A DNA stretch of 57,189 bases. Origin: a virus. Taxonomy: Duplodnaviria; Caudoviricetes. Location: positions 1-57,189 of IMG/VR virus record IMGVR_UViG_3300035703_000112. One strand, written 5' to 3'. The position numbers were made by a program, and so were the translations under genes. This document shows positions 1 through 57,189 of this stretch, in pieces; position 1 is the first letter of the stretch; each line of letters starts with the position of its first letter. The notes below the pieces were generated by a model. It saw only the letters and a program-made list of their open reading frames with translations. It had not been told where the DNA came from and made no database searches.

Positions 1-148
1 GAGTTGTGCCATGTGGACAAGAGGGGGAGTCGGGGCATGGGTTGGGTATTGGTCGCGTCTATGTGTGTTCTCTCTCTCTATCTCTATGTGTTTGTTTTGA
101 TTGATTAATAGGGGGGGGAAGTGTTAACATAATATTTGGTAAATAATG

Positions 149-179
149 TTTGTTTTTCCGGTAAACAACACTATGTTTG
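149..179 (+). promoter_or_regulatory. Bacteroidota sigma-A type promoter
   Basis: TTTG (149-152), 19-nt spacer, TATGTTTG (172-179); matches the -33/-7 consensus; ATG at 195. Confidence 0.7.
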
Positions 180-194
180 CATAAACATTAGAAA

Positions 195-407
195 ATGGAA
201 AAAGAAAAACAATTGCCAGCAGATGTAGACCTAACTGTTTGGGTGACTCAGCAAGCATTAGCAGACGAACTGAGCAAAACCATTCATACCGTACACAATT
301 GGGTTCAAAGGGGTAAAATTGAGTGGGGATACCTTCCCGGAAGTAGTATTAAGCTTGTAAACAAGAATACAGTATCTATCAACTTCAATCATTACAAAAA
401 CAAATGA
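195..407 (+). CDS. Excisionase-like/MerR-type HTH DNA-binding protein
   Basis: 70 aa, VTQQALADELSKTIHTVHNWVQRGKI has a winged-HTH pattern. Confidence 0.65.
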   Translation: MEKEKQLPADVDLTVWVTQQALADELSKTIHTVHNWVQRGKIEWGYLPGSSIKLVNKNTVSINFNHYKNK

Positions 408-577
408 TTAAACAACTTAAAAACAACTGGGCTATTTTTTTATTAATTGCAACTTGCATTTATATAATGTCCCTGTCTAGCATAAGGGCGGAAAAAGCTG
501 AAAAAGAAGTAAAAAAATACAAAAATTACTTAGACTCATTGAATTTGACTAACGAATCAATGCGAAATAAAAAATAA
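404..577 (+). CDS. Small membrane-anchored hypothetical protein (57 aa)
   Basis: Translated by hand: MIKQLKNNWAIFLLIATCIYIMSL...; ATGA overlap with the upstream stop. Confidence 0.6.
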   Translation: MIKQLKNNWAIFLLIATCIYIMSLSSIRAEKAEKEVKKYKNYLDSLNLTNESMRNKK

Positions 578-581
578 TAAA

Positions 582-704
582 ATGGCTGAAATTATGATAT
601 GTCTAATCGTAGCAGTAATAGTGTCTTATGCTTGGGCAAACGCAATAGATAAACAAAACAAAAATTTCCCAGACTACAAAGGAGATGACTTTCTTGAATA
701 CTAA
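582..704 (+). CDS. Small membrane hypothetical protein (40 aa)
   Basis: Translated by hand: MAEIMICLIVAVIVSYAWANAIDKQNKNFPDYKGDDFLEY; tightly packed with neighbours. Confidence 0.55.
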   Translation: MAEIMICLIVAVIVSYAWANAIDKQNKNFPDYKGDDFLEY

Positions 705-712
705 ATAAACAA

Positions 713-892
713 ATGATGATTAAGATTATCGACCCGCCATCTGGATGGCTTTATGGATTCCCAAAAGAAATACCAGAAGATATTAAAGATGTAAGAGGGT
801 GGCTTGTTCAGAATGGTTACCCAATGGAAGAACTAGAGGCATTTGGTGATACATTTACATATAGATGCTGGTATGAGGGAGATGATGATTGA
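713..892 (+). CDS. Hypothetical phage protein (59 aa)
   Basis: Translated by hand: MMIKIIDPPSGWLYGFPKEIP...WLVQNGYP; resembles a recurrent small phage protein type. Confidence 0.65.
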   Translation: MMIKIIDPPSGWLYGFPKEIPEDIKDVRGWLVQNGYPMEELEAFGDTFTYRCWYEGDDD

Positions 893-951
893 TGATTGTC
901 AGCATGTAAGCTTACAAACTGACAAAATTCGGAAAATCGTAAATCTATACT

Positions 952-1155
952 ATGACAACAAAACAAACAGCAGTAGAATGGTTACAAGAATGTTTATCAA
1001 TCCACTTAAGTCATCAACAACAAATGCAATTTGAAGGCTTGTTTCAACAAGCCAAAGCAATGGAGAAAGAGCATATTGAAGATGCTTTTGATACTGGAAC
1101 TACGGATGATGACAGAATAGGAAAAGAATACTACAACGAAACATATGGCAAATAA
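952..1155 (+). CDS. Hypothetical protein (KQTAVEWL family of Bacteroidota phages)
   Basis: MTTKQTAVEWL...QAKAMEKEHIEDAF...EYYNETY pattern. Confidence 0.7.
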   Translation: MTTKQTAVEWLQECLSIHLSHQQQMQFEGLFQQAKAMEKEHIEDAFDTGTTDDDRIGKEYYNETYGK

Positions 1156-1765
1156 TGTAGAGCTATTAGGATGGTATGGGGATGATTTGACACATGCATG
1201 TTCTGCATGGACAAGTACAAGCAGGGAACTCACTGATGAGAAGATAGCCAGAGTTCCAAAGCTGCTTACTATGCTTGCATCTGAGGGTCATTTTACACCT
1301 TTTGAGAAGTCTAGCTTACATTTCTTAGTTACAGTAGAGCAAGCTACGCATATTCACTTACTTAAACACAGGATTGGTGTAAGCATCAATGGTGAGAGTG
1401 CTCGCTATAAAGAACTGAAAGAGGATAAGTATTACATTCCTGTCGATTGGGAAGAAAGATGGGTTATTGCTCTACACAACTACACAGAAATGGGTAATAA
1501 GCTCTATCATAATTGTTTGAGGGAACTGACACCTGTTATAGGCAGAAAGAGGGCTAAAGAATCAGCTCGTTTCTTCAAAACATTTAATTCCCAAATCACA
1601 ATGGATGTCATGTTCAACTGGAGAAGCTTCTACCACTTCCAACAGCTTAGAAACAGTGAGCATGCACAGCTTGAGGTGAGACAGCTTGCTCAGGATATGC
1701 TAAACTTGGTTAAGCAAATTGAGGGGAATCCATTCGAGCACACATTAAAAGCATTCAACCTGTAA
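1145..1765 (+). CDS. thyX: Flavin-dependent thymidylate synthase
   Basis: GHFTPFE, KHRIGVSINGESARY (RHRx7SxR signature variant), ESARF, FNWRSF, LRNSEHAQLEVR. Confidence 0.93.
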   Translation: MANNVELLGWYGDDLTHACSAWTSTSRELTDEKIARVPKLLTMLASEGHFTPFEKSSLHFLVTVEQATHIHLLKHRIGVSINGESARYKELKEDKYYIPVDWEERWVIALHNYTEMGNKLYHNCLRELTPVIGRKRAKESARFFKTFNSQITMDVMFNWRSFYHFQQLRNSEHAQLEVRQLAQDMLNLVKQIEGNPFEHTLKAFNL

Positions 1766-1769
1766 AAGA

Positions 1770-2027
1770 TTACTTTACTTCAACCCAACGAAAGTTGTTA
1801 TCCCAAAGAAATCTAGCAGTTTTGCTGGATTCTTTGCTAACTTTCGTCTCACTCCAATCTGGGTGTTTTATGTGGTAGAATTCGTGTAATATGTATAATA
1901 AATGCCTGTACCCCTCAAGTCTCGTATCTAGCTCAATAGTATTATTGGCGAAATCGGCTAACCCGTAGGCCCTTTCTTTACCTAGCGGCCTATAAATTAC
2001 TTTTGGCTTCTTGTATGTTCTGGGCAT
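1770..2027 (-). CDS. Small zincin-like (HExxH) protein
   Basis: YGLADF...IELDTRL...YILHEFYH motif. Confidence 0.6.
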   Translation of the reverse strand: MPRTYKKPKVIYRPLGKERAYGLADFANNTIELDTRLEGYRHLLYILHEFYHIKHPDWSETKVSKESSKTARFLWDNNFRWVEVK

Positions 2028-2220
2028 TTTCTATCTTTTTTATAGCCGCTTTTAAGTATATACACTTATCCAAACACTCTTCATAAGCTTCTTGTAGCCA
2101 GTTTTTAAGTTCATAGTCATCTCGGTCTACGGTTGTTCCGTATGTCTCCAGACCCTTTACTTCCCTTTCAAAAAGGTCATCAATCACTTCTTGCAGTATT
2201 TTACTCTTCGCTCTCATCAT
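1990..2220 (-). CDS. All-alpha NTP pyrophosphohydrolase-like phage protein
   Basis: GLETYGTTVDRDD...WLQEAYEECLDKCIYLK; EExxD pattern. Confidence 0.55.
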   Translation of the reverse strand: MMRAKSKILQEVIDDLFEREVKGLETYGTTVDRDDYELKNWLQEAYEECLDKCIYLKAAIKKIENAQNIQEAKSNL

Positions 2221-2488
2221 CTTCTTCTTTTAGGCTTTCAAGGGAAGTGATGAAAATAGACATATCATCATAACCCTCCCTTATTATTAATTCATCTCCA
2301 CTATAAAGTCTAATCTTGCACTCCTCATCAGTACCCGGAATTTCAATAATCCTTTCTATATCGTCAAAGTGAACATTAACTCTTCTCACCTTATATTTCC
2401 TACGCACAGAAAGTCCAAGCTTTTCTAACGTATCGTCTTCTTGGTCGGCTTCTATATATTTCTCTATCAGTTCTATGCGGAAACCCAT
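2201..2488 (-). CDS. Hypothetical protein (start re-called at MGFRIE)
   Basis: ATG at 2488 directly follows a TAAATTTG box; the longer ORF overlaps the phosphoesterase gene. Confidence 0.6.
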   Translation of the reverse strand: MGFRIELIEKYIEADQEDDTLEKLGLSVRRKYKVRRVNVHFDDIERIIEIPGTDEECKIRLYSGDELIIREGYDDMSIFITSLESLKEEDDESEE

Positions 2489-2507
2489 GCCCAAATTTAA
2501 CGAATTA

Positions 2508-3518
2508 CTACAGGACTTTACCTTTGAATATTCGTTTGTTTCTAACCTCAAACCCATCTTCAGCTGAATCAATGATGGCAAATCCGTGGTTCCATTTATT
2601 GATAGGGGAATAGGCAGGATGCAGTTCGCTCAAACAGCCTGTAGACCAAGTAGTTGTGATTTTGCCATTCATGTCACTTTCAGTATGCTCGGATGTCTGA
2701 TGGTTGTGCCCTTGGATAGCCGATGTTTTAGCGCGAAGGAATAATCCCCTAGCCACATTTACGGGGCTGAAAAAGCCACTGGAAAACTCATGACCATGAA
2801 TTATGTTTAATCCATTTAGGTTAATTATTCGCTTATCTGAAACATATTCAATACCCTCAGCTCTAGCTTTAATAATATTTTCAAAATCAAATTCTGAAAC
2901 ATCTGTAAGTTCGGCAGCTTTAGACCATAAGAAATGTTGATACCTTTCCTCATGATTTCCCACCTTAAATATGATTTTTGAGCTAGGGAAAACATTCTTC
3001 AAAATATCCATGAATTGTTTAAAAGCATTTAATTCATGTGATACACTTCTCTTTTTAGGGTCTCTTACAAATCTTGATAGGCCATGAAAATCCAATGTAT
3101 CCCCATTCAACAGTATACAATCGGGGTTTTCTTTCTCTGCAAATTCCAAAGCTGCCGTAAGCGCATTAATAGAATGATATGGTATATGTATGTCTGACAA
3201 AAGCAAAACCCGTTTAGCATTTAATATAAACGGGTCGTAGTTTGTTTCATCACTTTCCGGCAATGAATATGGGTTACAATTTCTATCCTTTTCCATATAA
3301 TATTTTGAATTTTTAATGTAAGAATTAATTCTCTTACTACCCACTTTGCCTTCAATATACCTCAAACAATACCTTACATCTTCTTTGTCCTTAAATAAAA
3401 GCTTATTTTCTTCGTAAATGATTTTAGCCAACATAGCTGTTGGCATATCTGAGCCATATTTATCTCTATACTTTCTACAACAATCCAATCTAGCACTTTT
3501 TTGCTGGCCAAATGGCAT
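2508..3518 (-). CDS. Calcineurin-like metallophosphoesterase
   Basis: LSDIHIPY, LNGDTLD, GNHEER, IIHGHE and GHNHQ motifs. Confidence 0.9.
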   Translation of the reverse strand: MPFGQQKSARLDCCRKYRDKYGSDMPTAMLAKIIYEENKLLFKDKEDVRYCLRYIEGKVGSKRINSYIKNSKYYMEKDRNCNPYSLPESDETNYDPFILNAKRVLLLSDIHIPYHSINALTAALEFAEKENPDCILLNGDTLDFHGLSRFVRDPKKRSVSHELNAFKQFMDILKNVFPSSKIIFKVGNHEERYQHFLWSKAAELTDVSEFDFENIIKARAEGIEYVSDKRIINLNGLNIIHGHEFSSGFFSPVNVARGLFLRAKTSAIQGHNHQTSEHTESDMNGKITTTWSTGCLSELHPAYSPINKWNHGFAIIDSAEDGFEVRNKRIFKGKVL

Positions 3519-3536
3519 AATGTATTATTTTGCTAC

Positions 3537-3568
3537 CAAAGCTACAAACCAAAATTCAAATAAACAAA
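3537..3568 (-). promoter_or_regulatory. Bacteroidota-type promoter for the phosphoesterase
   Basis: Minus strand TTTG (3565-3568), 20 nt, TAGCTTTG (3537-3544). Confidence 0.55.
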
Positions 3569-3577
3569 TTTTGGAAC

Positions 3578-3607
3578 AAAAAACCCCCACCGTAGAAACG
3601 GCAGGGG
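3578..3607 (-). terminator. Intrinsic terminator
   Basis: Minus strand CCCCTGCCG-TTTCTA-CGGTGGGGG followed by TTTTTT. Confidence 0.7.
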
Positions 3608-3644
3608 ACATTAACCAAAAACAAACGCTAGATTAAAATATTAT

Positions 3645-3950
3645 TCAATCATTATAATTATATAGCGGATTTGTGTTATAGATACTCTTGTTCTCAGTTT
3701 TAGGTCTTTTAATTTTCGAATTTTCTTTTTTTGGCACTACTTTATCAAGCATTTTTTCCATAGCATCATAATCATAATTCTCAGTCAATTCTGGAGATAT
3801 AATGATATAACATCTATAAAAAGCTCCTGCATAAAGCTTCTTCCAATTATTTACAATTTCTCTTCTATTTATTCTGTCGGAATACTTCCTTGTTGATATG
3901 GGCAAATTTGTGTCAGAATCATATAAATAAATAAGTCCTTTACTTGGCAT
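3645..3950 (-). CDS. Hypothetical protein
   Basis: 101-aa ORF in a tightly packed leftward operon. Confidence 0.65.
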   Translation of the reverse strand: MPSKGLIYLYDSDTNLPISTRKYSDRINRREIVNNWKKLYAGAFYRCYIIISPELTENYDYDAMEKMLDKVVPKKENSKIKRPKTENKSIYNTNPLYNYND

Positions 3951-4269
3951 CAGTTATATTTTTTTTCAATACTTGTATTATTTCATCTAAAGAATCTTCA
4001 GAAAGGCCAAACACAGTATCAAAAAGCTCGGCTAATAGCATAACCTCATTACCTCTAAATTCTTTCTTAAATATATCCCTATATAATTCAGAGCTATACT
4101 GGTTGTGAATAAACCAATTCTCAACTGATTCCACAGATTTTATTACAGTATTAACTCTTTTTCTAAGGTCATACTTAGTAGAATCAACTAATTGTCTTGC
4201 GCCATATTCTGCTATTATGCACCCAATGACCATTTTTTTAATTGCAGAAACGGATTGTTTTTGGTCCAT
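3940..4269 (-). CDS. Hypothetical protein
   Basis: 109-aa ORF, overlaps its neighbour. Confidence 0.65.
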   Translation of the reverse strand: MDQKQSVSAIKKMVIGCIIAEYGARQLVDSTKYDLRKRVNTVIKSVESVENWFIHNQYSSELYRDIFKKEFRGNEVMLLAELFDTVFGLSEDSLDEIIQVLKKNITDAK

Positions 4270-4270
4270 G

Positions 4271-4501
4271 TTAATTGTGTATTTTTAATAATGTAAATCT
4301 TTTGATAATAACCAGCTCGTCACCCTTTACATCATCAAATACGTCTGGAATCATTTTTATGCGCTTTGGGATTGGCACAAATTTCCCATTACTATAAACA
4401 CACTTTACACCGACTAAAACAAAATCTCCATCTTGAAGTTCAAGAGTACCCTTAGCTTCTACTGCAATTGCTTGGCCTTCTGATAATTCTGAAAGTTTCA
4501 T
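4271..4501 (-). CDS. Hypothetical protein
   Basis: 76-aa ORF with an A-rich upstream region. Confidence 0.6.
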   Translation of the reverse strand: MKLSELSEGQAIAVEAKGTLELQDGDFVLVGVKCVYSNGKFVPIPKRIKMIPDVFDDVKGDELVIIKRFTLLKIHN

Positions 4502-4511
4502 TTATGTTTTT

Positions 4512-4832
4512 TTAAAATGGCAAATCTGTGTTAGATGTTAAATTTGATATATCAGAACCACTAACATTACTTGTAGAATTTTGCTTTCTTTCAATTGGTT
4601 TGAAATTACCAACATACACCTTGCCCTCAGTCTCTTTATTTTCTTTCTTTGAATTTAACTGAAGCGAATGGCTATTATTGTACTTGTCTAGCGTTGAGTT
4701 TTCCCAAAGCAGGACATTACAATAAATTTTTCCATTAGATTCTACTTTAATAAATGAGCTATGCCCATCTTTCAATTTTTGCATTAAATCTGTAATGCAA
4801 ATGGTTCCTGAGAAAAGTTTGCTTTCTTTCAT
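4512..4832 (-). CDS. Putative single-stranded DNA-binding protein
   Basis: Beta-rich core (NGKIYCNVLLW...DKYNN...YVGN), flexible tail ending in DLPF; located near the primase-helicase. Confidence 0.55.
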   Translation of the reverse strand: MKESKLFSGTICITDLMQKLKDGHSSFIKVESNGKIYCNVLLWENSTLDKYNNSHSLQLNSKKENKETEGKVYVGNFKPIERKQNSTSNVSGSDISNLTSNTDLPF

Positions 4833-5059
4833 TTTTCTAATTTTTGATAGTTATCAATTGTTAATCCAAGTTCTGATATAAGAGTTTGTACTATAGGGAA
4901 GTCGTTGAGTATTTTAGTGGCTTGCAAATTTATCTTAAATATCTTCTTAGCCATTTCATCAGAAACTTCCCCTTCCACACCAGTAATTAAGTTTTTATAC
5001 TTACTATCTCCTAAGTACTGGTATAATTGATTGTTTTGTATGTTTCTAACTATTGCCAT
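4829..5059 (-). CDS. Hypothetical protein
   Basis: 76-aa ORF, translationally coupled. Confidence 0.6.
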   Translation of the reverse strand: MAIVRNIQNNQLYQYLGDSKYKNLITGVEGEVSDEMAKKIFKINLQATKILNDFPIVQTLISELGLTIDNYQKLEK

Positions 5060-5313
5060 TAAAAGTAATCTTCACAAAGTATTGGTGTCTTCTCTCCAAT
5101 ATAAGAGCCAGCAATATTATATTCGAAAAACTCAACAGCCTCGGGCTCTGACATTTCGTTTCTCAAATTTTTAATTATAGATGAAACTGAATAAATTAAT
5201 CTCATTGATTGTAAATCAACACCAATCACTGCATTATCATGACCATCCATCTTAATGAACTCTTCTTCATCAAATGCGTCTAGAATATAATCTAGCACTA
5301 GTTTGTTTTTCAT
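5059..5313 (-). CDS. Conserved phage hypothetical protein
   Basis: DGHDNAVIG...EAVEFFEYNIAGSYIGEKTPI pattern, recalled from many aquatic phages. Confidence 0.7.
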   Translation of the reverse strand: MKNKLVLDYILDAFDEEEFIKMDGHDNAVIGVDLQSMRLIYSVSSIIKNLRNEMSEPEAVEFFEYNIAGSYIGEKTPILCEDYF

Positions 5314-5334
5314 TGTTTTAGGTTTTAATCAAAA

Positions 5335-7182
5335 TTAGAAGTTTATATCTGTTTCAGGAAATTCTCTCCATATTTCTTGTGGAGTGAAATCATTTTTTTC
5401 CTGCATCTTAGATTTTTTAGCAAATAATGGGTCGCAAGGCATTTCGCTGTTACTATTAATATATCTCTTTTTAGCCCAGTTTAGTGTTAAAGGGAAGTGC
5501 CCAAGTTTACCCCCTGTTCTTTTCCTTTTAAGTTTCTGGACATAAACCTCAACATCTGGGCTATTCTTATCTTCATGAAATCTTGGCCTATAATAAGCTA
5601 AAATTTGGTCAGACTTATTAGCCCACATACTACCGCCATGCAAATCGTAACTATCTGGTACTGGAAGTGAACGGTCTTGATTATATGTTGGGTTTTTAGG
5701 ATGAGCAATTATGCAGTAAGATATATTATTCAATAAAGCGAATCTTTTGATATCTTTAAGTATTGTACTAAGATACTGGTCATCTCTTTCATATGCCTTT
5801 TGAGTCCTATCTAATTGATTAAATGGGTCAATCATAACTCCATCAATTCCTTTTTTCAAAATAAGATATCTAAACTTCTCATGTATAGAATTTATGTCAT
5901 GCTCGCTTTCTGGATAAACATAATAGATATGCTCAGAAATAAAATTACAAGCCTCTGTATATTCATCTACTGTCATATCCTTTAACCACTTCCCGGCATA
6001 CATCTCCACGATATCATCATAAAAGTCATTTGGAGGATAATTCTCAGGAGAAAATATCGCCCACTTCCAACCATCCCAAATAGATTTAGTAATCATCAAT
6101 TGAAGCATAAAAAATGATTTGCCATGATTACCGTACCCAGTACACAAAGTAATATCTCCCTTTTTCCATCTGAAGAAATCATCCATTTCACCAAACCTTG
6201 TCGTTGGTGCAAGTTGAACTCCTTCTTTAAAAGATTCCAGCATATCAGGGAATATGCTTTCTAAGTAATAAACACCATCTACAGGAATCAAGTTGGATTC
6301 AAGTAATATTTTTATTACCTCGTCCTTGCCATATTTAAGCAATACTTCATTTAAATCTTTACAATCATTTGGATATTCAACTACTCGACATTTCTCAACT
6401 CCAAGCCTTCTAACTAATTCATCTTTCAATTTTCTACCAGCATCATCTGAGTCAGTTGCAATGATAAATTCATCAATAGAAGACAACCATTCGCTACAAT
6501 TATCAAGATATTCTAATTGTTGGTTTCCTTTACTTGCACCATTTGGAACTGATAATACAGCCCACCTTCCAAGTTCGTGCTCTACCACTTCTCCATCATC
6601 ATTTGGTTCTGGTTCATAATTGTTTCCAAAACCACATTCATATGCAACTAACATATCCCATTCGCCTTCAGTTATAATAGCGCAATGTCTTCCCTCAATA
6701 GTTTGCATACCAAAGAATATCAATTCAGCATCTTTAATCAATCTAAAGTTTTTAGCTCCATCTCTATACTTTGCATTTACAATTTGGGAATCTCTTATAT
6801 ATGGGAAAACAATACAACGCTCTTTTTTCTGTGTCGCTGGCATCCATTCTTCTTTTCCATGTATGAAGAATTTTTTTAATGTTTCATGTGAAACACCACG
6901 ACTTTCAGAGTATGCAACGATACGCTCATTCAACTGAATATTTTCGAGCATTGATTTATCCGGCCTAGAATATTTTTTTGACGATTCCCGGCGTTCAAAA
7001 GATTTTACGTTTCCACGCCAACCACAATGATGGCAATTGTAAGTTCCCTCAGTTACATTAACTGACAAACAAGGGTCTTTTTTATTTCTGCGGGAATCTG
7101 AGCACTTTGGGCACACTGTTTTTTCCTGTCCACTTCTTCTTCGGATTTTGATATCAAGTTTAGTAAGCTGGTTGTAGTACAT
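5335..7182 (-). CDS. Twinkle/T7 gp4-like DNA primase-helicase
   Basis: Zn finger CPKC...CHHC, Toprim TEGEWD and ATDSDDAG, Walker A GYGNHGKS, IDPFN, IAHPK, DLHGG. Confidence 0.92.
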   Translation of the reverse strand: MYYNQLTKLDIKIRRRSGQEKTVCPKCSDSRRNKKDPCLSVNVTEGTYNCHHCGWRGNVKSFERRESSKKYSRPDKSMLENIQLNERIVAYSESRGVSHETLKKFFIHGKEEWMPATQKKERCIVFPYIRDSQIVNAKYRDGAKNFRLIKDAELIFFGMQTIEGRHCAIITEGEWDMLVAYECGFGNNYEPEPNDDGEVVEHELGRWAVLSVPNGASKGNQQLEYLDNCSEWLSSIDEFIIATDSDDAGRKLKDELVRRLGVEKCRVVEYPNDCKDLNEVLLKYGKDEVIKILLESNLIPVDGVYYLESIFPDMLESFKEGVQLAPTTRFGEMDDFFRWKKGDITLCTGYGNHGKSFFMLQLMITKSIWDGWKWAIFSPENYPPNDFYDDIVEMYAGKWLKDMTVDEYTEACNFISEHIYYVYPESEHDINSIHEKFRYLILKKGIDGVMIDPFNQLDRTQKAYERDDQYLSTILKDIKRFALLNNISYCIIAHPKNPTYNQDRSLPVPDSYDLHGGSMWANKSDQILAYYRPRFHEDKNSPDVEVYVQKLKRKRTGGKLGHFPLTLNWAKKRYINSNSEMPCDPLFAKKSKMQEKNDFTPQEIWREFPETDINF

Positions 7183-7307
7183 TACAAATTATTTTTGGTC
7201 AATTGATTTTAAGGCGATTCTAGCCCCTGTTTTTTTTGAGTAAGGTGTTGATACCTTTTTGCGTTTTGACGCGAAATTTGGGCCGTTTCCGTGCGTCTGA
7301 TGCGATT

Positions 7308-8012
7308 CTAGGTTCCTGCATCAACCTCGGAAAGCGGTTTGAGCAGCTCCGGCACGGCTTCGATGTGGTAAGGCCGAATTTCCTTTTTTGCCCATAGTGC
7401 GAATTCTTCCTCGGTCATAGGCTGGCACGTTTCATCTTCGAAAACCACAACTTTCAACTTAGGCAAAACATACATCCCAACTTTTTTTGGTTTGGGAACT
7501 CGTGGTGAAATCCTTTTTTCTTCTTTTTCTTTTTCTTTTTTATTTATTTTTTCTTTTTCTTTTTGTTCTTTTTTAGAAAAGTCCTTAGTTTCTAAGTTAC
7601 TTTCTTTTATTTCATTTCTTTCTTTTATTTTATTTATAGCATTGCTGTCGCATTCCGAACGCAATGCGTTCGCATTACCCCATCTGTAACTAGCTGATTC
7701 TCTTGCTTTTATAGATTTAGAATTTACCTCATCTAACCTCCTCTGCACCGACTTGGAACCGAAAAAATTCTCCGAAATTTCGAACAAACCGAAGTCCTCA
7801 ACAACACTCTTTACAACGTCGCATTGCGCTCGCAAATCGAACGCAATGCCTTCGTAGTCCGTTCGCAATGCGTTCGCATTATGATACAAATCCTCCACAA
7901 TTGACCAGTAAATTCCATAGCCAATCATGCCGTGTTTTCTAATCAAAATTTTAATTTTTTCGTCATTTCTGGCGTTATAATCGTGGCTGAAGTAAAAGGT
8001 TAATTTAGGCAT
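7308..8012 (-). CDS. Putative replication initiator (DUF4373/Lin1244-like N-terminal domain)
   Basis: YFSHDYNARNDEKI...GYGIYWSIVEDLY; sits immediately upstream of the helicase; start re-called at MPKLTF. Confidence 0.75.
   Translation of the reverse strand: MPKLTFYFSHDYNARNDEKIKILIRKHGMIGYGIYWSIVEDLYHNANALRTDYEGIAFDLRAQCDVVKSVVEDFGLFEISENFFGSKSVQRRLDEVNSKSIKARESASYRWGNANALRSECDSNAINKIKERNEIKESNLETKDFSKKEQKEKEKINKKEKEKEEKRISPRVPKPKKVGMYVLPKLKVVVFEDETCQPMTEEEFALWAKKEIRPYHIEAVPELLKPLSEVDAGT
7648..7881. repeat. Iteron-like repeats inside the initiator gene (candidate origin)
   Basis: Exact 18-mer CGCAATGCGTTCGCATTA at 7660-7677 and 7864-7881; CGAACGCAATGC at 7656 and 7838; TCGCATT four times; next to an A/T tract at about 7510-7640. 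Confidence 0.6.
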
Positions 8013-8145
8013 AGGAAAAGGTGGCTTGCCCATGCTGTTGCTAAAAGTTATAACCACCCCAAACGAGCGACTTTAACGCAGCACAAGACAAGCCTAATTT
8101 TATCAGTAAAATGGTAATGAAATCAATGTTATAACTTTTAGCGAT
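8013..8145 (-). promoter_or_regulatory. Structured 5' leader (attenuator-like) of the initiator gene
   Basis: 15-bp perfect inverted repeat 8040-8054/8128-8142 overlapping an alternative hairpin 8023-8094. Confidence 0.55.
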
Positions 8146-8147
8146 TC

Positions 8148-8179
8148 CAAAGATAGGAGCTAAATATTTTTGCGTCAAA
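8148..8179 (-). promoter_or_regulatory. Bacteroidota-type promoter for the initiator
   Basis: Minus strand TTTG (8176-8179), 20 nt, TATCTTTG (8148-8155). Confidence 0.65.
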
Positions 8180-8189
8180 TATTTTTTTA

Positions 8190-8627
8190 TCAATAATGAG
8201 TGTATCTATTTTCTTCAATTTTTTCTATACTATCTTTCTCTTTTGCTAATGAAAAATAATAGATGTTAGTTTTATTTAATATGGCATTCATTAAATATGT
8301 ATCTCCTGATGAGTTTATGCATTCATACCAATTGTCAAAGACTTTTGCATTAACTGTTGAGTGAAAATATTCATCAGACTCTATTTCTATAATTTTATAA
8401 ATTTCCTGATTGATGATAATTTCATTTTTCTTTATTACAACTAAATTTCTTTCATTCAAAGAATCTATGGGTTTTAAGTCTTTTTTATCAGTATTATAGA
8501 TGGCTTTTACAACTTTCCCAAACAAAGCGACATGGTAATCTTTAACGTATAAATCATTTAGTGGTTGGCAATTCACTGAAATGTGAATGATAATAATTGC
8601 GACAAGTGTTGTGATTGTTTTTTTCAT
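8190..8627 (-). CDS. Exported hypothetical protein with signal peptide
   Basis: MKKTITTLVAIIIIHISVNC-Q; very AT-rich. Confidence 0.6.
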   Translation of the reverse strand: MKKTITTLVAIIIIHISVNCQPLNDLYVKDYHVALFGKVVKAIYNTDKKDLKPIDSLNERNLVVIKKNEIIINQEIYKIIEIESDEYFHSTVNAKVFDNWYECINSSGDTYLMNAILNKTNIYYFSLAKEKDSIEKIEENRYTHY

Positions 8628-8643
8628 TGTTTTTTGTTTTTGG

Positions 8644-8865
8644 TTAGTAAAGATATTCAATAGACTTATCCTTGTGTGTTAAAGCATAGTTAAGGTCTAT
8701 TTTTCTGACATCCCATATATTTTTATATGGTTTTTTTTCATATTGAGAAAGTTGTTTTTTAGACAGTATTCTTAGCATGAATACTTCATAGCTTACTGTC
8801 CCCAATCTTTCATCATTATAAAATATAGATATGTTCTCAACACCTTGCTTTATTTCAATTCTCAT
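8644..8865 (-). CDS. Hypothetical protein
   Basis: 73-aa ORF overlapping the upstream gene. Confidence 0.55.
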   Translation of the reverse strand: MRIEIKQGVENISIFYNDERLGTVSYEVFMLRILSKKQLSQYEKKPYKNIWDVRKIDLNYALTHKDKSIEYLY

Positions 8866-9361
8866 TGTTGAAATATTTAAATGGGTCGTTGTCGTCTAAT
8901 ATCTTTTGAAAAAAATCTGGAATGCGAGATGTTTCTTTTATGTCTGGTGATATCATGATGAATCTATCTATAGCCTCTTTGAATATTGGCATTTTTCTCG
9001 CTGCATCCCAATTGCTATCGTAAGTTCCATGACAATTGCACCACTTCCCTAAAATCATATAATTGAGACGGTGTGTAGATACTGATGGGAATATAGACTT
9101 AGGTAGAACATGTGCTATGCATGCATGCCAATCTTGTTTATTGTAGTGGGCGAGAGATTCGCCACAATTCCAGCATTGCTTGTCTTCCCGGGCCATAATA
9201 CCCTCATACCACTTTTGTAGTTCGGAGGGAATTCCTGCCTCTTTAAATTCTAATTCTTTGGCAATCTTTTTTGCTGACTTTTTAGGGATACTATAAACCT
9301 TCTTAGGTTTATCTGGTTTCCCATTAAGTTTTTGATTGAAGCGTTGTTCTAGGTAACTCAT
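8855..9361 (-). CDS. NinG/HNH-like zinc-binding nuclease
   Basis: CWNCG...AHVLPKS..PSV..H..N...CNCHGTYD. Confidence 0.7.
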   Translation of the reverse strand: MSYLEQRFNQKLNGKPDKPKKVYSIPKKSAKKIAKELEFKEAGIPSELQKWYEGIMAREDKQCWNCGESLAHYNKQDWHACIAHVLPKSIFPSVSTHRLNYMILGKWCNCHGTYDSNWDAARKMPIFKEAIDRFIMISPDIKETSRIPDFFQKILDDNDPFKYFNNEN

Positions 9362-9365
9362 GATG

Positions 9366-9397
9366 CAAACATAAACAAACTAAACAATCTGGCCAAA
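9366..9397 (-). promoter_or_regulatory. Leftward promoter (leaderless transcript)
   Basis: Minus strand TTTG (9394-9397), 20 nt, TATGTTTG (9366-9373), 4 nt, then ATG. Confidence 0.65.
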
Positions 9398-9442
9398 TTT
9401 ATTTTGTTAAAAAAATATTTTTTTATTTTAAAAATGTTGCAT

Positions 9443-9450
9443 TATATTTG
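9443..9450 (+). promoter_or_regulatory. Rightward -7 promoter box
   Basis: TATATTTG in the divergent AT-rich intergenic region. Confidence 0.55.
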
Positions 9451-9481
9451 CACTTGCATAGCAAATAGAGTTGGTTTACAC

Positions 9482-9512
9482 CCGCCTGTATCTTTATACT
9501 GGGCGGATTTTT
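9482..9512 (+). terminator. Hairpin plus U-tract, about 30 nt downstream of the promoter (small RNA end or attenuator)
   Basis: CCGCCTGTA...TACTGGGCGG followed by ATTTTT. Confidence 0.55.
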
Positions 9513-9530
9513 AAAAACAAAATTTAAATT

Positions 9531-9755
9531 ATGTCTACAGATTCAATCATTAAAATTGATGTAACTCCTACAGAACAAGAAAAACTTTGGGTAAAAGCAC
9601 TTGCTTCAGGCGAAAAGGCAAACAAAATTGCTGAAGATTTTGGTATGAACAGAAATACATTTGCCTACCATTTGCGTTTTCTGCGAGCTAAATTTCAGTG
9701 CAAAAACACAAATCAGCTTATCTCTTATTTTTTGCGCAATAATTTAATTGACTAA
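9531..9755 (+). CDS. LuxR/GerE-type HTH regulator
   Basis: TEQEKLWVKALASGEKANKIAEDFGMNRNTFAYHLRFLRAKFQCKNTNQLI. Confidence 0.85.
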   Translation: MSTDSIIKIDVTPTEQEKLWVKALASGEKANKIAEDFGMNRNTFAYHLRFLRAKFQCKNTNQLISYFLRNNLID

Positions 9756-9793
9756 TGTTTTGGTCCCCATTTACCATAAAAATTCAAATTAAA

Positions 9794-10000
9794 ATGAAAA
9801 TCAAACTCGAACGTCTGACAAAAGAACTATCTAAGGGTACTGCTATTGAGCAATATCAAGCTCTAAAAGAATTGAAATCTTTTGTTGTTAGCTCTCTTGA
9901 AAAAGAACAACAGGGTTTGCAGTCAAGTGTTTCTGGTCTTCAAGACCTAGTTAATGAAATTAACGGTAATATTTATGGGAATATCCCATCTGGCGACTAA
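9794..10000 (+). CDS. Hypothetical coiled-coil protein
   Basis: Likely start MKIKLER, preceded by A-rich sequence. Confidence 0.55.
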   Translation: MKIKLERLTKELSKGTAIEQYQALKELKSFVVSSLEKEQQGLQSSVSGLQDLVNEINGNIYGNIPSGD

Positions 10001-10239
10001 TTGTTAGAGTCGGATATTAATTGAGTAGCTGTTTCTGCTGCAAAATATGTCTTTGATGGTCTATTTGAAGATACTATTTCGATTGCAGAATTGCATGATG
10101 CGCCTTGAAATGTTATAGCCGGATTGACTGGTCTAATAATAATACTGTTTGTTGGGAATCCCATTTTAATGCCATTTGGCCCAGAAAAATTCGGGTTGGC
10201 TTGATAGCTGTAAATAGATGCAAATAATATTTTACTCAT
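9997..10239 (-). CDS. Stand-alone copy of the approx. 75-aa virion module
   Basis: MSKILFASIYSYQANPNF...GFP...YFAAETATQLISDSNN; clear paralog of the N-terminus of 11455..13311. Confidence 0.7.
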   Translation of the reverse strand: MSKILFASIYSYQANPNFSGPNGIKMGFPTNSIIIRPVNPAITFQGASCNSAIEIVSSNRPSKTYFAAETATQLISDSNN

Positions 10240-10253
10240 ATTGCGAAAATAAA

Positions 10254-10276
10254 AAATCCGGGTTATCCCCGGATTT
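10254..10276. terminator. Intrinsic terminator hairpin
   Basis: AAATCCGGG-TTATC-CCCGGATTT flanked by A and T tracts. Confidence 0.7.
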
Positions 10277-10295
10277 CTTTCCTTCAAATTTGCCA

Positions 10296-10553
10296 TTATG
10301 CATTAGCGGCAGACAGGATGGTTGCAACGGGGGTAGCGGTAAAGAACTTGGTCGATACCTGATTCAACCCGGTTGGCAGCAATTCAACTACAGCTGCGCA
10401 AGTTACGTTGGCCTGACCACGAACTTCGGTGGTAGGATAAACGTGAATTCCTTGAACAGGGAACAGATTCTGCTGTCCTCCAGCGGCTTTAATTTCGGTT
10501 TGTCCGCCGGGTCCGTCGATTCCGTAAACAAAAACACTAACTACTTGTGCCAT
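10296..10553 (-). CDS. Stand-alone divergent copy of the module; probably highly expressed (capsid decoration candidate)
   Basis: MAQVVSVFVYGIDG...FP...FFTATPVATILSAANA; GC-richer codon usage like the capsid gene; own terminator. Confidence 0.65.
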   Translation of the reverse strand: MAQVVSVFVYGIDGPGGQTEIKAAGGQQNLFPVQGIHVYPTTEVRGQANVTCAAVVELLPTGLNQVSTKFFTATPVATILSAANA

Positions 10554-10616
10554 GTTTAAAAATTTGATTGTGAAGAAAACTCTTCGCAAACGCTTGCGAA
10601 ATATCATTGTAAAATT

Positions 10617-11429
10617 ATGAATATACCGTTAAAGTACAAAACATCATCCCCTGCTGGAGATTTAATCAGTTTTTTGGCTGGGGTAAAAAAAATGTGGGAA
10701 GACACGGGTCGAAAGGGTATTATCTATCAACGTATAGGCATGCAGGGTATTGGCTATGAGGGAAGTATACACCCATTTCAAAATAGTGAAGGAGAAACTG
10801 TTTGTATGTCTGAGTATATGTTTGATATGTTAAAGCCATTGATTGAGGAACAGGAATATGTTGAATCTTTTTTGATTTGGAAAGGAGAAGATTTTGATGT
10901 TGACTTTGATTTAATTAGACTAGAGAGATATACAAATCAGCCAAAAGGCTGTTTAAATAGATGGTTTAATTATGTTTTCCCTCAAATGGCTTCAGACCTT
11001 TCTAAGCCTTGGATAACACTTCCCACCACTCTAAATTTTGCATTTCCTTGGCATGATAAAATCCTAATCAATTTTACTCAACGGTATAGAAATTATCTAA
11101 TTACATATCATTTCTTAAAAAAACATCAAAATGATATAATGTTCTTGGGTCTTCCTAAAGAAAAGGATATTTTCTGTAAAACTTGGGATTTAGAAATAGA
11201 GCACTATCAACCTGATAATTTCTATCAACTAGCTCAGGCTATTAAAAATTGCAGATTTTTCTTAGGCAATCAAAGTTTTTGTTTTCAATTAGCTGAAGCA
11301 TTAAAAACGCCTAGAGTTTTAGAGACTTTTACTTTGATGCCCAACGTAATACCTGTTGGAGAAAAAGCCTATGATTTCTATCACCAAGGTGGTTTGGAAT
11401 ATTATTTTGAAAAACTATCACAATCGTAG
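10617..11429 (+). CDS. GT-B fold (GT9-like) glycosyltransferase
   Basis: N-terminal AGDLI, DLSKPWI, FYQLAQAIKNCRFFLGNQSFCFQLAEALKTPR. Confidence 0.7.
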   Translation: MNIPLKYKTSSPAGDLISFLAGVKKMWEDTGRKGIIYQRIGMQGIGYEGSIHPFQNSEGETVCMSEYMFDMLKPLIEEQEYVESFLIWKGEDFDVDFDLIRLERYTNQPKGCLNRWFNYVFPQMASDLSKPWITLPTTLNFAFPWHDKILINFTQRYRNYLITYHFLKKHQNDIMFLGLPKEKDIFCKTWDLEIEHYQPDNFYQLAQAIKNCRFFLGNQSFCFQLAEALKTPRVLETFTLMPNVIPVGEKAYDFYHQGGLEYYFEKLSQS

Positions 11430-11454
11430 ACAAAATTAATTTGTATCTTCGGGC

Positions 11455-13311
11455 ATGTCTAATATTGTAACAGCATCTATTTATAGCTTTCAAGCTAACC
11501 CAAATTTTACAGACCAGTATGGGGTACAAATTGGATTCCCTGTTGAAACTGTAATAATTAGAGATTTGCCAACTCCTTTGCCATTTCAGGGAGTTGATTG
11601 TTATTCAACTATAGAAGTTATATCTCAGGGTGAGCCGTTCCCAACATATTATGCTTCTGAAACAGCGACCACATTAATATCTAATGCTAATACTGCACCT
11701 TCAACTCCTGTAACTGGTTCTGTTACTTTAAATCCGGGAACTAATTATGTTGGTAAAGTTCGGCTTACGGATGGCACAACAGATGCTGAGGTTGTGCCAT
11801 TGGCTGGTTATAGTGCTCAAGCTGTTGCTATTGTAGATGGTTCTGGTAATCAGGTGACAAGTTTTGGTGGTGGTACTCAATATACTGATGGTTCAGCCGT
11901 AGCTACGCCCACTGGTACTGTATCTCTAGGATTTGATGGGTCAAATGTTCAAGCTATTAGCACTACAGCATCTGGTGCTGTAAATATATCGGATGCGGGT
12001 GGAAGTATTACTGTTGATGGTACAGTTACTGCAAATGCTGGTACGGGTAATTTTACTGTTGTTCAAGCAAGCGCTGCAAATCTTAATGCTACAGTAACTG
12101 GTTCTGTGTCAGTATCAAATTTTCCCGCTACACAACCAATTAGCGGAACTGTTGCAGCCACTCAATCTGGTTTTTGGAGCGTAGATGTAAATAACGCTGG
12201 TGGCGCATCTGCTGTAAACATTCAAGATGGGGGCAATAGCATAACCGTTGATGGTACTGTTACGGCTAACGCTGGTACAGGTACTTTTACGGTTGGGGGG
12301 ACTGTCACTGCAAATGCTGGTACTGGTAATTTTACTGTGGTTCAAGCAACGGCTGCGAACTTAAACGCTACTGTTACTGGAACTGTAACTGCTGACACAG
12401 AACTTCCCACAGCGGCAGCATTATCAGATTCAACAGCCAATCCAACAACTCCTATTATTGGTGCTGCATTAGAGGGGTATAATGGTACTACATGGGATAG
12501 ATTAAAAACAGATACCGCACTTGCTGGCACATCGGCGAATGATACTGTAGTTGGTGTTCTTGCTGCTGGGATAGGTCCGGGTTTTTCAATAAGGTTAAAT
12601 CCAACAAACTTAGGAACTGCTGTAAACTCGGCATCAACTATTAATGTTGATGGCGCAACAACTATGTCAATTGGTATAGGTACAACCACTACGGGTACAT
12701 TTATTTTTGAAGGTACTGCTGATGCTACTAACTGGTTTTCTGTTGAAGTTTTTGATGCAACTTCTGATTTGTGGGTCTCTGGACAAAATTTAACACCCAC
12801 ACTTGGTAAAACTTATCATATTGCATCAGGCGGGTTAAGGCAAATTAGATTAAGAACAGTTACTACATTGGGCACAACAATGGCTCATGTTGTTAATCTT
12901 AGTTTATCTCAACAGTTAATTGCAGGTATAGATACCGGAGCTGCCCCTCATAATTTTGGCTATTCAAATTTGCATAAAGATGGAGAATATACAACACAGC
13001 AAACAGGAACTGCATTGTGGACTCCAGCTTCTGGTAAAAAATTTGTAGTTACGGATATTACAATAACAACTGGTGGTACAACGTCAGGAATTGTTACTTT
13101 ATGGCAAGGAGCTGTTGCAGACACTACTTATACTGTTGGTACAGACCCTGCTGTATTCAGGGGAGAATTTGCCCCTTCTGCAAACTCAAAACCGGGCGTT
13201 GTAAAATCGTTTAATGTTCCTTATGTTTCAACCGCCGTCGACCATATATTAAGGATTACAACTTCTGCTGCAATGACTTTATACGTTCAATGTAATGGAT
13301 ATGAAATATAA
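11455..13311 (+). CDS. Thr/Gly-rich virion fibre or head-appendage protein
   Basis: N-terminal shared module; repeats GSITVDGTVTANAGTG and NFTVVQAxAANLNATVTG; C-terminal beta-sandwich-like domains. Confidence 0.65.
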   Translation: MSNIVTASIYSFQANPNFTDQYGVQIGFPVETVIIRDLPTPLPFQGVDCYSTIEVISQGEPFPTYYASETATTLISNANTAPSTPVTGSVTLNPGTNYVGKVRLTDGTTDAEVVPLAGYSAQAVAIVDGSGNQVTSFGGGTQYTDGSAVATPTGTVSLGFDGSNVQAISTTASGAVNISDAGGSITVDGTVTANAGTGNFTVVQASAANLNATVTGSVSVSNFPATQPISGTVAATQSGFWSVDVNNAGGASAVNIQDGGNSITVDGTVTANAGTGTFTVGGTVTANAGTGNFTVVQATAANLNATVTGTVTADTELPTAAALSDSTANPTTPIIGAALEGYNGTTWDRLKTDTALAGTSANDTVVGVLAAGIGPGFSIRLNPTNLGTAVNSASTINVDGATTMSIGIGTTTTGTFIFEGTADATNWFSVEVFDATSDLWVSGQNLTPTLGKTYHIASGGLRQIRLRTVTTLGTTMAHVVNLSLSQQLIAGIDTGAAPHNFGYSNLHKDGEYTTQQTGTALWTPASGKKFVVTDITITTGGTTSGIVTLWQGAVADTTYTVGTDPAVFRGEFAPSANSKPGVVKSFNVPYVSTAVDHILRITTSAAMTLYVQCNGYEI

Positions 13312-13316
13312 TATAT

Positions 13317-13523
13317 ATGATTACTCAAGAAATATTACTAGTGGAAAAGGTTGACAATGGGGATGGTACTACATCTATGATAGCTGAATTATCTGTTTAT
13401 CGAAATGGAATATTTATCCATCACGATAGTAGAAGCCCATTTAATTTCCCTAGCGATATGACAGACCAAGAAATAATTGATTATCTATGGGACAATGAAT
13501 ATTTGAAGTATAAAATAGTTTAA
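13317..13523 (+). CDS. Hypothetical protein
   Basis: 68-aa acidic ORF, coupled to the next gene. Confidence 0.6.
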   Translation: MITQEILLVEKVDNGDGTTSMIAELSVYRNGIFIHHDSRSPFNFPSDMTDQEIIDYLWDNEYLKYKIV

Positions 13524-14251
13524 TGGCTGTATTTAACTTACACGGTGTAACACCTGTTCCTGCGGATAATGGAACAAACGCCACAACAACCATTACTATC
13601 ACCCCCCCAGCATCTATGCTAGATGGTGATTTAGTGGTAGTATACTTACAGCAAAGGGGCACTGCTACATTCTCTGTAGGCGTGACTGGCGGTCAAACTT
13701 GGACTCCAATAGGAAGAAATGCTGTTACTGCGAACGTATCAATGGAAACTTATTGGGCTAGATTCAATGGTACATGGGCTGCTAACCCAAGGTTCGACTT
13801 TTCTGCTGGTACAAACACTTCAGCAGTAATGCTTGTCTTTAGGTCAGATGTACCTACAAATCAATGGGGTACAGAAAGTATACAGACAGTCAATGCTGCT
13901 GCTGCCGCCACTATTACTATAACTGGTGTCACTCCCGCAAACCCTGATAGTGTGACAGTTGGTAGTTGGATGACAGCAGATGATAACACATGGGGTACAC
14001 TCACTGGTGCTGGCTGGAGCAAACTAGGTCTTACAGCTCAGTATAGGAACTTGGCAGGTAACGACCAGTCTTCTACATACGCATATTATTTACAATCTTT
14101 AGGTCCATCTGCTATACCCAATACTTCCCAGACACAGCTTACGCTTGGTAATGATGCTACAGCTTGGAGAAGAATAACATTTTATAATTTTGCTGCCTCA
14201 GCATTTACCCCATCTGACCCTATGGGTATGTTAGGAATATTTGGAATATAA
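13523..14251 (+). CDS. Thr/Ala-rich beta-sandwich virion-associated protein
   Basis: ITPPASMLDGDLVVV..., ITITGVTP; composition typical of structural proteins. Confidence 0.55.
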   Translation: MAVFNLHGVTPVPADNGTNATTTITITPPASMLDGDLVVVYLQQRGTATFSVGVTGGQTWTPIGRNAVTANVSMETYWARFNGTWAANPRFDFSAGTNTSAVMLVFRSDVPTNQWGTESIQTVNAAAAATITITGVTPANPDSVTVGSWMTADDNTWGTLTGAGWSKLGLTAQYRNLAGNDQSSTYAYYLQSLGPSAIPNTSQTQLTLGNDATAWRRITFYNFAASAFTPSDPMGMLGIFGI

Positions 14252-14256
14252 AATAT

Positions 14257-14478
14257 ATGATACATCAATTTACAACCCCACTCGCAGTTCACACACCATA
14301 TGGTGAAGGTGAAGCAATATTATTAATAGATTATTCTATTGATATTAGTACTGTATGGCTAATTAGATTAAATGATGGTTCCGTTGTCCATTGTATGTCT
14401 GAAGACATAAGGATATATGGTAACCCAATGTATGGTAAAGAATATGCTATAAATATACCTGATGGATGGATTAAATAA
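14257..14478 (+). CDS. Small conserved phage protein
   Basis: TPYGEGEAILLIDY...DIRIYGNP. Confidence 0.65.
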   Translation: MIHQFTTPLAVHTPYGEGEAILLIDYSIDISTVWLIRLNDGSVVHCMSEDIRIYGNPMYGKEYAINIPDGWIK

Positions 14479-14493
14479 TTAAATATTGTTTTA

Positions 14494-14802
14494 ATGATAG
14501 TTCAAACTATACATGAAATAGTTAACCCATTTGATGTTGAAGTTAATAAGCTTGGCTATGGGGTAGCTATTTTCATGATAGCTGGTAGTATTCATTCTAA
14601 TCCACAGTTTATAGTTCGTTTTTATAATACAGGAGAACTTAGAACTGTTGACCAAAATGATTTACTAGTTTACGGCAACCCTAGTGCTGGGGAATCCTTA
14701 ACGCCACTTAAATCTAATGAAAAAGTTAGTAAAGGAAGCAGGTGGGGCATAGGCGCTGTAAGAAATACAGATTTTTTAAAAACAAAAAATCATGATAAAT
14801 AG
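14494..14802 (+). CDS. Paralog of 14257..14478
   Basis: LGYGVAIFMI...DLLVYGNP aligns with the preceding protein. Confidence 0.6.
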   Translation: MIVQTIHEIVNPFDVEVNKLGYGVAIFMIAGSIHSNPQFIVRFYNTGELRTVDQNDLLVYGNPSAGESLTPLKSNEKVSKGSRWGIGAVRNTDFLKTKNHDK

Positions 14803-16240
14803 TAAGAAGAAATTACATAATGTTACACTGATTTGTATAGATTGTCAAAATTATAAAGGAGCTGTTGATGCCTTAAAAAAAAGTACAGAAGATTGTGAAT
14901 TTTATTCTGTAAAATTATTAACAGACATTGACATAAAAGTAAAAGGAATAGATGTCGTAAAAATTGAATCAATAAAATCAAAAGAACAATATTCAGAATT
15001 TGTTGTAAAAAAATTAAATTCTTTTTTTGATACAGAATATGTTCTTGTTTGTCAGCATGATGGGTATGTCCTAGACGGGAATTGTTGGGACGATGAATTT
15101 ATAAAGTATGATTATATAGGTGCTCCTTGGCTTTATATTGATGGCAAAAATGTTGGTAATGGTGGATTTTCCCTTCGTTCAAAAAAACTACAAAATGCAT
15201 TAGCTGAAGATGATTTTATATCAGCAACTGACCCAGAAGACCAAGCTATAGGTAGGCTTTACCGAGATTACTTAATTAAAAAATACGATATTAAATTTGC
15301 CTCAGAAGAGGTTGCAGATAAATTTTCTTTTGAATTAAGGCAGCCAGCGCAACCCACATTTGGCTTTCATGGTAAATTCCATGAGCCTTATAAGTCAGTT
15401 GTGGTTTTGAAGAGAATGGGTGCAATGGGTGATGTAATACGACTAGAACCAGTTATGAGATATTTTCATGATACTGGTCATATGGTTGTATTACATACAA
15501 CAAACAATTTTTATAATCTGTTTATAAATCATGACTATAAGATACATAATATTAATTTAGTTGATGGTAGATTGTTAAAAAATGCGAAACACTACGACTT
15601 AGATATGTCGTATGAAAATAACCCACAAGTTCCTCATCTAATATCATATTTCGAGGCTTGCGGAGTTTGCAAATATGATTACAAGAAATACCTAACTAAG
15701 CAAAAATTGTCATTAGGATTTCAGGTTAATCAGTATACAAAATTATTTAACAAATATGCCGTACTTCACATTGATGACAGACCTCAGCCAAGCAGAAATA
15801 TTTATGGGGTTGATTGGCAAATAGTCGCTTATGAATTAAGGCGTAATGGATATGATGTAATACAGGTTGGATTTCAAAATAAAGAAATAATAGGGACTAC
15901 ATATATGAGGACAATAAATGAAAATTTGTTGTCTTATCTAGTTGCTGGCGCAGATATGTTCATAGGCGTGGATAGCGGTATAAGTCACATAGCAGCTGGT
16001 TTTAATGTTCCAAGCATGATATTTTTTGGAAATGTAAATCCTGATATTATTCATGTTGACCTTGATAATATTGTAGTTGTAACTAACCATAGTCAAGAAA
16101 GCCCTATTTGTGAAAAGCCATATTGCTGGCATTCAGTAGTTGGGTGTGCGGGTGTTACATGCTATATAAGTGAAACTAGTCCTCCTTGTTCAAGTTTCTC
16201 AACTAAACAAGTTATTAATTTCATAAAACTGATGAAATGA
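14792..16240 (+). CDS. DUF5672-like domain fused to a GT9-like glycosyltransferase
   Basis: QHDGYV...YDYIGAPW...VGNGGFSLRS...ED...FGFHG; then GAMGDVI...FIGVDSGISHIAAGFNVPS...CWH. Confidence 0.85.
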   Translation: MINSKKKLHNVTLICIDCQNYKGAVDALKKSTEDCEFYSVKLLTDIDIKVKGIDVVKIESIKSKEQYSEFVVKKLNSFFDTEYVLVCQHDGYVLDGNCWDDEFIKYDYIGAPWLYIDGKNVGNGGFSLRSKKLQNALAEDDFISATDPEDQAIGRLYRDYLIKKYDIKFASEEVADKFSFELRQPAQPTFGFHGKFHEPYKSVVVLKRMGAMGDVIRLEPVMRYFHDTGHMVVLHTTNNFYNLFINHDYKIHNINLVDGRLLKNAKHYDLDMSYENNPQVPHLISYFEACGVCKYDYKKYLTKQKLSLGFQVNQYTKLFNKYAVLHIDDRPQPSRNIYGVDWQIVAYELRRNGYDVIQVGFQNKEIIGTTYMRTINENLLSYLVAGADMFIGVDSGISHIAAGFNVPSMIFFGNVNPDIIHVDLDNIVVVTNHSQESPICEKPYCWHSVVGCAGVTCYISETSPPCSSFSTKQVINFIKLMK

Positions 16241-16974
16241 TTTGGGATTGTTTTACATATAATGGGGAAGAGGATTTGCTTAAGATAAGGTGTGAAGAGT
16301 TGTCTGGTCTTGATGTTACACATATTTTAATAGAAAGCAATTACACATTTACAGGGAAATGGAAGTCACTTAGCTATAAGAATAAACTTCCATACAAGAT
16401 AGAACATTTTGTGGCTAATCATTTACCCAATAATGGTAATGCTTGGGAAAATGAAAAGGAGCAGAGAAATCACATATTATTCGCATTAAATCAGCTAGGG
16501 GCTTCTGAAAATGATATTGTAATTATATCTGATGCAGATGAAATTATTAGACGTTCTACAATAGAAAACTACAATCCCATCAGTTCCCTTACAGCCCTTA
16601 AAATGGATACTTACAGATATTACTTCAATTGTCTTGAGGGGAAGCAGAACTGGGATATGGCTAGGGTGATGAATTTTTCTTACTTAAAAGATAAGACACC
16701 TGACTCCGTAAGGAATAGCGGATTTGAGAGAGTTATTCATGATGCTGGTTGGCATTTCAGTTATATGGGTGGTTATGATAAAATAATTGAGAAAATAGAA
16801 TCTTTTTCTCATACTGAATTAAATACTGAAGAATTTAAATCAAAGATTAAATATAAGCAAGAAAGTTGCCAATCTTTGTTTGGCGATGATTTTTGGCAAA
16901 TTGTTCAAGTTGACAACTCATTCCCTATTGAAGTATTGAAAAATATCACAGCATATCAAAAACATATAAAGTGA
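16237..16974 (+). CDS. GT17 (GnT-III-like) N-acetylglucosaminyltransferase
   Basis: WDCFTYNGEEDLLKIR, ESNYTFTG, WENEKEQRN, ISDADEI, GWHFSY, KIESFSHTE. Confidence 0.85.
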   Translation: MIWDCFTYNGEEDLLKIRCEELSGLDVTHILIESNYTFTGKWKSLSYKNKLPYKIEHFVANHLPNNGNAWENEKEQRNHILFALNQLGASENDIVIISDADEIIRRSTIENYNPISSLTALKMDTYRYYFNCLEGKQNWDMARVMNFSYLKDKTPDSVRNSGFERVIHDAGWHFSYMGGYDKIIEKIESFSHTELNTEEFKSKIKYKQESCQSLFGDDFWQIVQVDNSFPIEVLKNITAYQKHIK

Positions 16975-17735
16975 AACTAGCTGGTACAACATTTATTAGA
17001 AACGGAGAAACTTATGACTATTGTTATATGGAAACAATAGCTTGTTTATTGGAGTTTTGTGACCATGTGTTTGTTGTTGATGCGGGAAGTGATGATGGCA
17101 CTTGCGAAAAAATAGAAGCCATTAATTCCCCCAATTTAACATTAATAAAGCGTTCTAAAGAAGAATGGGATTTGCAGAAGGGTAAAGGGAAGACAAAGCT
17201 TTGTTATTTTACGGATATGGCTCTTTATGCAGCACATGAAGCAGGCTATGATTACAGTTTTTATTTACAATGTGATGAGATATTGCATGAGCGTTCATAT
17301 AATAGTGTTCGGGAAGCCATAAAATCAAATATTGCTGGATACTTGTGCAAAAGGATTAATCTATGGGATAGCCCATACACTCAATTGAAAGTTCCCCAAA
17401 ATAGAATGCCTTGCTCACCTGAAGTAGTCAGGCTTACCCAAGCTGAATACCGTTCATATGGAGATGCTGAAAGTATTGCTGTCCCAATACTTGATAAAAA
17501 CTGGGTTGAACAGATATGTATATACCATATGGGTTTTGTTAGGAAGCGGGAAGTGATGAAAGATAAGGTTATAAATATGCAGGAAAACGTATTTGAACTT
17601 GGCCATCACGACCCCAAGCTAGACTTGGATACCATATTTCAGCCTAAGTTTTGGTTTATCGAAGATGAGTTGGAACTTATTGAAGAGCCACTTCCCCAGA
17701 TTATAAAAAAATGGGCCATAGAGCGTGTATATTGA
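16971..17735 (+). CDS. GT2-like (GT-A fold) glycosyltransferase
   Basis: VVDAGSDDGT, LQCDEILHE, IYHMGFVR. Confidence 0.8.
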   Translation: MKLAGTTFIRNGETYDYCYMETIACLLEFCDHVFVVDAGSDDGTCEKIEAINSPNLTLIKRSKEEWDLQKGKGKTKLCYFTDMALYAAHEAGYDYSFYLQCDEILHERSYNSVREAIKSNIAGYLCKRINLWDSPYTQLKVPQNRMPCSPEVVRLTQAEYRSYGDAESIAVPILDKNWVEQICIYHMGFVRKREVMKDKVINMQENVFELGHHDPKLDLDTIFQPKFWFIEDELELIEEPLPQIIKKWAIERVY

Positions 17736-17755
17736 AAAATATATTAATTTTGGGT

Positions 17756-18067
17756 ATGGCAAAGATTAGAGTAAAGTCAGCTGCTTGGCAGCGTAAGGAG
17801 GGGAAAAATCCTGAAGGCGGTTTGAACGCTAAGGGGAGAGCCTCTTATAAAGCCGAGACGGGTGGAACTCTCAAAGCCCCAGTTAAGTCTGGAGACAATC
17901 CTCGGCGTGCTAGTTTTTTGGCTAGAATGGGAGGTATGCCCGGTCCTGAATATAAAGATGGTAAGCCTACAAGACTTTTACTATCTTTGAAGGCATGGGG
18001 AGCATCCTCTAAAGCTGATGCTAAATCTAAAGCTAAAAACATTTCAGAACGAAATAAAAATAAATAA
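17756..18067 (+). CDS. DUF6321-like basic phage protein
   Basis: AWQRKEGKNPEGGLNAKGRASY...RRASFLARMGG; start re-called after the TAATTTTG box (17745-17752). Confidence 0.7.
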   Translation: MAKIRVKSAAWQRKEGKNPEGGLNAKGRASYKAETGGTLKAPVKSGDNPRRASFLARMGGMPGPEYKDGKPTRLLLSLKAWGASSKADAKSKAKNISERNKNK

Positions 18068-18068
18068 G

Positions 18069-18263
18069 ATGGAAAAAATGAAAAAAATAAAAGTAAAATT
18101 CAAAAGCCCAAAAGGGAATATGTATAGTGGTTATATGGGCGATGGGAATCAGATGAAAGATGAAGCTAGAAGTTTGAGAGCAGAAAATTTGCGCAAAGAA
18201 AATATGGGCTCTAAATTAATTGATGCTGCCCGTAAACTTCGTGCTAAAAATCTTAAAAAATAA
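18069..18263 (+). CDS. Small lysine-rich protein
   Basis: MEKMKKIKVKFKS... Confidence 0.55.
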   Translation: MEKMKKIKVKFKSPKGNMYSGYMGDGNQMKDEARSLRAENLRKENMGSKLIDAARKLRAKNLKK

Positions 18264-18267
18264 TAAA

Positions 18268-18717
18268 ATGGCAATCGACCCACTGAAAAAGAAAAAACGT
18301 ATTAAGGTAAAGGTTAAAGCGGGTCAAGAAGCTCCATCTATCCCTGTTGGATATGAAAAAGACCCTGCTAAAAGTAAGTCTGGCAAAGACATTTACGTTA
18401 AAAAAACAACTACCGTAACGGCTTCTGATGCTGGTGTTGGACGTGAGGCTACTGCTGCTGAAAAGAAGGCTATGGTTGAGGGAACTTTTTATAGCTCAAA
18501 CAAGGCTCAATACCGTGATGGAGAATCTGTTAAAACAGATAAAAGCGAATTTATTGTTAAAAAGAAAGAGCCTAAATTTAAAGAAGATGGGCCATCTTTT
18601 ACAGGTAAAGAAAAAAGAGAAGCTCGTAGAGCTGAGAGGCAAATGAGATGTGCGGGTAAAAAGTTTAGTGTTGGTTGTAAAGTTGGTTCTGGTAGAGTTA
18701 GTAAAGCACGTTATTAA
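18268..18717 (+). CDS. Lysine-rich hypothetical protein
   Basis: MAIDPLKKKKRIKVKVKA... Confidence 0.6.
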   Translation: MAIDPLKKKKRIKVKVKAGQEAPSIPVGYEKDPAKSKSGKDIYVKKTTTVTASDAGVGREATAAEKKAMVEGTFYSSNKAQYRDGESVKTDKSEFIVKKKEPKFKEDGPSFTGKEKREARRAERQMRCAGKKFSVGCKVGSGRVSKARY

Positions 18718-18721
18718 TAAA

Positions 18722-18753
18722 TAGAGGTAGCTAGTTAAATCTAGCTACCTCTA
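18722..18753. terminator. Perfect 13-bp hairpin (terminator or processing site)
   Basis: TAGAGGTAGCTAG-TTAAAT-CTAGCTACCTCTA directly after a stop codon. Confidence 0.6.
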
Positions 18754-18777
18754 ATACCTAAAACAAAATAAATTTTT

Positions 18778-19443
18778 ATGTCTGAACTTAAGTGGGTTCA
18801 AGGCAAGGTAATAATCAGCGTAGATTTAGAGAGTAAAAATAGTCACACGTTTTCTGACGGGACTAAAATACGCATTGAACGCCAATGGAATAATTTAAAT
18901 AAAAGGGAAACTCATCCCGTAAATGCTACTGTAATAAGCGGTGATGGTATTAAGTCTGGTAGTCAGATATTAATTCATCCAAACATGACTCACGATACTT
19001 ACAGGGTATTTGATTTCACACCATTATCTGGTGAAATTGAGGGAAGTGATATGAGATATTATTCTATACCTTCTGAACAATGTTACGCTTGGCTTGATGG
19101 TGATACTTGGAAGCCATTAAAGGGGTTTGATTTTGGATTGAGAGTTTTTATGCCATATGAAGGCAAGTTGTCCGGAATCGAGCCATCACTTATTAATGAT
19201 GTTCTTTATGTTACAACAGGTGAATTTAATGGTAAGATAGTTCATACACTTAAGGCTTGTGATTATGAAATTATATTTCAGGGAACTAATGGTCAAGAAG
19301 ATAGATTGATACGATTTAGGCATTTCCCTGACGAAGAAAATGAAAGGGAAGAGGTAATAGCTATAGATGATTATTTGACTGATAAGTTGAATAAAGGTGA
19401 ATTGCTCGTAGGTTTAACTCCAACTAAAGCCAAAACAATATGA
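18778..19443 (+). CDS. GroES-like-fold phage protein upstream of the terminase
   Basis: ATVIS.DGIKSGSQILIHPN...YYSIP...CYA...WKPL; resembles the two-domain Cpn10-like proteins of Bacteroidota phages. Confidence 0.5.
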   Translation: MSELKWVQGKVIISVDLESKNSHTFSDGTKIRIERQWNNLNKRETHPVNATVISGDGIKSGSQILIHPNMTHDTYRVFDFTPLSGEIEGSDMRYYSIPSEQCYAWLDGDTWKPLKGFDFGLRVFMPYEGKLSGIEPSLINDVLYVTTGEFNGKIVHTLKACDYEIIFQGTNGQEDRLIRFRHFPDEENEREEVIAIDDYLTDKLNKGELLVGLTPTKAKTI

Positions 19444-19778
19444 ATGACGCTGTAAAAAGTATTATTGAAAAAGAAATTGAAGACTTGAGGTCTAGATTGA
19501 AATCATACGAAGAGAATGGTGCTGCTAAATTATTTTATTCATTACAAAGAAAGGCTAATGAAATGGCTGATTTGTTGAATGGTAATAGTTTGGCTAGGAT
19601 AAATCTAGATGACCCAAAGGATAAAAGTTTTGATAGGATTTTTAAGATTTTAGAAAAAAGCCAAACGGTAAGTGAATCTATTAGAAGTTTAAGAGACGCT
19701 GCTGGTATCACTGGCAATGAAAAAGCTGACGTAGAAAAGAAACCATTTTTGGATAGAATAGCTGAAAAAAGAGATTAA
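19440..19778 (+). CDS. Putative terminase small subunit
   Basis: Helical 112-aa protein just upstream of terL; call is positional. Confidence 0.45.
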   Translation: MNDAVKSIIEKEIEDLRSRLKSYEENGAAKLFYSLQRKANEMADLLNGNSLARINLDDPKDKSFDRIFKILEKSQTVSESIRSLRDAAGITGNEKADVEKKPFLDRIAEKRD

Positions 19779-19779
19779 T

Positions 19780-19902
19780 ATGGCAAAGGGGAGTAGTTCA
19801 TCAACAAAAATAACCTTTGGCGCTAGAAAAGGCGGCAAACCTCGTAAAAGTCGAAATAAGCACGATAAAAAGGAACGTAACTATCGTGGGCAGGGCAGAT
19901 AA
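19780..19902 (+). CDS. Small basic protein (40 aa) ending in YRGQGR
   Basis: Translated by hand: MAKGSSSSTKITFGARKGGKPRKSRNKHDKKERNYRGQGR. Confidence 0.65.
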   Translation: MAKGSSSSTKITFGARKGGKPRKSRNKHDKKERNYRGQGR

Positions 19903-19904
19903 TT

Positions 19905-21968
19905 ATGTCTGATTTTGATATTATATACGGCCACAAAATAAAGTTACCTCCATGTCCATCGGATGAGGAAGTAATTAATTATGGACTTCCGGAAGATGAC
20001 CAGATGTGGGTTAGGGAAGAACTACCTTCATATTTTGAAAGAGTAGAATACAATAAGGCCGGAGACCTGATATTGACTGAAGCTCAAGAGGACTATGCGA
20101 CTAGGGAATTGATGAGGTGTAAAAATGGAGTTTGGATTTTCATAAAAGGGAAGCCATACTACATAACCAAAAAGTACTATTTCTATTTACAGTGGTGGAC
20201 ACTTGAGGATGGCTCTAGGCCGGAATACAGGGATTGCGATAGAAGATATTTCATATACTTAGAGCATTGGGAAAATGTACTGTGGTGTCTTGGAATCATA
20301 AGAGGTAAAAAGCGACGTGAAGGTGCTTCTTCCCAAGCAACATCAAATCTTGTATACGACGCTATATTTTATAAGAACTCAAACTGCGGACTTATATCTA
20401 AGTCCAATGAAGACGGTAGAGCTACCTTTACTGAGATGGTTGCCTATGGCTATAGGCAGTTACCTGCTTTCTTGAAGCCTAAGCAGATGAATCGTGAAGA
20501 TAGCGTTACTGAATTGGTTTTTGCCCAAAAATCTTCTAACGTAAAGGATGGAGTAGCTGCTACACAAAAAGATGATGAAGGTAATAGGTCTAAAATCAAT
20601 TATCGAGCTCCAGTACTAAACGCATATGACCGTGGTCGTATGAGCAGGATATTATTGGATGAGTTTGGTAAGTTAGAAAAGGATGTCCCAGCTTCACAAT
20701 TATTTGCTATCGTTTCAAAAACCCTTGTGAAAGGGGTAAAAAGGGTTGGATTTGTTGAAATGCCTTCTACGGTCAACAAGATGACTAAAGGTGGCTCTGA
20801 GTTTAAAATGCTGTGGGAGAATGCTGATTTAGGGAAAAGGACACCTACCGTAAACAGGCTTGTAAGATACTTTAGTCCAGCTTTCGATGGATATGAAGGT
20901 TTTATCGATAAGTATGGTTTTAGTGTCATGGATTCCCCCACAGAAGAACAGGCACAATATCTAATTGAAAAGTGGGTTAGAAAAGATGAGGATGGGAACA
21001 CAATAAGTGAACTTTCAGAAGAAGACATTAGGCTTGGAGCAAGAGCTTACATTCAGAAAAGAAGGGAGGGGCGGAAGGGTGATGACTTAGAGGAAGAGAT
21101 TCGTATGAATCCATGCAACGAGGTTGAGCTGTTTATGTCAGCTAATGCGGATTGCATTTTTAATGTTATGAAGATTAATGAAAGAGTTGAATATCTTAAA
21201 AATAATAACATATATAAGCGTAAGTTATTGTTTTACAGGGATATAGACCAAAAGGTTAAGTGGAGAGATGCGAAAGAAACTGAAGAAAATTTTTGTTGGG
21301 AATTTGTGGGGGATTTGAATTTAAGGGGAGAAGATAACAAGTCATATTGGGATGGGCCATTTAAAAAACCATCTAGAACTGATATAGGAGTTATCGGATT
21401 GGATAGCTATTCAAATAGTCAGGGCGGTAAAAAGTACGGCTCAAAAGCATCTGCTTGGGTTTACTTAAAATATGATTTGAAAGACCCTGTAAACACTGGG
21501 CTATTTACAGGCCATTTATATGGCAGACCTATAGAGAAGGATGACCTGCATAATCAGGTAATGCTTTGCGCAGAATATTTGGGATACCAGATTTACATAG
21601 AATTTGTGGCTGATGATTACTATTCTTATTATAAGGATAGAGGTAGATTGGGATACCTAGCAAAATTTCCCTTAAATGCCATTGACCCTAACAGGCGAAA
21701 AACAGGTTCATTTGATAGGCACTACGGCTTCCCTGTAACTGATTTTGCTATGACTAAGCAGAATGATGCCATGATTAGTTATGTGGAACACTATTGCGAT
21801 AAAATATATTGGATTGAACTTTTGGAAGATTTAAAGGTCTATGACCCTTCAAAGCGTACCCCAAGTGACCGTACTGTAAGTGCTATGATTGCGCTGGTCG
21901 GAGGCTTAGAGCCAGTATACAAACCACCTCCCCCAAGAGAACCACTTGTAAAGGTTTATCCACGATAA
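19905..21968 (+). CDS. terL: Terminase large subunit
   Basis: KKRREGAS (Walker A), ILLDEFGK (Walker B), IGLDSY and SDRTVS nuclease acidic residues. Confidence 0.9.
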   Translation: MSDFDIIYGHKIKLPPCPSDEEVINYGLPEDDQMWVREELPSYFERVEYNKAGDLILTEAQEDYATRELMRCKNGVWIFIKGKPYYITKKYYFYLQWWTLEDGSRPEYRDCDRRYFIYLEHWENVLWCLGIIRGKKRREGASSQATSNLVYDAIFYKNSNCGLISKSNEDGRATFTEMVAYGYRQLPAFLKPKQMNREDSVTELVFAQKSSNVKDGVAATQKDDEGNRSKINYRAPVLNAYDRGRMSRILLDEFGKLEKDVPASQLFAIVSKTLVKGVKRVGFVEMPSTVNKMTKGGSEFKMLWENADLGKRTPTVNRLVRYFSPAFDGYEGFIDKYGFSVMDSPTEEQAQYLIEKWVRKDEDGNTISELSEEDIRLGARAYIQKRREGRKGDDLEEEIRMNPCNEVELFMSANADCIFNVMKINERVEYLKNNNIYKRKLLFYRDIDQKVKWRDAKETEENFCWEFVGDLNLRGEDNKSYWDGPFKKPSRTDIGVIGLDSYSNSQGGKKYGSKASAWVYLKYDLKDPVNTGLFTGHLYGRPIEKDDLHNQVMLCAEYLGYQIYIEFVADDYYSYYKDRGRLGYLAKFPLNAIDPNRRKTGSFDRHYGFPVTDFAMTKQNDAMISYVEHYCDKIYWIELLEDLKVYDPSKRTPSDRTVSAMIALVGGLEPVYKPPPPREPLVKVYPR

Positions 21969-22039
21969 AAAAAATTTTTTGATAAAAAAACTTATATTTG
22001 TTCTGGAATAGTGGGTTAATTTTTATTAAAAAATTGTAG

Positions 22040-24487
22040 ATGCAGCAGAATTCTGCACAAATACTAAAGGATTTCCAGCTCAACAATTTATCTATTAAAG
22101 ATAAATCTGACTGGGATTACGGCAAGCAACTTGCTCAATATATTAATACTACAATAACTGGAGGTATATCTAGTTATTTCTGGGTTCGAAATGCTCGTTG
22201 GCGTACTAATCGTGGTTACGCTAATGGTCGTGTGCCTATGAGCAAATTCCAAGATTTGCTTGAATTCAATGGCAAGATAAACTATATAAATATTAATTGG
22301 CAGTCAATCAATGTCGTTAATCGTGTTGTATCTGGTTTGGTTGGTCGTTGGATGAGTAGAAGCGAAAAGATTAGAGTTACTGCCATAGATTCCCTATCAG
22401 TAAAACAGAAGAAAGACCAATTAGATGAGATTGAGTTCATGGTTAGTAATAGGGAAGAGCTAGAGCAATTGGAGGCTGAAGCTGGTATTCAGATTATCCC
22501 AAAGCATGAGCAACTCCCGGCTGACAAAGAAGAACTTTTGATTTGGAAAGAGCAGTTCCAGCGTTTGCCTGAAGAAATAGAGTATGAAATGTCTTGCAAT
22601 GACATTCTTGCTGCTAATGGATTTTTTGATGTCATGAAGGAAAAAATGCTTCATGATTCTGCTACTACAGGTTTTGTTGGTACTTATACTTATATGGATG
22701 ACCAAGGGGTCGTTCACGTTGAACTGTTGAAGCCAGAGAACTGCTTTTATTCTTATTCTAACTATAATGATTTCCGGGATACCACTTGGCGTGGAGTAAT
22801 CCGTACCCTAAAAATTAGTGAAATACGTCGTAGATATGGTAAGGAGTTTGGCGGTAAGTTAACTGAAGAAGAAATCTGGAAAATTGCTCAGTTTGCTAAA
22901 GAATTCCAATTGTATGATAATATTACTTGGCTTACTGAGTGGAATGTAACTTTCCTTCGTCCTTATGATGAATGGAATATTGATATTTTGGAATTTGAGC
23001 TCAAGACTGTAGATAGCGAACCATATACCGTAGTTACTACAAAGAAGAATAAGAGCACCATTGTAAAGAAGGGAAGACCTGAAAAGGTTGCAGAAAATGA
23101 GGAAGTTATCGCTGATACTCATTGGAATATATATCGTGGAGTATTTTGTCGCCAACTTAATCTGATGCTTGATTGGGGTATCAAGAAAAATATGATTCGC
23201 CCCGAAGACCCTAAAGAGGTAGGTAATGCAGAGTTCTCATATAGTTTCTATATGGTTCAGAACTATGACATGACTTCCCTCGCTATCCCAGAAAAGATTC
23301 AAGAGCCAGTTGACCAAATGATTATTGCTCGTCTAAAGATGCAGCAATTGGTGGCTAAAATGCGCCCAGTGGGTTCTCTCATTAACTGGGACGCTCTTCA
23401 AAATATTGATTACGGATTGGGAGATGGTAATAAAGCAATTGACGTAAAGAAATTGTACGACCAAACGGGTGACCTTTATTATCGAGGCAAAGACGCTGAA
23501 GGGAACCCAGTACCTGTACCTGTAACAGAATTGGCTAATTCAGGGTTCCTGAGTCAGCTTCAGGGTCTTATTTTGCTTTATGACAAGCACTATTCAATCC
23601 TTAAAGATGAATTAGGGGAAGACCCGAACTTGATTTCCCAAGCCATCCAGCCACGAGTTGCTGTATCTAATATCGATACTGCTCAGCAAGCTGCTCAGTT
23701 TGCTACTGACTATTTCTATTGGGCATATACAAACTGTATCGCTGAAACTGCTAAGAAGATTTCATGCCTTCTTAAGAATTCAGTTAAGTATGGTGCTGAT
23801 GCATATCGTGGTATGAATAAGCAAAAGCTTGCAGGTAAGATGTTTTCGACTAGAATTCAACTTCTACCTGACCAAGGGGAACTTATGCGCTTTGAGGCTT
23901 TGCTTAACCAAACTCTGGCAACTAACCCAGATTTTGTTATGTATGTAGACCCATTCCAAATTATGCGTGTAGCTAAGGAAGATGTTAAATTAGCAGAAGC
24001 TTTATTCCGTCGTGCCCAGAAGAAAATGATTGTTACTCAGCAGGAGATGGCTATGCAAAATCAGCAAATAACCTTCCAAGGTCAAATGCAAGCTGCTCAA
24101 GCTGCTGAAGAGGCAAAACGTCAAACGAAAGAATTGGAGGGCCAGATTGATATCAAGCGAGCTCAAATGACAGCAGAAGCACAGAATCGTACTAGCGTAT
24201 TGCAAATGGCTACGGCTTTGTATTTAAAGATGCAAGAAACTGGACAACCAATTCCCGCAGAACTGCAACCACTTATCCAAGCAGTTATGGAGAATGTAGG
24301 TCTGGCTGCTGTGGTTTCAACAGATGAGCAAAAGCAAATGATTGCAGCTCAAATGCAAGCAGCACAACAACAGGCGATGATGGAACAGCAAGCTATGCAA
24401 GAGCAAGGTCAAATTCCTGAAGGGGAAATGCCACCACAAGAAGAAGCTCCACTTCCCGAAGAACAAGAAATTCCCCAGCAACAATAA
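22040..24487 (+). CDS. Portal protein
   Basis: 815 aa directly after terL; helical with a Q-rich C-terminal barrel; crAss-like podovirus portal layout. Confidence 0.82.
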   Translation: MQQNSAQILKDFQLNNLSIKDKSDWDYGKQLAQYINTTITGGISSYFWVRNARWRTNRGYANGRVPMSKFQDLLEFNGKINYININWQSINVVNRVVSGLVGRWMSRSEKIRVTAIDSLSVKQKKDQLDEIEFMVSNREELEQLEAEAGIQIIPKHEQLPADKEELLIWKEQFQRLPEEIEYEMSCNDILAANGFFDVMKEKMLHDSATTGFVGTYTYMDDQGVVHVELLKPENCFYSYSNYNDFRDTTWRGVIRTLKISEIRRRYGKEFGGKLTEEEIWKIAQFAKEFQLYDNITWLTEWNVTFLRPYDEWNIDILEFELKTVDSEPYTVVTTKKNKSTIVKKGRPEKVAENEEVIADTHWNIYRGVFCRQLNLMLDWGIKKNMIRPEDPKEVGNAEFSYSFYMVQNYDMTSLAIPEKIQEPVDQMIIARLKMQQLVAKMRPVGSLINWDALQNIDYGLGDGNKAIDVKKLYDQTGDLYYRGKDAEGNPVPVPVTELANSGFLSQLQGLILLYDKHYSILKDELGEDPNLISQAIQPRVAVSNIDTAQQAAQFATDYFYWAYTNCIAETAKKISCLLKNSVKYGADAYRGMNKQKLAGKMFSTRIQLLPDQGELMRFEALLNQTLATNPDFVMYVDPFQIMRVAKEDVKLAEALFRRAQKKMIVTQQEMAMQNQQITFQGQMQAAQAAEEAKRQTKELEGQIDIKRAQMTAEAQNRTSVLQMATALYLKMQETGQPIPAELQPLIQAVMENVGLAAVVSTDEQKQMIAAQMQAAQQQAMMEQQAMQEQGQIPEGEMPPQEEAPLPEEQEIPQQQ

Positions 24488-24518
24488 AAAATCTTAAATT
24501 TGTATAAAATATATTATA

Positions 24519-24788
24519 ATGCCAACAATTAATTTCACAAATCAGGTTGCATCACAAGCTTTACGTGGTCAAAATGTTGTTGTTTCTTTGGATGCAACAG
24601 AATCTGCTGATTTATCTCAACTTGAAGTAGGGATGGAGTGCCAAGAAGATGTATTTTCTACTATTGGATATATATCAAGTATTGATTTATATGGACATTC
24701 TTTCGAAGTAGCTCCTGCTCAGCCAGATTTTGTTTTTGGAGGGGAAGGGTATTTGCCTGCTACTGCAATCATTGACGTAACAATTTAA
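24519..24788 (+). CDS. Small virion-associated protein
   Basis: QALRGQNVVV...GYISSIDLYGHSF.VAP.QPDF; preceded by TAAATTTG (24495-24502). Confidence 0.6.
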   Translation: MPTINFTNQVASQALRGQNVVVSLDATESADLSQLEVGMECQEDVFSTIGYISSIDLYGHSFEVAPAQPDFVFGGEGYLPATAIIDVTI

Positions 24789-24798
24789 ATTATAAAAA

Positions 24799-25176
24799 AT
24801 GTCAGTTCAAATTGTTTTAGATGTAACTAATGAATATACTACTGGTTCTGAATCTGGAACTGCTCGTTTAGCCAAATTAGACATTGGTGGATTTGATTAT
24901 GCAGTTGTTCAGGTTGTCAGCCCTACCGCAGCCGTATCATTTACGAATACAAATGATTCTGGAGATATCCAAGGAGTGTCTGACGGTAGTGCTGTTTCGG
25001 CTACAAATGCAGTTACTGTTCAAGGAACAAATCTAGCAAACGGTAGTGCGGTATCTTCTTTAGCAGCTAGCGGTCTTGTACGGTTTCAGTCTATTGGTCG
25101 ATATTTATTTATAGATGGTACTGCGACTAGTGCAGATATTACTAAACTTCTTGTTCGTCTTTATAAAATTCATTGA
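24799..25176 (+). CDS. Beta-sandwich virion (decoration-like) protein
   Basis: Ser/Thr/Gly/Ala-rich 125 aa in the head module. Confidence 0.5.
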   Translation: MSVQIVLDVTNEYTTGSESGTARLAKLDIGGFDYAVVQVVSPTAAVSFTNTNDSGDIQGVSDGSAVSATNAVTVQGTNLANGSAVSSLAASGLVRFQSIGRYLFIDGTATSADITKLLVRLYKIH

Positions 25177-25178
25177 TA

Positions 25179-25526
25179 ATGATATCTGTAACCAGCATAC
25201 TTTCTTACCAAGCTCTTAGGGGTCAATCCGTAAGAGTTTATTTGAGTAACTCAGATTCCTCTATTCTGGGTTCATTGTATGTAGGACAGATTATAGAGAT
25301 TAATTCAACGAATGTTTTAGGTTATATTGTAAGCGTAGATGAATACGGGAGAAGTTTCTTGATTTCCCCAATACAACCTAATTTTACATTAGAATCTGCC
25401 GGGACTCCCGGATATTTTGATGCTGGGGAAATTGTATATATTGATGGACAATTAAACTTGCTTTTGCAGGAAGATGATTATGCTCTTCTTCAAGAAGATG
25501 GGGGAGCAATTTTACTAGAAAATTAA
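25179..25526 (+). CDS. Paralog of 24519..24788 with a C-terminal LLQED repeat
   Basis: QALRGQSVRV...GYIVSVDEYGRSF.ISP.QPNF; LLQEDDYALLQEDGGAILLE. Confidence 0.6.
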   Translation: MISVTSILSYQALRGQSVRVYLSNSDSSILGSLYVGQIIEINSTNVLGYIVSVDEYGRSFLISPIQPNFTLESAGTPGYFDAGEIVYIDGQLNLLLQEDDYALLQEDGGAILLEN

Positions 25527-25532
25527 AAAATA

Positions 25533-25991
25533 ATGGCTGATAAATCAATATCCCAACTCATTAGTGCTTCCACTCCTCTCGCAGGGTCTGAAGAATTGGC
25601 GATTGTACAGAGTGGAAGTACAGTGAAAGCAACAGCTCAGGACATTGCTGACTTGGCTGCTGGCATTCCTTACAAAAGTTATGTAGCAATAGTTAACCAA
25701 TCTGGTACAAATAACCCTACGGTTTCAGTTCTTGAAAATACTATTGGTACTATGACTGTAACAAGAAATGCCGTAGGAGTTTATTATTTTGCATCTTCTG
25801 GATTTGGTGGATTTGCTGGGAATAATAAAGTTGTTGTTTTAATTACAAATGGGCAAAGCACAACAGGTTTGTATCAAGGACAATATGTTCCTCCTATTGG
25901 AACAGTTACAGTTACTTCTCTTAATACATCAAATTCTGCTACTGACGGATTACTTAGTAATGCAACTATTGAAATTCGCTTATACCCCTAA
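25533..25991 (+). CDS. Head fibre/appendage-like protein
   Basis: MADKSISQL...LAGSEELAIVQSGSTVKAT N-terminus, then a YKSYVA...QSGT..P...LENTIG domain. Confidence 0.55.
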   Translation: MADKSISQLISASTPLAGSEELAIVQSGSTVKATAQDIADLAAGIPYKSYVAIVNQSGTNNPTVSVLENTIGTMTVTRNAVGVYYFASSGFGGFAGNNKVVVLITNGQSTTGLYQGQYVPPIGTVTVTSLNTSNSATDGLLSNATIEIRLYP

Positions 25992-26002
25992 AACCTAAAT
26001 AA

Positions 26003-26155
26003 ATGAAAGAGATGATTAAACGTGCAGATGGTTCTTACTCGCAAAGAGGTCTTTGGGATAATATCCGTGCGAATAAGGGAAGTGGTAAAGAACCTACCAA
26101 AGAAATGTTGAAGCAGGAGAAAAAAATTAAATTAAAGGTTAAAAAGAAAAACTAA
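26003..26155 (+). CDS. Small basic protein (50 aa)
   Basis: Translated by hand: MKEMIKRADGSYSQRGLWDNIRANKGSGKEPTKEMLKQEKKIKLKVKKKN. Confidence 0.7.
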   Translation: MKEMIKRADGSYSQRGLWDNIRANKGSGKEPTKEMLKQEKKIKLKVKKKN

Positions 26156-26159
26156 TTTT

Positions 26160-26387
26160 ATGAAAATAAAATTAAAAGTAAAAAAGCAATCAGAAATTGG
26201 TAATGATAAAGGTGCTTTGAGAGCGGCAAAGCAAGGAGCCAAAGCGCAAGTAAAGTCTGAATTTAAGGCCAAGGTAGCTGAGGCAAAATCTGATATGCCT
26301 AAAAAAGAAGCTAAAATGGTTATCGGGAAAGAGCGTAAAAACTATATGGCTGCTAAGAAAGAAATTAGAAAATACACAGATTACTAA
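26160..26387 (+). CDS. Small lysine/alanine-rich protein
   Basis: MKIKLKVKKQ... Confidence 0.6.
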   Translation: MKIKLKVKKQSEIGNDKGALRAAKQGAKAQVKSEFKAKVAEAKSDMPKKEAKMVIGKERKNYMAAKKEIRKYTDY

Positions 26388-26397
26388 AAAAAATAAA

Positions 26398-26814
26398 ATG
26401 GCTACTGTTTTTAAAGTTCGGGAAGATATGGCTAAGTCTAAAATGACTCCAGAGGATATTCAGTCTAAACTTTTTTATTTGTCTGATGCAGCTCACAAGC
26501 TACATTTAGATACAAAATCTTATGCTGAGCATAAAGCTTTAGGTAAACTGTATGAAGGTCTTATTGGATTTCGTGATGAAATTTCTGAAAAGCTGATGGG
26601 GTATATGAATGGGAAGCGCATTGGAGGGTTTTCTGTTGGTAAACTTCCTGAATATTCTGCTGGGGAATCAATGAAATTAGCTGATGAGGTTGTTGACTTC
26701 GCTAAAGATTTGTGTGATTATGCAGCTGCTAACAAATTTATTGATTTGGAAAACGTAGGTCAAAGCTTAAGTGGCCTTGGAGCTCAAACCAAATATCTTC
26801 TCACTCTTAAGTAA
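26398..26814 (+). CDS. Ferritin/Dps-like protein (DUF5856-like)
   Basis: AHKLHLDTKSYAEHKALGKLYE...D...E..MG...YLLTL. Confidence 0.75.
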   Translation: MATVFKVREDMAKSKMTPEDIQSKLFYLSDAAHKLHLDTKSYAEHKALGKLYEGLIGFRDEISEKLMGYMNGKRIGGFSVGKLPEYSAGESMKLADEVVDFAKDLCDYAAANKFIDLENVGQSLSGLGAQTKYLLTLK

Positions 26815-26839
26815 TTTATTTCTAACCTAAAATATAATC

Positions 26840-28045
26840 ATGTCTGAAACAACACAAAATTTGCAGCAAGAATCAACAGAACAGGTACAACAGCCATCTG
26901 CTGAGCAAAGTCAACAGCCATCATTTAATCCTTTTTCTGATAGCAGTTGGGTGACCCCATCTGAAGATGGTAATATCAACTTTGCTTCTGAGGCCACCTC
27001 TTCCCAGCAACCTACATCAACAGAAGAAGAATACGAAGAAGAAATCGTAGAACCTTCTGAATGGCTTAAGCGTGAATTTAATTGGGAAAGTGTTGACGCT
27101 GCAAAACAAGAACTTGAGGAGCTTCGGAAACTTAAAGAATCTAGTGTAGAAAGTGAAGTAGAGTTTGAAAATGAAGAAAGTTTAAATCTTTTCCGTTTAT
27201 TTAAAGAAGGTAAACAGGATGAGGTATATAGTTATTTAGAGACTCGTCGTAAACTTAATAGTTTGATTGACGGGGAATTGAATAGAGATTCTGCTGTTGA
27301 AATCGTAAAGATGAACATGCGGAATAGCTATCCTGATTTAACCAAAGAAGAAATTGAGTTTCAGTTTAATCGAAACTTTGGTGTTCCCGCAAAACCAGTC
27401 CAAAAAGATATCGAGACTGACGAGGAGTATCAAGAGCGTTTGGATACTTGGCAAAATCAAGTAAAAGAAGCTGAAACAGAACTAATGATTGAAGCAAAGC
27501 TGGCTAAACCAGATTTGCAGAAATATCGTAATGAGCTAGTTTTTCCAGAAATAGAAGATGGTCGCAGTTCTTATGAGCCAACCCAAGAAGAATTGGAGGC
27601 TCAGTCGAAACTTGTAGACTATTTCAAAAACTCTGCTAATGATGCTCTTTCATCTTTTGATGGGTTTAGCGTTTCGGTTAAAGACGAAGAAGTCGACATA
27701 CCGTTGTCTTACGCTATCTCCCAAGAAGAGAAAGGTGTTGTTGCACAGCAACTTGAACGGTTTGCTGATTCAGGATTTGATGCAAATGTAATCTTGGCTG
27801 AAAGGTGGTTGACGCAAGACGGAAACATCAACACAAATCAAATTGTAAAAGATTTGGCTTTGTTGTTAAGTGAGGGGAAGATGAGTCAGAAGTTTGTGAA
27901 CGAGGCTGCTTCAAAGCGTCTCGCTGAACACATTCGTCGGACTAGTAACATTAATGTTACTTCCCGAACCCCACAGAATACCTTCAGCCCAGAATCCAAA
28001 TCTGACAGGGATAAGCAAATTGAATATATCTGGAAGAATAGTTGA
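26840..28045 (+). CDS. Putative capsid scaffolding protein
   Basis: Very acidic, helical 401 aa immediately upstream of the major capsid gene. Confidence 0.65.
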   Translation: MSETTQNLQQESTEQVQQPSAEQSQQPSFNPFSDSSWVTPSEDGNINFASEATSSQQPTSTEEEYEEEIVEPSEWLKREFNWESVDAAKQELEELRKLKESSVESEVEFENEESLNLFRLFKEGKQDEVYSYLETRRKLNSLIDGELNRDSAVEIVKMNMRNSYPDLTKEEIEFQFNRNFGVPAKPVQKDIETDEEYQERLDTWQNQVKEAETELMIEAKLAKPDLQKYRNELVFPEIEDGRSSYEPTQEELEAQSKLVDYFKNSANDALSSFDGFSVSVKDEEVDIPLSYAISQEEKGVVAQQLERFADSGFDANVILAERWLTQDGNINTNQIVKDLALLLSEGKMSQKFVNEAASKRLAEHIRRTSNINVTSRTPQNTFSPESKSDRDKQIEYIWKNS

Positions 28046-28077
28046 TATATATTCAATAACAATTAAAATTTAACAAA

Positions 28078-29517
28078 ATGGCTGGTATTCCTACGTCGAA
28101 TATACTCCAACCGGGTAATATAAGTCTCTCCGGCGGTATAACTAGACAACTCGTGTCGGACCTACAACTCCTGACACCTCAGTATTACAAGAACTATGTT
28201 GAAAAATATGGTTCTGAAGATTTCACTTGGTGGCTCGCTACCTACGCTGGTATGGAAGAAGTTAAAAACCGTGACTTCTTTTGGTTTGAAAACCGTGGTA
28301 AACTTATCACTGGTATTCAGGCTGCTGCCAACGTATCTGGCGCTACAGCAGGTGCTACTATCACCGTAACTTTGGCTGCTGCTTATCACTACAACAGTGG
28401 TACTCAAGCTCCTTTGCGTCCGGGTGAAACTGTTCGTGTAGCCTCTACCAACGTAGAAGGTCAAATTTTGGCCATCACTGGTACTACACCGAGCGCCTTC
28501 ACTTTCACAGTTCGCCCTAAAATCTCTACTCAGTCTTTGTCATCTGCTGGTGCAACTAATCAGCTCCTTGCTACTGATGTATTGATTTTTGGTGGTATCA
28601 TGGATGCTGGTGAAGCTTCTACTTCTAATCAACCAATGATTCAGTTGGATGAGAAGTACACTAACACCATCACTGAAATGCGTGAAACTTTCACAGCAAC
28701 TGACCTCGCTGAGATGACCGAAGTGTATTACACTGGTGGTTTCTCTGGTGATGTTCCTGCTGGTGGTGCACAAGCTGGTACTTCCCTCTTCACACTGAAA
28801 GGGCTGGTAAAATCTAACGTACGTTTCAAAGATGACGTTGAGATGAAGCTGATGCGCGGTAATATCGTAAATAACAGTGGTCTGTCTACTTCAACTTCAG
28901 TAGGTTCTGAGGGTATCATCCCTAAGGTACTGGCTGATGGTGAAACAGTAGGTTATACTGCTGGTAACCTCGATATCGCCAAAATCCACGAAATCACCCG
29001 TATCATGGATGTGAACGGTTGTACTAGTGAGAACATGTGGCTGCAAGACATCTATCAGAACCAAAACTTCTCTGATGGTCTGTTTGCTGCATACCCTGCT
29101 GGTGCTTGGGTTTGGGGAAGTAACGAAAAATCTGAAGAGGCTGCAATCAGCTATGGTTGCAAATCTATCGCTATCGATGGATACCACTTCAAGGTTAAGA
29201 AGTATCGTCCTTTCAACTCTGAGTATCTGACTGGTGTTACTCCTACGAATGACTTCTTCCGTAACTTCGGTATGATTTGCCCTCAGGGTGAAACTCGCGA
29301 TGCCAAGGATGCAAGCAAAACGTACAAGAACATCTCCATCATGTACCAGCAACCTCCCAAAGGTGGTACTATCGGAAACGGTATTCGTGTATGGCAATGG
29401 GGTGGTGGTTCTCAGAATCCCACAACCGGAACCATGAACGATAACGTGGAAATGATTACTTATCGTGGAAGCCGCGTTGTTGCTGCTAACCAGTTTGTAA
29501 TCGTACAAGCTTCCTAA
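28078..29517 (+). CDS. Major capsid protein
   Basis: 479 aa with strongly biased high-expression codons; FWFENRG..., Y.N.ITEMRE.F, DVEMKLMRG; follows the scaffold and ends at a strong terminator. Confidence 0.85.
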   Translation: MAGIPTSNILQPGNISLSGGITRQLVSDLQLLTPQYYKNYVEKYGSEDFTWWLATYAGMEEVKNRDFFWFENRGKLITGIQAAANVSGATAGATITVTLAAAYHYNSGTQAPLRPGETVRVASTNVEGQILAITGTTPSAFTFTVRPKISTQSLSSAGATNQLLATDVLIFGGIMDAGEASTSNQPMIQLDEKYTNTITEMRETFTATDLAEMTEVYYTGGFSGDVPAGGAQAGTSLFTLKGLVKSNVRFKDDVEMKLMRGNIVNNSGLSTSTSVGSEGIIPKVLADGETVGYTAGNLDIAKIHEITRIMDVNGCTSENMWLQDIYQNQNFSDGLFAAYPAGAWVWGSNEKSEEAAISYGCKSIAIDGYHFKVKKYRPFNSEYLTGVTPTNDFFRNFGMICPQGETRDAKDASKTYKNISIMYQQPPKGGTIGNGIRVWQWGGGSQNPTTGTMNDNVEMITYRGSRVVAANQFVIVQAS

Positions 29518-29534
29518 TATTTAGGAACAAACTA

Positions 29535-29564
29535 GGGGGCGGTGAAATATCCGCCCCCATTTTT
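29535..29564 (+). terminator. Intrinsic terminator after the capsid gene
   Basis: GGGGGCGG-TGAAATAT-CCGCCCCC followed by ATTTTT. Confidence 0.85.
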
Positions 29565-29626
29565 AAATCACACCGCCCATACAAATGGGGTCATTAGTTA
29601 CTTAAATGGTATAAAAATTAATTAAA

Positions 29627-30517
29627 ATGGCAAAATTGTCAGATGTCCAGTTTTCACTGGGCGGAGAGCCCCAAAATAGTGGGCCATCAGAAGGAGAGAA
29701 AATAGTTATCAATGAAATTCGGGAAGTCACGCCTACTGGTGTGAAATTTCACATTTTTAAGCTTGTATCTAATACAAGAAAAGGTGGAGTACACGTTCCG
29801 GGAATTGATGACGTAATCAATCCTAAAACAGGAAAGATGGAACGGATTCGTTTGCTTACTGGTGTTGACACTATTTGGCTTAAAGAGCAAAAAGATGTCA
29901 CTGCTGATTATGCAAAAATGAATCAAAGAAATTTGAGCTTTGTTCGTGGTACTAAGATTTTACGAATTCCCGACTACGACAATACAGCTCTTGAATTTGC
30001 TCGGTTGACTCGACACAATATCGGAAGCCCTGCAAATAAAACAGGAAGTCATTTTGAATTCTATGAGTACAATCCAGAACGAGAACAACAAGAGTTGCTG
30101 CGTAAGGAGGAACTTGAGATAAAAATGGCTATCTTAGCACAAGGAATGCAAGCGGAAAAAATGAAAAAACATGCTGCATTCTTAGGAATCCGACTCATTG
30201 ATGACCTCGGGTTGCCGAAGTCGGAAGAAGGTTTGCGTAGAGAATATATGATTTACGCAAAACGGAATCCAGATTATTTTGGGAAAACGGTAGAATCTAA
30301 AGAAGTAGAGTTGGCATGGTTAGTGAAACGAGCTATTTTGGATTCTAAGCTTGAGATTGGACGGGAAGCTGGTAAAGTTTATTGGGCAAATGGCGGCGGT
30401 TTTATCGCAGCAATTCCCCGAAATGAAAACGTAGAAAGCTACCTAGTTAATCTCGCGCTTACAAATACCGAAGAAGGGCGTGAATTTAAAGATAGATTAA
30501 CGAAAGTAACATCTTAA
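29627..30517 (+). CDS. Conserved protein next to the capsid gene (crAss-like head module)
   Basis: 296 aa; position plus FYEYNPERE...AKRNPDYF...AI pattern. Confidence 0.55.
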   Translation: MAKLSDVQFSLGGEPQNSGPSEGEKIVINEIREVTPTGVKFHIFKLVSNTRKGGVHVPGIDDVINPKTGKMERIRLLTGVDTIWLKEQKDVTADYAKMNQRNLSFVRGTKILRIPDYDNTALEFARLTRHNIGSPANKTGSHFEFYEYNPEREQQELLRKEELEIKMAILAQGMQAEKMKKHAAFLGIRLIDDLGLPKSEEGLRREYMIYAKRNPDYFGKTVESKEVELAWLVKRAILDSKLEIGREAGKVYWANGGGFIAAIPRNENVESYLVNLALTNTEEGREFKDRLTKVTS

Positions 30518-30519
30518 CA

Positions 30520-31197
30520 ATGGCATACACGGTTGATGACGTATATCAAATAGTTACTTATAGTGTAGGGAAGAACCTTCAGCAAGGGTACGTTTCTCCT
30601 GCTGACTTCAACCTTGTCATCAATCAGGCTCAAAAGAGCTATGCTTCCTACTTGTTAGGGAACTTTCAACAATATCAACCGGGAAGACCCCAAGCTAGGG
30701 TTGAATTTGGGCAGAACACGGTAGTACGTCAGCGCTTGACTCCAATTATTTATGGATATAATTTAAGTGTTGATTCTTCCGGGTTCTCCCCATACCCCGG
30801 TGATTATTTACAACAAGATGCTATGTGGAGCTTCTACGGATATAATAGAGTCCGGGAAGTGCAGCAACAATATTTTTATTCTATTTACAACTCTGTTATT
30901 GACCCAGTTGGTGGTTGGCCAGTATATATGCTTGAATATGATGGATTTCGGTTCTTCCCTAATAACATAGGAGCAGCCAAGCTATCATACGTTAGAAACC
31001 CTCCAGATATGATTTGGGGGTATACATTGAACGTGAACGGAATCCCCGTCTACAATCCTGCGTCTAGTACACAACCAGTGTGGGATGATGCTTCAATCCT
31101 TGAAATTATTGTGCGGGCTCTTCGTATAATTGGAGTAAATTTGCAATACAATGATGTTAATGCCTACGCAAACGAAATAAAGCAAATAGGACAGTAA
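30520..31197 (+). CDS. Head-tail adaptor/ring protein
   Basis: TVDDVY...GYVSPADFNL.INQAQ...YVRNPP..W.Y. Confidence 0.65.
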   Translation: MAYTVDDVYQIVTYSVGKNLQQGYVSPADFNLVINQAQKSYASYLLGNFQQYQPGRPQARVEFGQNTVVRQRLTPIIYGYNLSVDSSGFSPYPGDYLQQDAMWSFYGYNRVREVQQQYFYSIYNSVIDPVGGWPVYMLEYDGFRFFPNNIGAAKLSYVRNPPDMIWGYTLNVNGIPVYNPASSTQPVWDDASILEIIVRALRIIGVNLQYNDVNAYANEIKQIGQ

Positions 31198-31198
31198 A

Positions 31199-32164
31199 AT
31201 GGCTAACCAGATACAGGCTACGGTATATCAAATTGATGGAAGCCCATTAAACTCTCCAATACAAATGTCGTTTTTGACAAGCGACATAATGATTAAAGAG
31301 GCATCGGTTAGCACTAATAATAGTATTAATTCTGCAATATTTTATTACCCAAATACAAGTAATAAATTACAAGACCAAGTTTTTTATGCGTCTGAAACGC
31401 TGACTCAACTTCGTAATGCATCAAATGTTGGTACTACTTCTCAAGTCCAAGCAACTGTTCTTCAAATTAATGAAGACCCTCAAATTCCCGGAGGTGTACA
31501 ATATACTTTCCCAGTTGATAATATCGCTATTTGGGAAAATGTAAATTCAAATATTGGCGTTAATTCCCTCATCCAATATAAGAATAAATATTATGGTGTA
31601 GCTGAAACAGAAGCAGTTCTGGTTACAGCTTCAAATGTTGTCATCCCAGCAGTAACAGGATTATTTGCTCAAACAGGAAATAGTACAGTTATTTCTGGAA
31701 CAACAGTTGAAACAACCCTTATAAATGGAGGTGTAGGAACTTTAAGTGTCCCAGCCAATGCATTTGCTGTTGGTGACAGTTTTAGAGTAGTTATGGGTGG
31801 CGCAATGAGCGCTGCAAATAATCAAACAATAAGATTTAAAGTAAAATCTGGTTCTGTTGTTTTTATTGATAGCGGTGCGCAACCTTTAACAAGCAGCATA
31901 ACAAATGATATTTGGGAGCTTAATGTAGATTTTACTGTTAGGCAAGTTGGTGCTGCTGGAGTTGCATCTATTGTTACTATAGCAAAATTTGCGTATACCA
32001 AACAGAATAATAACACTGTACAAGGGTTCGGAATTAATGCTATCAATAACACAACATTTGATACTACCATAAATAATGCATTGGATATTACTGTTGAATG
32101 GGGAAGTAATAATGCTGGTAATAGTATTTACAGCGATATTTTTATATTAAATAAAACATATTAA
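31199..32164 (+). CDS. Virion appendage protein with two tandem shared modules
   Basis: MANQIQATVYQIDG...; C-terminal GLFAQT...VPANAF.VGDSF...FDTT.NN.LDITVEW domain. Confidence 0.6.
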   Translation: MANQIQATVYQIDGSPLNSPIQMSFLTSDIMIKEASVSTNNSINSAIFYYPNTSNKLQDQVFYASETLTQLRNASNVGTTSQVQATVLQINEDPQIPGGVQYTFPVDNIAIWENVNSNIGVNSLIQYKNKYYGVAETEAVLVTASNVVIPAVTGLFAQTGNSTVISGTTVETTLINGGVGTLSVPANAFAVGDSFRVVMGGAMSAANNQTIRFKVKSGSVVFIDSGAQPLTSSITNDIWELNVDFTVRQVGAAGVASIVTIAKFAYTKQNNNTVQGFGINAINNTTFDTTINNALDITVEWGSNNAGNSIYSDIFILNKTY

Positions 32165-32165
32165 A

Positions 32166-33404
32166 ATGGCTAATCTAATTCAAGCGACAGTATATCAGAT
32201 TGACGGGTCACCACTTCCCGCAGCAGCAACATTGGATTTCCAAACAAGTAATTTGGTTATCCGGGAAGCGACAGTACCCACTATTGCAGCTGTACAATCT
32301 GCTATTTCATATTACAATGTGCCCAATAATAGTCTTAGCGTACAGACATTCTTTGTAAGCGAAACTATTGCTACGCTTGTGGCAGATGCTAATAATGCGG
32401 GAACTACTCAAACACAAGTAACCGTACTTACAATTAACGAAGACCCACAAGTTCCCGGAGGAGTACAATATAGTTTCCCATCAAATGAAATTTTGGTCGG
32501 GGAATTCACGGATGCTTCAATCGGCGTTCAAGCGTATGTTCAGTTTAAGAATGTAAAATATTACACCCAAGAAAACGAAGCAGCTATCTTGGCTGCAAGT
32601 AATAATACTGGCGTAGCGGCAGGTACTAACCCCACTTCCCTCTTCATACCATACAATAACGGCGGAATCTTTGGAGATAGCTACTTTGAAAACGATACTC
32701 TGAATAGTACACTTAAATCTGTATATAGTGCAAATGATGTAGGATTAAAGCTAGATTTTGCAGCAAATACATTTTCATTTGGTGATTTAGACTATATCAA
32801 TAATGGTGCATACATATTAATTGATGACCAAAATAGATTTATTGAAATAAATGGAGGGGGAAATTCTAATAACACCGCACTATTTGTAGAAGATATTACT
32901 TCTAAAATAAGAACATCATATACCAATACAGATTATGGAATAGAACTTGATTTTGCAAATAGAAATTTTACCCTTGGTGATTATGCAGGTAATTTTAACG
33001 AAACTAGATTTATTGTTGATGATACAAATACTATTGTAAAAACAACATTTCAAAATAACGACATAGGATTACAGCTGGATTTTGCGAACAATGTATATAA
33101 ATTTGGTGATTATACTAACGTAGGTGGAAGTGCTTCTAATTTGTTAATACTTGGTTCAGAAGTAGCAGTGGAAACAGTATTATATGGTATAAGTGGATTT
33201 AAGGCTGATGGAACACTGGCAAGTGCTTGGTTAGGAGATTTTAACGGTAACGCTAATAATACATTTTTGATATTGGATGATGTTCTTCAGCGTTTAGAAC
33301 TTTCTGGAAATCTAGAAGCGTCAACAGCTGGTGCTAGTTCTGGTAAATTCTTGAAGATTACAATTGGTGGAGTAGATTACAAAATAGCCCTTCTGAATAA
33401 CTAA
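32166..33404 (+). CDS. Fibre-like virion protein with two tandem shared modules
   Basis: Paralogous N-terminus; repeats (D.G)L.LDFAN..(F/Y).(F/L)GD; C-terminal FLKITIGGVDYKIALL. Confidence 0.65.
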   Translation: MANLIQATVYQIDGSPLPAAATLDFQTSNLVIREATVPTIAAVQSAISYYNVPNNSLSVQTFFVSETIATLVADANNAGTTQTQVTVLTINEDPQVPGGVQYSFPSNEILVGEFTDASIGVQAYVQFKNVKYYTQENEAAILAASNNTGVAAGTNPTSLFIPYNNGGIFGDSYFENDTLNSTLKSVYSANDVGLKLDFAANTFSFGDLDYINNGAYILIDDQNRFIEINGGGNSNNTALFVEDITSKIRTSYTNTDYGIELDFANRNFTLGDYAGNFNETRFIVDDTNTIVKTTFQNNDIGLQLDFANNVYKFGDYTNVGGSASNLLILGSEVAVETVLYGISGFKADGTLASAWLGDFNGNANNTFLILDDVLQRLELSGNLEASTAGASSGKFLKITIGGVDYKIALLNN

Positions 33405-33421
33405 TAAAACCTAAAACCAAT

Positions 33422-33580
33422 ATGGAAAAACAACAAGCCTTAACAATTTTGAAACAAGTGATTGACCAAGCTATTCAATCTGGGGTGTTTAAGAATGCTG
33501 AGAGTGTAGGAGCGGTAATACAAGCATTTCAGGTTGTTGTTAATGAGCTGGGAAGTGATGGGTCTATAAAAAAATCATAA
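33422..33580 (+). CDS. Small helical protein (52 aa), possible fibre chaperone
   Basis: Translated by hand: MEKQQALTILKQVIDQAIQSGVFKNAESVGAVIQAFQ... Confidence 0.55.
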   Translation: MEKQQALTILKQVIDQAIQSGVFKNAESVGAVIQAFQVVVNELGSDGSIKKS

Positions 33581-33581
33581 A

Positions 33582-34214
33582 ATGACCAGAGCAGAATTCA
33601 TAGAGCGGACTCTTCGCCAGATTTATGGCGGTTATGTATCGGAGGATTCTTCGATTACACCCATGCTTGTAAACTCATGGCTAAACGATGCTATTGCTCT
33701 TGCTGCAAAAACAAACTATACTGACAACCTTAAGTTGGATGGTATTGGTTATGTAAATAATTCTTTTTATACGACATTTAAGGGAATTGCTCCCACTTTA
33801 GACGAAACAAATCTTTGGAAATTGCAGCTTCCTCAGATTCCTGTGGGAATTGGAGCCAATGAGGGAATTAATACCATTGTGTTTAAAGACGGAAACGGAA
33901 CAATTAGTTTTCCATTAATTCCCCTGACTGCAAACCAAAAAACATATTTCCGCTCTATGCGTCCTATCCCAAATAAGACGCTTTATTATAATGAGGGGGA
34001 ATTTGTGTATGTCGTTACTTCCCTAGCATTAAACAACTACACTGCAAGCGTTACAATGGTCAGCGGAGGAGATTCATCAAACCTGAACAGCACCTTAAAC
34101 GTGCCTTCAGATTATTGGCCAACTATGGTTGCATATGTGCAGCAACAGCTAAATATTATGAAATCTACTCCAAAAGATTTGAGTAACGATGGTCAAGATT
34201 TATCTGTAAACTAA
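33582..34214 (+). CDS. Tail ring/adaptor protein
   Basis: 210 aa in the tail module; C-terminal PKDLSNDG motif like other ring proteins. Confidence 0.55.
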   Translation: MTRAEFIERTLRQIYGGYVSEDSSITPMLVNSWLNDAIALAAKTNYTDNLKLDGIGYVNNSFYTTFKGIAPTLDETNLWKLQLPQIPVGIGANEGINTIVFKDGNGTISFPLIPLTANQKTYFRSMRPIPNKTLYYNEGEFVYVVTSLALNNYTASVTMVSGGDSSNLNSTLNVPSDYWPTMVAYVQQQLNIMKSTPKDLSNDGQDLSVN

Positions 34215-34225
34215 AATTTAAGTAT

Positions 34226-34327
34226 ATGTTTTCATGGGGAATTATCACAGGAATGGCTATTACCCTTCTCTTTGCAGAAATCGGTAAGGCTGGTCTTACA
34301 TGGTTTAAACAAAAATTTTTTAAATGA
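34226..34327 (+). CDS. Small membrane peptide (33 aa)
   Basis: MFSWGIITGMAITLLFAEIGKAGLTWFKQKFFK; ATGA overlap with groES. Confidence 0.45.
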   Translation: MFSWGIITGMAITLLFAEIGKAGLTWFKQKFFK

Positions 34328-34587
34328 AACCAATACGTTCAAACGTACTTGTAAAACCATTTCCCCCATCAGAGATTTCTGAAGGGGGAATTTTCGTACC
34401 TTTATCAGTAAGAAAGGAAAACAATCGGGTTACAATTATCTCTGTGGGAAATGGTACTAAAGACCGTCCCATGCAGTTTAAGCCCGGTCAAGTTGCTTAT
34501 AGGGTTAAATCATGGGGCACTCCTGTTGAAATAAATGGAGAAATGCATTATTTAATGGATGACTCTGCAATTTTAGCTACAGAATAA
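34324..34587 (+). CDS. groES: Co-chaperonin GroES (Cpn10)
   Basis: MKPIRSNVLVKP...SEGGIFVP...ISVGNG...KPGQ...WGTPVEINGEMHYLMDDSAILA. Confidence 0.88.
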   Translation: MKPIRSNVLVKPFPPSEISEGGIFVPLSVRKENNRVTIISVGNGTKDRPMQFKPGQVAYRVKSWGTPVEINGEMHYLMDDSAILATE

Positions 34588-35088
34588 CTAAATGTGCGAC
34601 CAAGTCTTTCTATTTATTATATGATAAATATTGGAAATACTAGTACAAAACATGATTGCCAATTTAGAATATGATTTAATGCTTGGATATAATTCCCTTA
34701 TTTCCAATACTTGCATTTTGTTTAGTTTGGCAAAATTAGATTTTTCTCCTTTTGATGCTTTTCTTAATCCGGTTTTAAATGCATGTAATGTATTTTCCTT
34801 AATAGTACACCATTCTAAATTTTCAACCATATTATCAATTTTTATTCCATTTTTGTGGTTGACGTATGGTTTATTTTCTTTTTTTTCTAAAAAATTTGAT
34901 GCTACTAATCTGTGCACTGCAATAGACCGTTCTATTCCATCAAATCCGGTCAAATCTGCTCTAATGTATCCATTTTTTGTTGGCTTTGGATTTAACCATC
35001 TATTTTTTTTAATACTAAAAATTTTGCCTAAAGAGGATATTTTATACAATCCTTCATACCCTGATAAATCTTTTATCAATTCTTCCAT
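34588..35088 (-). mobile_element. NUMOD4-HNH homing endonuclease, inserted antisense in the tail operon
   Basis: GYEGLYKISSLG (NUMOD4), VHRLVA...VNHKNGIKIDN.VENLEWCT..EN..HA, C-terminal HTH; own promoter TATATTTG at 35193-35200. Confidence 0.9.
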
Positions 35089-35200
35089 AATAATTAGTAA
35101 ATTGCCTCTAAATTTAAAGGGTTGTGGTAGAAACCCTAAAAATAAAGAGGCAACAATAAATTTATTTTGCCATCCTACCACAAATGGCGGTACAAATATA
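35089..35200 (-). promoter_or_regulatory. Promoter plus two-hairpin leader with complementary loops
   Basis: Hairpins 35169-35188 and 35102-35153; loop segments TTGTGGTAG and CTACCACAA are complementary. Confidence 0.6.
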
Positions 35201-35210
35201 ATGTATTAAA

Positions 35211-35981
35211 ATGGCTCTTCAAAATAGACAATGGATTTCTCTTGATGATGCTATAACGTCGTATTTAGACGAATCGGAACAGTCTAATTCAAAGTATTTT
35301 AAGCTTTGGAATTTGGCTTTTCGAGCAATGACGGAATTAGGATTGGACTTCTTCTATTCTGTTAAATCGGTAAAGCTGCCTGTAAATCCAAACCTTACAG
35401 TAACACTTCCCGAAGATTATCTTAATTATACAAAGGTGGGAGTTCTTGATAACCAAGGACAAATAATTCCCCTAGACGTAAATAATAACCTAACAGTAGC
35501 CTTTGACCTACAACCTACTCGTCTATCCCAAGTAGTAGACCCAACCATTATGACGGCCTATAGCCCTCAGGGAATTGTTTGGTGGAACTACTGGAATGGA
35601 TACGGACTGAGCAATCTCTATGGTTTGCCCTCAGGTTCCCCATTTGTAGGACAATTTAAGATTGATGCGGGAAATGGTGTAATCGTTCTTGATATCAACT
35701 TCAACTTCGAATATATCATGCTCGAGTATGTTGCATCTCCTATGGCCGGAGGGGAATACTTCGTTCCCATTCAGTTTAAGGAGGCTTTAATCGCTTATTT
35801 GCGCTGGAAGGATATCATTTCCCTCCCTACATCAAGAAAAGGCTCCCTAGGTGATAAACGTGACCGTAGAAACGACTACTACAATGAACGTCGCTTGGCT
35901 ATCGCTCGCTACGATGCAGTTAACCTGACTGACTTGTACGAATGGAATCTCAAAAATCAGCGGATGACCGTAAAAGGATAA
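35211..35981 (+). CDS. Tail tubular/ring protein
   Basis: LPEDYLNYTKVG...IMLEYV...VP....EALIAYL.W. Confidence 0.65.
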   Translation: MALQNRQWISLDDAITSYLDESEQSNSKYFKLWNLAFRAMTELGLDFFYSVKSVKLPVNPNLTVTLPEDYLNYTKVGVLDNQGQIIPLDVNNNLTVAFDLQPTRLSQVVDPTIMTAYSPQGIVWWNYWNGYGLSNLYGLPSGSPFVGQFKIDAGNGVIVLDINFNFEYIMLEYVASPMAGGEYFVPIQFKEALIAYLRWKDIISLPTSRKGSLGDKRDRRNDYYNERRLAIARYDAVNLTDLYEWNLKNQRMTVKG

Positions 35982-36060
35982 AATACAAAAAAGGATTACA
36001 ATTCCAGAAAACACAAAAAATACAAATCTGGAATCAATGAATTGTAAATAAAATTAAAAT

Positions 36061-36333
36061 ATGTCACTTTCCGCAATACTTGGTCCGGGTTTGGTTTCGA
36101 TATACGGTGCGGGAAGTCCTGCCAGCACTACTACAGGGATGATTGTACCAAACGGTAGCTTTTTATTTGGTATTGTTGACCAGACTTGGAACGGGTTGCC
36201 GGGAAATGTTTCTGTAGGTCAATCTATTCTTTTCCAAGAAAGCGATGTTTTTGCCAGATTAGTATATACTAACCAAACATATACTTTAATTCAAGAAGAT
36301 AAAGTAATTTTGATAGAAGTTACCCCGCCATGA
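36061..36333 (+). CDS. Divergent GroES-like-fold protein
   Basis: GMIVP...FGIVDQ...VSVGQSILF...Y..QTYTLIQEDKVIL follows the Cpn10 pattern. Confidence 0.5.
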   Translation: MSLSAILGPGLVSIYGAGSPASTTTGMIVPNGSFLFGIVDQTWNGLPGNVSVGQSILFQESDVFARLVYTNQTYTLIQEDKVILIEVTPP

Positions 36334-39300
36334 TAGAAACTAAACGATTTTCTGGAGTTTTAAATACGGATGATAATCCGGAAAACGTCGCTGGCCCACA
36401 GCACATTGACGCAAAGAATGTTCGTTTTTATGGTGGCCAAAATGGACTTACTGCTGAAAATATTAAGGGTAATTACTTAATTAATAATGCTAATTTACCA
36501 GCTGGAAGTAACGAATGTATAGGTTCTTTTTTTGATTCAGTTAAACAAAGAATAATTTGGTTTAACTGGAACAGCAACGGGGATAATGGTATTTATTCTT
36601 TGGATTTAGCTACAGATGTTGTTTCAAAGATTTTTCTTTGCGGCACTGATTCTGCTACTGATATACTTAACTTTTCCCCTGATTACCCTGTACATTCTTG
36701 CAATTTAGTTTATAGAACGGTTGGGGATGGTGACCTTTTGTATTGGACTGACGGATATAATCGTCCTCGGTATATTAATATTGATACCGTTTCTTCCCTT
36801 GCACCATTTACAGAAGATATGATTAATGCGGCCAAGAATGCGCCACTTGAGCCACCAGCTACAGACTATCAATCTAATAGCGCCGTAAATGTAAATAATT
36901 TACGAAGAAAATTATTTAGAGCTTGCTATCGATGGGTATATAAGAACGGAGAAAAGTCCACCTTTTCCCCCATATCTAAAATGCCACTTCCCACAATTGG
37001 TTATGACCCAAATTCAAGCAACAATCCAACTATAGACAATAATGTAAAAATTGATGTTGTAGCGGGGGGAGATGACTATCAAGCTATAGAAATTGCTGGA
37101 CAGTTTAATATTGGCAATACATGGAGTGATTTCTTTTTAATTGATAAACTAGATAGAACTGAGTATAATATTGCTCCTAACGCAACATACAGCTATTACT
37201 TCTTTAATGATGGTGCATATACTCAAATAGACCCTCAGGAAACAGACTTGTATTTTAGTTGGTTGCCAAATAAATCCAACACTCTTGAGCTTTTAAATGG
37301 AAATGTTATTGTTTACGGAGGAATTACTGATGGATATAATACATTGCAAAGAAGTGAGGTTGATGTAACAGTAACTGTTGGGACTGGTAATCCCAATACT
37401 CCTACTATTAGTTTTGCATATGCCGGAGCGAATGTTTTCAATGTGCAAATTGGCGCAATCATTCCAGTTGTTCCTCCATTCGCAACATTTAATATTCAAT
37501 TCACATATAACTCAACACTTCCCGGAGACGCATCGCCTAAGAATATAAACTATACTACAACCTTTGGGCAAAGTCAAGATAGTGTAGCTAATGCGATAGC
37601 TTTGGCTGTAAGCGGTAACAATATTACGGGTACAAATTTGGGAAGTGGTCTTATAAGAATAAATGTTACTGGATTCCCACCGGGAAGTACAATTACAAAT
37701 GTTTCAGTATCTGTGAGTTTAGCTGGTACTGCTGTTGCTGATTCTTCTTGGAAATGGAGTTGTCCGGGGAGACTTGGTTTGGTTTATTTTGATGAAAGAG
37801 GAAAGACAAATGGCGTTATTTCTTATGTATCCGAAGGTGCATTGGATACTACAGATTTTGCATTCAATACTCCAGATTTTGTAATGAATGGGAATATTCC
37901 ACAAGTCCCAATTGTATCTGCATCAATTAATCATACTCCCCCTACTTGGGCAACCAGTTTCCAGTGGGTAAGGGCTAATCTTATACCAACAAGCTTTTTG
38001 TACTGGGTCACCTGCGACTATAAGACAGATGCAGATTATTTATATTTTGGTATTGATAACTTGACTAAACAAAAAGCTGATAATACTGGGTTTGTCCCAT
38101 CATATGAATTTACTCAAGGAGATAGAATTCGTATTATAGCAGCATATACTGCTGGCAATTACGTCACATACAATACTCAGCTTGACATGGAGATTTTGGG
38201 AGATGTTGAGCTAACGATGTCTCCACCAAATGCTGCTACTCCCGGAAGATTTATAAAAGCATACAAGCCAACTACTTTACCATCTGCTCCTTATCAAGGT
38301 CAAATGCTTGTGGAAATATATACCCCAAGGCAAGTTCAATCTACGGGTACTCAATTTTTTTATGAGTGGGGTGAAAAATATGATATATATACTCTTCTTG
38401 GCAATAGGTATCACCGGGGAAGTGTTGATGACCAAACATCCACGCAACCAGCCACTTTTGAATGGTTTGATGGAGATATTTACTACTATAATAGGAGATT
38501 CTATGAATTTTCTAATTCTACTTCTGCATCAATTACTAACTATATAATGGATGCAAATCAGAATGATTATTTCCCAAGTGCAGTAAATTCAAATGGTAGA
38601 GCTTGGGTTATTGATGAAAATGCAAGAGAAGAATATAATTCAGTATTAGTTCGTTGGGGCGGGAAATATCAAAGTGGTACAAACATTAATAACCTGTCTA
38701 TTTTTAGGCCAAATGATTTTGATGAGGTAGATAGGTCTAAAGGTGACATTCAAAGGTTTAAATCAAGAGATAGGATTTTGCGTGTATTCCAAGACCGGGG
38801 AACTGGTCAGTATGGAGTATATATGCGCTTTATATCAAATAACCAAGGTCAACAAGAATTGGTTACTACAAATGAGATTATCACAACAAACAATATCCAA
38901 TACTATCAAGGCGTTTACGGGGTATCAGGATATCCAACAAATTTGGTTAGCACTCAAAATGCTGACTACTTTGTAGATGTGGTAACTGGACGTGCTATTA
39001 GACTTGGGGGAAATGGTCTTACAGACTTGGGTCTTGCTTATAAAGGGCAATTCTATCTTAGCCAATTAGTACTTCCCTACAATAAAGACATAGTAAGGTC
39101 TGGAGGATTTAAGTCTAAGGTGATGGGCTTTTTCGATTATTTCGATAATCAGTATAATGTATTACTTCAGGGAAGTGTGAGCGACTTTGTAATTAATTCG
39201 CAGAGTTCAGGGCAAGTAGGTACTTATGAATTATCACTCGCTGGAAACCCCAAAACCGGAGATGTGATATCATTACAATTAACTGATAGTTTATCTACTA

Positions 39301-40028
39301 CACAAACATATTCGTATACTGCTGCCATAGGTGATACTGCAATAGATATGCTAAATGGGTTGTTGGCGGATATAAATGGTGGAGTTGATTTCGTTGCTAC
39401 ATTTATTAGCGCTTCCCCATATTCAAACATAGAAGTAGTATCTGCATATCCATTAATAACGGTTGAGGGAATTGCTAGCATAACCTATAACACCTCTGGA
39501 GATATAAACCCGCATAACTTTAGTTTTAACGAAACAAGAAACGGGTTCTGCTCTTTCTATGACTTCAACCCAGAATGGGCCACAGGAGCTAATGACATGG
39601 TTTATACTTGGAAAAATGGGCTGCTCTGGAAACATGACAGCAATACCTATTGCAATTTCTACGGAGACCAATATTCAGCCTACCTGACCGCCGTTTTTAA
39701 CAATAATTTGTTGCTCAAAAAGTCTTGGCATAGCATAAACGAGATAGCAAGCGGTACATGGTCAGTTCCCCTAATGTATACCAATACCAAATCCTACGGA
39801 AGCCAAAGACAAGAATCTAGCCTTGTAGACGCAGAATTTACTATTTTGGAAGGGAATCCGTCATCGGCTATCAAAAGGGATGCCAACTCCCAAGGCGGAA
39901 AAATCAACGGGGATTTCATGAAAGGCAACTATTTAGTTGCTAAATTTGAGAAACAAAATGCTTCAAATTATATAACTTTGTCAGAGGTCTCTGTCCGTAA
40001 TACGGATAGCCCATTGACAGCAAAATAA
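36330..40028 (+). CDS. Tail stabilization/nozzle protein (P22 gp10-like)
   Basis: 1232 aa; GVLNTDD...IDAKNVR start, LLYWTDGYNRPR.IN, FCSFYDF.PE...TWKNG.LWKH...NFYG, MKG.Y. Confidence 0.8.
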   Translation: MIETKRFSGVLNTDDNPENVAGPQHIDAKNVRFYGGQNGLTAENIKGNYLINNANLPAGSNECIGSFFDSVKQRIIWFNWNSNGDNGIYSLDLATDVVSKIFLCGTDSATDILNFSPDYPVHSCNLVYRTVGDGDLLYWTDGYNRPRYINIDTVSSLAPFTEDMINAAKNAPLEPPATDYQSNSAVNVNNLRRKLFRACYRWVYKNGEKSTFSPISKMPLPTIGYDPNSSNNPTIDNNVKIDVVAGGDDYQAIEIAGQFNIGNTWSDFFLIDKLDRTEYNIAPNATYSYYFFNDGAYTQIDPQETDLYFSWLPNKSNTLELLNGNVIVYGGITDGYNTLQRSEVDVTVTVGTGNPNTPTISFAYAGANVFNVQIGAIIPVVPPFATFNIQFTYNSTLPGDASPKNINYTTTFGQSQDSVANAIALAVSGNNITGTNLGSGLIRINVTGFPPGSTITNVSVSVSLAGTAVADSSWKWSCPGRLGLVYFDERGKTNGVISYVSEGALDTTDFAFNTPDFVMNGNIPQVPIVSASINHTPPTWATSFQWVRANLIPTSFLYWVTCDYKTDADYLYFGIDNLTKQKADNTGFVPSYEFTQGDRIRIIAAYTAGNYVTYNTQLDMEILGDVELTMSPPNAATPGRFIKAYKPTTLPSAPYQGQMLVEIYTPRQVQSTGTQFFYEWGEKYDIYTLLGNRYHRGSVDDQTSTQPATFEWFDGDIYYYNRRFYEFSNSTSASITNYIMDANQNDYFPSAVNSNGRAWVIDENAREEYNSVLVRWGGKYQSGTNINNLSIFRPNDFDEVDRSKGDIQRFKSRDRILRVFQDRGTGQYGVYMRFISNNQGQQELVTTNEIITTNNIQYYQGVYGVSGYPTNLVSTQNADYFVDVVTGRAIRLGGNGLTDLGLAYKGQFYLSQLVLPYNKDIVRSGGFKSKVMGFFDYFDNQYNVLLQGSVSDFVINSQSSGQVGTYELSLAGNPKTGDVISLQLTDSLSTTQTYSYTAAIGDTAIDMLNGLLADINGGVDFVATFISASPYSNIEVVSAYPLITVEGIASITYNTSGDINPHNFSFNETRNGFCSFYDFNPEWATGANDMVYTWKNGLLWKHDSNTYCNFYGDQYSAYLTAVFNNNLLLKKSWHSINEIASGTWSVPLMYTNTKSYGSQRQESSLVDAEFTILEGNPSSAIKRDANSQGGKINGDFMKGNYLVAKFEKQNASNYITLSEVSVRNTDSPLTAK

Positions 40029-40035
40029 ATATATT

Positions 40036-40662
40036 ATGGCAGCATCACCAGAATCACTTAAAGCATTATTGGGTAGCGGCTCAGGAATAGCTAGTGGCCT
40101 TCAAGCTGGAGTAGGATTAGCTCAATTTGTCGGCGGTCTTATTGGTCAAGCAAAAGGTCGTAAAGAGCTCAAAGGGTTGATGAAAAATACTCCAAAGTAT
40201 GGGGAAGACACGGGTATTATGGGGTATTATAATCAAGCTCTTCAACGTGCTGGCGTTTCCCCTGCCCAATCTTCAATGTATAAGCGCCAAATGCAAAATA
40301 TTGGACGAAGTGCAGCACAAGGATTGCAAGCTTCTCAAGACCGTCGTGGAGGATTGGCTGCTGCTTCATCTATATCTCGTGGTATGAGTGACGCTGCTCT
40401 TGCTGCTGAGGGAGCTGCTGAAGCTCAACAGGAGCGTAGATTTGGATTATTGGGAAGTGCTGCGCAAATGGCTGCCGGAGAACGTCGTCGTGCATTTGAT
40501 ATTAATGTTATGCAGCCTTTTGAAATGAAAAGACAAATGGCTGCCCAACGTGCTGCCAGCGGGGCTCAAACAGCTAATATGGGTATTTCAAACATTTTTA
40601 GAGCTGGAACAACTCTTGCGCAAGCTGATATGTATAGAAGAAGGAAAGATGATGAAGTATAA
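40036..40662 (+). CDS. Putative ejection (internal virion) protein
   Basis: Gly/Ala-rich N-terminal helix and A/Q-rich coiled coil; follows the nozzle gene. Confidence 0.6.
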   Translation: MAASPESLKALLGSGSGIASGLQAGVGLAQFVGGLIGQAKGRKELKGLMKNTPKYGEDTGIMGYYNQALQRAGVSPAQSSMYKRQMQNIGRSAAQGLQASQDRRGGLAAASSISRGMSDAALAAEGAAEAQQERRFGLLGSAAQMAAGERRRAFDINVMQPFEMKRQMAAQRAASGAQTANMGISNIFRAGTTLAQADMYRRRKDDEV

Positions 40663-40686
40663 TCCATAAGAGCAATAAAATTTATA

Positions 40687-41967
40687 ATGGCTACTCCAAT
40701 TCCCAATATATATACTTTTGGCCAAGTCCAGCTAGATACACAACCACTAGCTCAATTACAAGGTAAACTTCTTGCCCAACAAGAGGCAAAGCAAGAAGCT
40801 TTGAATAAGTATTTTAATAAGCAAATGGGTGATTTGTCAAGAGAGGGAATTGCTGAAAATGATGTAGCTGACTGGAACACTTCTTTGGGTGAATTAAAAA
40901 ATTTTTGGAAAAGTAATTCTAACGAAATTAAAAAGGGTGGAGAAGCTAAGTTAGAGTTTGATAAAAGGTTGCAAGAAATAAAAGACCTTACATATCAATC
41001 AAAAGAGAAAAAAAAGGAATTGAGTGAGCTTGGTAAAATGGCAACCATTCAGGGGAAGCAATTTACAGATAGCGATATGAAGGTGATTGATGGAATGGGT
41101 AAGCCAATAAGAAGTAAAGAAAGAATAAACCCATCTACTGGTAAGCCTTGGGGTTATTTAGACCTCTCAACTCAAGTTCCCCCATTCGATGCAAGTAAAA
41201 GAGGGGCTTGGTTTGGTAACATATCTTCTGGTATAGAACCTGCAATTGCTAAAGAAGTACCAAAATCTAGAAAAACATTGCCGGGGGGAGACATACAAGA
41301 AGATATTGAATATTCTTATGGTGATAATCAGCTTAAGTTTATGGAGAAAAAGGCTGTGTCATTTCTTCCCGCTGATAGGTCAGCTACCACTGAATATGAA
41401 AGATTACTTACAGACCCAACTAGCAAAAGATTTATAGAATTGAAAGAAGCTTGGGATGCAGCACCTTGGCATAAGGGTGACCCTATGGATACCAAAGAGG
41501 ATTTGGCTGCTGCTGACGTTTTGAGAGAATATTATTTAAGACCTGCTGCTAGAAAGCCAAAAATATATCAAGTACCTCAAAAGTCAGGTGGTGCTGGTGG
41601 AGCTGTTGATGCAGATATTCGTCCTTATTTAGTATTCCCTAAGTATACCGCAGCTACAGTAACATTGCCAGATGGTAGAAAAGCAGTTCCCTCCACTGAA
41701 ATATCACCTAACGATTTGTCAAAAATTAAAGTAACTCCTGAATATATTGGAGGAAAAGATTACTATATTGTGGAGGCTGATGGTGTATGGAGGGGAGAAG
41801 GAGGTCAAAGAATTGTAGATGAAGACTTGGCTGTGCAAGCTGCACCTTCAGATATTAGAGAATCATATTTGAAAAGAAAAACGTCTGGTGGGAAACCAAG
41901 CCAGACTAAAAAAACAACTACTCCTGCCGGAACTAAAAAGAAAACTGGGGCTAGTGGATTAAATTAA
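40687..41967 (+). CDS. Putative ejection (internal virion) protein
   Basis: 426-aa helical protein between ejection genes. Confidence 0.5.
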   Translation: MATPIPNIYTFGQVQLDTQPLAQLQGKLLAQQEAKQEALNKYFNKQMGDLSREGIAENDVADWNTSLGELKNFWKSNSNEIKKGGEAKLEFDKRLQEIKDLTYQSKEKKKELSELGKMATIQGKQFTDSDMKVIDGMGKPIRSKERINPSTGKPWGYLDLSTQVPPFDASKRGAWFGNISSGIEPAIAKEVPKSRKTLPGGDIQEDIEYSYGDNQLKFMEKKAVSFLPADRSATTEYERLLTDPTSKRFIELKEAWDAAPWHKGDPMDTKEDLAAADVLREYYLRPAARKPKIYQVPQKSGGAGGAVDADIRPYLVFPKYTAATVTLPDGRKAVPSTEISPNDLSKIKVTPEYIGGKDYYIVEADGVWRGEGGQRIVDEDLAVQAAPSDIRESYLKRKTSGGKPSQTKKTTTPAGTKKKTGASGLN

Positions 41968-41972
41968 TACTA

Positions 41973-44900
41973 ATGGCTGAAAATACATATACAGGACAAA
42001 ACGAAGACCCGAAATATCGTAAAAAAGTATATGATATTTTATCTTCAAATTTTGAAGACTTCAAATTGTCTGAATCTGATTTTTACAAAAAGTTGGATTC
42101 AGATACTGGGTATGCTCCTAAAGTATATAAAGTATTAAAAGACAATTTTGCTGATTTTGAGAAGCCAGAAAAAGATTTTATGTCTTTAGTCGGCCCGTCT
42201 AAAAAAAAAGACCTTTTTGGAAAAATTACTACTTCCGTTGGCCAATTGCAAAAAGAAGCTGGTAAGGCTCTGGGCGGAGTAAAAAAGGGATTGGAGACAG
42301 TAGCGGCAGCTGCTGCTGAATATGAAAAGCCAGTTTTAAGAACGGCTGGTCCCGTGCCAACAGAGGTCGCTCCAGCCAAAGAATTAGAACCTATTGTTAA
42401 GCCTAGTGTTGGTATTGTTTCTGAAAGCACAAAAGTTCCCAAAATTGATATAAAAGCTGTCCAGCAGCAGAAAGCATACGAGAAAAAAATTGCTGATGAA
42501 ACGCCAAAAGAAACTCCATATTTTGGTGGCGTATTGGGTAGCACTCTTCAAGCAATAGACAGCGAGTATTCTCCAATAGGTCAATTGGGGGTTGGTGATT
42601 TTATTGATGATATGGGAAGAGCTATAGCTTCTGGAGTTAATCAGGGCGATATAACAACTCCTGCTAATGCTCTTCTATTGGCTGGTAAAAATGCTTCCCC
42701 AGAACAAATAAGAAAATATATTGATGCGGCAAAAGATTATGAGAAGATTGGTGCTTCAGAGGAGATGATGAAATTCTCAAAGACATACCAAGACGAGGGG
42801 AAAACAATATATGGTTTTTTAAAAGGGCTTGCACAAAATCCGGGAGTAGTTGGGGAACTTATAGTTTCATCAGTTACTGCATTGGCGAATCCATCCTCTC
42901 TTGCTGCGGCAGGGGCTGTTACTGGGGGTTTTGCTACTAGTGGGGCTGTCGGCGGTGGAGCTCCGGGGGCTGCGGCAGGGGCTATATCATCTATACCTTG
43001 GGCCATCGGTGCAGCAGGAACAGCTTTGGAAACAGGTCTTACATTTTCTGAATTATTAAACGATAAGCTAAAAGAAAAGAATTTAGAATTTACTGAAGAA
43101 AATGTTAAGTCTATATTGGAGGATGAGAAAACTCTTAAAGATATAAGAACAAAATCTTTAGCAAGAGGTGTTACCATAGGTGCAATTGATGCATTGACTG
43201 GTAGGTTGGCAGGTAAGGTAGGCGCAAAATTAGCTAGTAATACGGCAGCTTCTAGAGTAAAGGCTGGTCTTGCAGCTTCAGGTATAGAAATGGCTGGAGG
43301 TTCTATTGGGGAAGCATCTGGGCGTTTGGTTGCAGGTCAACCTATGGATGTTGCTGAAATTGGATTAGAGGGAATTGCTGAGGGTCCAATGGCTATTGCT
43401 GACGTTACATCGGAAGTTCTTCGTAGGCCAATATATAAAGTTAATGGCGAAAATAGAACAGAGGCTGATGTTCAAGAAATTATAAATACTTCTTCCCCTG
43501 AAGAACTATCTCAAATAAATATCGATATTAAAAATGATGTAAAAGGTTACAAGAATAAAATACAGGATATTGTTACTAATAATGAAATGCGAAATGAGAT
43601 TCGGCAAGCGAATCCAAAAGCAGATGATGCAACAATAGATACTCTTTTGAAATTAGAAAATGAATTAAAAACATTTGAAAATAATAAAACGCAATCAGGA
43701 AAAGAACGAGCTTCATCTATACGTTCACAGATAAAACAAATACAGGAAGAAGTTTCTCAAAAACAAGAAGTAGTTAAACCTGCCGGAGAAGTTCCCCAGC
43801 AAACATTACTTGAGCAAATATCTAAACGAATTGAGGAAATAGATGCTGAGGAAAGGGGTGCTGCCGGGGAAGTCGCACCAGAAGTTCCCGCAGCACCAAA
43901 AGAAATAACAGAGCCTGTGACTGTAGTGGAAACTCAAGATTTATACAAGGGTCTGCCAATATCAAATGTTAACGGAACTGGATTCCATAGAACAAATGTT
44001 GATGTTCAATCAATATTAAAAAATGGTTTTGTAGTACCAAATCAGGGTAGAGCTAAATTTGGTTATGGTGTGTATTTTACAAGAGAACCAAAAGAAACTT
44101 CATTTGGTGAAAATATGGTTAGCTCTAATTTTGAAGGCCTTAAAATGGTTGATTTAACAAATGATGATATTATTGGAGATAAATTTAATGCATTTAATAA
44201 TGCATTTACTGAAAATGGGACAATAGATTATAAAAAATTAACAGAAGAATTAAAAGCAAACGGAATTGATGGGGTAATTACAGATAATGAAATTGTTGTT
44301 TTTGACCCATCTAAAATAAAAAATATAAAAGAATATAAAGCCGGGGAAATCGCACCAGAAGTTCCCGCAGCACCAACAGCAGCGGCTCCAGTTCCCTCCA
44401 TCATAGAAGTAAAATCTCCAAAAGAAGTAAAACAAGGAGATACTATAGTATGGAGAGGGGAAGACTTCATTGTAGAAGAAGTAAATCCAAAAGGTGGATT
44501 TAATTTGCGTAATGCAGCAGACCGTACAAATACTGTAAAAGACGCAAGAATCACAGATGAAGAGTTCCAAGGTAAACGTGGGGAAGTAGCGGCTGCTCCT
44601 AAAGTTGAAAAGTTTGGAGTAGGATTTGCTCCTTTCCGTGAAAAGAATGTATTTACTGAAGAAGAAGATGTAGATATCAGAACTTCCCCAGACTATCAAC
44701 TTCATCAAGAGAACGTACAGAAAGTAGCCCAAGGACTAGGAATCAAAATAAACAACAAGCTAGATACTTGGGGAGGATATGTAGATATGGAGACGGGAAG
44801 ACCTGTACAAGAGGTTTCCAATATTATGGAAATTGAAGCTACTCCTGAGCAAGCTCGGGTAATGGCTGCTATCTTGGGTAAGGCTGCCCCCGAAATGCAG

Positions 44901-47900
44901 GACTCCGTATTGCTTGGTAACTACAATGAGAATGGCGCAGGATTCGAACATATTGTTAAAACTGGTTCTTTCGAAAATGCTAAAGAAGCAATTAAGCTTC
45001 TGAAAGACAATGAGTTGCAGTATTTTAGCGTTGACAAAAATAGCGGAGATGTCATTATTCTTGACCTTGAAGCAACAGATACACCAAAAATTATTAACTT
45101 AGTCAAACAATTAAATGAAAATGGAATCCCAGCAAAACACAAGTATGGCAAAGTCAACGCAGAATTCATCGGTAGCGGAGACTATGATGGAATTATTGAA
45201 GCAGAGCGGAGCAGAGTTGGAGCAGAAACAGGGTTCGATATTGATGCCTTTGTCCAAGAAGCAGCGGGAAAATATGACGCAATCAAAGCAGCAAGAACCC
45301 AACCAGTAGTTTCTGAAGTTCAAAAATCTATCGCCGACAAAATTCGTGGGCTAAAGATTGATTTGTCTAAGCTGGGAGAAGGTGGCGCTCAGTCCAACAT
45401 AGCAGGACTTCCCGTAGCACTATACAACACCGTAGTAGAAGCAGTAGCCCTTGCTGTAGAGGCGGGAGTGGCTGTAAATAAAGCAATTAATGATGCTGTA
45501 AAACAATATAAGCTAGATAAGGCTAAAGATTTTGATAAAGATGTACTTACAAGGGAAATATTGAAAGGCATTGAAATAACTGAACCTCAAGTAAATCCTG
45601 TATATTTTGAAAATCTGAAAAAATTTGCAAGTGAATCTTCATTTGACAATAAAATTCAATTTAAAAATTCAATACAGAGTTTATTTGCCAAATACCTTCC
45701 AGAACTAAAGGCTAAGTTTGGTAAAGATTTTGACCCGTCAAATTACGACGAAAGAGCAAGAAAGTATTTGGTTGATTTGGTTACTAGGGAATCTTTGAAT
45801 GCAATCAAAAAGCATCCGGAAGCAATTGGATGGTATGATGAGAAGACTCAGTCTGCATTAGATGTCATATCGGCTATTCATCCTGAAATCGCCACTGATG
45901 CTGAAGCTAGAGGTGCATTTATATTGCCTTTGGCTATTATGTCAAATGGAAACAAAGTAGACTTCAATTTTGAATTGGCTGAAAAGCAATATCAATTCTT
46001 TAAAGATAATGGAAGGTTTAATCCTGATGGGGAATTTGGCCTTCAGCAATCTGGCATTAAAAAATCTTTGATGCTTATCAATTCGTTACTTGATAACGGA
46101 TTGACAATGTCAGATATAAATAAATTCTTGACATCAAAGTATCGAGCTGGTGATTTGAAAATAAAGATTGATGGTAAGGTTAAGGATTTGGCTTCAGGTG
46201 AATTGGCTGATGAGCAAGTTTATGGAGCTGTTATTTTAGGTCCAAAGATTGGTAATGGGTTTTATATGAATTTGTGGGGTCAATTCGACCAATTGACCAT
46301 GGACAGATGGTTTATGCGTACTTGGGGTCGGATGACAGGCACATTGATTGAGAAAGATGCTGCTGGTATCGCTGAAGGGAAGAAGAGACTTTCTAAGGCT
46401 CTTGATGAGATTAAGAAAGATTCTGAGGCATTGGCTATATTAAAATCATTATTGCCTAAAATATCTAGCTTATCAATTCAGGATTTAGCAAAGTCTATTG
46501 AGAAAGTTTCGATGGATAAAAAGAAGAGAGCTGAACTTTCTTCAAATCCAAAAACTGACGAATTAAGGAAGGCTGCCAATTCCCTGTCTAAAAATCTTAG
46601 CGGCGAGAAGGAAGCTCCTTCTACTGGTAAAGAAAGAAGATTCATAAGGGAAGTGTTTACTGATGTAGTAAATGATTTAAAAAATAAATATGGTATAGAG
46701 ATATCTATGGCTGACCTTCAGGCAGCTCTTTGGTATCCTGAAAAAATATTATATGAATCTTTCAAAGGCGGCGAAACATTTGAGGCTGCTGCTGAAGGTT
46801 ATACATCTGATTCTGCACCTGATTATTTAAACGCGGCTAAAAAGCTAGCCACAAAACTTGGAGTAAATGAAGAACAAATCAATCAAGCCTTATCAAGAGG
46901 AAGAGAACGTGCTGAACGAATTGCAGGAGAAGGATATCCCGAAGGCGGGCGAGCAATTAGCGAATCTTATCAAGACATCCTTGGAAGAGTCAAAGAAGCA
47001 ATCGGGGAAAAGCCAGCCACAGAAAAAGTAAGAGCAGCGGCTAAAACAGTTCGTTCTCTTAAGATTAAGCAAGAAGGTCTTCAGGCAAATATTGCGGGAA
47101 TTCCCATCGCACTTTATAACGCAGCCTTGGAAACAATCGCTACAGCTTTGGAGGCTGGGGCTAGTTTAACAGATGCTATTCGGGAAGCTATAAGAAAGCA
47201 CAAACTTAATAAGCAAAAAGATTTTGATTCTGATACATTCGTAAAACAATTAGAAAGCGTTACTGGTCAAACAGTAGAAAAAATAGGAGGTAAATATGCC
47301 ATTCAAATCGAAGCAGCAGGTGAAGTTCCTGTACAGCCAAAAGCCGGAGTTAGCGAAGAAGTGGAGGGAGGAGTTCCCGGAGCAAAACCTAAAGCAGCTC
47401 CCGAAGAAGGTAAAGCTGAAGGTGAAGAAGAAAAAGTAAGGGTATCTGGTATTAAGAAGGGCTTGGTTTCCCAAGAAGTATTATCAAGAGTAAATCTTAA
47501 TACAGTTGGAGATAAGGAGCTTTTAGAGTCGGGAAAAGCTATCATTGAAAGCGGGGAAGTAAAGCCAAAGACTGTTGTCAATCGTGTAATTGATGGTGGT
47601 CAAGGTGTCCTTACCCCTGCTGAGGTAGTCGCGATGATTACTTATAAGGCTGATTTAGATACTAAACAAGAAGACCTTTCTAAAGAAATTGAAAGAAGAA
47701 CAAAGGCTGGGGAAGACTTGGGTGACCTTTTGGTTGAATACAAGGACTTGCAGGTCGAAATAGACAACTACGACATTGCAGCTGTTATCACAGCTCAGCA
47801 ACAGTCATTAGCATTCCGTCTTCGCAGATATCTTCTTGACAGAGAGTACAACATTACTGTACAAATTAATCGTTATAAGCAAACAAACGGCGGGACAATC

Positions 47901-50642
47901 CCTGAATCTGTACTCGCTAAGTTTAAGAAGCTTAATGAAACGATAAAGGATTTGCGTAAGAAGATTAAGGAGGCTGAATCGGCTAAGTATGAAGAAGATT
48001 CTAAGGCTGCTATGCAAAACATCATCGAAGATGTAGAGCGTGAAAATCAGGCTAACGGTCCTAAATTATATACAGAGCAAGAGCTCGAGAATAAAATTAG
48101 AGAAGGAGTTCAGAAGGAAATTGATGGTATCTACGAAAAGATGCCAGCTGAAAAGAAAAGCAAAGCTCAACGGGTTGTAGATGCTCTCGATAATATTCAA
48201 CGTAAACTTCGTAGTAAGACATATGATGCTAGCTTAGGAGTTCCCGTAGCTTTCATTGATGCGGGAATTACTGCAATTAAGAATGCTATCAAGCTTGGTA
48301 TAGAAGTAGAGAAGGCTATTGAGATTGGAATTAAAACAATCAAGGATAAGCTCAATGGTGCTAAGTGGGATAAGGAGGCTGACTTCCGTAAGGATATGAT
48401 GGAAGGTTTTAAAGAGGAAGGAGTTGATGTTAAAAAAACAAAAGAAGTAAAGGCTAAGATTAATGATGATGGTACAATAACAATTCCCAACAAAGACATC
48501 CGTGATTTTGTATCTCAGGGAATTGAAGACATTGATGATTTGGCTGATGCTATATTAAATAAGTATCAAGCAGAACTTCCCGGCGTATCATCAAGACAAG
48601 TAAGAGATGCCATCACTAAGTATGGTAATGAATTATACCAAACAAGAGATGATATTTCAATAAAGCTTGGAAGAGCAAAGAGAATTGGAAGACTGCTTTC
48701 AGAGCTTGAGGATTTAAGGACTATGGATAAGGGTGCTTTCCTTTTGAAATATCAAAGAGTTAAGCCAGCCCAAGACAAGATATCTGAAAGAGAGAAGAGT
48801 CTGAAATATCTTATTCGTGAATTGGGGCGGGAAATTATGGGCGATGAGCCACTTCCCGACAACTATAACGAGCAAAAAGCCCTTGATACCGCCAAGAATA
48901 GAGTCGGTCGTAGAATCGAAGAACTTAGAGACAAAATCAGAAGAGGAGATTTCTCTAAAAAGCAAAAACGCAAAGTTCAGGCTGACCAAGAACTTCTTGA
49001 CCTTGAATCTCAACTTGAAGACGTTAAGTCTAAATATGATTTGGAGCACGAAAAGAATGAGCAAAAGAATAAGAAGTGGTATCAGAAAGCTGGCGATTTC
49101 GTATTAGAATTATTTAGCGGAATACCAAGAACATTGGTTACTGGTTTTGACCTTGGTATCATATTTACTCAAGGTATGATGAGGGTGTTTACTAATCCCG
49201 TAATGTCTGCAAAAGCATTATGGGAGGCTGGTAAGCAGTTCTTTTCAGAATCTAGACAAATAAGAATGGAGCAAGAGCTTAAATTATCTGGTGCTTATGC
49301 CTTGATTAAGAATTCTGGTCTTGCAATATCGGAAGGGTCTGAAAAAGCATCTGCTCAAGAACAGATATTTATTGTCAATTATGTAAACTTAATTTGGGAT
49401 ACATTCTCAAGAGTAATAACATTAAATTATAAGCCGGGAACTGCTTTTGTAAAAGCATTAAATCCTTTCAAGGCTTCCCAAAGATTCTTTGATGGCTACT
49501 TAAATTATATAAGAATAAATTCATTTCTTAACCTGTCAAATGCTATTGATAAAAATGGATATACTCCGGAAACGTATCCTGATGTTTACAAAGCTGCTGC
49601 TGAATTTGTAAATACTACTACTGGTAAAGGAGCAAAGAACATTCCAAAATCTCTTGGTTTATTAATGTTCTCTGCATCTAAAGTTGCTTCTGAGCTTAAG
49701 TTGTATACTCCTTATGCATTATATTATTATGCTGCAATGCCTAAGGCTGTAAGGAATAGGGCTATGCTTAACTTTGGAAAGTTTGCCTTGAGTTTTGGGA
49801 CAACTATGTTCTTGATGAGAGCCGCACTTGGCCAAGGTCAAGGCGGCGAAGATGATGATGATTTTTGGGACCCTACAAGTAGCAATTTCCTTACTTTCAA
49901 ATTTGGAAATCAAAGGGTATCATTTGCTGCTGGAGCTCGCCCAACCATTGTGTTTATGGCTAGATTGTTTAGTGGGAAGTATATTGACCAATATGGTCAA
50001 GAATCAAAATTGGGCGAGAGAACTGGTAAGCAAATTAATACTGAGTTCGACCTTATTGTTAGGTTTTTTACTGCGAAGGCAGCTCCAGTTCCCGCAGTTG
50101 CTATAAAATACTTGGATAAGAAGGCTGGTGTAGAAGTAGAAGATGATGTATTCAAAAATCTTGTTCTACCCATGTGGCTTCAGGATTCACAAGAACTTTA
50201 CGCTCAAAATCCTAAAGAAATAGGCGCATTGTATACTTTCATTTCCCTAGTCGGTGCTAACGTAAGAACGGTTGAAGAGTATACACAAAAAGAGCATAAA
50301 ATGCCTCAGAAGATTTCTTATACAGATGATTATAGTAGAAAGAGGGAAGTCGTGTTGACAGATGAGCAAAAAGCTGACTTCCAAAAAATGTTTAACGAAA
50401 AGTTCAAAAAGAATATTGACGATATACATAATTCAGAAACGTATAAAAAGCTTGAAAGCAAAAACGACAAAATATTGTTCGATGTTGTTTATGGCAAAAA
50501 AGCAAAAGACGATGCTGAATCTGATGCAAAGAAGGAGCTGATTAGAAAATATCGTGGTCCATTCAGTGAATTCCCAATAATACGAGAAACCCCAGAAGAG
50601 AAAGAAATAAATAGAATTCTGAACAGAGGCGAAAAGCGGTAA
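41973..50642 (+). CDS. Large polyvalent injected protein with ADP-ribosyltransferase and DNA-glycosylase-like domains
   Basis: 2889 aa; Gly/Ala-rich hydrophobic segment; FHRT...GYGVYFT...DGVI..NEIVVFDP (H-Y-E ART); WYDE...GPKIGNGFYMNL...LTMDRWF...LQAALW. Confidence 0.75.
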   Translation: MAENTYTGQNEDPKYRKKVYDILSSNFEDFKLSESDFYKKLDSDTGYAPKVYKVLKDNFADFEKPEKDFMSLVGPSKKKDLFGKITTSVGQLQKEAGKALGGVKKGLETVAAAAAEYEKPVLRTAGPVPTEVAPAKELEPIVKPSVGIVSESTKVPKIDIKAVQQQKAYEKKIADETPKETPYFGGVLGSTLQAIDSEYSPIGQLGVGDFIDDMGRAIASGVNQGDITTPANALLLAGKNASPEQIRKYIDAAKDYEKIGASEEMMKFSKTYQDEGKTIYGFLKGLAQNPGVVGELIVSSVTALANPSSLAAAGAVTGGFATSGAVGGGAPGAAAGAISSIPWAIGAAGTALETGLTFSELLNDKLKEKNLEFTEENVKSILEDEKTLKDIRTKSLARGVTIGAIDALTGRLAGKVGAKLASNTAASRVKAGLAASGIEMAGGSIGEASGRLVAGQPMDVAEIGLEGIAEGPMAIADVTSEVLRRPIYKVNGENRTEADVQEIINTSSPEELSQINIDIKNDVKGYKNKIQDIVTNNEMRNEIRQANPKADDATIDTLLKLENELKTFENNKTQSGKERASSIRSQIKQIQEEVSQKQEVVKPAGEVPQQTLLEQISKRIEEIDAEERGAAGEVAPEVPAAPKEITEPVTVVETQDLYKGLPISNVNGTGFHRTNVDVQSILKNGFVVPNQGRAKFGYGVYFTREPKETSFGENMVSSNFEGLKMVDLTNDDIIGDKFNAFNNAFTENGTIDYKKLTEELKANGIDGVITDNEIVVFDPSKIKNIKEYKAGEIAPEVPAAPTAAAPVPSIIEVKSPKEVKQGDTIVWRGEDFIVEEVNPKGGFNLRNAADRTNTVKDARITDEEFQGKRGEVAAAPKVEKFGVGFAPFREKNVFTEEEDVDIRTSPDYQLHQENVQKVAQGLGIKINNKLDTWGGYVDMETGRPVQEVSNIMEIEATPEQARVMAAILGKAAPEMQDSVLLGNYNENGAGFEHIVKTGSFENAKEAIKLLKDNELQYFSVDKNSGDVIILDLEATDTPKIINLVKQLNENGIPAKHKYGKVNAEFIGSGDYDGIIEAERSRVGAETGFDIDAFVQEAAGKYDAIKAARTQPVVSEVQKSIADKIRGLKIDLSKLGEGGAQSNIAGLPVALYNTVVEAVALAVEAGVAVNKAINDAVKQYKLDKAKDFDKDVLTREILKGIEITEPQVNPVYFENLKKFASESSFDNKIQFKNSIQSLFAKYLPELKAKFGKDFDPSNYDERARKYLVDLVTRESLNAIKKHPEAIGWYDEKTQSALDVISAIHPEIATDAEARGAFILPLAIMSNGNKVDFNFELAEKQYQFFKDNGRFNPDGEFGLQQSGIKKSLMLINSLLDNGLTMSDINKFLTSKYRAGDLKIKIDGKVKDLASGELADEQVYGAVILGPKIGNGFYMNLWGQFDQLTMDRWFMRTWGRMTGTLIEKDAAGIAEGKKRLSKALDEIKKDSEALAILKSLLPKISSLSIQDLAKSIEKVSMDKKKRAELSSNPKTDELRKAANSLSKNLSGEKEAPSTGKERRFIREVFTDVVNDLKNKYGIEISMADLQAALWYPEKILYESFKGGETFEAAAEGYTSDSAPDYLNAAKKLATKLGVNEEQINQALSRGRERAERIAGEGYPEGGRAISESYQDILGRVKEAIGEKPATEKVRAAAKTVRSLKIKQEGLQANIAGIPIALYNAALETIATALEAGASLTDAIREAIRKHKLNKQKDFDSDTFVKQLESVTGQTVEKIGGKYAIQIEAAGEVPVQPKAGVSEEVEGGVPGAKPKAAPEEGKAEGEEEKVRVSGIKKGLVSQEVLSRVNLNTVGDKELLESGKAIIESGEVKPKTVVNRVIDGGQGVLTPAEVVAMITYKADLDTKQEDLSKEIERRTKAGEDLGDLLVEYKDLQVEIDNYDIAAVITAQQQSLAFRLRRYLLDREYNITVQINRYKQTNGGTIPESVLAKFKKLNETIKDLRKKIKEAESAKYEEDSKAAMQNIIEDVERENQANGPKLYTEQELENKIREGVQKEIDGIYEKMPAEKKSKAQRVVDALDNIQRKLRSKTYDASLGVPVAFIDAGITAIKNAIKLGIEVEKAIEIGIKTIKDKLNGAKWDKEADFRKDMMEGFKEEGVDVKKTKEVKAKINDDGTITIPNKDIRDFVSQGIEDIDDLADAILNKYQAELPGVSSRQVRDAITKYGNELYQTRDDISIKLGRAKRIGRLLSELEDLRTMDKGAFLLKYQRVKPAQDKISEREKSLKYLIRELGREIMGDEPLPDNYNEQKALDTAKNRVGRRIEELRDKIRRGDFSKKQKRKVQADQELLDLESQLEDVKSKYDLEHEKNEQKNKKWYQKAGDFVLELFSGIPRTLVTGFDLGIIFTQGMMRVFTNPVMSAKALWEAGKQFFSESRQIRMEQELKLSGAYALIKNSGLAISEGSEKASAQEQIFIVNYVNLIWDTFSRVITLNYKPGTAFVKALNPFKASQRFFDGYLNYIRINSFLNLSNAIDKNGYTPETYPDVYKAAAEFVNTTTGKGAKNIPKSLGLLMFSASKVASELKLYTPYALYYYAAMPKAVRNRAMLNFGKFALSFGTTMFLMRAALGQGQGGEDDDDFWDPTSSNFLTFKFGNQRVSFAAGARPTIVFMARLFSGKYIDQYGQESKLGERTGKQINTEFDLIVRFFTAKAAPVPAVAIKYLDKKAGVEVEDDVFKNLVLPMWLQDSQELYAQNPKEIGALYTFISLVGANVRTVEEYTQKEHKMPQKISYTDDYSRKREVVLTDEQKADFQKMFNEKFKKNIDDIHNSETYKKLESKNDKILFDVVYGKKAKDDAESDAKKELIRKYRGPFSEFPIIRETPEEKEINRILNRGEKR
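43863..44376 (+). repeat. 37-bp direct repeat pair flanking the ART domain
   Basis: GCCGGGGAA(G/A)TCGCACCAGAAGTTCCCGCAGCACCAA at 43863-43899 and 44340-44376, one mismatch. Confidence 0.9.
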
Positions 50643-50691
50643 TAAAATGAACGTAAAAAACCTTAATTTTGATACATAAAATACAGATAAA

Positions 50692-51219
50692 ATGCCATTA
50701 GTTCCCAATTTTTCAACTAGTCAATCAGCGGGGAGCCCTTCTGTTATAACTATAACTGATACGTCCACGGGAAGTGATGTTGCTGTTACCCAGCGCCGTG
50801 TCTATCTTTTGGACTGGCAGGGAAATTATGTCGTTCCTTCAGGTACTACTACTAATTACATTCAATGGCCTATCGCACAAGCGACAATTAATATTGATTG
50901 CTTGACTCAAGATATGGCTTTGGAGGTGACCGTTGAATGGTTGAACGTAAGCAATGTGGCTTTGTATGATAAGACTGAATTGGTAGGATTTACTCTTTAC
51001 AATGAGACTTTCTACTATGCCCTGACGCAAGCACAAGCTGCTGCTTCAACTCCCACAACTATCCTACAAGATACGTCATTCCTGCAAAATAAGTCTAATC
51101 TTCGTTTGTTTATTGATAGCGGGAATCAAGCAGTCACGCTGGGATACGATATCGTATCTGCTCAGCAGTGCTATAACTTGGCTACCAACTTAAATACTAA
51201 CCAAGACCTCTATTACTAA
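50692..51219 (+). CDS. Virion protein (tail hub/fibre attachment candidate)
   Basis: Ig-like N-terminus (ITITDTSTGSD); TAATTTTG box at 50664-50671 upstream. Confidence 0.5.
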   Translation: MPLVPNFSTSQSAGSPSVITITDTSTGSDVAVTQRRVYLLDWQGNYVVPSGTTTNYIQWPIAQATINIDCLTQDMALEVTVEWLNVSNVALYDKTELVGFTLYNETFYYALTQAQAAASTPTTILQDTSFLQNKSNLRLFIDSGNQAVTLGYDIVSAQQCYNLATNLNTNQDLYY

Positions 51220-51740
51220 TGCCACTAACAGTAGCTCAAATAATTGACATTGGGAAAATATCTCAATACCTCGCTCAGAATGATGTTCTGAAGGGAAATC
51301 TTTTCTCTCCTCCTGTGGCTAGAACTACGCCGCAGATTCTTTATTTAGAGCGAAAGGCGGTAGAATGGATGTACAATATTGACCCAGCGAACACTTCCCT
51401 TGTACAAACCTCTCAATATCTATACAGCCTTTGCAGAGGATATAATTTACAAGCACAACAAATTTCGGGAACTGCTGGTGCAATATCTCCAGTCGTTCCT
51501 GCGCAAATTCCAAATCCATATGATTTTGAGGTAGATGCAACTTCCCTGATTACAAATGGGCAGTCTAGCGTCACATTAAACGCATTTATCGGATTCAACG
51601 TATTGTTTGTTCGGAATGGTATTCCTCAATCTACCATAAATACTGGGGGAAGCTATTACTCTTGGGTAAAAGCTACAGGAGTATTTACCATTTCCCCAGC
51701 GGCGGTAACAGGTGAACAATTCCAAATTTATCCAGTATAA
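51219..51740 (+). CDS. Virion protein (tail hub/fibre attachment candidate)
   Basis: C-terminal VRNGIPQ...YSW...TGVFTISPA...GE small beta-domain. Confidence 0.5.
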   Translation: MPLTVAQIIDIGKISQYLAQNDVLKGNLFSPPVARTTPQILYLERKAVEWMYNIDPANTSLVQTSQYLYSLCRGYNLQAQQISGTAGAISPVVPAQIPNPYDFEVDATSLITNGQSSVTLNAFIGFNVLFVRNGIPQSTINTGGSYYSWVKATGVFTISPAAVTGEQFQIYPV

Positions 51741-51742
51741 TT

Positions 51743-54700
51743 ATGAAGAAATTATTTTTACTTGTTCTGGGTTTAATTGTTTTCAAATTTGGGTACTCTC
51801 AGTACCCAATTCAGCAATTTATTGGGGCTGATAGCGCTATTGTTACGTCCAAAGGAGCTATGCAGAGTCGCTTTGTCAATGTTGTCTTTACTGACACTTC
51901 CCAAGCCAACACACAACGCATACGCCAATATCCCGGTGCTATGATTTATGCTGCTGGGAAGATGTGGGTCAGAAATACAACAGCTACTGGATGGACTGAA
52001 CTCGCTTATGGGCCAATATCCACAACAAATATTTACAATTCAAACGGAACATTGACGGGGAATCGTGACTTAGATGGAGGTGGTTATAATTTAACATTTA
52101 GTAGTATTGGAGGGGAATTCGGAGTTGGTGCTGATAGTATAAATTTTGTTCCAGCTTCGGGTAAATTTAGAATAAGTAGTTTAAATCAGGGAATAGGCTC
52201 TAAAGCTTTGAGATATGACCCAGTAACAAAACTTTTGTCTTATTCTGATACAACTAGTTCCCTAAATATCTACAATTCAGATGGCACACTAACAGGGAAT
52301 CGTGAACTGGATGGTAATAGCAATAATCTTACTTTCACAGCAGTAAAGAAATTTGAATTTTCTGGAGATAGCCTTTATTATATTCTTGACCCAGCGGGTA
52401 ACTTAAGGATAAAGCTCGGTAATCAGCAGCTTACAATGCAGGGGGACACGGCTTCCCTTTCTAGAAGAATATCTTACACGGGAAATCTTGGTTCTTCATT
52501 TACTAAACATAGCCTTGTAGACAAAAATTATGTGGACAGTATTGGTGTGTTAAGCCCTACAGGTTCGGGAACTACCAACTACGTTTCAAAGTGGACAGGT
52601 TCTACTGCATTGGGGAACTCACAGATATTTGATAATGGAACGAGTGTAGGAATTGGAACTGCGACTCCGAGTGCATCGTATTTGTTAGATGTTTCTGGAG
52701 CTTCAAGAATTAGTGGTAATACATATTTAGCTACTACTTCACAAACTTCACTAAACATTGGGAGTTCAAATTTTAGTGGAACACTTTGGACAGGCGGAAG
52801 TCATATATTTATTGGGTCATCTGCTAAAATATATGGTTCAACTGGGGCTGATGCTTCAATCGGTTCTAATTTATATTTTGATGGTTCTGCTGATAGAAGA
52901 ATCAGAGCCGGATTTGTTTCTGATATTTATTTTGATGCAAATGGTGATATAAATTTTAGAAGTGCTGGAAATGGTACTGCTAACTCAACATTAACTGCAA
53001 CAACAAATGCCGTAATCAAAAATAATGGCAATTTTTTAATTGGTAGCACAGTTGATGGCGGTTTCAAACTTTCAGTCACAGGCACTTTCCGTTCTACCTT
53101 AGATGCCAACATAAACGGATTGACAGTAGGTAAAGGAGGGGGAAGTGTTAGTGATAACACCGCTTTTGGTTATCAAGCAATCAACGGCACTTCAACTGGA
53201 ACATCAAACACAGCCATCGGATATATTGCGTTAAAAAGTTTAACATCAGGTTCATACAATAGTGCACTCGGTCTTAATGCTGGTAACTCACTAACCACTG
53301 GAAACCAAAACGTATTTTTGGGCTCTTATGCTGGTGGGAGTTTTACAACACAATCAAACAACGTAGCAATTGGATATTACTCGATGGTTAGCGCTACGTC
53401 AGCAGATTTCAATACTGCTATTGGTCATTCAGCATTTCAAAATACAACAAGCGCCGGAGGGGGTGTAGCGGTTGGATACCAAGCATTAAATGCAAACACG
53501 TCTGGAGATTACAATACTGGAATCGGTTACCAATCCTTACGAAGAAACACAACCGGAGCATACAATACAGCGATAGGGCATAGAACTTTGGATGCAGCGA
53601 TTACCGCAACTGGTAATACTTCTATCGGTTGGGCATCATTGATAAATGCAACTGGAGGATACAATACTGCAATAGGTAAAAATGCTGGTTATAGTACAAC
53701 TACTGGCACTTACAACATTTTCATAGGCGCAGACCCATCGTTGTCTTCTGGTAATGGTATCACAACCGGGAACTACAACACTATCATCGGTTCACAAATA
53801 ACAGGTCTCTCATCTTCCCTCTCCAATACAATCATATTAGCAGATGGACAAGGGAATCAGAGGTTGTATATTAACTCAAGTGGATATGCGGGTATTGGTA
53901 CTACTTCTCCGATTTCTCGATTATCTAATACTAACACTCAAATAACTGATGGTAATAACGGAACAAGTTTTAGCGGGATTCAATGGTCTTTAAGTGATGG
54001 AGGATATGCTTCTGCTATAAGCAATACAAATGCTTCTGCTACTGCTCACGGTCTTTTAGTTAAAGCATCTGGCGGTAGCCCATTAACAGTACAAGCGGGT
54101 AACACAACAAGATTTGTTGTTCTTCAAAATGGTAATACACTCATCGGCACAACCACAGATGCAGGCTACAAGTTAGATGTCAACGGTACTGCGAGAGTGA
54201 GTGCAGCAACAGGGAATGCTGATTTTAGTTTTTCAAGTGGCGGTAAGTTTAGAATAAGCAACAATAACTTTGCAAGCACACATTTTGAATATAATGCAAC
54301 AACAGCAACGACATCAATATATATATTCAGCACAAATAACGGAAACATAAGGAGTGATGGCTCTGGTATTTTTTACATAGGTAGTGGTCAAGATTTAAGA
54401 TTACAATCTGGTGGTTTTGCAAGTTCAAATGCTCAATCGTTTTTGATAAAAAGAAACGACCCCAATGCAACAAATGCTGTTGGGTTAGAAATAAATGATG
54501 GAGGTGCAACACCACACGCAAACTACAAACCATTTGTTGTAAAAATAAACAGTGTAGAACAAACACATTTTGACCAATATGGTGGGGGGCATTTTGGCAC
54601 ATCAACAAGTGTTTCATCTGCTATACTTTCAGCCACAAGCACAACAAAAGGTTTCCTACCTCCGAGGCAAACCCAAGCACAACGCACCGCCATAACTTCC

Positions 54701-54784
54701 CCAGCGGTCGGATTGATTGTATATCAAACGGATGCGACTGAAGGTTTGTATATTTACACCTCAACTGGATGGGTACAATTATGA
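51743..54784 (+). CDS. Tail-fibre/adhesin-like protein with an N-terminal Sec signal peptide
   Basis: MKKLFLLVLGLIVFKFGYS-Q; NIYNS.GTLTGNR twice; GIGT..P repeats; many NTAIGY.AL beta-roll repeats; C-terminal STTKGFLPPR...GLIVYQTD...W. Confidence 0.75.
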   Translation: MKKLFLLVLGLIVFKFGYSQYPIQQFIGADSAIVTSKGAMQSRFVNVVFTDTSQANTQRIRQYPGAMIYAAGKMWVRNTTATGWTELAYGPISTTNIYNSNGTLTGNRDLDGGGYNLTFSSIGGEFGVGADSINFVPASGKFRISSLNQGIGSKALRYDPVTKLLSYSDTTSSLNIYNSDGTLTGNRELDGNSNNLTFTAVKKFEFSGDSLYYILDPAGNLRIKLGNQQLTMQGDTASLSRRISYTGNLGSSFTKHSLVDKNYVDSIGVLSPTGSGTTNYVSKWTGSTALGNSQIFDNGTSVGIGTATPSASYLLDVSGASRISGNTYLATTSQTSLNIGSSNFSGTLWTGGSHIFIGSSAKIYGSTGADASIGSNLYFDGSADRRIRAGFVSDIYFDANGDINFRSAGNGTANSTLTATTNAVIKNNGNFLIGSTVDGGFKLSVTGTFRSTLDANINGLTVGKGGGSVSDNTAFGYQAINGTSTGTSNTAIGYIALKSLTSGSYNSALGLNAGNSLTTGNQNVFLGSYAGGSFTTQSNNVAIGYYSMVSATSADFNTAIGHSAFQNTTSAGGGVAVGYQALNANTSGDYNTGIGYQSLRRNTTGAYNTAIGHRTLDAAITATGNTSIGWASLINATGGYNTAIGKNAGYSTTTGTYNIFIGADPSLSSGNGITTGNYNTIIGSQITGLSSSLSNTIILADGQGNQRLYINSSGYAGIGTTSPISRLSNTNTQITDGNNGTSFSGIQWSLSDGGYASAISNTNASATAHGLLVKASGGSPLTVQAGNTTRFVVLQNGNTLIGTTTDAGYKLDVNGTARVSAATGNADFSFSSGGKFRISNNNFASTHFEYNATTATTSIYIFSTNNGNIRSDGSGIFYIGSGQDLRLQSGGFASSNAQSFLIKRNDPNATNAVGLEINDGGATPHANYKPFVVKINSVEQTHFDQYGGGHFGTSTSVSSAILSATSTTKGFLPPRQTQAQRTAITSPAVGLIVYQTDATEGLYIYTSTGWVQL

Positions 54785-55341
54785 TAGGAATATATAAAAT
54801 AACATTCCCTAACGGGCATTATTATTATGGCCAAGCCATCAATATAAGCAGACGATTTTCACAACACAAAAGAGAATTTAAAAAAGGAACACATACAAAT
54901 AAAAGGTTGCAAAATTGTTATCAAAAATATGGTGAGCCTATTTATGAAATCATTATTGAATGCGATAAATCCGAGTTAAACAAAATAGAATCAGAATATT
55001 TGTTTAAGCATATCGACGATGAATTGTGTTGCAATATGTGTAGAGAAGGAAGAAGCCCAAAAGGTATAAAAAGAAGTGATGAATTCAATAAAAAAATAAG
55101 TTTATACCAGCGAATGAATGGCAAGTCAAAGCCTGTTTATATGTTTAGCAGAGATAACATGGATATGCTTGGTAAATATGACACAATTCGTGATGCAGAA
55201 AAAGCTATCGGTGCCAATCCAAAAGATGTTCAAAAATCATGCAAATCAAATGGGAAATATAATGTTCGTGGTTACAAATTTATGTATGCTCAGCCTATTG
55301 ATAATTTATTAAATCATATTACAAACATTGTAAACTTTTAA
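54781..55341 (+). mobile_element. GIY-YIG homing endonuclease with a NUMOD1-like tail
   Basis: IGIYKIT...YYGQA..I.RR..QH; KPVYMF...YDTIRDA...GYKFMY; ATGA overlap with the fibre stop. Confidence 0.85.
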
Positions 55342-55351
55342 ATAAAACAAA

Positions 55352-55720
55352 ATGAAAAAAGCAATCATTACCCTTTTTCTTGCCTTTGGCTATGGTGCAA
55401 ATGCACAAACTATTGACAGCACTGTAACTAGTATTACAGCCGTTTACATTCAGCCCATCAAGGCTCAATTTACGGATTCCCTAATGTCAACAAATCTTGG
55501 TGTGCGGGTTATCGCAGATGACCTTAAAACAACCGCAACACTTTATTGGTGTTTGCTTATGTCAAATGGCGCTATATCTGTTCAGGGAAATTATACTATG
55601 ACGGGAGATGATTATACTGCTTGGTGTGCTGCTTCAAACCCAGTTCCTTGTAACATTTGGCCATTCACAGTAGTTGGTCGCGTATATAATCTTACATTTA
55701 TCAATCCATTAAATAAATAA
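55352..55720 (+). CDS. Fibre-associated protein with signal peptide
   Basis: MKKAIITLFLAFGYGANA-Q; DDLKTTATLYW.L...GNYTMTGDDYTAW. Confidence 0.65.
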   Translation: MKKAIITLFLAFGYGANAQTIDSTVTSITAVYIQPIKAQFTDSLMSTNLGVRVIADDLKTTATLYWCLLMSNGAISVQGNYTMTGDDYTAWCAASNPVPCNIWPFTVVGRVYNLTFINPLNK

Positions 55721-55739
55721 CCAAATAAAATTAAACAAA

Positions 55740-55991
55740 ATGAAAACTGCAATTAAAATTTCCATCTCGCTTTTTGTAATGATTGTTGTATTATCATCTT
55801 TTAGTAATTTTACGAAGGGAAATGACGCTACAACTTTGAAGTTTGAATTTACTACGGATGAGGTAAATCTCATATTTGAAGGACTAGGAGAACTTCCCGC
55901 AAAAAAATCAGAGGGTTTGAGAGTTAAAATTTATCAATCAGCACAGGAGCAACTGAAAGCGCAAGAGCAATCAGTTCCCAAGAAAAACTAA
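55740..55991 (+). CDS. Fibre-chaperone-like protein with a hydrophobic N-terminal signal
   Basis: MKTAIKISISLFVMIVVLSSF; FTTDEVNLIFEGLGELPAKKS..L..KI..AQEQ. Confidence 0.6.
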   Translation: MKTAIKISISLFVMIVVLSSFSNFTKGNDATTLKFEFTTDEVNLIFEGLGELPAKKSEGLRVKIYQSAQEQLKAQEQSVPKKN

Positions 55992-56000
55992 TAAATAAAA

Positions 56001-56183
56001 ATGGATACTCCAGCATCAGTAGGTAACGCACACGCAAGTTTGTTTATATCAATTTTTACTGCTGCGGTATCATTTGCTGATGCCGGGGAAGCCATGAAAA
56101 GTTTAGCCGGGCTTATTTCAATTGTGGCTGGAGTTATGGCAATTCGTTACTACTATCACGCAACTAAAAATGTAAAAAAATGA
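56001..56183 (+). CDS. Holin-like membrane protein
   Basis: 60 aa, two hydrophobic segments, basic C-terminus. Confidence 0.55.
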   Translation: MDTPASVGNAHASLFISIFTAAVSFADAGEAMKSLAGLISIVAGVMAIRYYYHATKNVKK

Positions 56184-56497
56184 ATTATACGAATTTAGTC
56201 CTGTTTGCTTTAGGATTGTTTGGAATTTTAATCCATAATCTAATTAAGGTTGATACAATCAATCGCCAATCTGAGGGTAACTTTAAATTCAAGAAATTTA
56301 TTTCTTTGGAATGGCCATCAATCGCCATCAGCTTTTCAGTAGTTGGTGTATGCTTGATTGCCAAACACGAAGTAAAACAACTTGAAGAAGTAGGGAACTG
56401 GCTCGGCTTGGCCTTCGTTACAATCGGGTACACGGCTCAGTCAATTGTATACAAATACTTAGGAACTGCTGAAAAGAAAATAAAAGGCGATGCATAA
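56180..56497 (+). CDS. Holin-like membrane protein
   Basis: 105 aa, three hydrophobic segments, basic tail. Confidence 0.55.
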   Translation: MNYTNLVLFALGLFGILIHNLIKVDTINRQSEGNFKFKKFISLEWPSIAISFSVVGVCLIAKHEVKQLEEVGNWLGLAFVTIGYTAQSIVYKYLGTAEKKIKGDA

Positions 56498-57023
56498 TCG
56501 TGGGCTACTATATCTTATCATTTCAGTAACGTGTTTTTTCATTGCAACCAGTTGCAATACGGAAAAACGTCTTCAGAAAGCAGAGGTATTGTTAGCTTCA
56601 AAGGGCCGTCTCTCAGAGATTTGTGCGGATAGATTTCCTCCTAAAGATTCAATAGTATATAGGGATAGTGTTAAGTGGGACACGTTATATGAGGGTATTT
56701 ATAGTATTGATACTATATATGATAATGACACCGTAAAGGTGTTTTTGACACTTCCCGCCAAAATCATAACAAAAGAAGTAGTAAAGTATCGTGATATATA
56801 TAGAGAGAACACAGCTAAAGTAAAAGAACTGGAAGGTAAATTGTCTGTTTGCAGTTTGCAATCTGCAAATTATTCAATAGAGTTAGTAAAATTAAGAGCT
56901 GAATCTAGTAAATGGGAAAAGCTGGCTAAACAAAGATGGTGGTTCTTATGGATTTTAATTTTATTGGCTGTCGGATTCACGATGAGAAAAAAAATATTTA
57001 ACCTATTAAAATTATTCATATGA
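56490..57023 (+). CDS. Putative unimolecular spanin
   Basis: Lipobox-like IATS-C, coiled coil, C-terminal transmembrane segment WWFLWILILLAVGF. Confidence 0.6.
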   Translation: MHNRGLLYLIISVTCFFIATSCNTEKRLQKAEVLLASKGRLSEICADRFPPKDSIVYRDSVKWDTLYEGIYSIDTIYDNDTVKVFLTLPAKIITKEVVKYRDIYRENTAKVKELEGKLSVCSLQSANYSIELVKLRAESSKWEKLAKQRWWFLWILILLAVGFTMRKKIFNLLKLFI

Positions 57024-57189
57024 AATACTTCCCTGCTGTAATCGTATTGTTAGTTGCTTTTTTATTTACATATTTTGGGTTCTTTGAGACTCAAGCTTGT
57101 GATTTAGATGCAGTTTATCTTAGCTGTAGACTTAATCCGTTTACTGCTTTCGATTTAATTGGATGCTTGTTGTTTTATGGTGGATGCGT
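57020..57189 (+). CDS. Partial membrane protein (runs off the window)
   Basis: MKYFPAVIVLLVAFLFTYFGF...; ATGA overlap with the upstream stop. Confidence 0.5.
   Translation, partial: MKYFPAVIVLLVAFLFTYFGFFETQACDLDAVYLSCRLNPFTAFDLIGCLLFYGGC

Follow-up and report, generated by a model that had tools for sequence, protein, structure and literature searches.

A phage tail-fibre block with conserved Sec-type leaders: a possible extracytoplasmic fibre module in an uncultured podophage

Introduction

Can a tailed phage build a tail fibre outside the cytoplasm of its host? Known tail fibres are leaderless and fold in the cytoplasm, whereas the fibre considered here has a conserved Sec/signal peptidase I (SPase I) leader and belongs to sequon-rich families. 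No tailed phage is known to us whose virion fibre is exported by Sec, and a literature search turned up no account of a tail fibre that is exported or O-glycosylated. The locus lies near the end of a 57,189-nucleotide stretch of DNA (the window; IMG/VR record IMGVR_UViG_3300035703_000112) from an uncultured podophage with a crAss-muzzle, 82% complete. Its nearest cultured relatives by portal similarity are represented by Cellulophaga phage phi38:1, whose fibres gp085 and gp087 are leaderless, unlike the window fibre. A sequence-only reading had proposed that the fibre and two small downstream proteins are exported together; the three ORFs and their N-termini are present in the sequence, and we examine here what their relatives imply. 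Coordinate ranges below are all on the plus strand.

Results

The fibre gene (51743..54784; ORF, PHROG, tblastn) encodes a 1013-aa tail-fibre-like protein that matches a virion structural protein (phrog_6002, 3.8e-27) and a tail spike (phrog_4636, 1.3e-18). Annotated tail fibres match residues about 440-830 by tblastn, in the central repeat region common to phage tail fibres and spikes (residues about 409-830; 52967..54232; PHROG, tblastn). The protein begins MKKLFLLVLGLIVFKFGYS, followed by Q: the leader (residues 1-19; 51743..51799; rule scan, AF2, relatives) consists of MKK, a hydrophobic core and G-Y-S, and precedes Gln20. AF2 predicts a helix over residues 2-18, and its monomer model of the whole fibre is poor (pLDDT 44.8). 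The ATG lies 2 nt past the stop of the upstream gene, and codons 1 to 40 hold no further in-frame ATG, GTG or TTG. A downstream start would moreover cut a conserved protein, because residues 20-38 are invariant or nearly so across relatives.

For this fibre and both small proteins, leaders were judged by n/h/c-region rules together with evolutionary conservation. Among the 120 relatives listed, 71 share the conserved mature N-domain that we call type 1 (residues 20-92; 51800..52018), always with a leader: it is complete in 63 of them, the gene call starts inside it in the other 8, and none is leaderless. The leader sequences diverge while Gln at +1 and the small -3/-1 residues are kept. Gln20 is invariant in 18 diverse relatives and, across 48 unique leaders, position -1 is S/A/G in 43, position -3 is G/S/A/V in 43, K/R occurs in 46 and an acidic residue in 1. 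These comparisons support the view that the fibre and the small proteins 55352 and 55740 are translated with N-terminal Sec-type leaders, and that those of the fibre and 55352 are of SPase I form with Gln at +1, as in the Bacteroidota Q-rule. The Q-rule signals seen by the sequence-only reading behave as real ones; their conservation in every relative with the same mature domain speaks against chance.

Distal to the N-domain the fibre is mosaic. Residues 259-1013 are 44% identical to a leaderless fibre (locus L003), and the C-termini of relatives sharing its N-domain are S74, K1-lyase_C, GDSL or beta-helix modules. The C-terminal domain, with a GFLPPR...GW motif (54620..54781; AF2 pLDDT 83-91 over the last 40-odd residues), also closes leaderless and leader-bearing fibres of other loci, and a similar module opens leader-bearing proteins of Flavobacteriaceae/Chryseobacterium, encoded on the chromosome in an ordinary, non-prophage context. 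Neither a T9SS C-terminal domain nor a lipobox for surface delivery was found in the fibre. A rule-based scan of 71 ORFs found no comparable leader anywhere in the structural block (19905-51740). It agrees with the earlier statement that 11455, 32166 and 33422 lack leaders; 31199 and 32166, which have a common N-terminus, and 11455 are leaderless fibre/spike candidates. Two ORFs flagged in that block were rejected: 25173 lacks a basic n-region, and 34588 (minus strand) overlaps a plus-strand ORF. Elsewhere in the window, the scan placed leaders or TM segments in the lysis-type genes 56001, 56180 and 56490 and in the early ORFs 404 and 8190 (minus strand).

The first small protein (122 aa; 55352..55720) begins MKKAIITLFLAFGYGANA, followed by Q, so that leader residues 1-18 precede Gln19; it belongs to a large family encoded just after fibre genes. 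Its leader is kept in all 25 aligned relatives (46 found) and Gln19 is invariant, while all members of the leader-bearing clade have Cys92 and Cys100, which the leaderless homologue of L003 lacks. The AF2 model (pLDDT 77.6) has four strands and two helices. The second (83 aa; 55740..55991) begins MKTAIKISISLFVMIVVLSSF... and carries a leader or signal anchor before a core of about 45 aa conserved among relatives. Its hydrophobic N-terminus is retained in 102 of 102 relatives; copies in a second phage lineage have short leaders and then Gln, and the window copy has no Gln at +1 and an ambiguous predicted cleavage site. Sequence and fold searches matched neither protein to a known chaperone family or fold, and none of their BFVD matches is characterised. 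A GIY-YIG homing endonuclease gene (54769..55341; Pfam GIY-YIG 2.5e-5, phrog_314 6.2e-20) separates the fibre gene from the two small ones; it overlaps the 3' end of the fibre gene by 16 nt and is missing from this junction in five other loci (L013-L017).

In most of 77 loci, 55352-like genes lie 2-42 bp from the fibre stop, behind fibres with many unrelated C-termini, including some with their own S74 chaperone-type tail. The sequence-only reading suggested checking whether leaders on the small protein and on the adjacent fibre co-vary. They do so in one direction: in these loci (counts corrected by hand), a leader-bearing 55352-like gene always follows a leader-bearing fibre (8/8), and leaderless ones follow a leaderless fibre in 63 of 69 cases and a leader-bearing one in 6. 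Fisher's test gives p = 1.4e-7 uncorrected and 0.015 on a 3-versus-18 clade split drawn by eye, with N-terminus types rather than a tree as the guide. Since the 55352-like protein is leaderless next to an exported fibre in six loci, it cannot be a partner that the fibre always needs in its own compartment; joint export, as first proposed, has the leaders and the sequon excess (below) on its side and these six loci against it.

The three genes make up a conserved block and recur adjacent, all with leaders and before lysis genes, in a second lineage (L014, L016, L017) in which a tape measure, a 781-aa, a 235-aa and an 85-aa gene precede the fibre. No 55740-like ORF was found in L015, of that same lineage; L010 has the fibre and lacks both small genes; in L011 three further leader-bearing proteins, one a Pel9A-like lyase, are encoded behind the fibre. 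Leader-bearing fibres occupy the receptor-binding-protein slot in three phage lineages and, in a complete genome of 30,737 bp with terminal repeats (G002), such a fibre is the only ORF with tail-fibre homology; a 92%-complete genome (G001) resembles it in this.

Immediately upstream are two genes whose products have no leader: 50692..51219 (175 aa), for which profile searches gave no family matches, and 51219..51740 (173 aa), directly before the fibre, for which the ESM Atlas gives a lead to head-tail-connector-like clusters (score 0.83, below the tool's 0.9 mark). The N-domain type follows these upstream tail genes, type 1 being linked to homologues of both in 9/9 loci with upstream DNA (the window, L002, L007-L011, L013, L156). 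Downstream, the block sits directly before lysis genes, as had been noted: a 60-aa membrane protein (56001..56183; hydrophobic segments, conserved in L002 and L013), probably holin-like to judge by size and position; a 105-aa multi-TM protein of the lysis-type cluster (56180..56497; hydrophobicity scan, synteny); and a 177-aa unimolecular-spanin-like protein (56490..57023) with a lipobox (...ATSC) and a C-terminal TM segment in its sequence, which has homologues at the same place in L008, L010, L011, L013, L015 and L016. The ORF at 57020..57187 runs off the end of the record and encodes the N-terminal part of another membrane protein; the syntenic L002 has its full 97-aa homologue, and behind it genes for a TM protein of 120 aa and a GH19 endolysin.

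Bacteroidota O-glycosylate periplasmic proteins at the sequon D-(S/T)-(A/I/L/V/M/T), as described in the available parts of PMC12871550 and PMC8550257. Compared with shuffled sequences, this sequon is in 2.6-4 fold excess in leader-bearing fibres and small proteins: 654 observed versus 249 in leader-bearing type-1 fibres (n=56, O/E 2.63) and 74 versus 20.8 in type-3 fibres (n=6, O/E 3.56), against 83 versus 114 in leaderless fibres (n=46, O/E 0.73). Control motifs in the variable parts of leader-bearing fibres show no such excess (reversed motif 1.02, E-variant 0.49, D[ST] plus other residues 0.49). The 55352 family divides likewise (O/E 4.08 leader-bearing, n=72; 0.83 leaderless, n=66), as do ORFs of the same genomes (3.44 leader-bearing, n=27; 0.75 others, n=149). 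In phages with leaderless fibres, their own exported ORFs are also sequon-rich (O/E 3.18, n=49; remaining ORFs 0.97, n=486), and the contrast is therefore one of compartment, not of host. The enrichment is a family-level result in which homologous sites are counted repeatedly; the window fibre alone has 6 sequons versus 3.9 expected (p about 0.18), all in residues 30-265, and the spanin-like 56490 has 5 versus 0.36. In 51 unique type-1 N-termini, two D-S/T sites form strict sequons in 32 (site A) and 39 (site B), the latter rising to 48 if Ser is allowed in third place. The excess in the leader-bearing fibre and 55352 families points to exposure outside the cytoplasm.

Discussion

Export of the leader-bearing proteins is, in our judgement, very probably real, and the locus seems to encode a virion-type fibre that matures outside the cytoplasm, an unusual arrangement among tailed phages. 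We hypothesize that fibre monomers pass the inner membrane via Sec, that the leader is cleaved and Gln20 cyclised to pyroglutamate, and that the host's general system O-glycosylates D-S/T sites, mainly in the N-terminal quarter of the window fibre. The fibre would then fold in the periplasm together with 55352, in which a Cys92-Cys100 disulfide is likely, and 55740. With less confidence, we propose that this is the receptor-binding fibre of the phage and that it would meet cytoplasmically built tails only after the holin and the lysis genes downstream have joined the two compartments, docking by its lineage-specific N-domain, perhaps on the products of 50692/51219, as their strict gene linkage (9/9 loci) may suggest. 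That a virion fibre is added at lysis in this way has a little less than an even chance. For the reading as a whole, an extracytoplasmic version of the tail-fibre module in a phage of Bacteroidota, we judge the odds to be even.

The main obstacle to a virion role is that an exported fibre sits across a membrane from the assembling tails. One way to remove it is to suppose that the leader is unused for export and stays on a cytoplasm-folded fibre as an uncleaved hydrophobic helix, for example a membrane tether or infection element, which would also suit the six loci with a leaderless 55352-like partner. However, leaders that drift yet keep the n/h/c form, small -3/-1 residues and Gln at +1 follow the pattern of cleaved signals, a sequon excess restricted to leader-bearing forms is hard to explain for cytoplasmic proteins, and the cysteine pair is found only in the leader-bearing 55352 clade, making this reading very improbable. 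A more serious alternative, though still an unlikely one, is that the proteins are exported and the fibre is not a virion part: it would work within the infected cell's envelope, or by way of it, and be freed at lysis as a soluble fibre, with polysaccharide depolymerase/esterase, receptor mask/superinfection block, adhesin and decoy as possible roles. All the export evidence speaks for this too, as does the topological barrier. The leaderless fibre/spike candidates mean that the virion may not need fibre 51743, and the exported proteins of L011, with the Pel9A-like lyase and two others, fit envelope-acting enzymes as well as virion parts. Enzyme-type distal modules among relatives, chromosomal look-alikes outside prophages and the Q-rule proteins of Porphyromonas gingivalis phages, proposed as outer-membrane modifiers in the available part of PMC10367356, lean the same way. 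Against it, the gene fills the receptor-binding-protein position that closes the tail module in three lineages, and a complete 30.7-kb genome has no other fibre homologue; virion-anchored fibres usually combine, as here, a conserved lineage-specific N-domain with mosaic distal regions; elsewhere, members of the 55352 family go with ordinary tail fibres that have no leader; and the surface-delivery signals that were looked for are absent.

Whether or not the fibre joins the virion, the small proteins might not be chaperones: 55352 could serve fibre modules in general, as an accessory or structural protein, and 55740 could be a periplasmic member of the lysis-type cluster, a reading we hold to be plausible but somewhat short of even. 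The lack of chaperone matches, the varied fibre C-termini (S74-type intramolecular chaperone tails included), the six compartment mismatches, the constant adjacency of 55740-like genes to holin-like genes and the fibre of L010 without either small gene all favour it. Conversely, 55352-like genes are tightly linked to the fibre stop, leader coupling is complete for leader-bearing copies, and the three genes travel jointly into a second lineage with a different tail module. Established tail-fibre assembly chaperones include T4 gp38/gp57A and the Tfa proteins of Mu, P2 and lambda; the small genes likewise lie directly behind a fibre gene, but 55352 and 55740 resemble neither these nor S74 in sequence or fold, and the 55352 family occurs even behind fibres already ending in an S74-type intramolecular chaperone.

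Returning to a virion-type exported fibre, its central repeat is homologous to tail fibres and spikes (PHROG 6002, 23837, 4636; Pelagibacter phages HTVC111P/112P; Roseobacter phages CRP-1/CRP-831) and, as in known tail fibres, the gene comes last in the tail module and encodes a conserved N-terminus followed by mosaic distal modules. Spanins, SAR endolysins, T5 Llp and Cor-type lipoproteins are Sec-dependent phage lysis/exclusion proteins, small and not fibre homologues; use of host export is shared with them, and a spanin-like lipoprotein is encoded 500 nt downstream here, but no lipobox is present in the fibre, 55352 or 55740. Mycobacteriophage virions are glycosylated in the cytoplasm by phage-encoded glycosyltransferases; sugars would be carried on exposed virion proteins in both cases, whereas here we propose host periplasmic glycosylation after export. 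The sequon is the same three-residue one as in Bacteroidota general O-glycosylation (PMC12871550, PMC8550257), enriched only in leader-bearing proteins; in their available text that system is described for cellular proteins, the review lacking the word phage, and glycosylation of the phage proteins is our inference. A further parallel comes from P. gingivalis phages, in which five genes are reported to encode Q-rule signal-peptide proteins to which the available part of PMC10367356 assigns no function: these too are phage-encoded SPase I leaders exposing Gln at +1 in a Bacteroidota host, on proteins that, unlike the window fibre, are described there without likeness to fibres.

The fibre block at the right end of the window

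The window is a linear record of 57,189 bp with a CheckV completeness of 82%, and it codes for a large terminase, a portal and several proteins with matches to virion structural families. A match to the crassvirus muzzle protein at 36330-40028 (1232 aa; PF25731, 1.1e-17, with the C-terminal domain PF25729 at 1e-4) suggests that its tail is crAss-like, although its portal is nearest to those of the cultured podophages Cellulophaga phi38:1, phi40:1 and Calle and Flavobacterium 'elemo', at only 22-24% identity. At the right end, the gene for a 2889-aa protein is followed by 50692 (175 aa) and 51219 (173 aa), the 1013-aa tail-fibre-like protein (51743-54784, hereafter the fibre), a GIY-YIG homing endonuclease gene (54769), the small genes 55352 (122 aa) and 55740 (83 aa), small membrane proteins, and 56490, whose product has a lipobox and a C-terminal TM segment. 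L002, a relative of 70.6 kb, is syntenic here and continues this gene order with two further membrane proteins and then a GH19 endolysin, so that the fibre block directly precedes the lysis genes, just where the sequence-only reading had placed it.

The junction of this module at which homing endonuclease genes sit varies between relatives. Both the window (54769-55341) and L002 (4896-5468) have a GIY-YIG gene between the fibre and 55352, and L002 also has an HNH-like ORF between its homologues of 50692 and 51219; in L008, a GIY-YIG-like ORF of 390 aa (12752-13924) sits 3' of the 55352 homologue, and in L013 an insert at about 2516-3272 separates the 51219 homologue from the fibre.

A tail-fibre homologue with a conserved N-domain

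The centre of the fibre (residues about 410-830) matches virion structural and tail-spike PHROGs (3.8e-27 to 1.3e-18) as well as annotated tail fibres, and residues 259-1013 share 44% identity with a fibre without a leader (an N-terminal Sec-type signal) from an unrelated locus, L003. At E <= 0.001, a search with residues 1-260 finds 128 proteins among 8000 scored candidates, and 120 of them are listed; the mature N-domain (residues 20-95, BLAST) is matched in 71 of the 120, and among these listed matches 63 have a full leader, eight are gene calls from a Met inside the leader and none is without one. Fibre relatives with the window's N-domain (type 1) are about 600 to 1730 aa long, and the distal ends of N-domain relatives carry receptor-binding or depolymerase modules (S74 chaperone, K1-lyase_C, GDSL esterase, beta-helix). 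A shared N-domain with exchangeable distal parts is the mosaic pattern of tail fibres, in which the anchor end is lineage-specific, and the fibre combines a conserved anchor end and a variable distal end with a location in the tail module.

Other identities were considered and rejected. Repeats in the fibre presumably resemble YadA-type head repeats; Pfam recognises none of this type (0 families at E up to 0.1), which argues against a trimeric autotransporter adhesin. T9SS cargo was discarded given that neither Pfam nor NCBIfam finds a sorting domain, and the six type-1 and type-2 relatives scanned have no T9SS-type Pfam domain either; a surface lipoprotein is not expected with no Cys at +1. 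PF26696 is the precomputed Pfam accession listed for the fibre, the Pfam scan of this analysis matched no family, NCBIfam gave no match for the 10 proteins scanned, and ESM Atlas matches (scores 0.83-0.88) are leads only. The AlphaFold2 model of the monomer has a mean pLDDT of 44.8 and is confident only for the leader helix and for some 40 residues at the C-terminus. Residues 47-87 (51881-52003) and 975-1013 (54665-54781) show the same helix and three-strand pattern in AlphaFold2, with a like motif.

A DNA-level comparison of the region with cultured phages (INPHARED) gave no match, and tblastn against them matched neither fibre residues 1-260 nor 55352, a leaderless member of its family or the type-3 N-terminus, the type-2 N-terminus giving one weak match; no cultured relative has the fibre N-domain or the small genes. 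In tblastn with the fibre itself, 73 phage records were matched, none spanning 80% of the query.

Form of the leaders

The N-termini of the fibre, 55352 and 55740 are as the sequence-only reading had described them. Leaders were judged by n-, h- and c-region rules, which are crude, together with conservation. All three proteins have a basic n-region and an uncharged hydrophobic h-region of about 7-15 residues, and small residues stand at -3 and -1 in the fibre (G-Y-S) and in 55352 (A-N-A), the cleavage site of 55740 being ambiguous. Across 48 unique fibre leaders, sequences diverge widely with the signal form retained: K or R is present in the n-region of 46 and an acidic residue in one, -1 is S, A or G in 43, and -3 is G, S, A or V in 43. 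Gln at +1, the Q-rule of Bacteroidota signal peptidase I substrates (available text of PMC5837995 and PMC10653852), is invariant in the fibre (Gln20, 18 relatives) and in 55352 (Gln19, 25 relatives); the window's 55740 has no Gln at +1, and its lineage-2 counterparts have a Gln after the leader.

Could the fibre start downstream of this segment? Its ATG lies 2 nt past the upstream stop, no alternative in-frame start codon occurs before codon 40, and residues 20-38 include seven positions invariant in 18 diverse relatives, which together argue that the hydrophobic segment is translated; a downstream start was rejected on these grounds. A rule-based scan of 71 ORFs of the window found no gene with a similar leader elsewhere in the structural block.

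Leader-bearing fibres in three types of locus

Homologues of 50692 and 51219 precede the fibre in all nine type-1 loci that have upstream DNA. One type-1 locus, found through the alignment of the 51219 family, lies on a contig of 11 kb that was binned with a Sediminibacterium MAG, which hints weakly at a Bacteroidota host. Type-2 loci (L014-L017) have a different tail module, in which a tape measure is followed by genes of 781, 235 and 85-88 aa; their fibres have a different mature N-domain, yet again a leader with Gln at +1, and a leader-bearing 55352-like gene follows 13-22 bp after the fibre. Three of them (L014, L016 and L017) have a leader-bearing 55740-like gene next and then holin-like genes; in L015, the ORF after the 55352-like gene is unrelated to 55740. 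The third N-domain type (L053, L055, L058, L059, L094 and L095) has a leader and Gln once more. G002 is a complete type-2 genome of 30,737 bp (CheckV 100%) that has terminal repeats; no ORF in it other than the leader-bearing fibre is homologous to tail fibres, and the 92%-complete type-3 genome G001 gives the same picture. Taken together, the three types and these two genomes suggest that leader-bearing fibres are recurrent and occupy the slot of the receptor-binding protein.

The small proteins behind the fibre

55352 has 46 close relatives, and its leader, Gln19, Cys92 and Cys100 are conserved in all 25 that were aligned; a homologue in L003 is leaderless and lacks both cysteines. Searched by profile against 1.84 billion representatives, the family has 386 members at E <= 0.001, of which the 150 listed fall into two size classes, 72 with a leader, 66 without and 12 unclassified. 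Leaderless relatives are encoded on more than 503 IMG/VR stretches, a scan in which a narrower alignment was used. The window and the fetched loci contain 89 ORFs of the family, 77 of them behind a fibre-like ORF of at least 200 aa, mostly at a distance of 2-42 bp, and the family is found behind fibres with many unrelated C-termini.

The sequence-only reading held that fibre and small proteins are exported together, in which case their leaders should co-vary, and for 55352 they mostly do. After hand correction at four loci (L012, with an upstream TTG start; L085, with a false leader; L094 and L095, where fibre leaders had been missed), leader-bearing 55352-like genes stand behind a leader-bearing fibre at 8 of 8 loci, and leaderless ones behind a leaderless fibre at 63 of 69, the remaining six following a leader-bearing fibre. 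The compartments thus agree in 71 of 77 pairs, with six mismatches (Fisher p 1.4e-7, many loci being close kin; p 0.015 by clade, 3 vs 18, with clades set roughly by eye from N-terminus types).

For 55740, 102 relatives were found, at 49-100% identity; every one has a hydrophobic N-terminus, and they share an invariant core about 25 residues long. By eye, the family resembles leaderless ORFs of 48-51 aa that follow leaderless 55352-like genes (L039, L025), a likeness that profile comparison does not support (probability 2.4%). Both small proteins had been called chaperone-like, a description that fits their position after the fibre gene and finds no support beyond it: neither has a match in Pfam, PHROG or NCBIfam, and Foldseek with the 55352 model finds nothing in the PDB at E <= 0.001 (best E 0.05, TM 0.27) and eight BFVD matches at that threshold, all uncharacterised proteins of uncultured phages.

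Glycosylation sequons follow the leaders

In Bacteroidota, proteins outside the cytoplasm are O-glycosylated in the periplasm at D-(S/T)-(A/I/L/V/M/T), a sequon that is enriched among such proteins (available text of PMC12871550 and PMC8550257). Counts were compared with composition-preserving shuffles. The mature parts of 56 type-1 leader-bearing fibres (non-redundant by C-terminus) hold 654 sequons against 249 expected (observed/expected, O/E, 2.63) and six type-3 fibres 74 against 20.8 (O/E 3.56), compared with 83 against 114 (O/E 0.73) in 46 leaderless fibres, an enrichment that is a family-level property in which homologous sites are counted repeatedly. Restricting the count to variable parts leaves 2.07 vs 0.71, with motif controls at 1.02 (reversed), 0.49 (Glu for Asp) and 0.49 (D-S/T followed by other residues), and the per-protein medians are 1.93 and 0.69, respectively (Mann-Whitney p 2e-5). 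Within the same phage genomes, 27 leader-bearing ORFs, including at least two likely false leaders, reach an O/E of 3.44 vs 0.75 for 149 other ORFs; within the 55352 family, the values are 4.08 with a leader and 0.83 without. In phages with leaderless fibres, their own leader- or anchor-bearing ORFs have an O/E of 3.18 vs 0.97 in the rest, which argues that the contrast reflects compartment and not host phylum. An excess confined to leader-bearing proteins thus lends further support to the export proposed from the sequence alone.

The window's own numbers are small: the fibre has six sequons against 3.9 expected, all in residues 30-265 and not significant alone, 55352 has two against 0.59, 55740 has none, and nineteen leaderless window proteins sum to 26 against 29.6. 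An early 156-aa ORF on the minus strand (8190-8660) has a classic leader behind an internal Met, and two sequons against 0.29 expected; by these features, its product is predicted to be a further exported protein. The spanin-like lipoprotein (56490-57023) has five sequons within 30 residues (positions 53-82) vs 0.36 expected, and periplasmic lysis proteins of such phages may also be glycosylated. Across L018-L097, the excess divides leader-bearing from other ORFs in every Bacteroidota-type phage set tested (O/E 3.2-3.4 vs 0.75-0.97). It could be a general marker of protein localisation and host phylum in uncultured phages and, whether or not the fibre ends up on virions, would provide a simple sequence test for Bacteroidota phage proteins that leave the cytoplasm.

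A putative extracytoplasmic fibre module

Export of the fibre, 55352 and 55740 is well supported and, judging from leaders, conservation and sequons, very probable. The evidence that a tail-fibre homologue would be exported is strong, and the phenomenon appears widespread; of the interpretation offered by the sequence-only reading, export and, for the most part, the coupling of leaders stand, and a likeness to chaperones does not go beyond gene position. The window block is most likely an extracytoplasmic fibre module. We hypothesize that the fibre would be exported by Sec and trimmed at Gln20, which would become pyroglutamate, that it would be O-glycosylated by the host's general periplasmic system and fold in the periplasm beside 55352 and 55740, and that it could join finished tails once lysis merges the compartments. 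Canonical holins form large lesions in the inner membrane, with failure of the outer membrane soon afterwards, and T4 fibres can be attached to particles in vitro, so that joining at lysis is physically conceivable.

The main alternative is a fibre that stays off virions and has its role at the envelope or in free form. This would fit locus L011 (9631-12685), where three further ORFs with leaders (432, 133 and 453 aa) come after the leader-bearing fibre; the third of these, a right-handed beta-helix of Pel9A-like type (4.8e-20), is thus an exported lyase-type enzyme adjoining a fibre. It would also fit the leaderless fibre candidates that the window holds elsewhere, and the leader-bearing fibre-like proteins encoded in ordinary chromosomal context in Flavobacteriaceae and Chryseobacterium (L098, L107, L146), which have, directly after the leader, a module that by pattern and motif is like fibre residues 47-87 and 975-1013. 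Joining of tails at lysis is in turn suggested by the gene position, by the linkage of N-domain type to tail module and by the lack of any other fibre in the small complete genomes. We put forward the full chain, in which the receptor-binding fibre of several Bacteroidota phage lineages would be Sec-exported, pyroglutamate-capped, O-glycosylated and fitted to tails at lysis, as a tentative reading that falls somewhat short of probable.

Tailed-phage virions are regarded as assembled wholly in the cytoplasm. If fitted to tails at lysis, the fibre would be the first virion part of a tailed phage to have a step of its assembly outside the cytoplasm, and also the first case of a phage using the Bacteroidota O-glycosylation system. 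Its periplasmic passage would introduce a new assembly step and tie the infectivity of progeny to lysis timing, and virion surface chemistry (pyroglutamate, host-type O-glycans) would depend on the export and glycosylation genes of the host, with a bearing on host range, on resistance through loss of glycosylation and on phage stability in gut, oral and aquatic Bacteroidota. Irrespective of whether the fibre becomes part of the virion, these proteins would form a large class of exported, fibre-like phage proteins that has gone unrecognised, with at least 71 members in one N-domain family plus two further N-domain types. Full-text searches found no exported or O-glycosylated tail fibre described, and the available text of PMC5723332, PMC3338817, PMC4615864, PMC12386605 and PMC12923769 has nothing on such fibres. 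Phages of Porphyromonas gingivalis are reported to have Q-rule signal-peptide proteins of unknown function (available text of PMC10367356), and any fibre-likeness of these could show in the gene tables of that paper.

Other features of the window

The 2889-aa protein upstream of 50692 (41973-50642) has phrog_32588, of unknown function, as its sole family match; one stretch recalls, by eye, what we take to be an ADP-ribosyltransferase-type motif. Three glycosyltransferase-type genes stand in tandem at 14792-17735 (DUF5672 plus GT9, GT17 and GT2-like), just 3' of leaderless ORFs of 618 and 242 aa, and their target could be the host envelope or phage proteins. The neighbours 31199-32164 (321 aa) and 32166-33404 (412 aa), neither of which has a leader or a family match, are nearly identical over their first 17 residues, a common N-terminus that resembles paired spikes or fibres on one anchor.
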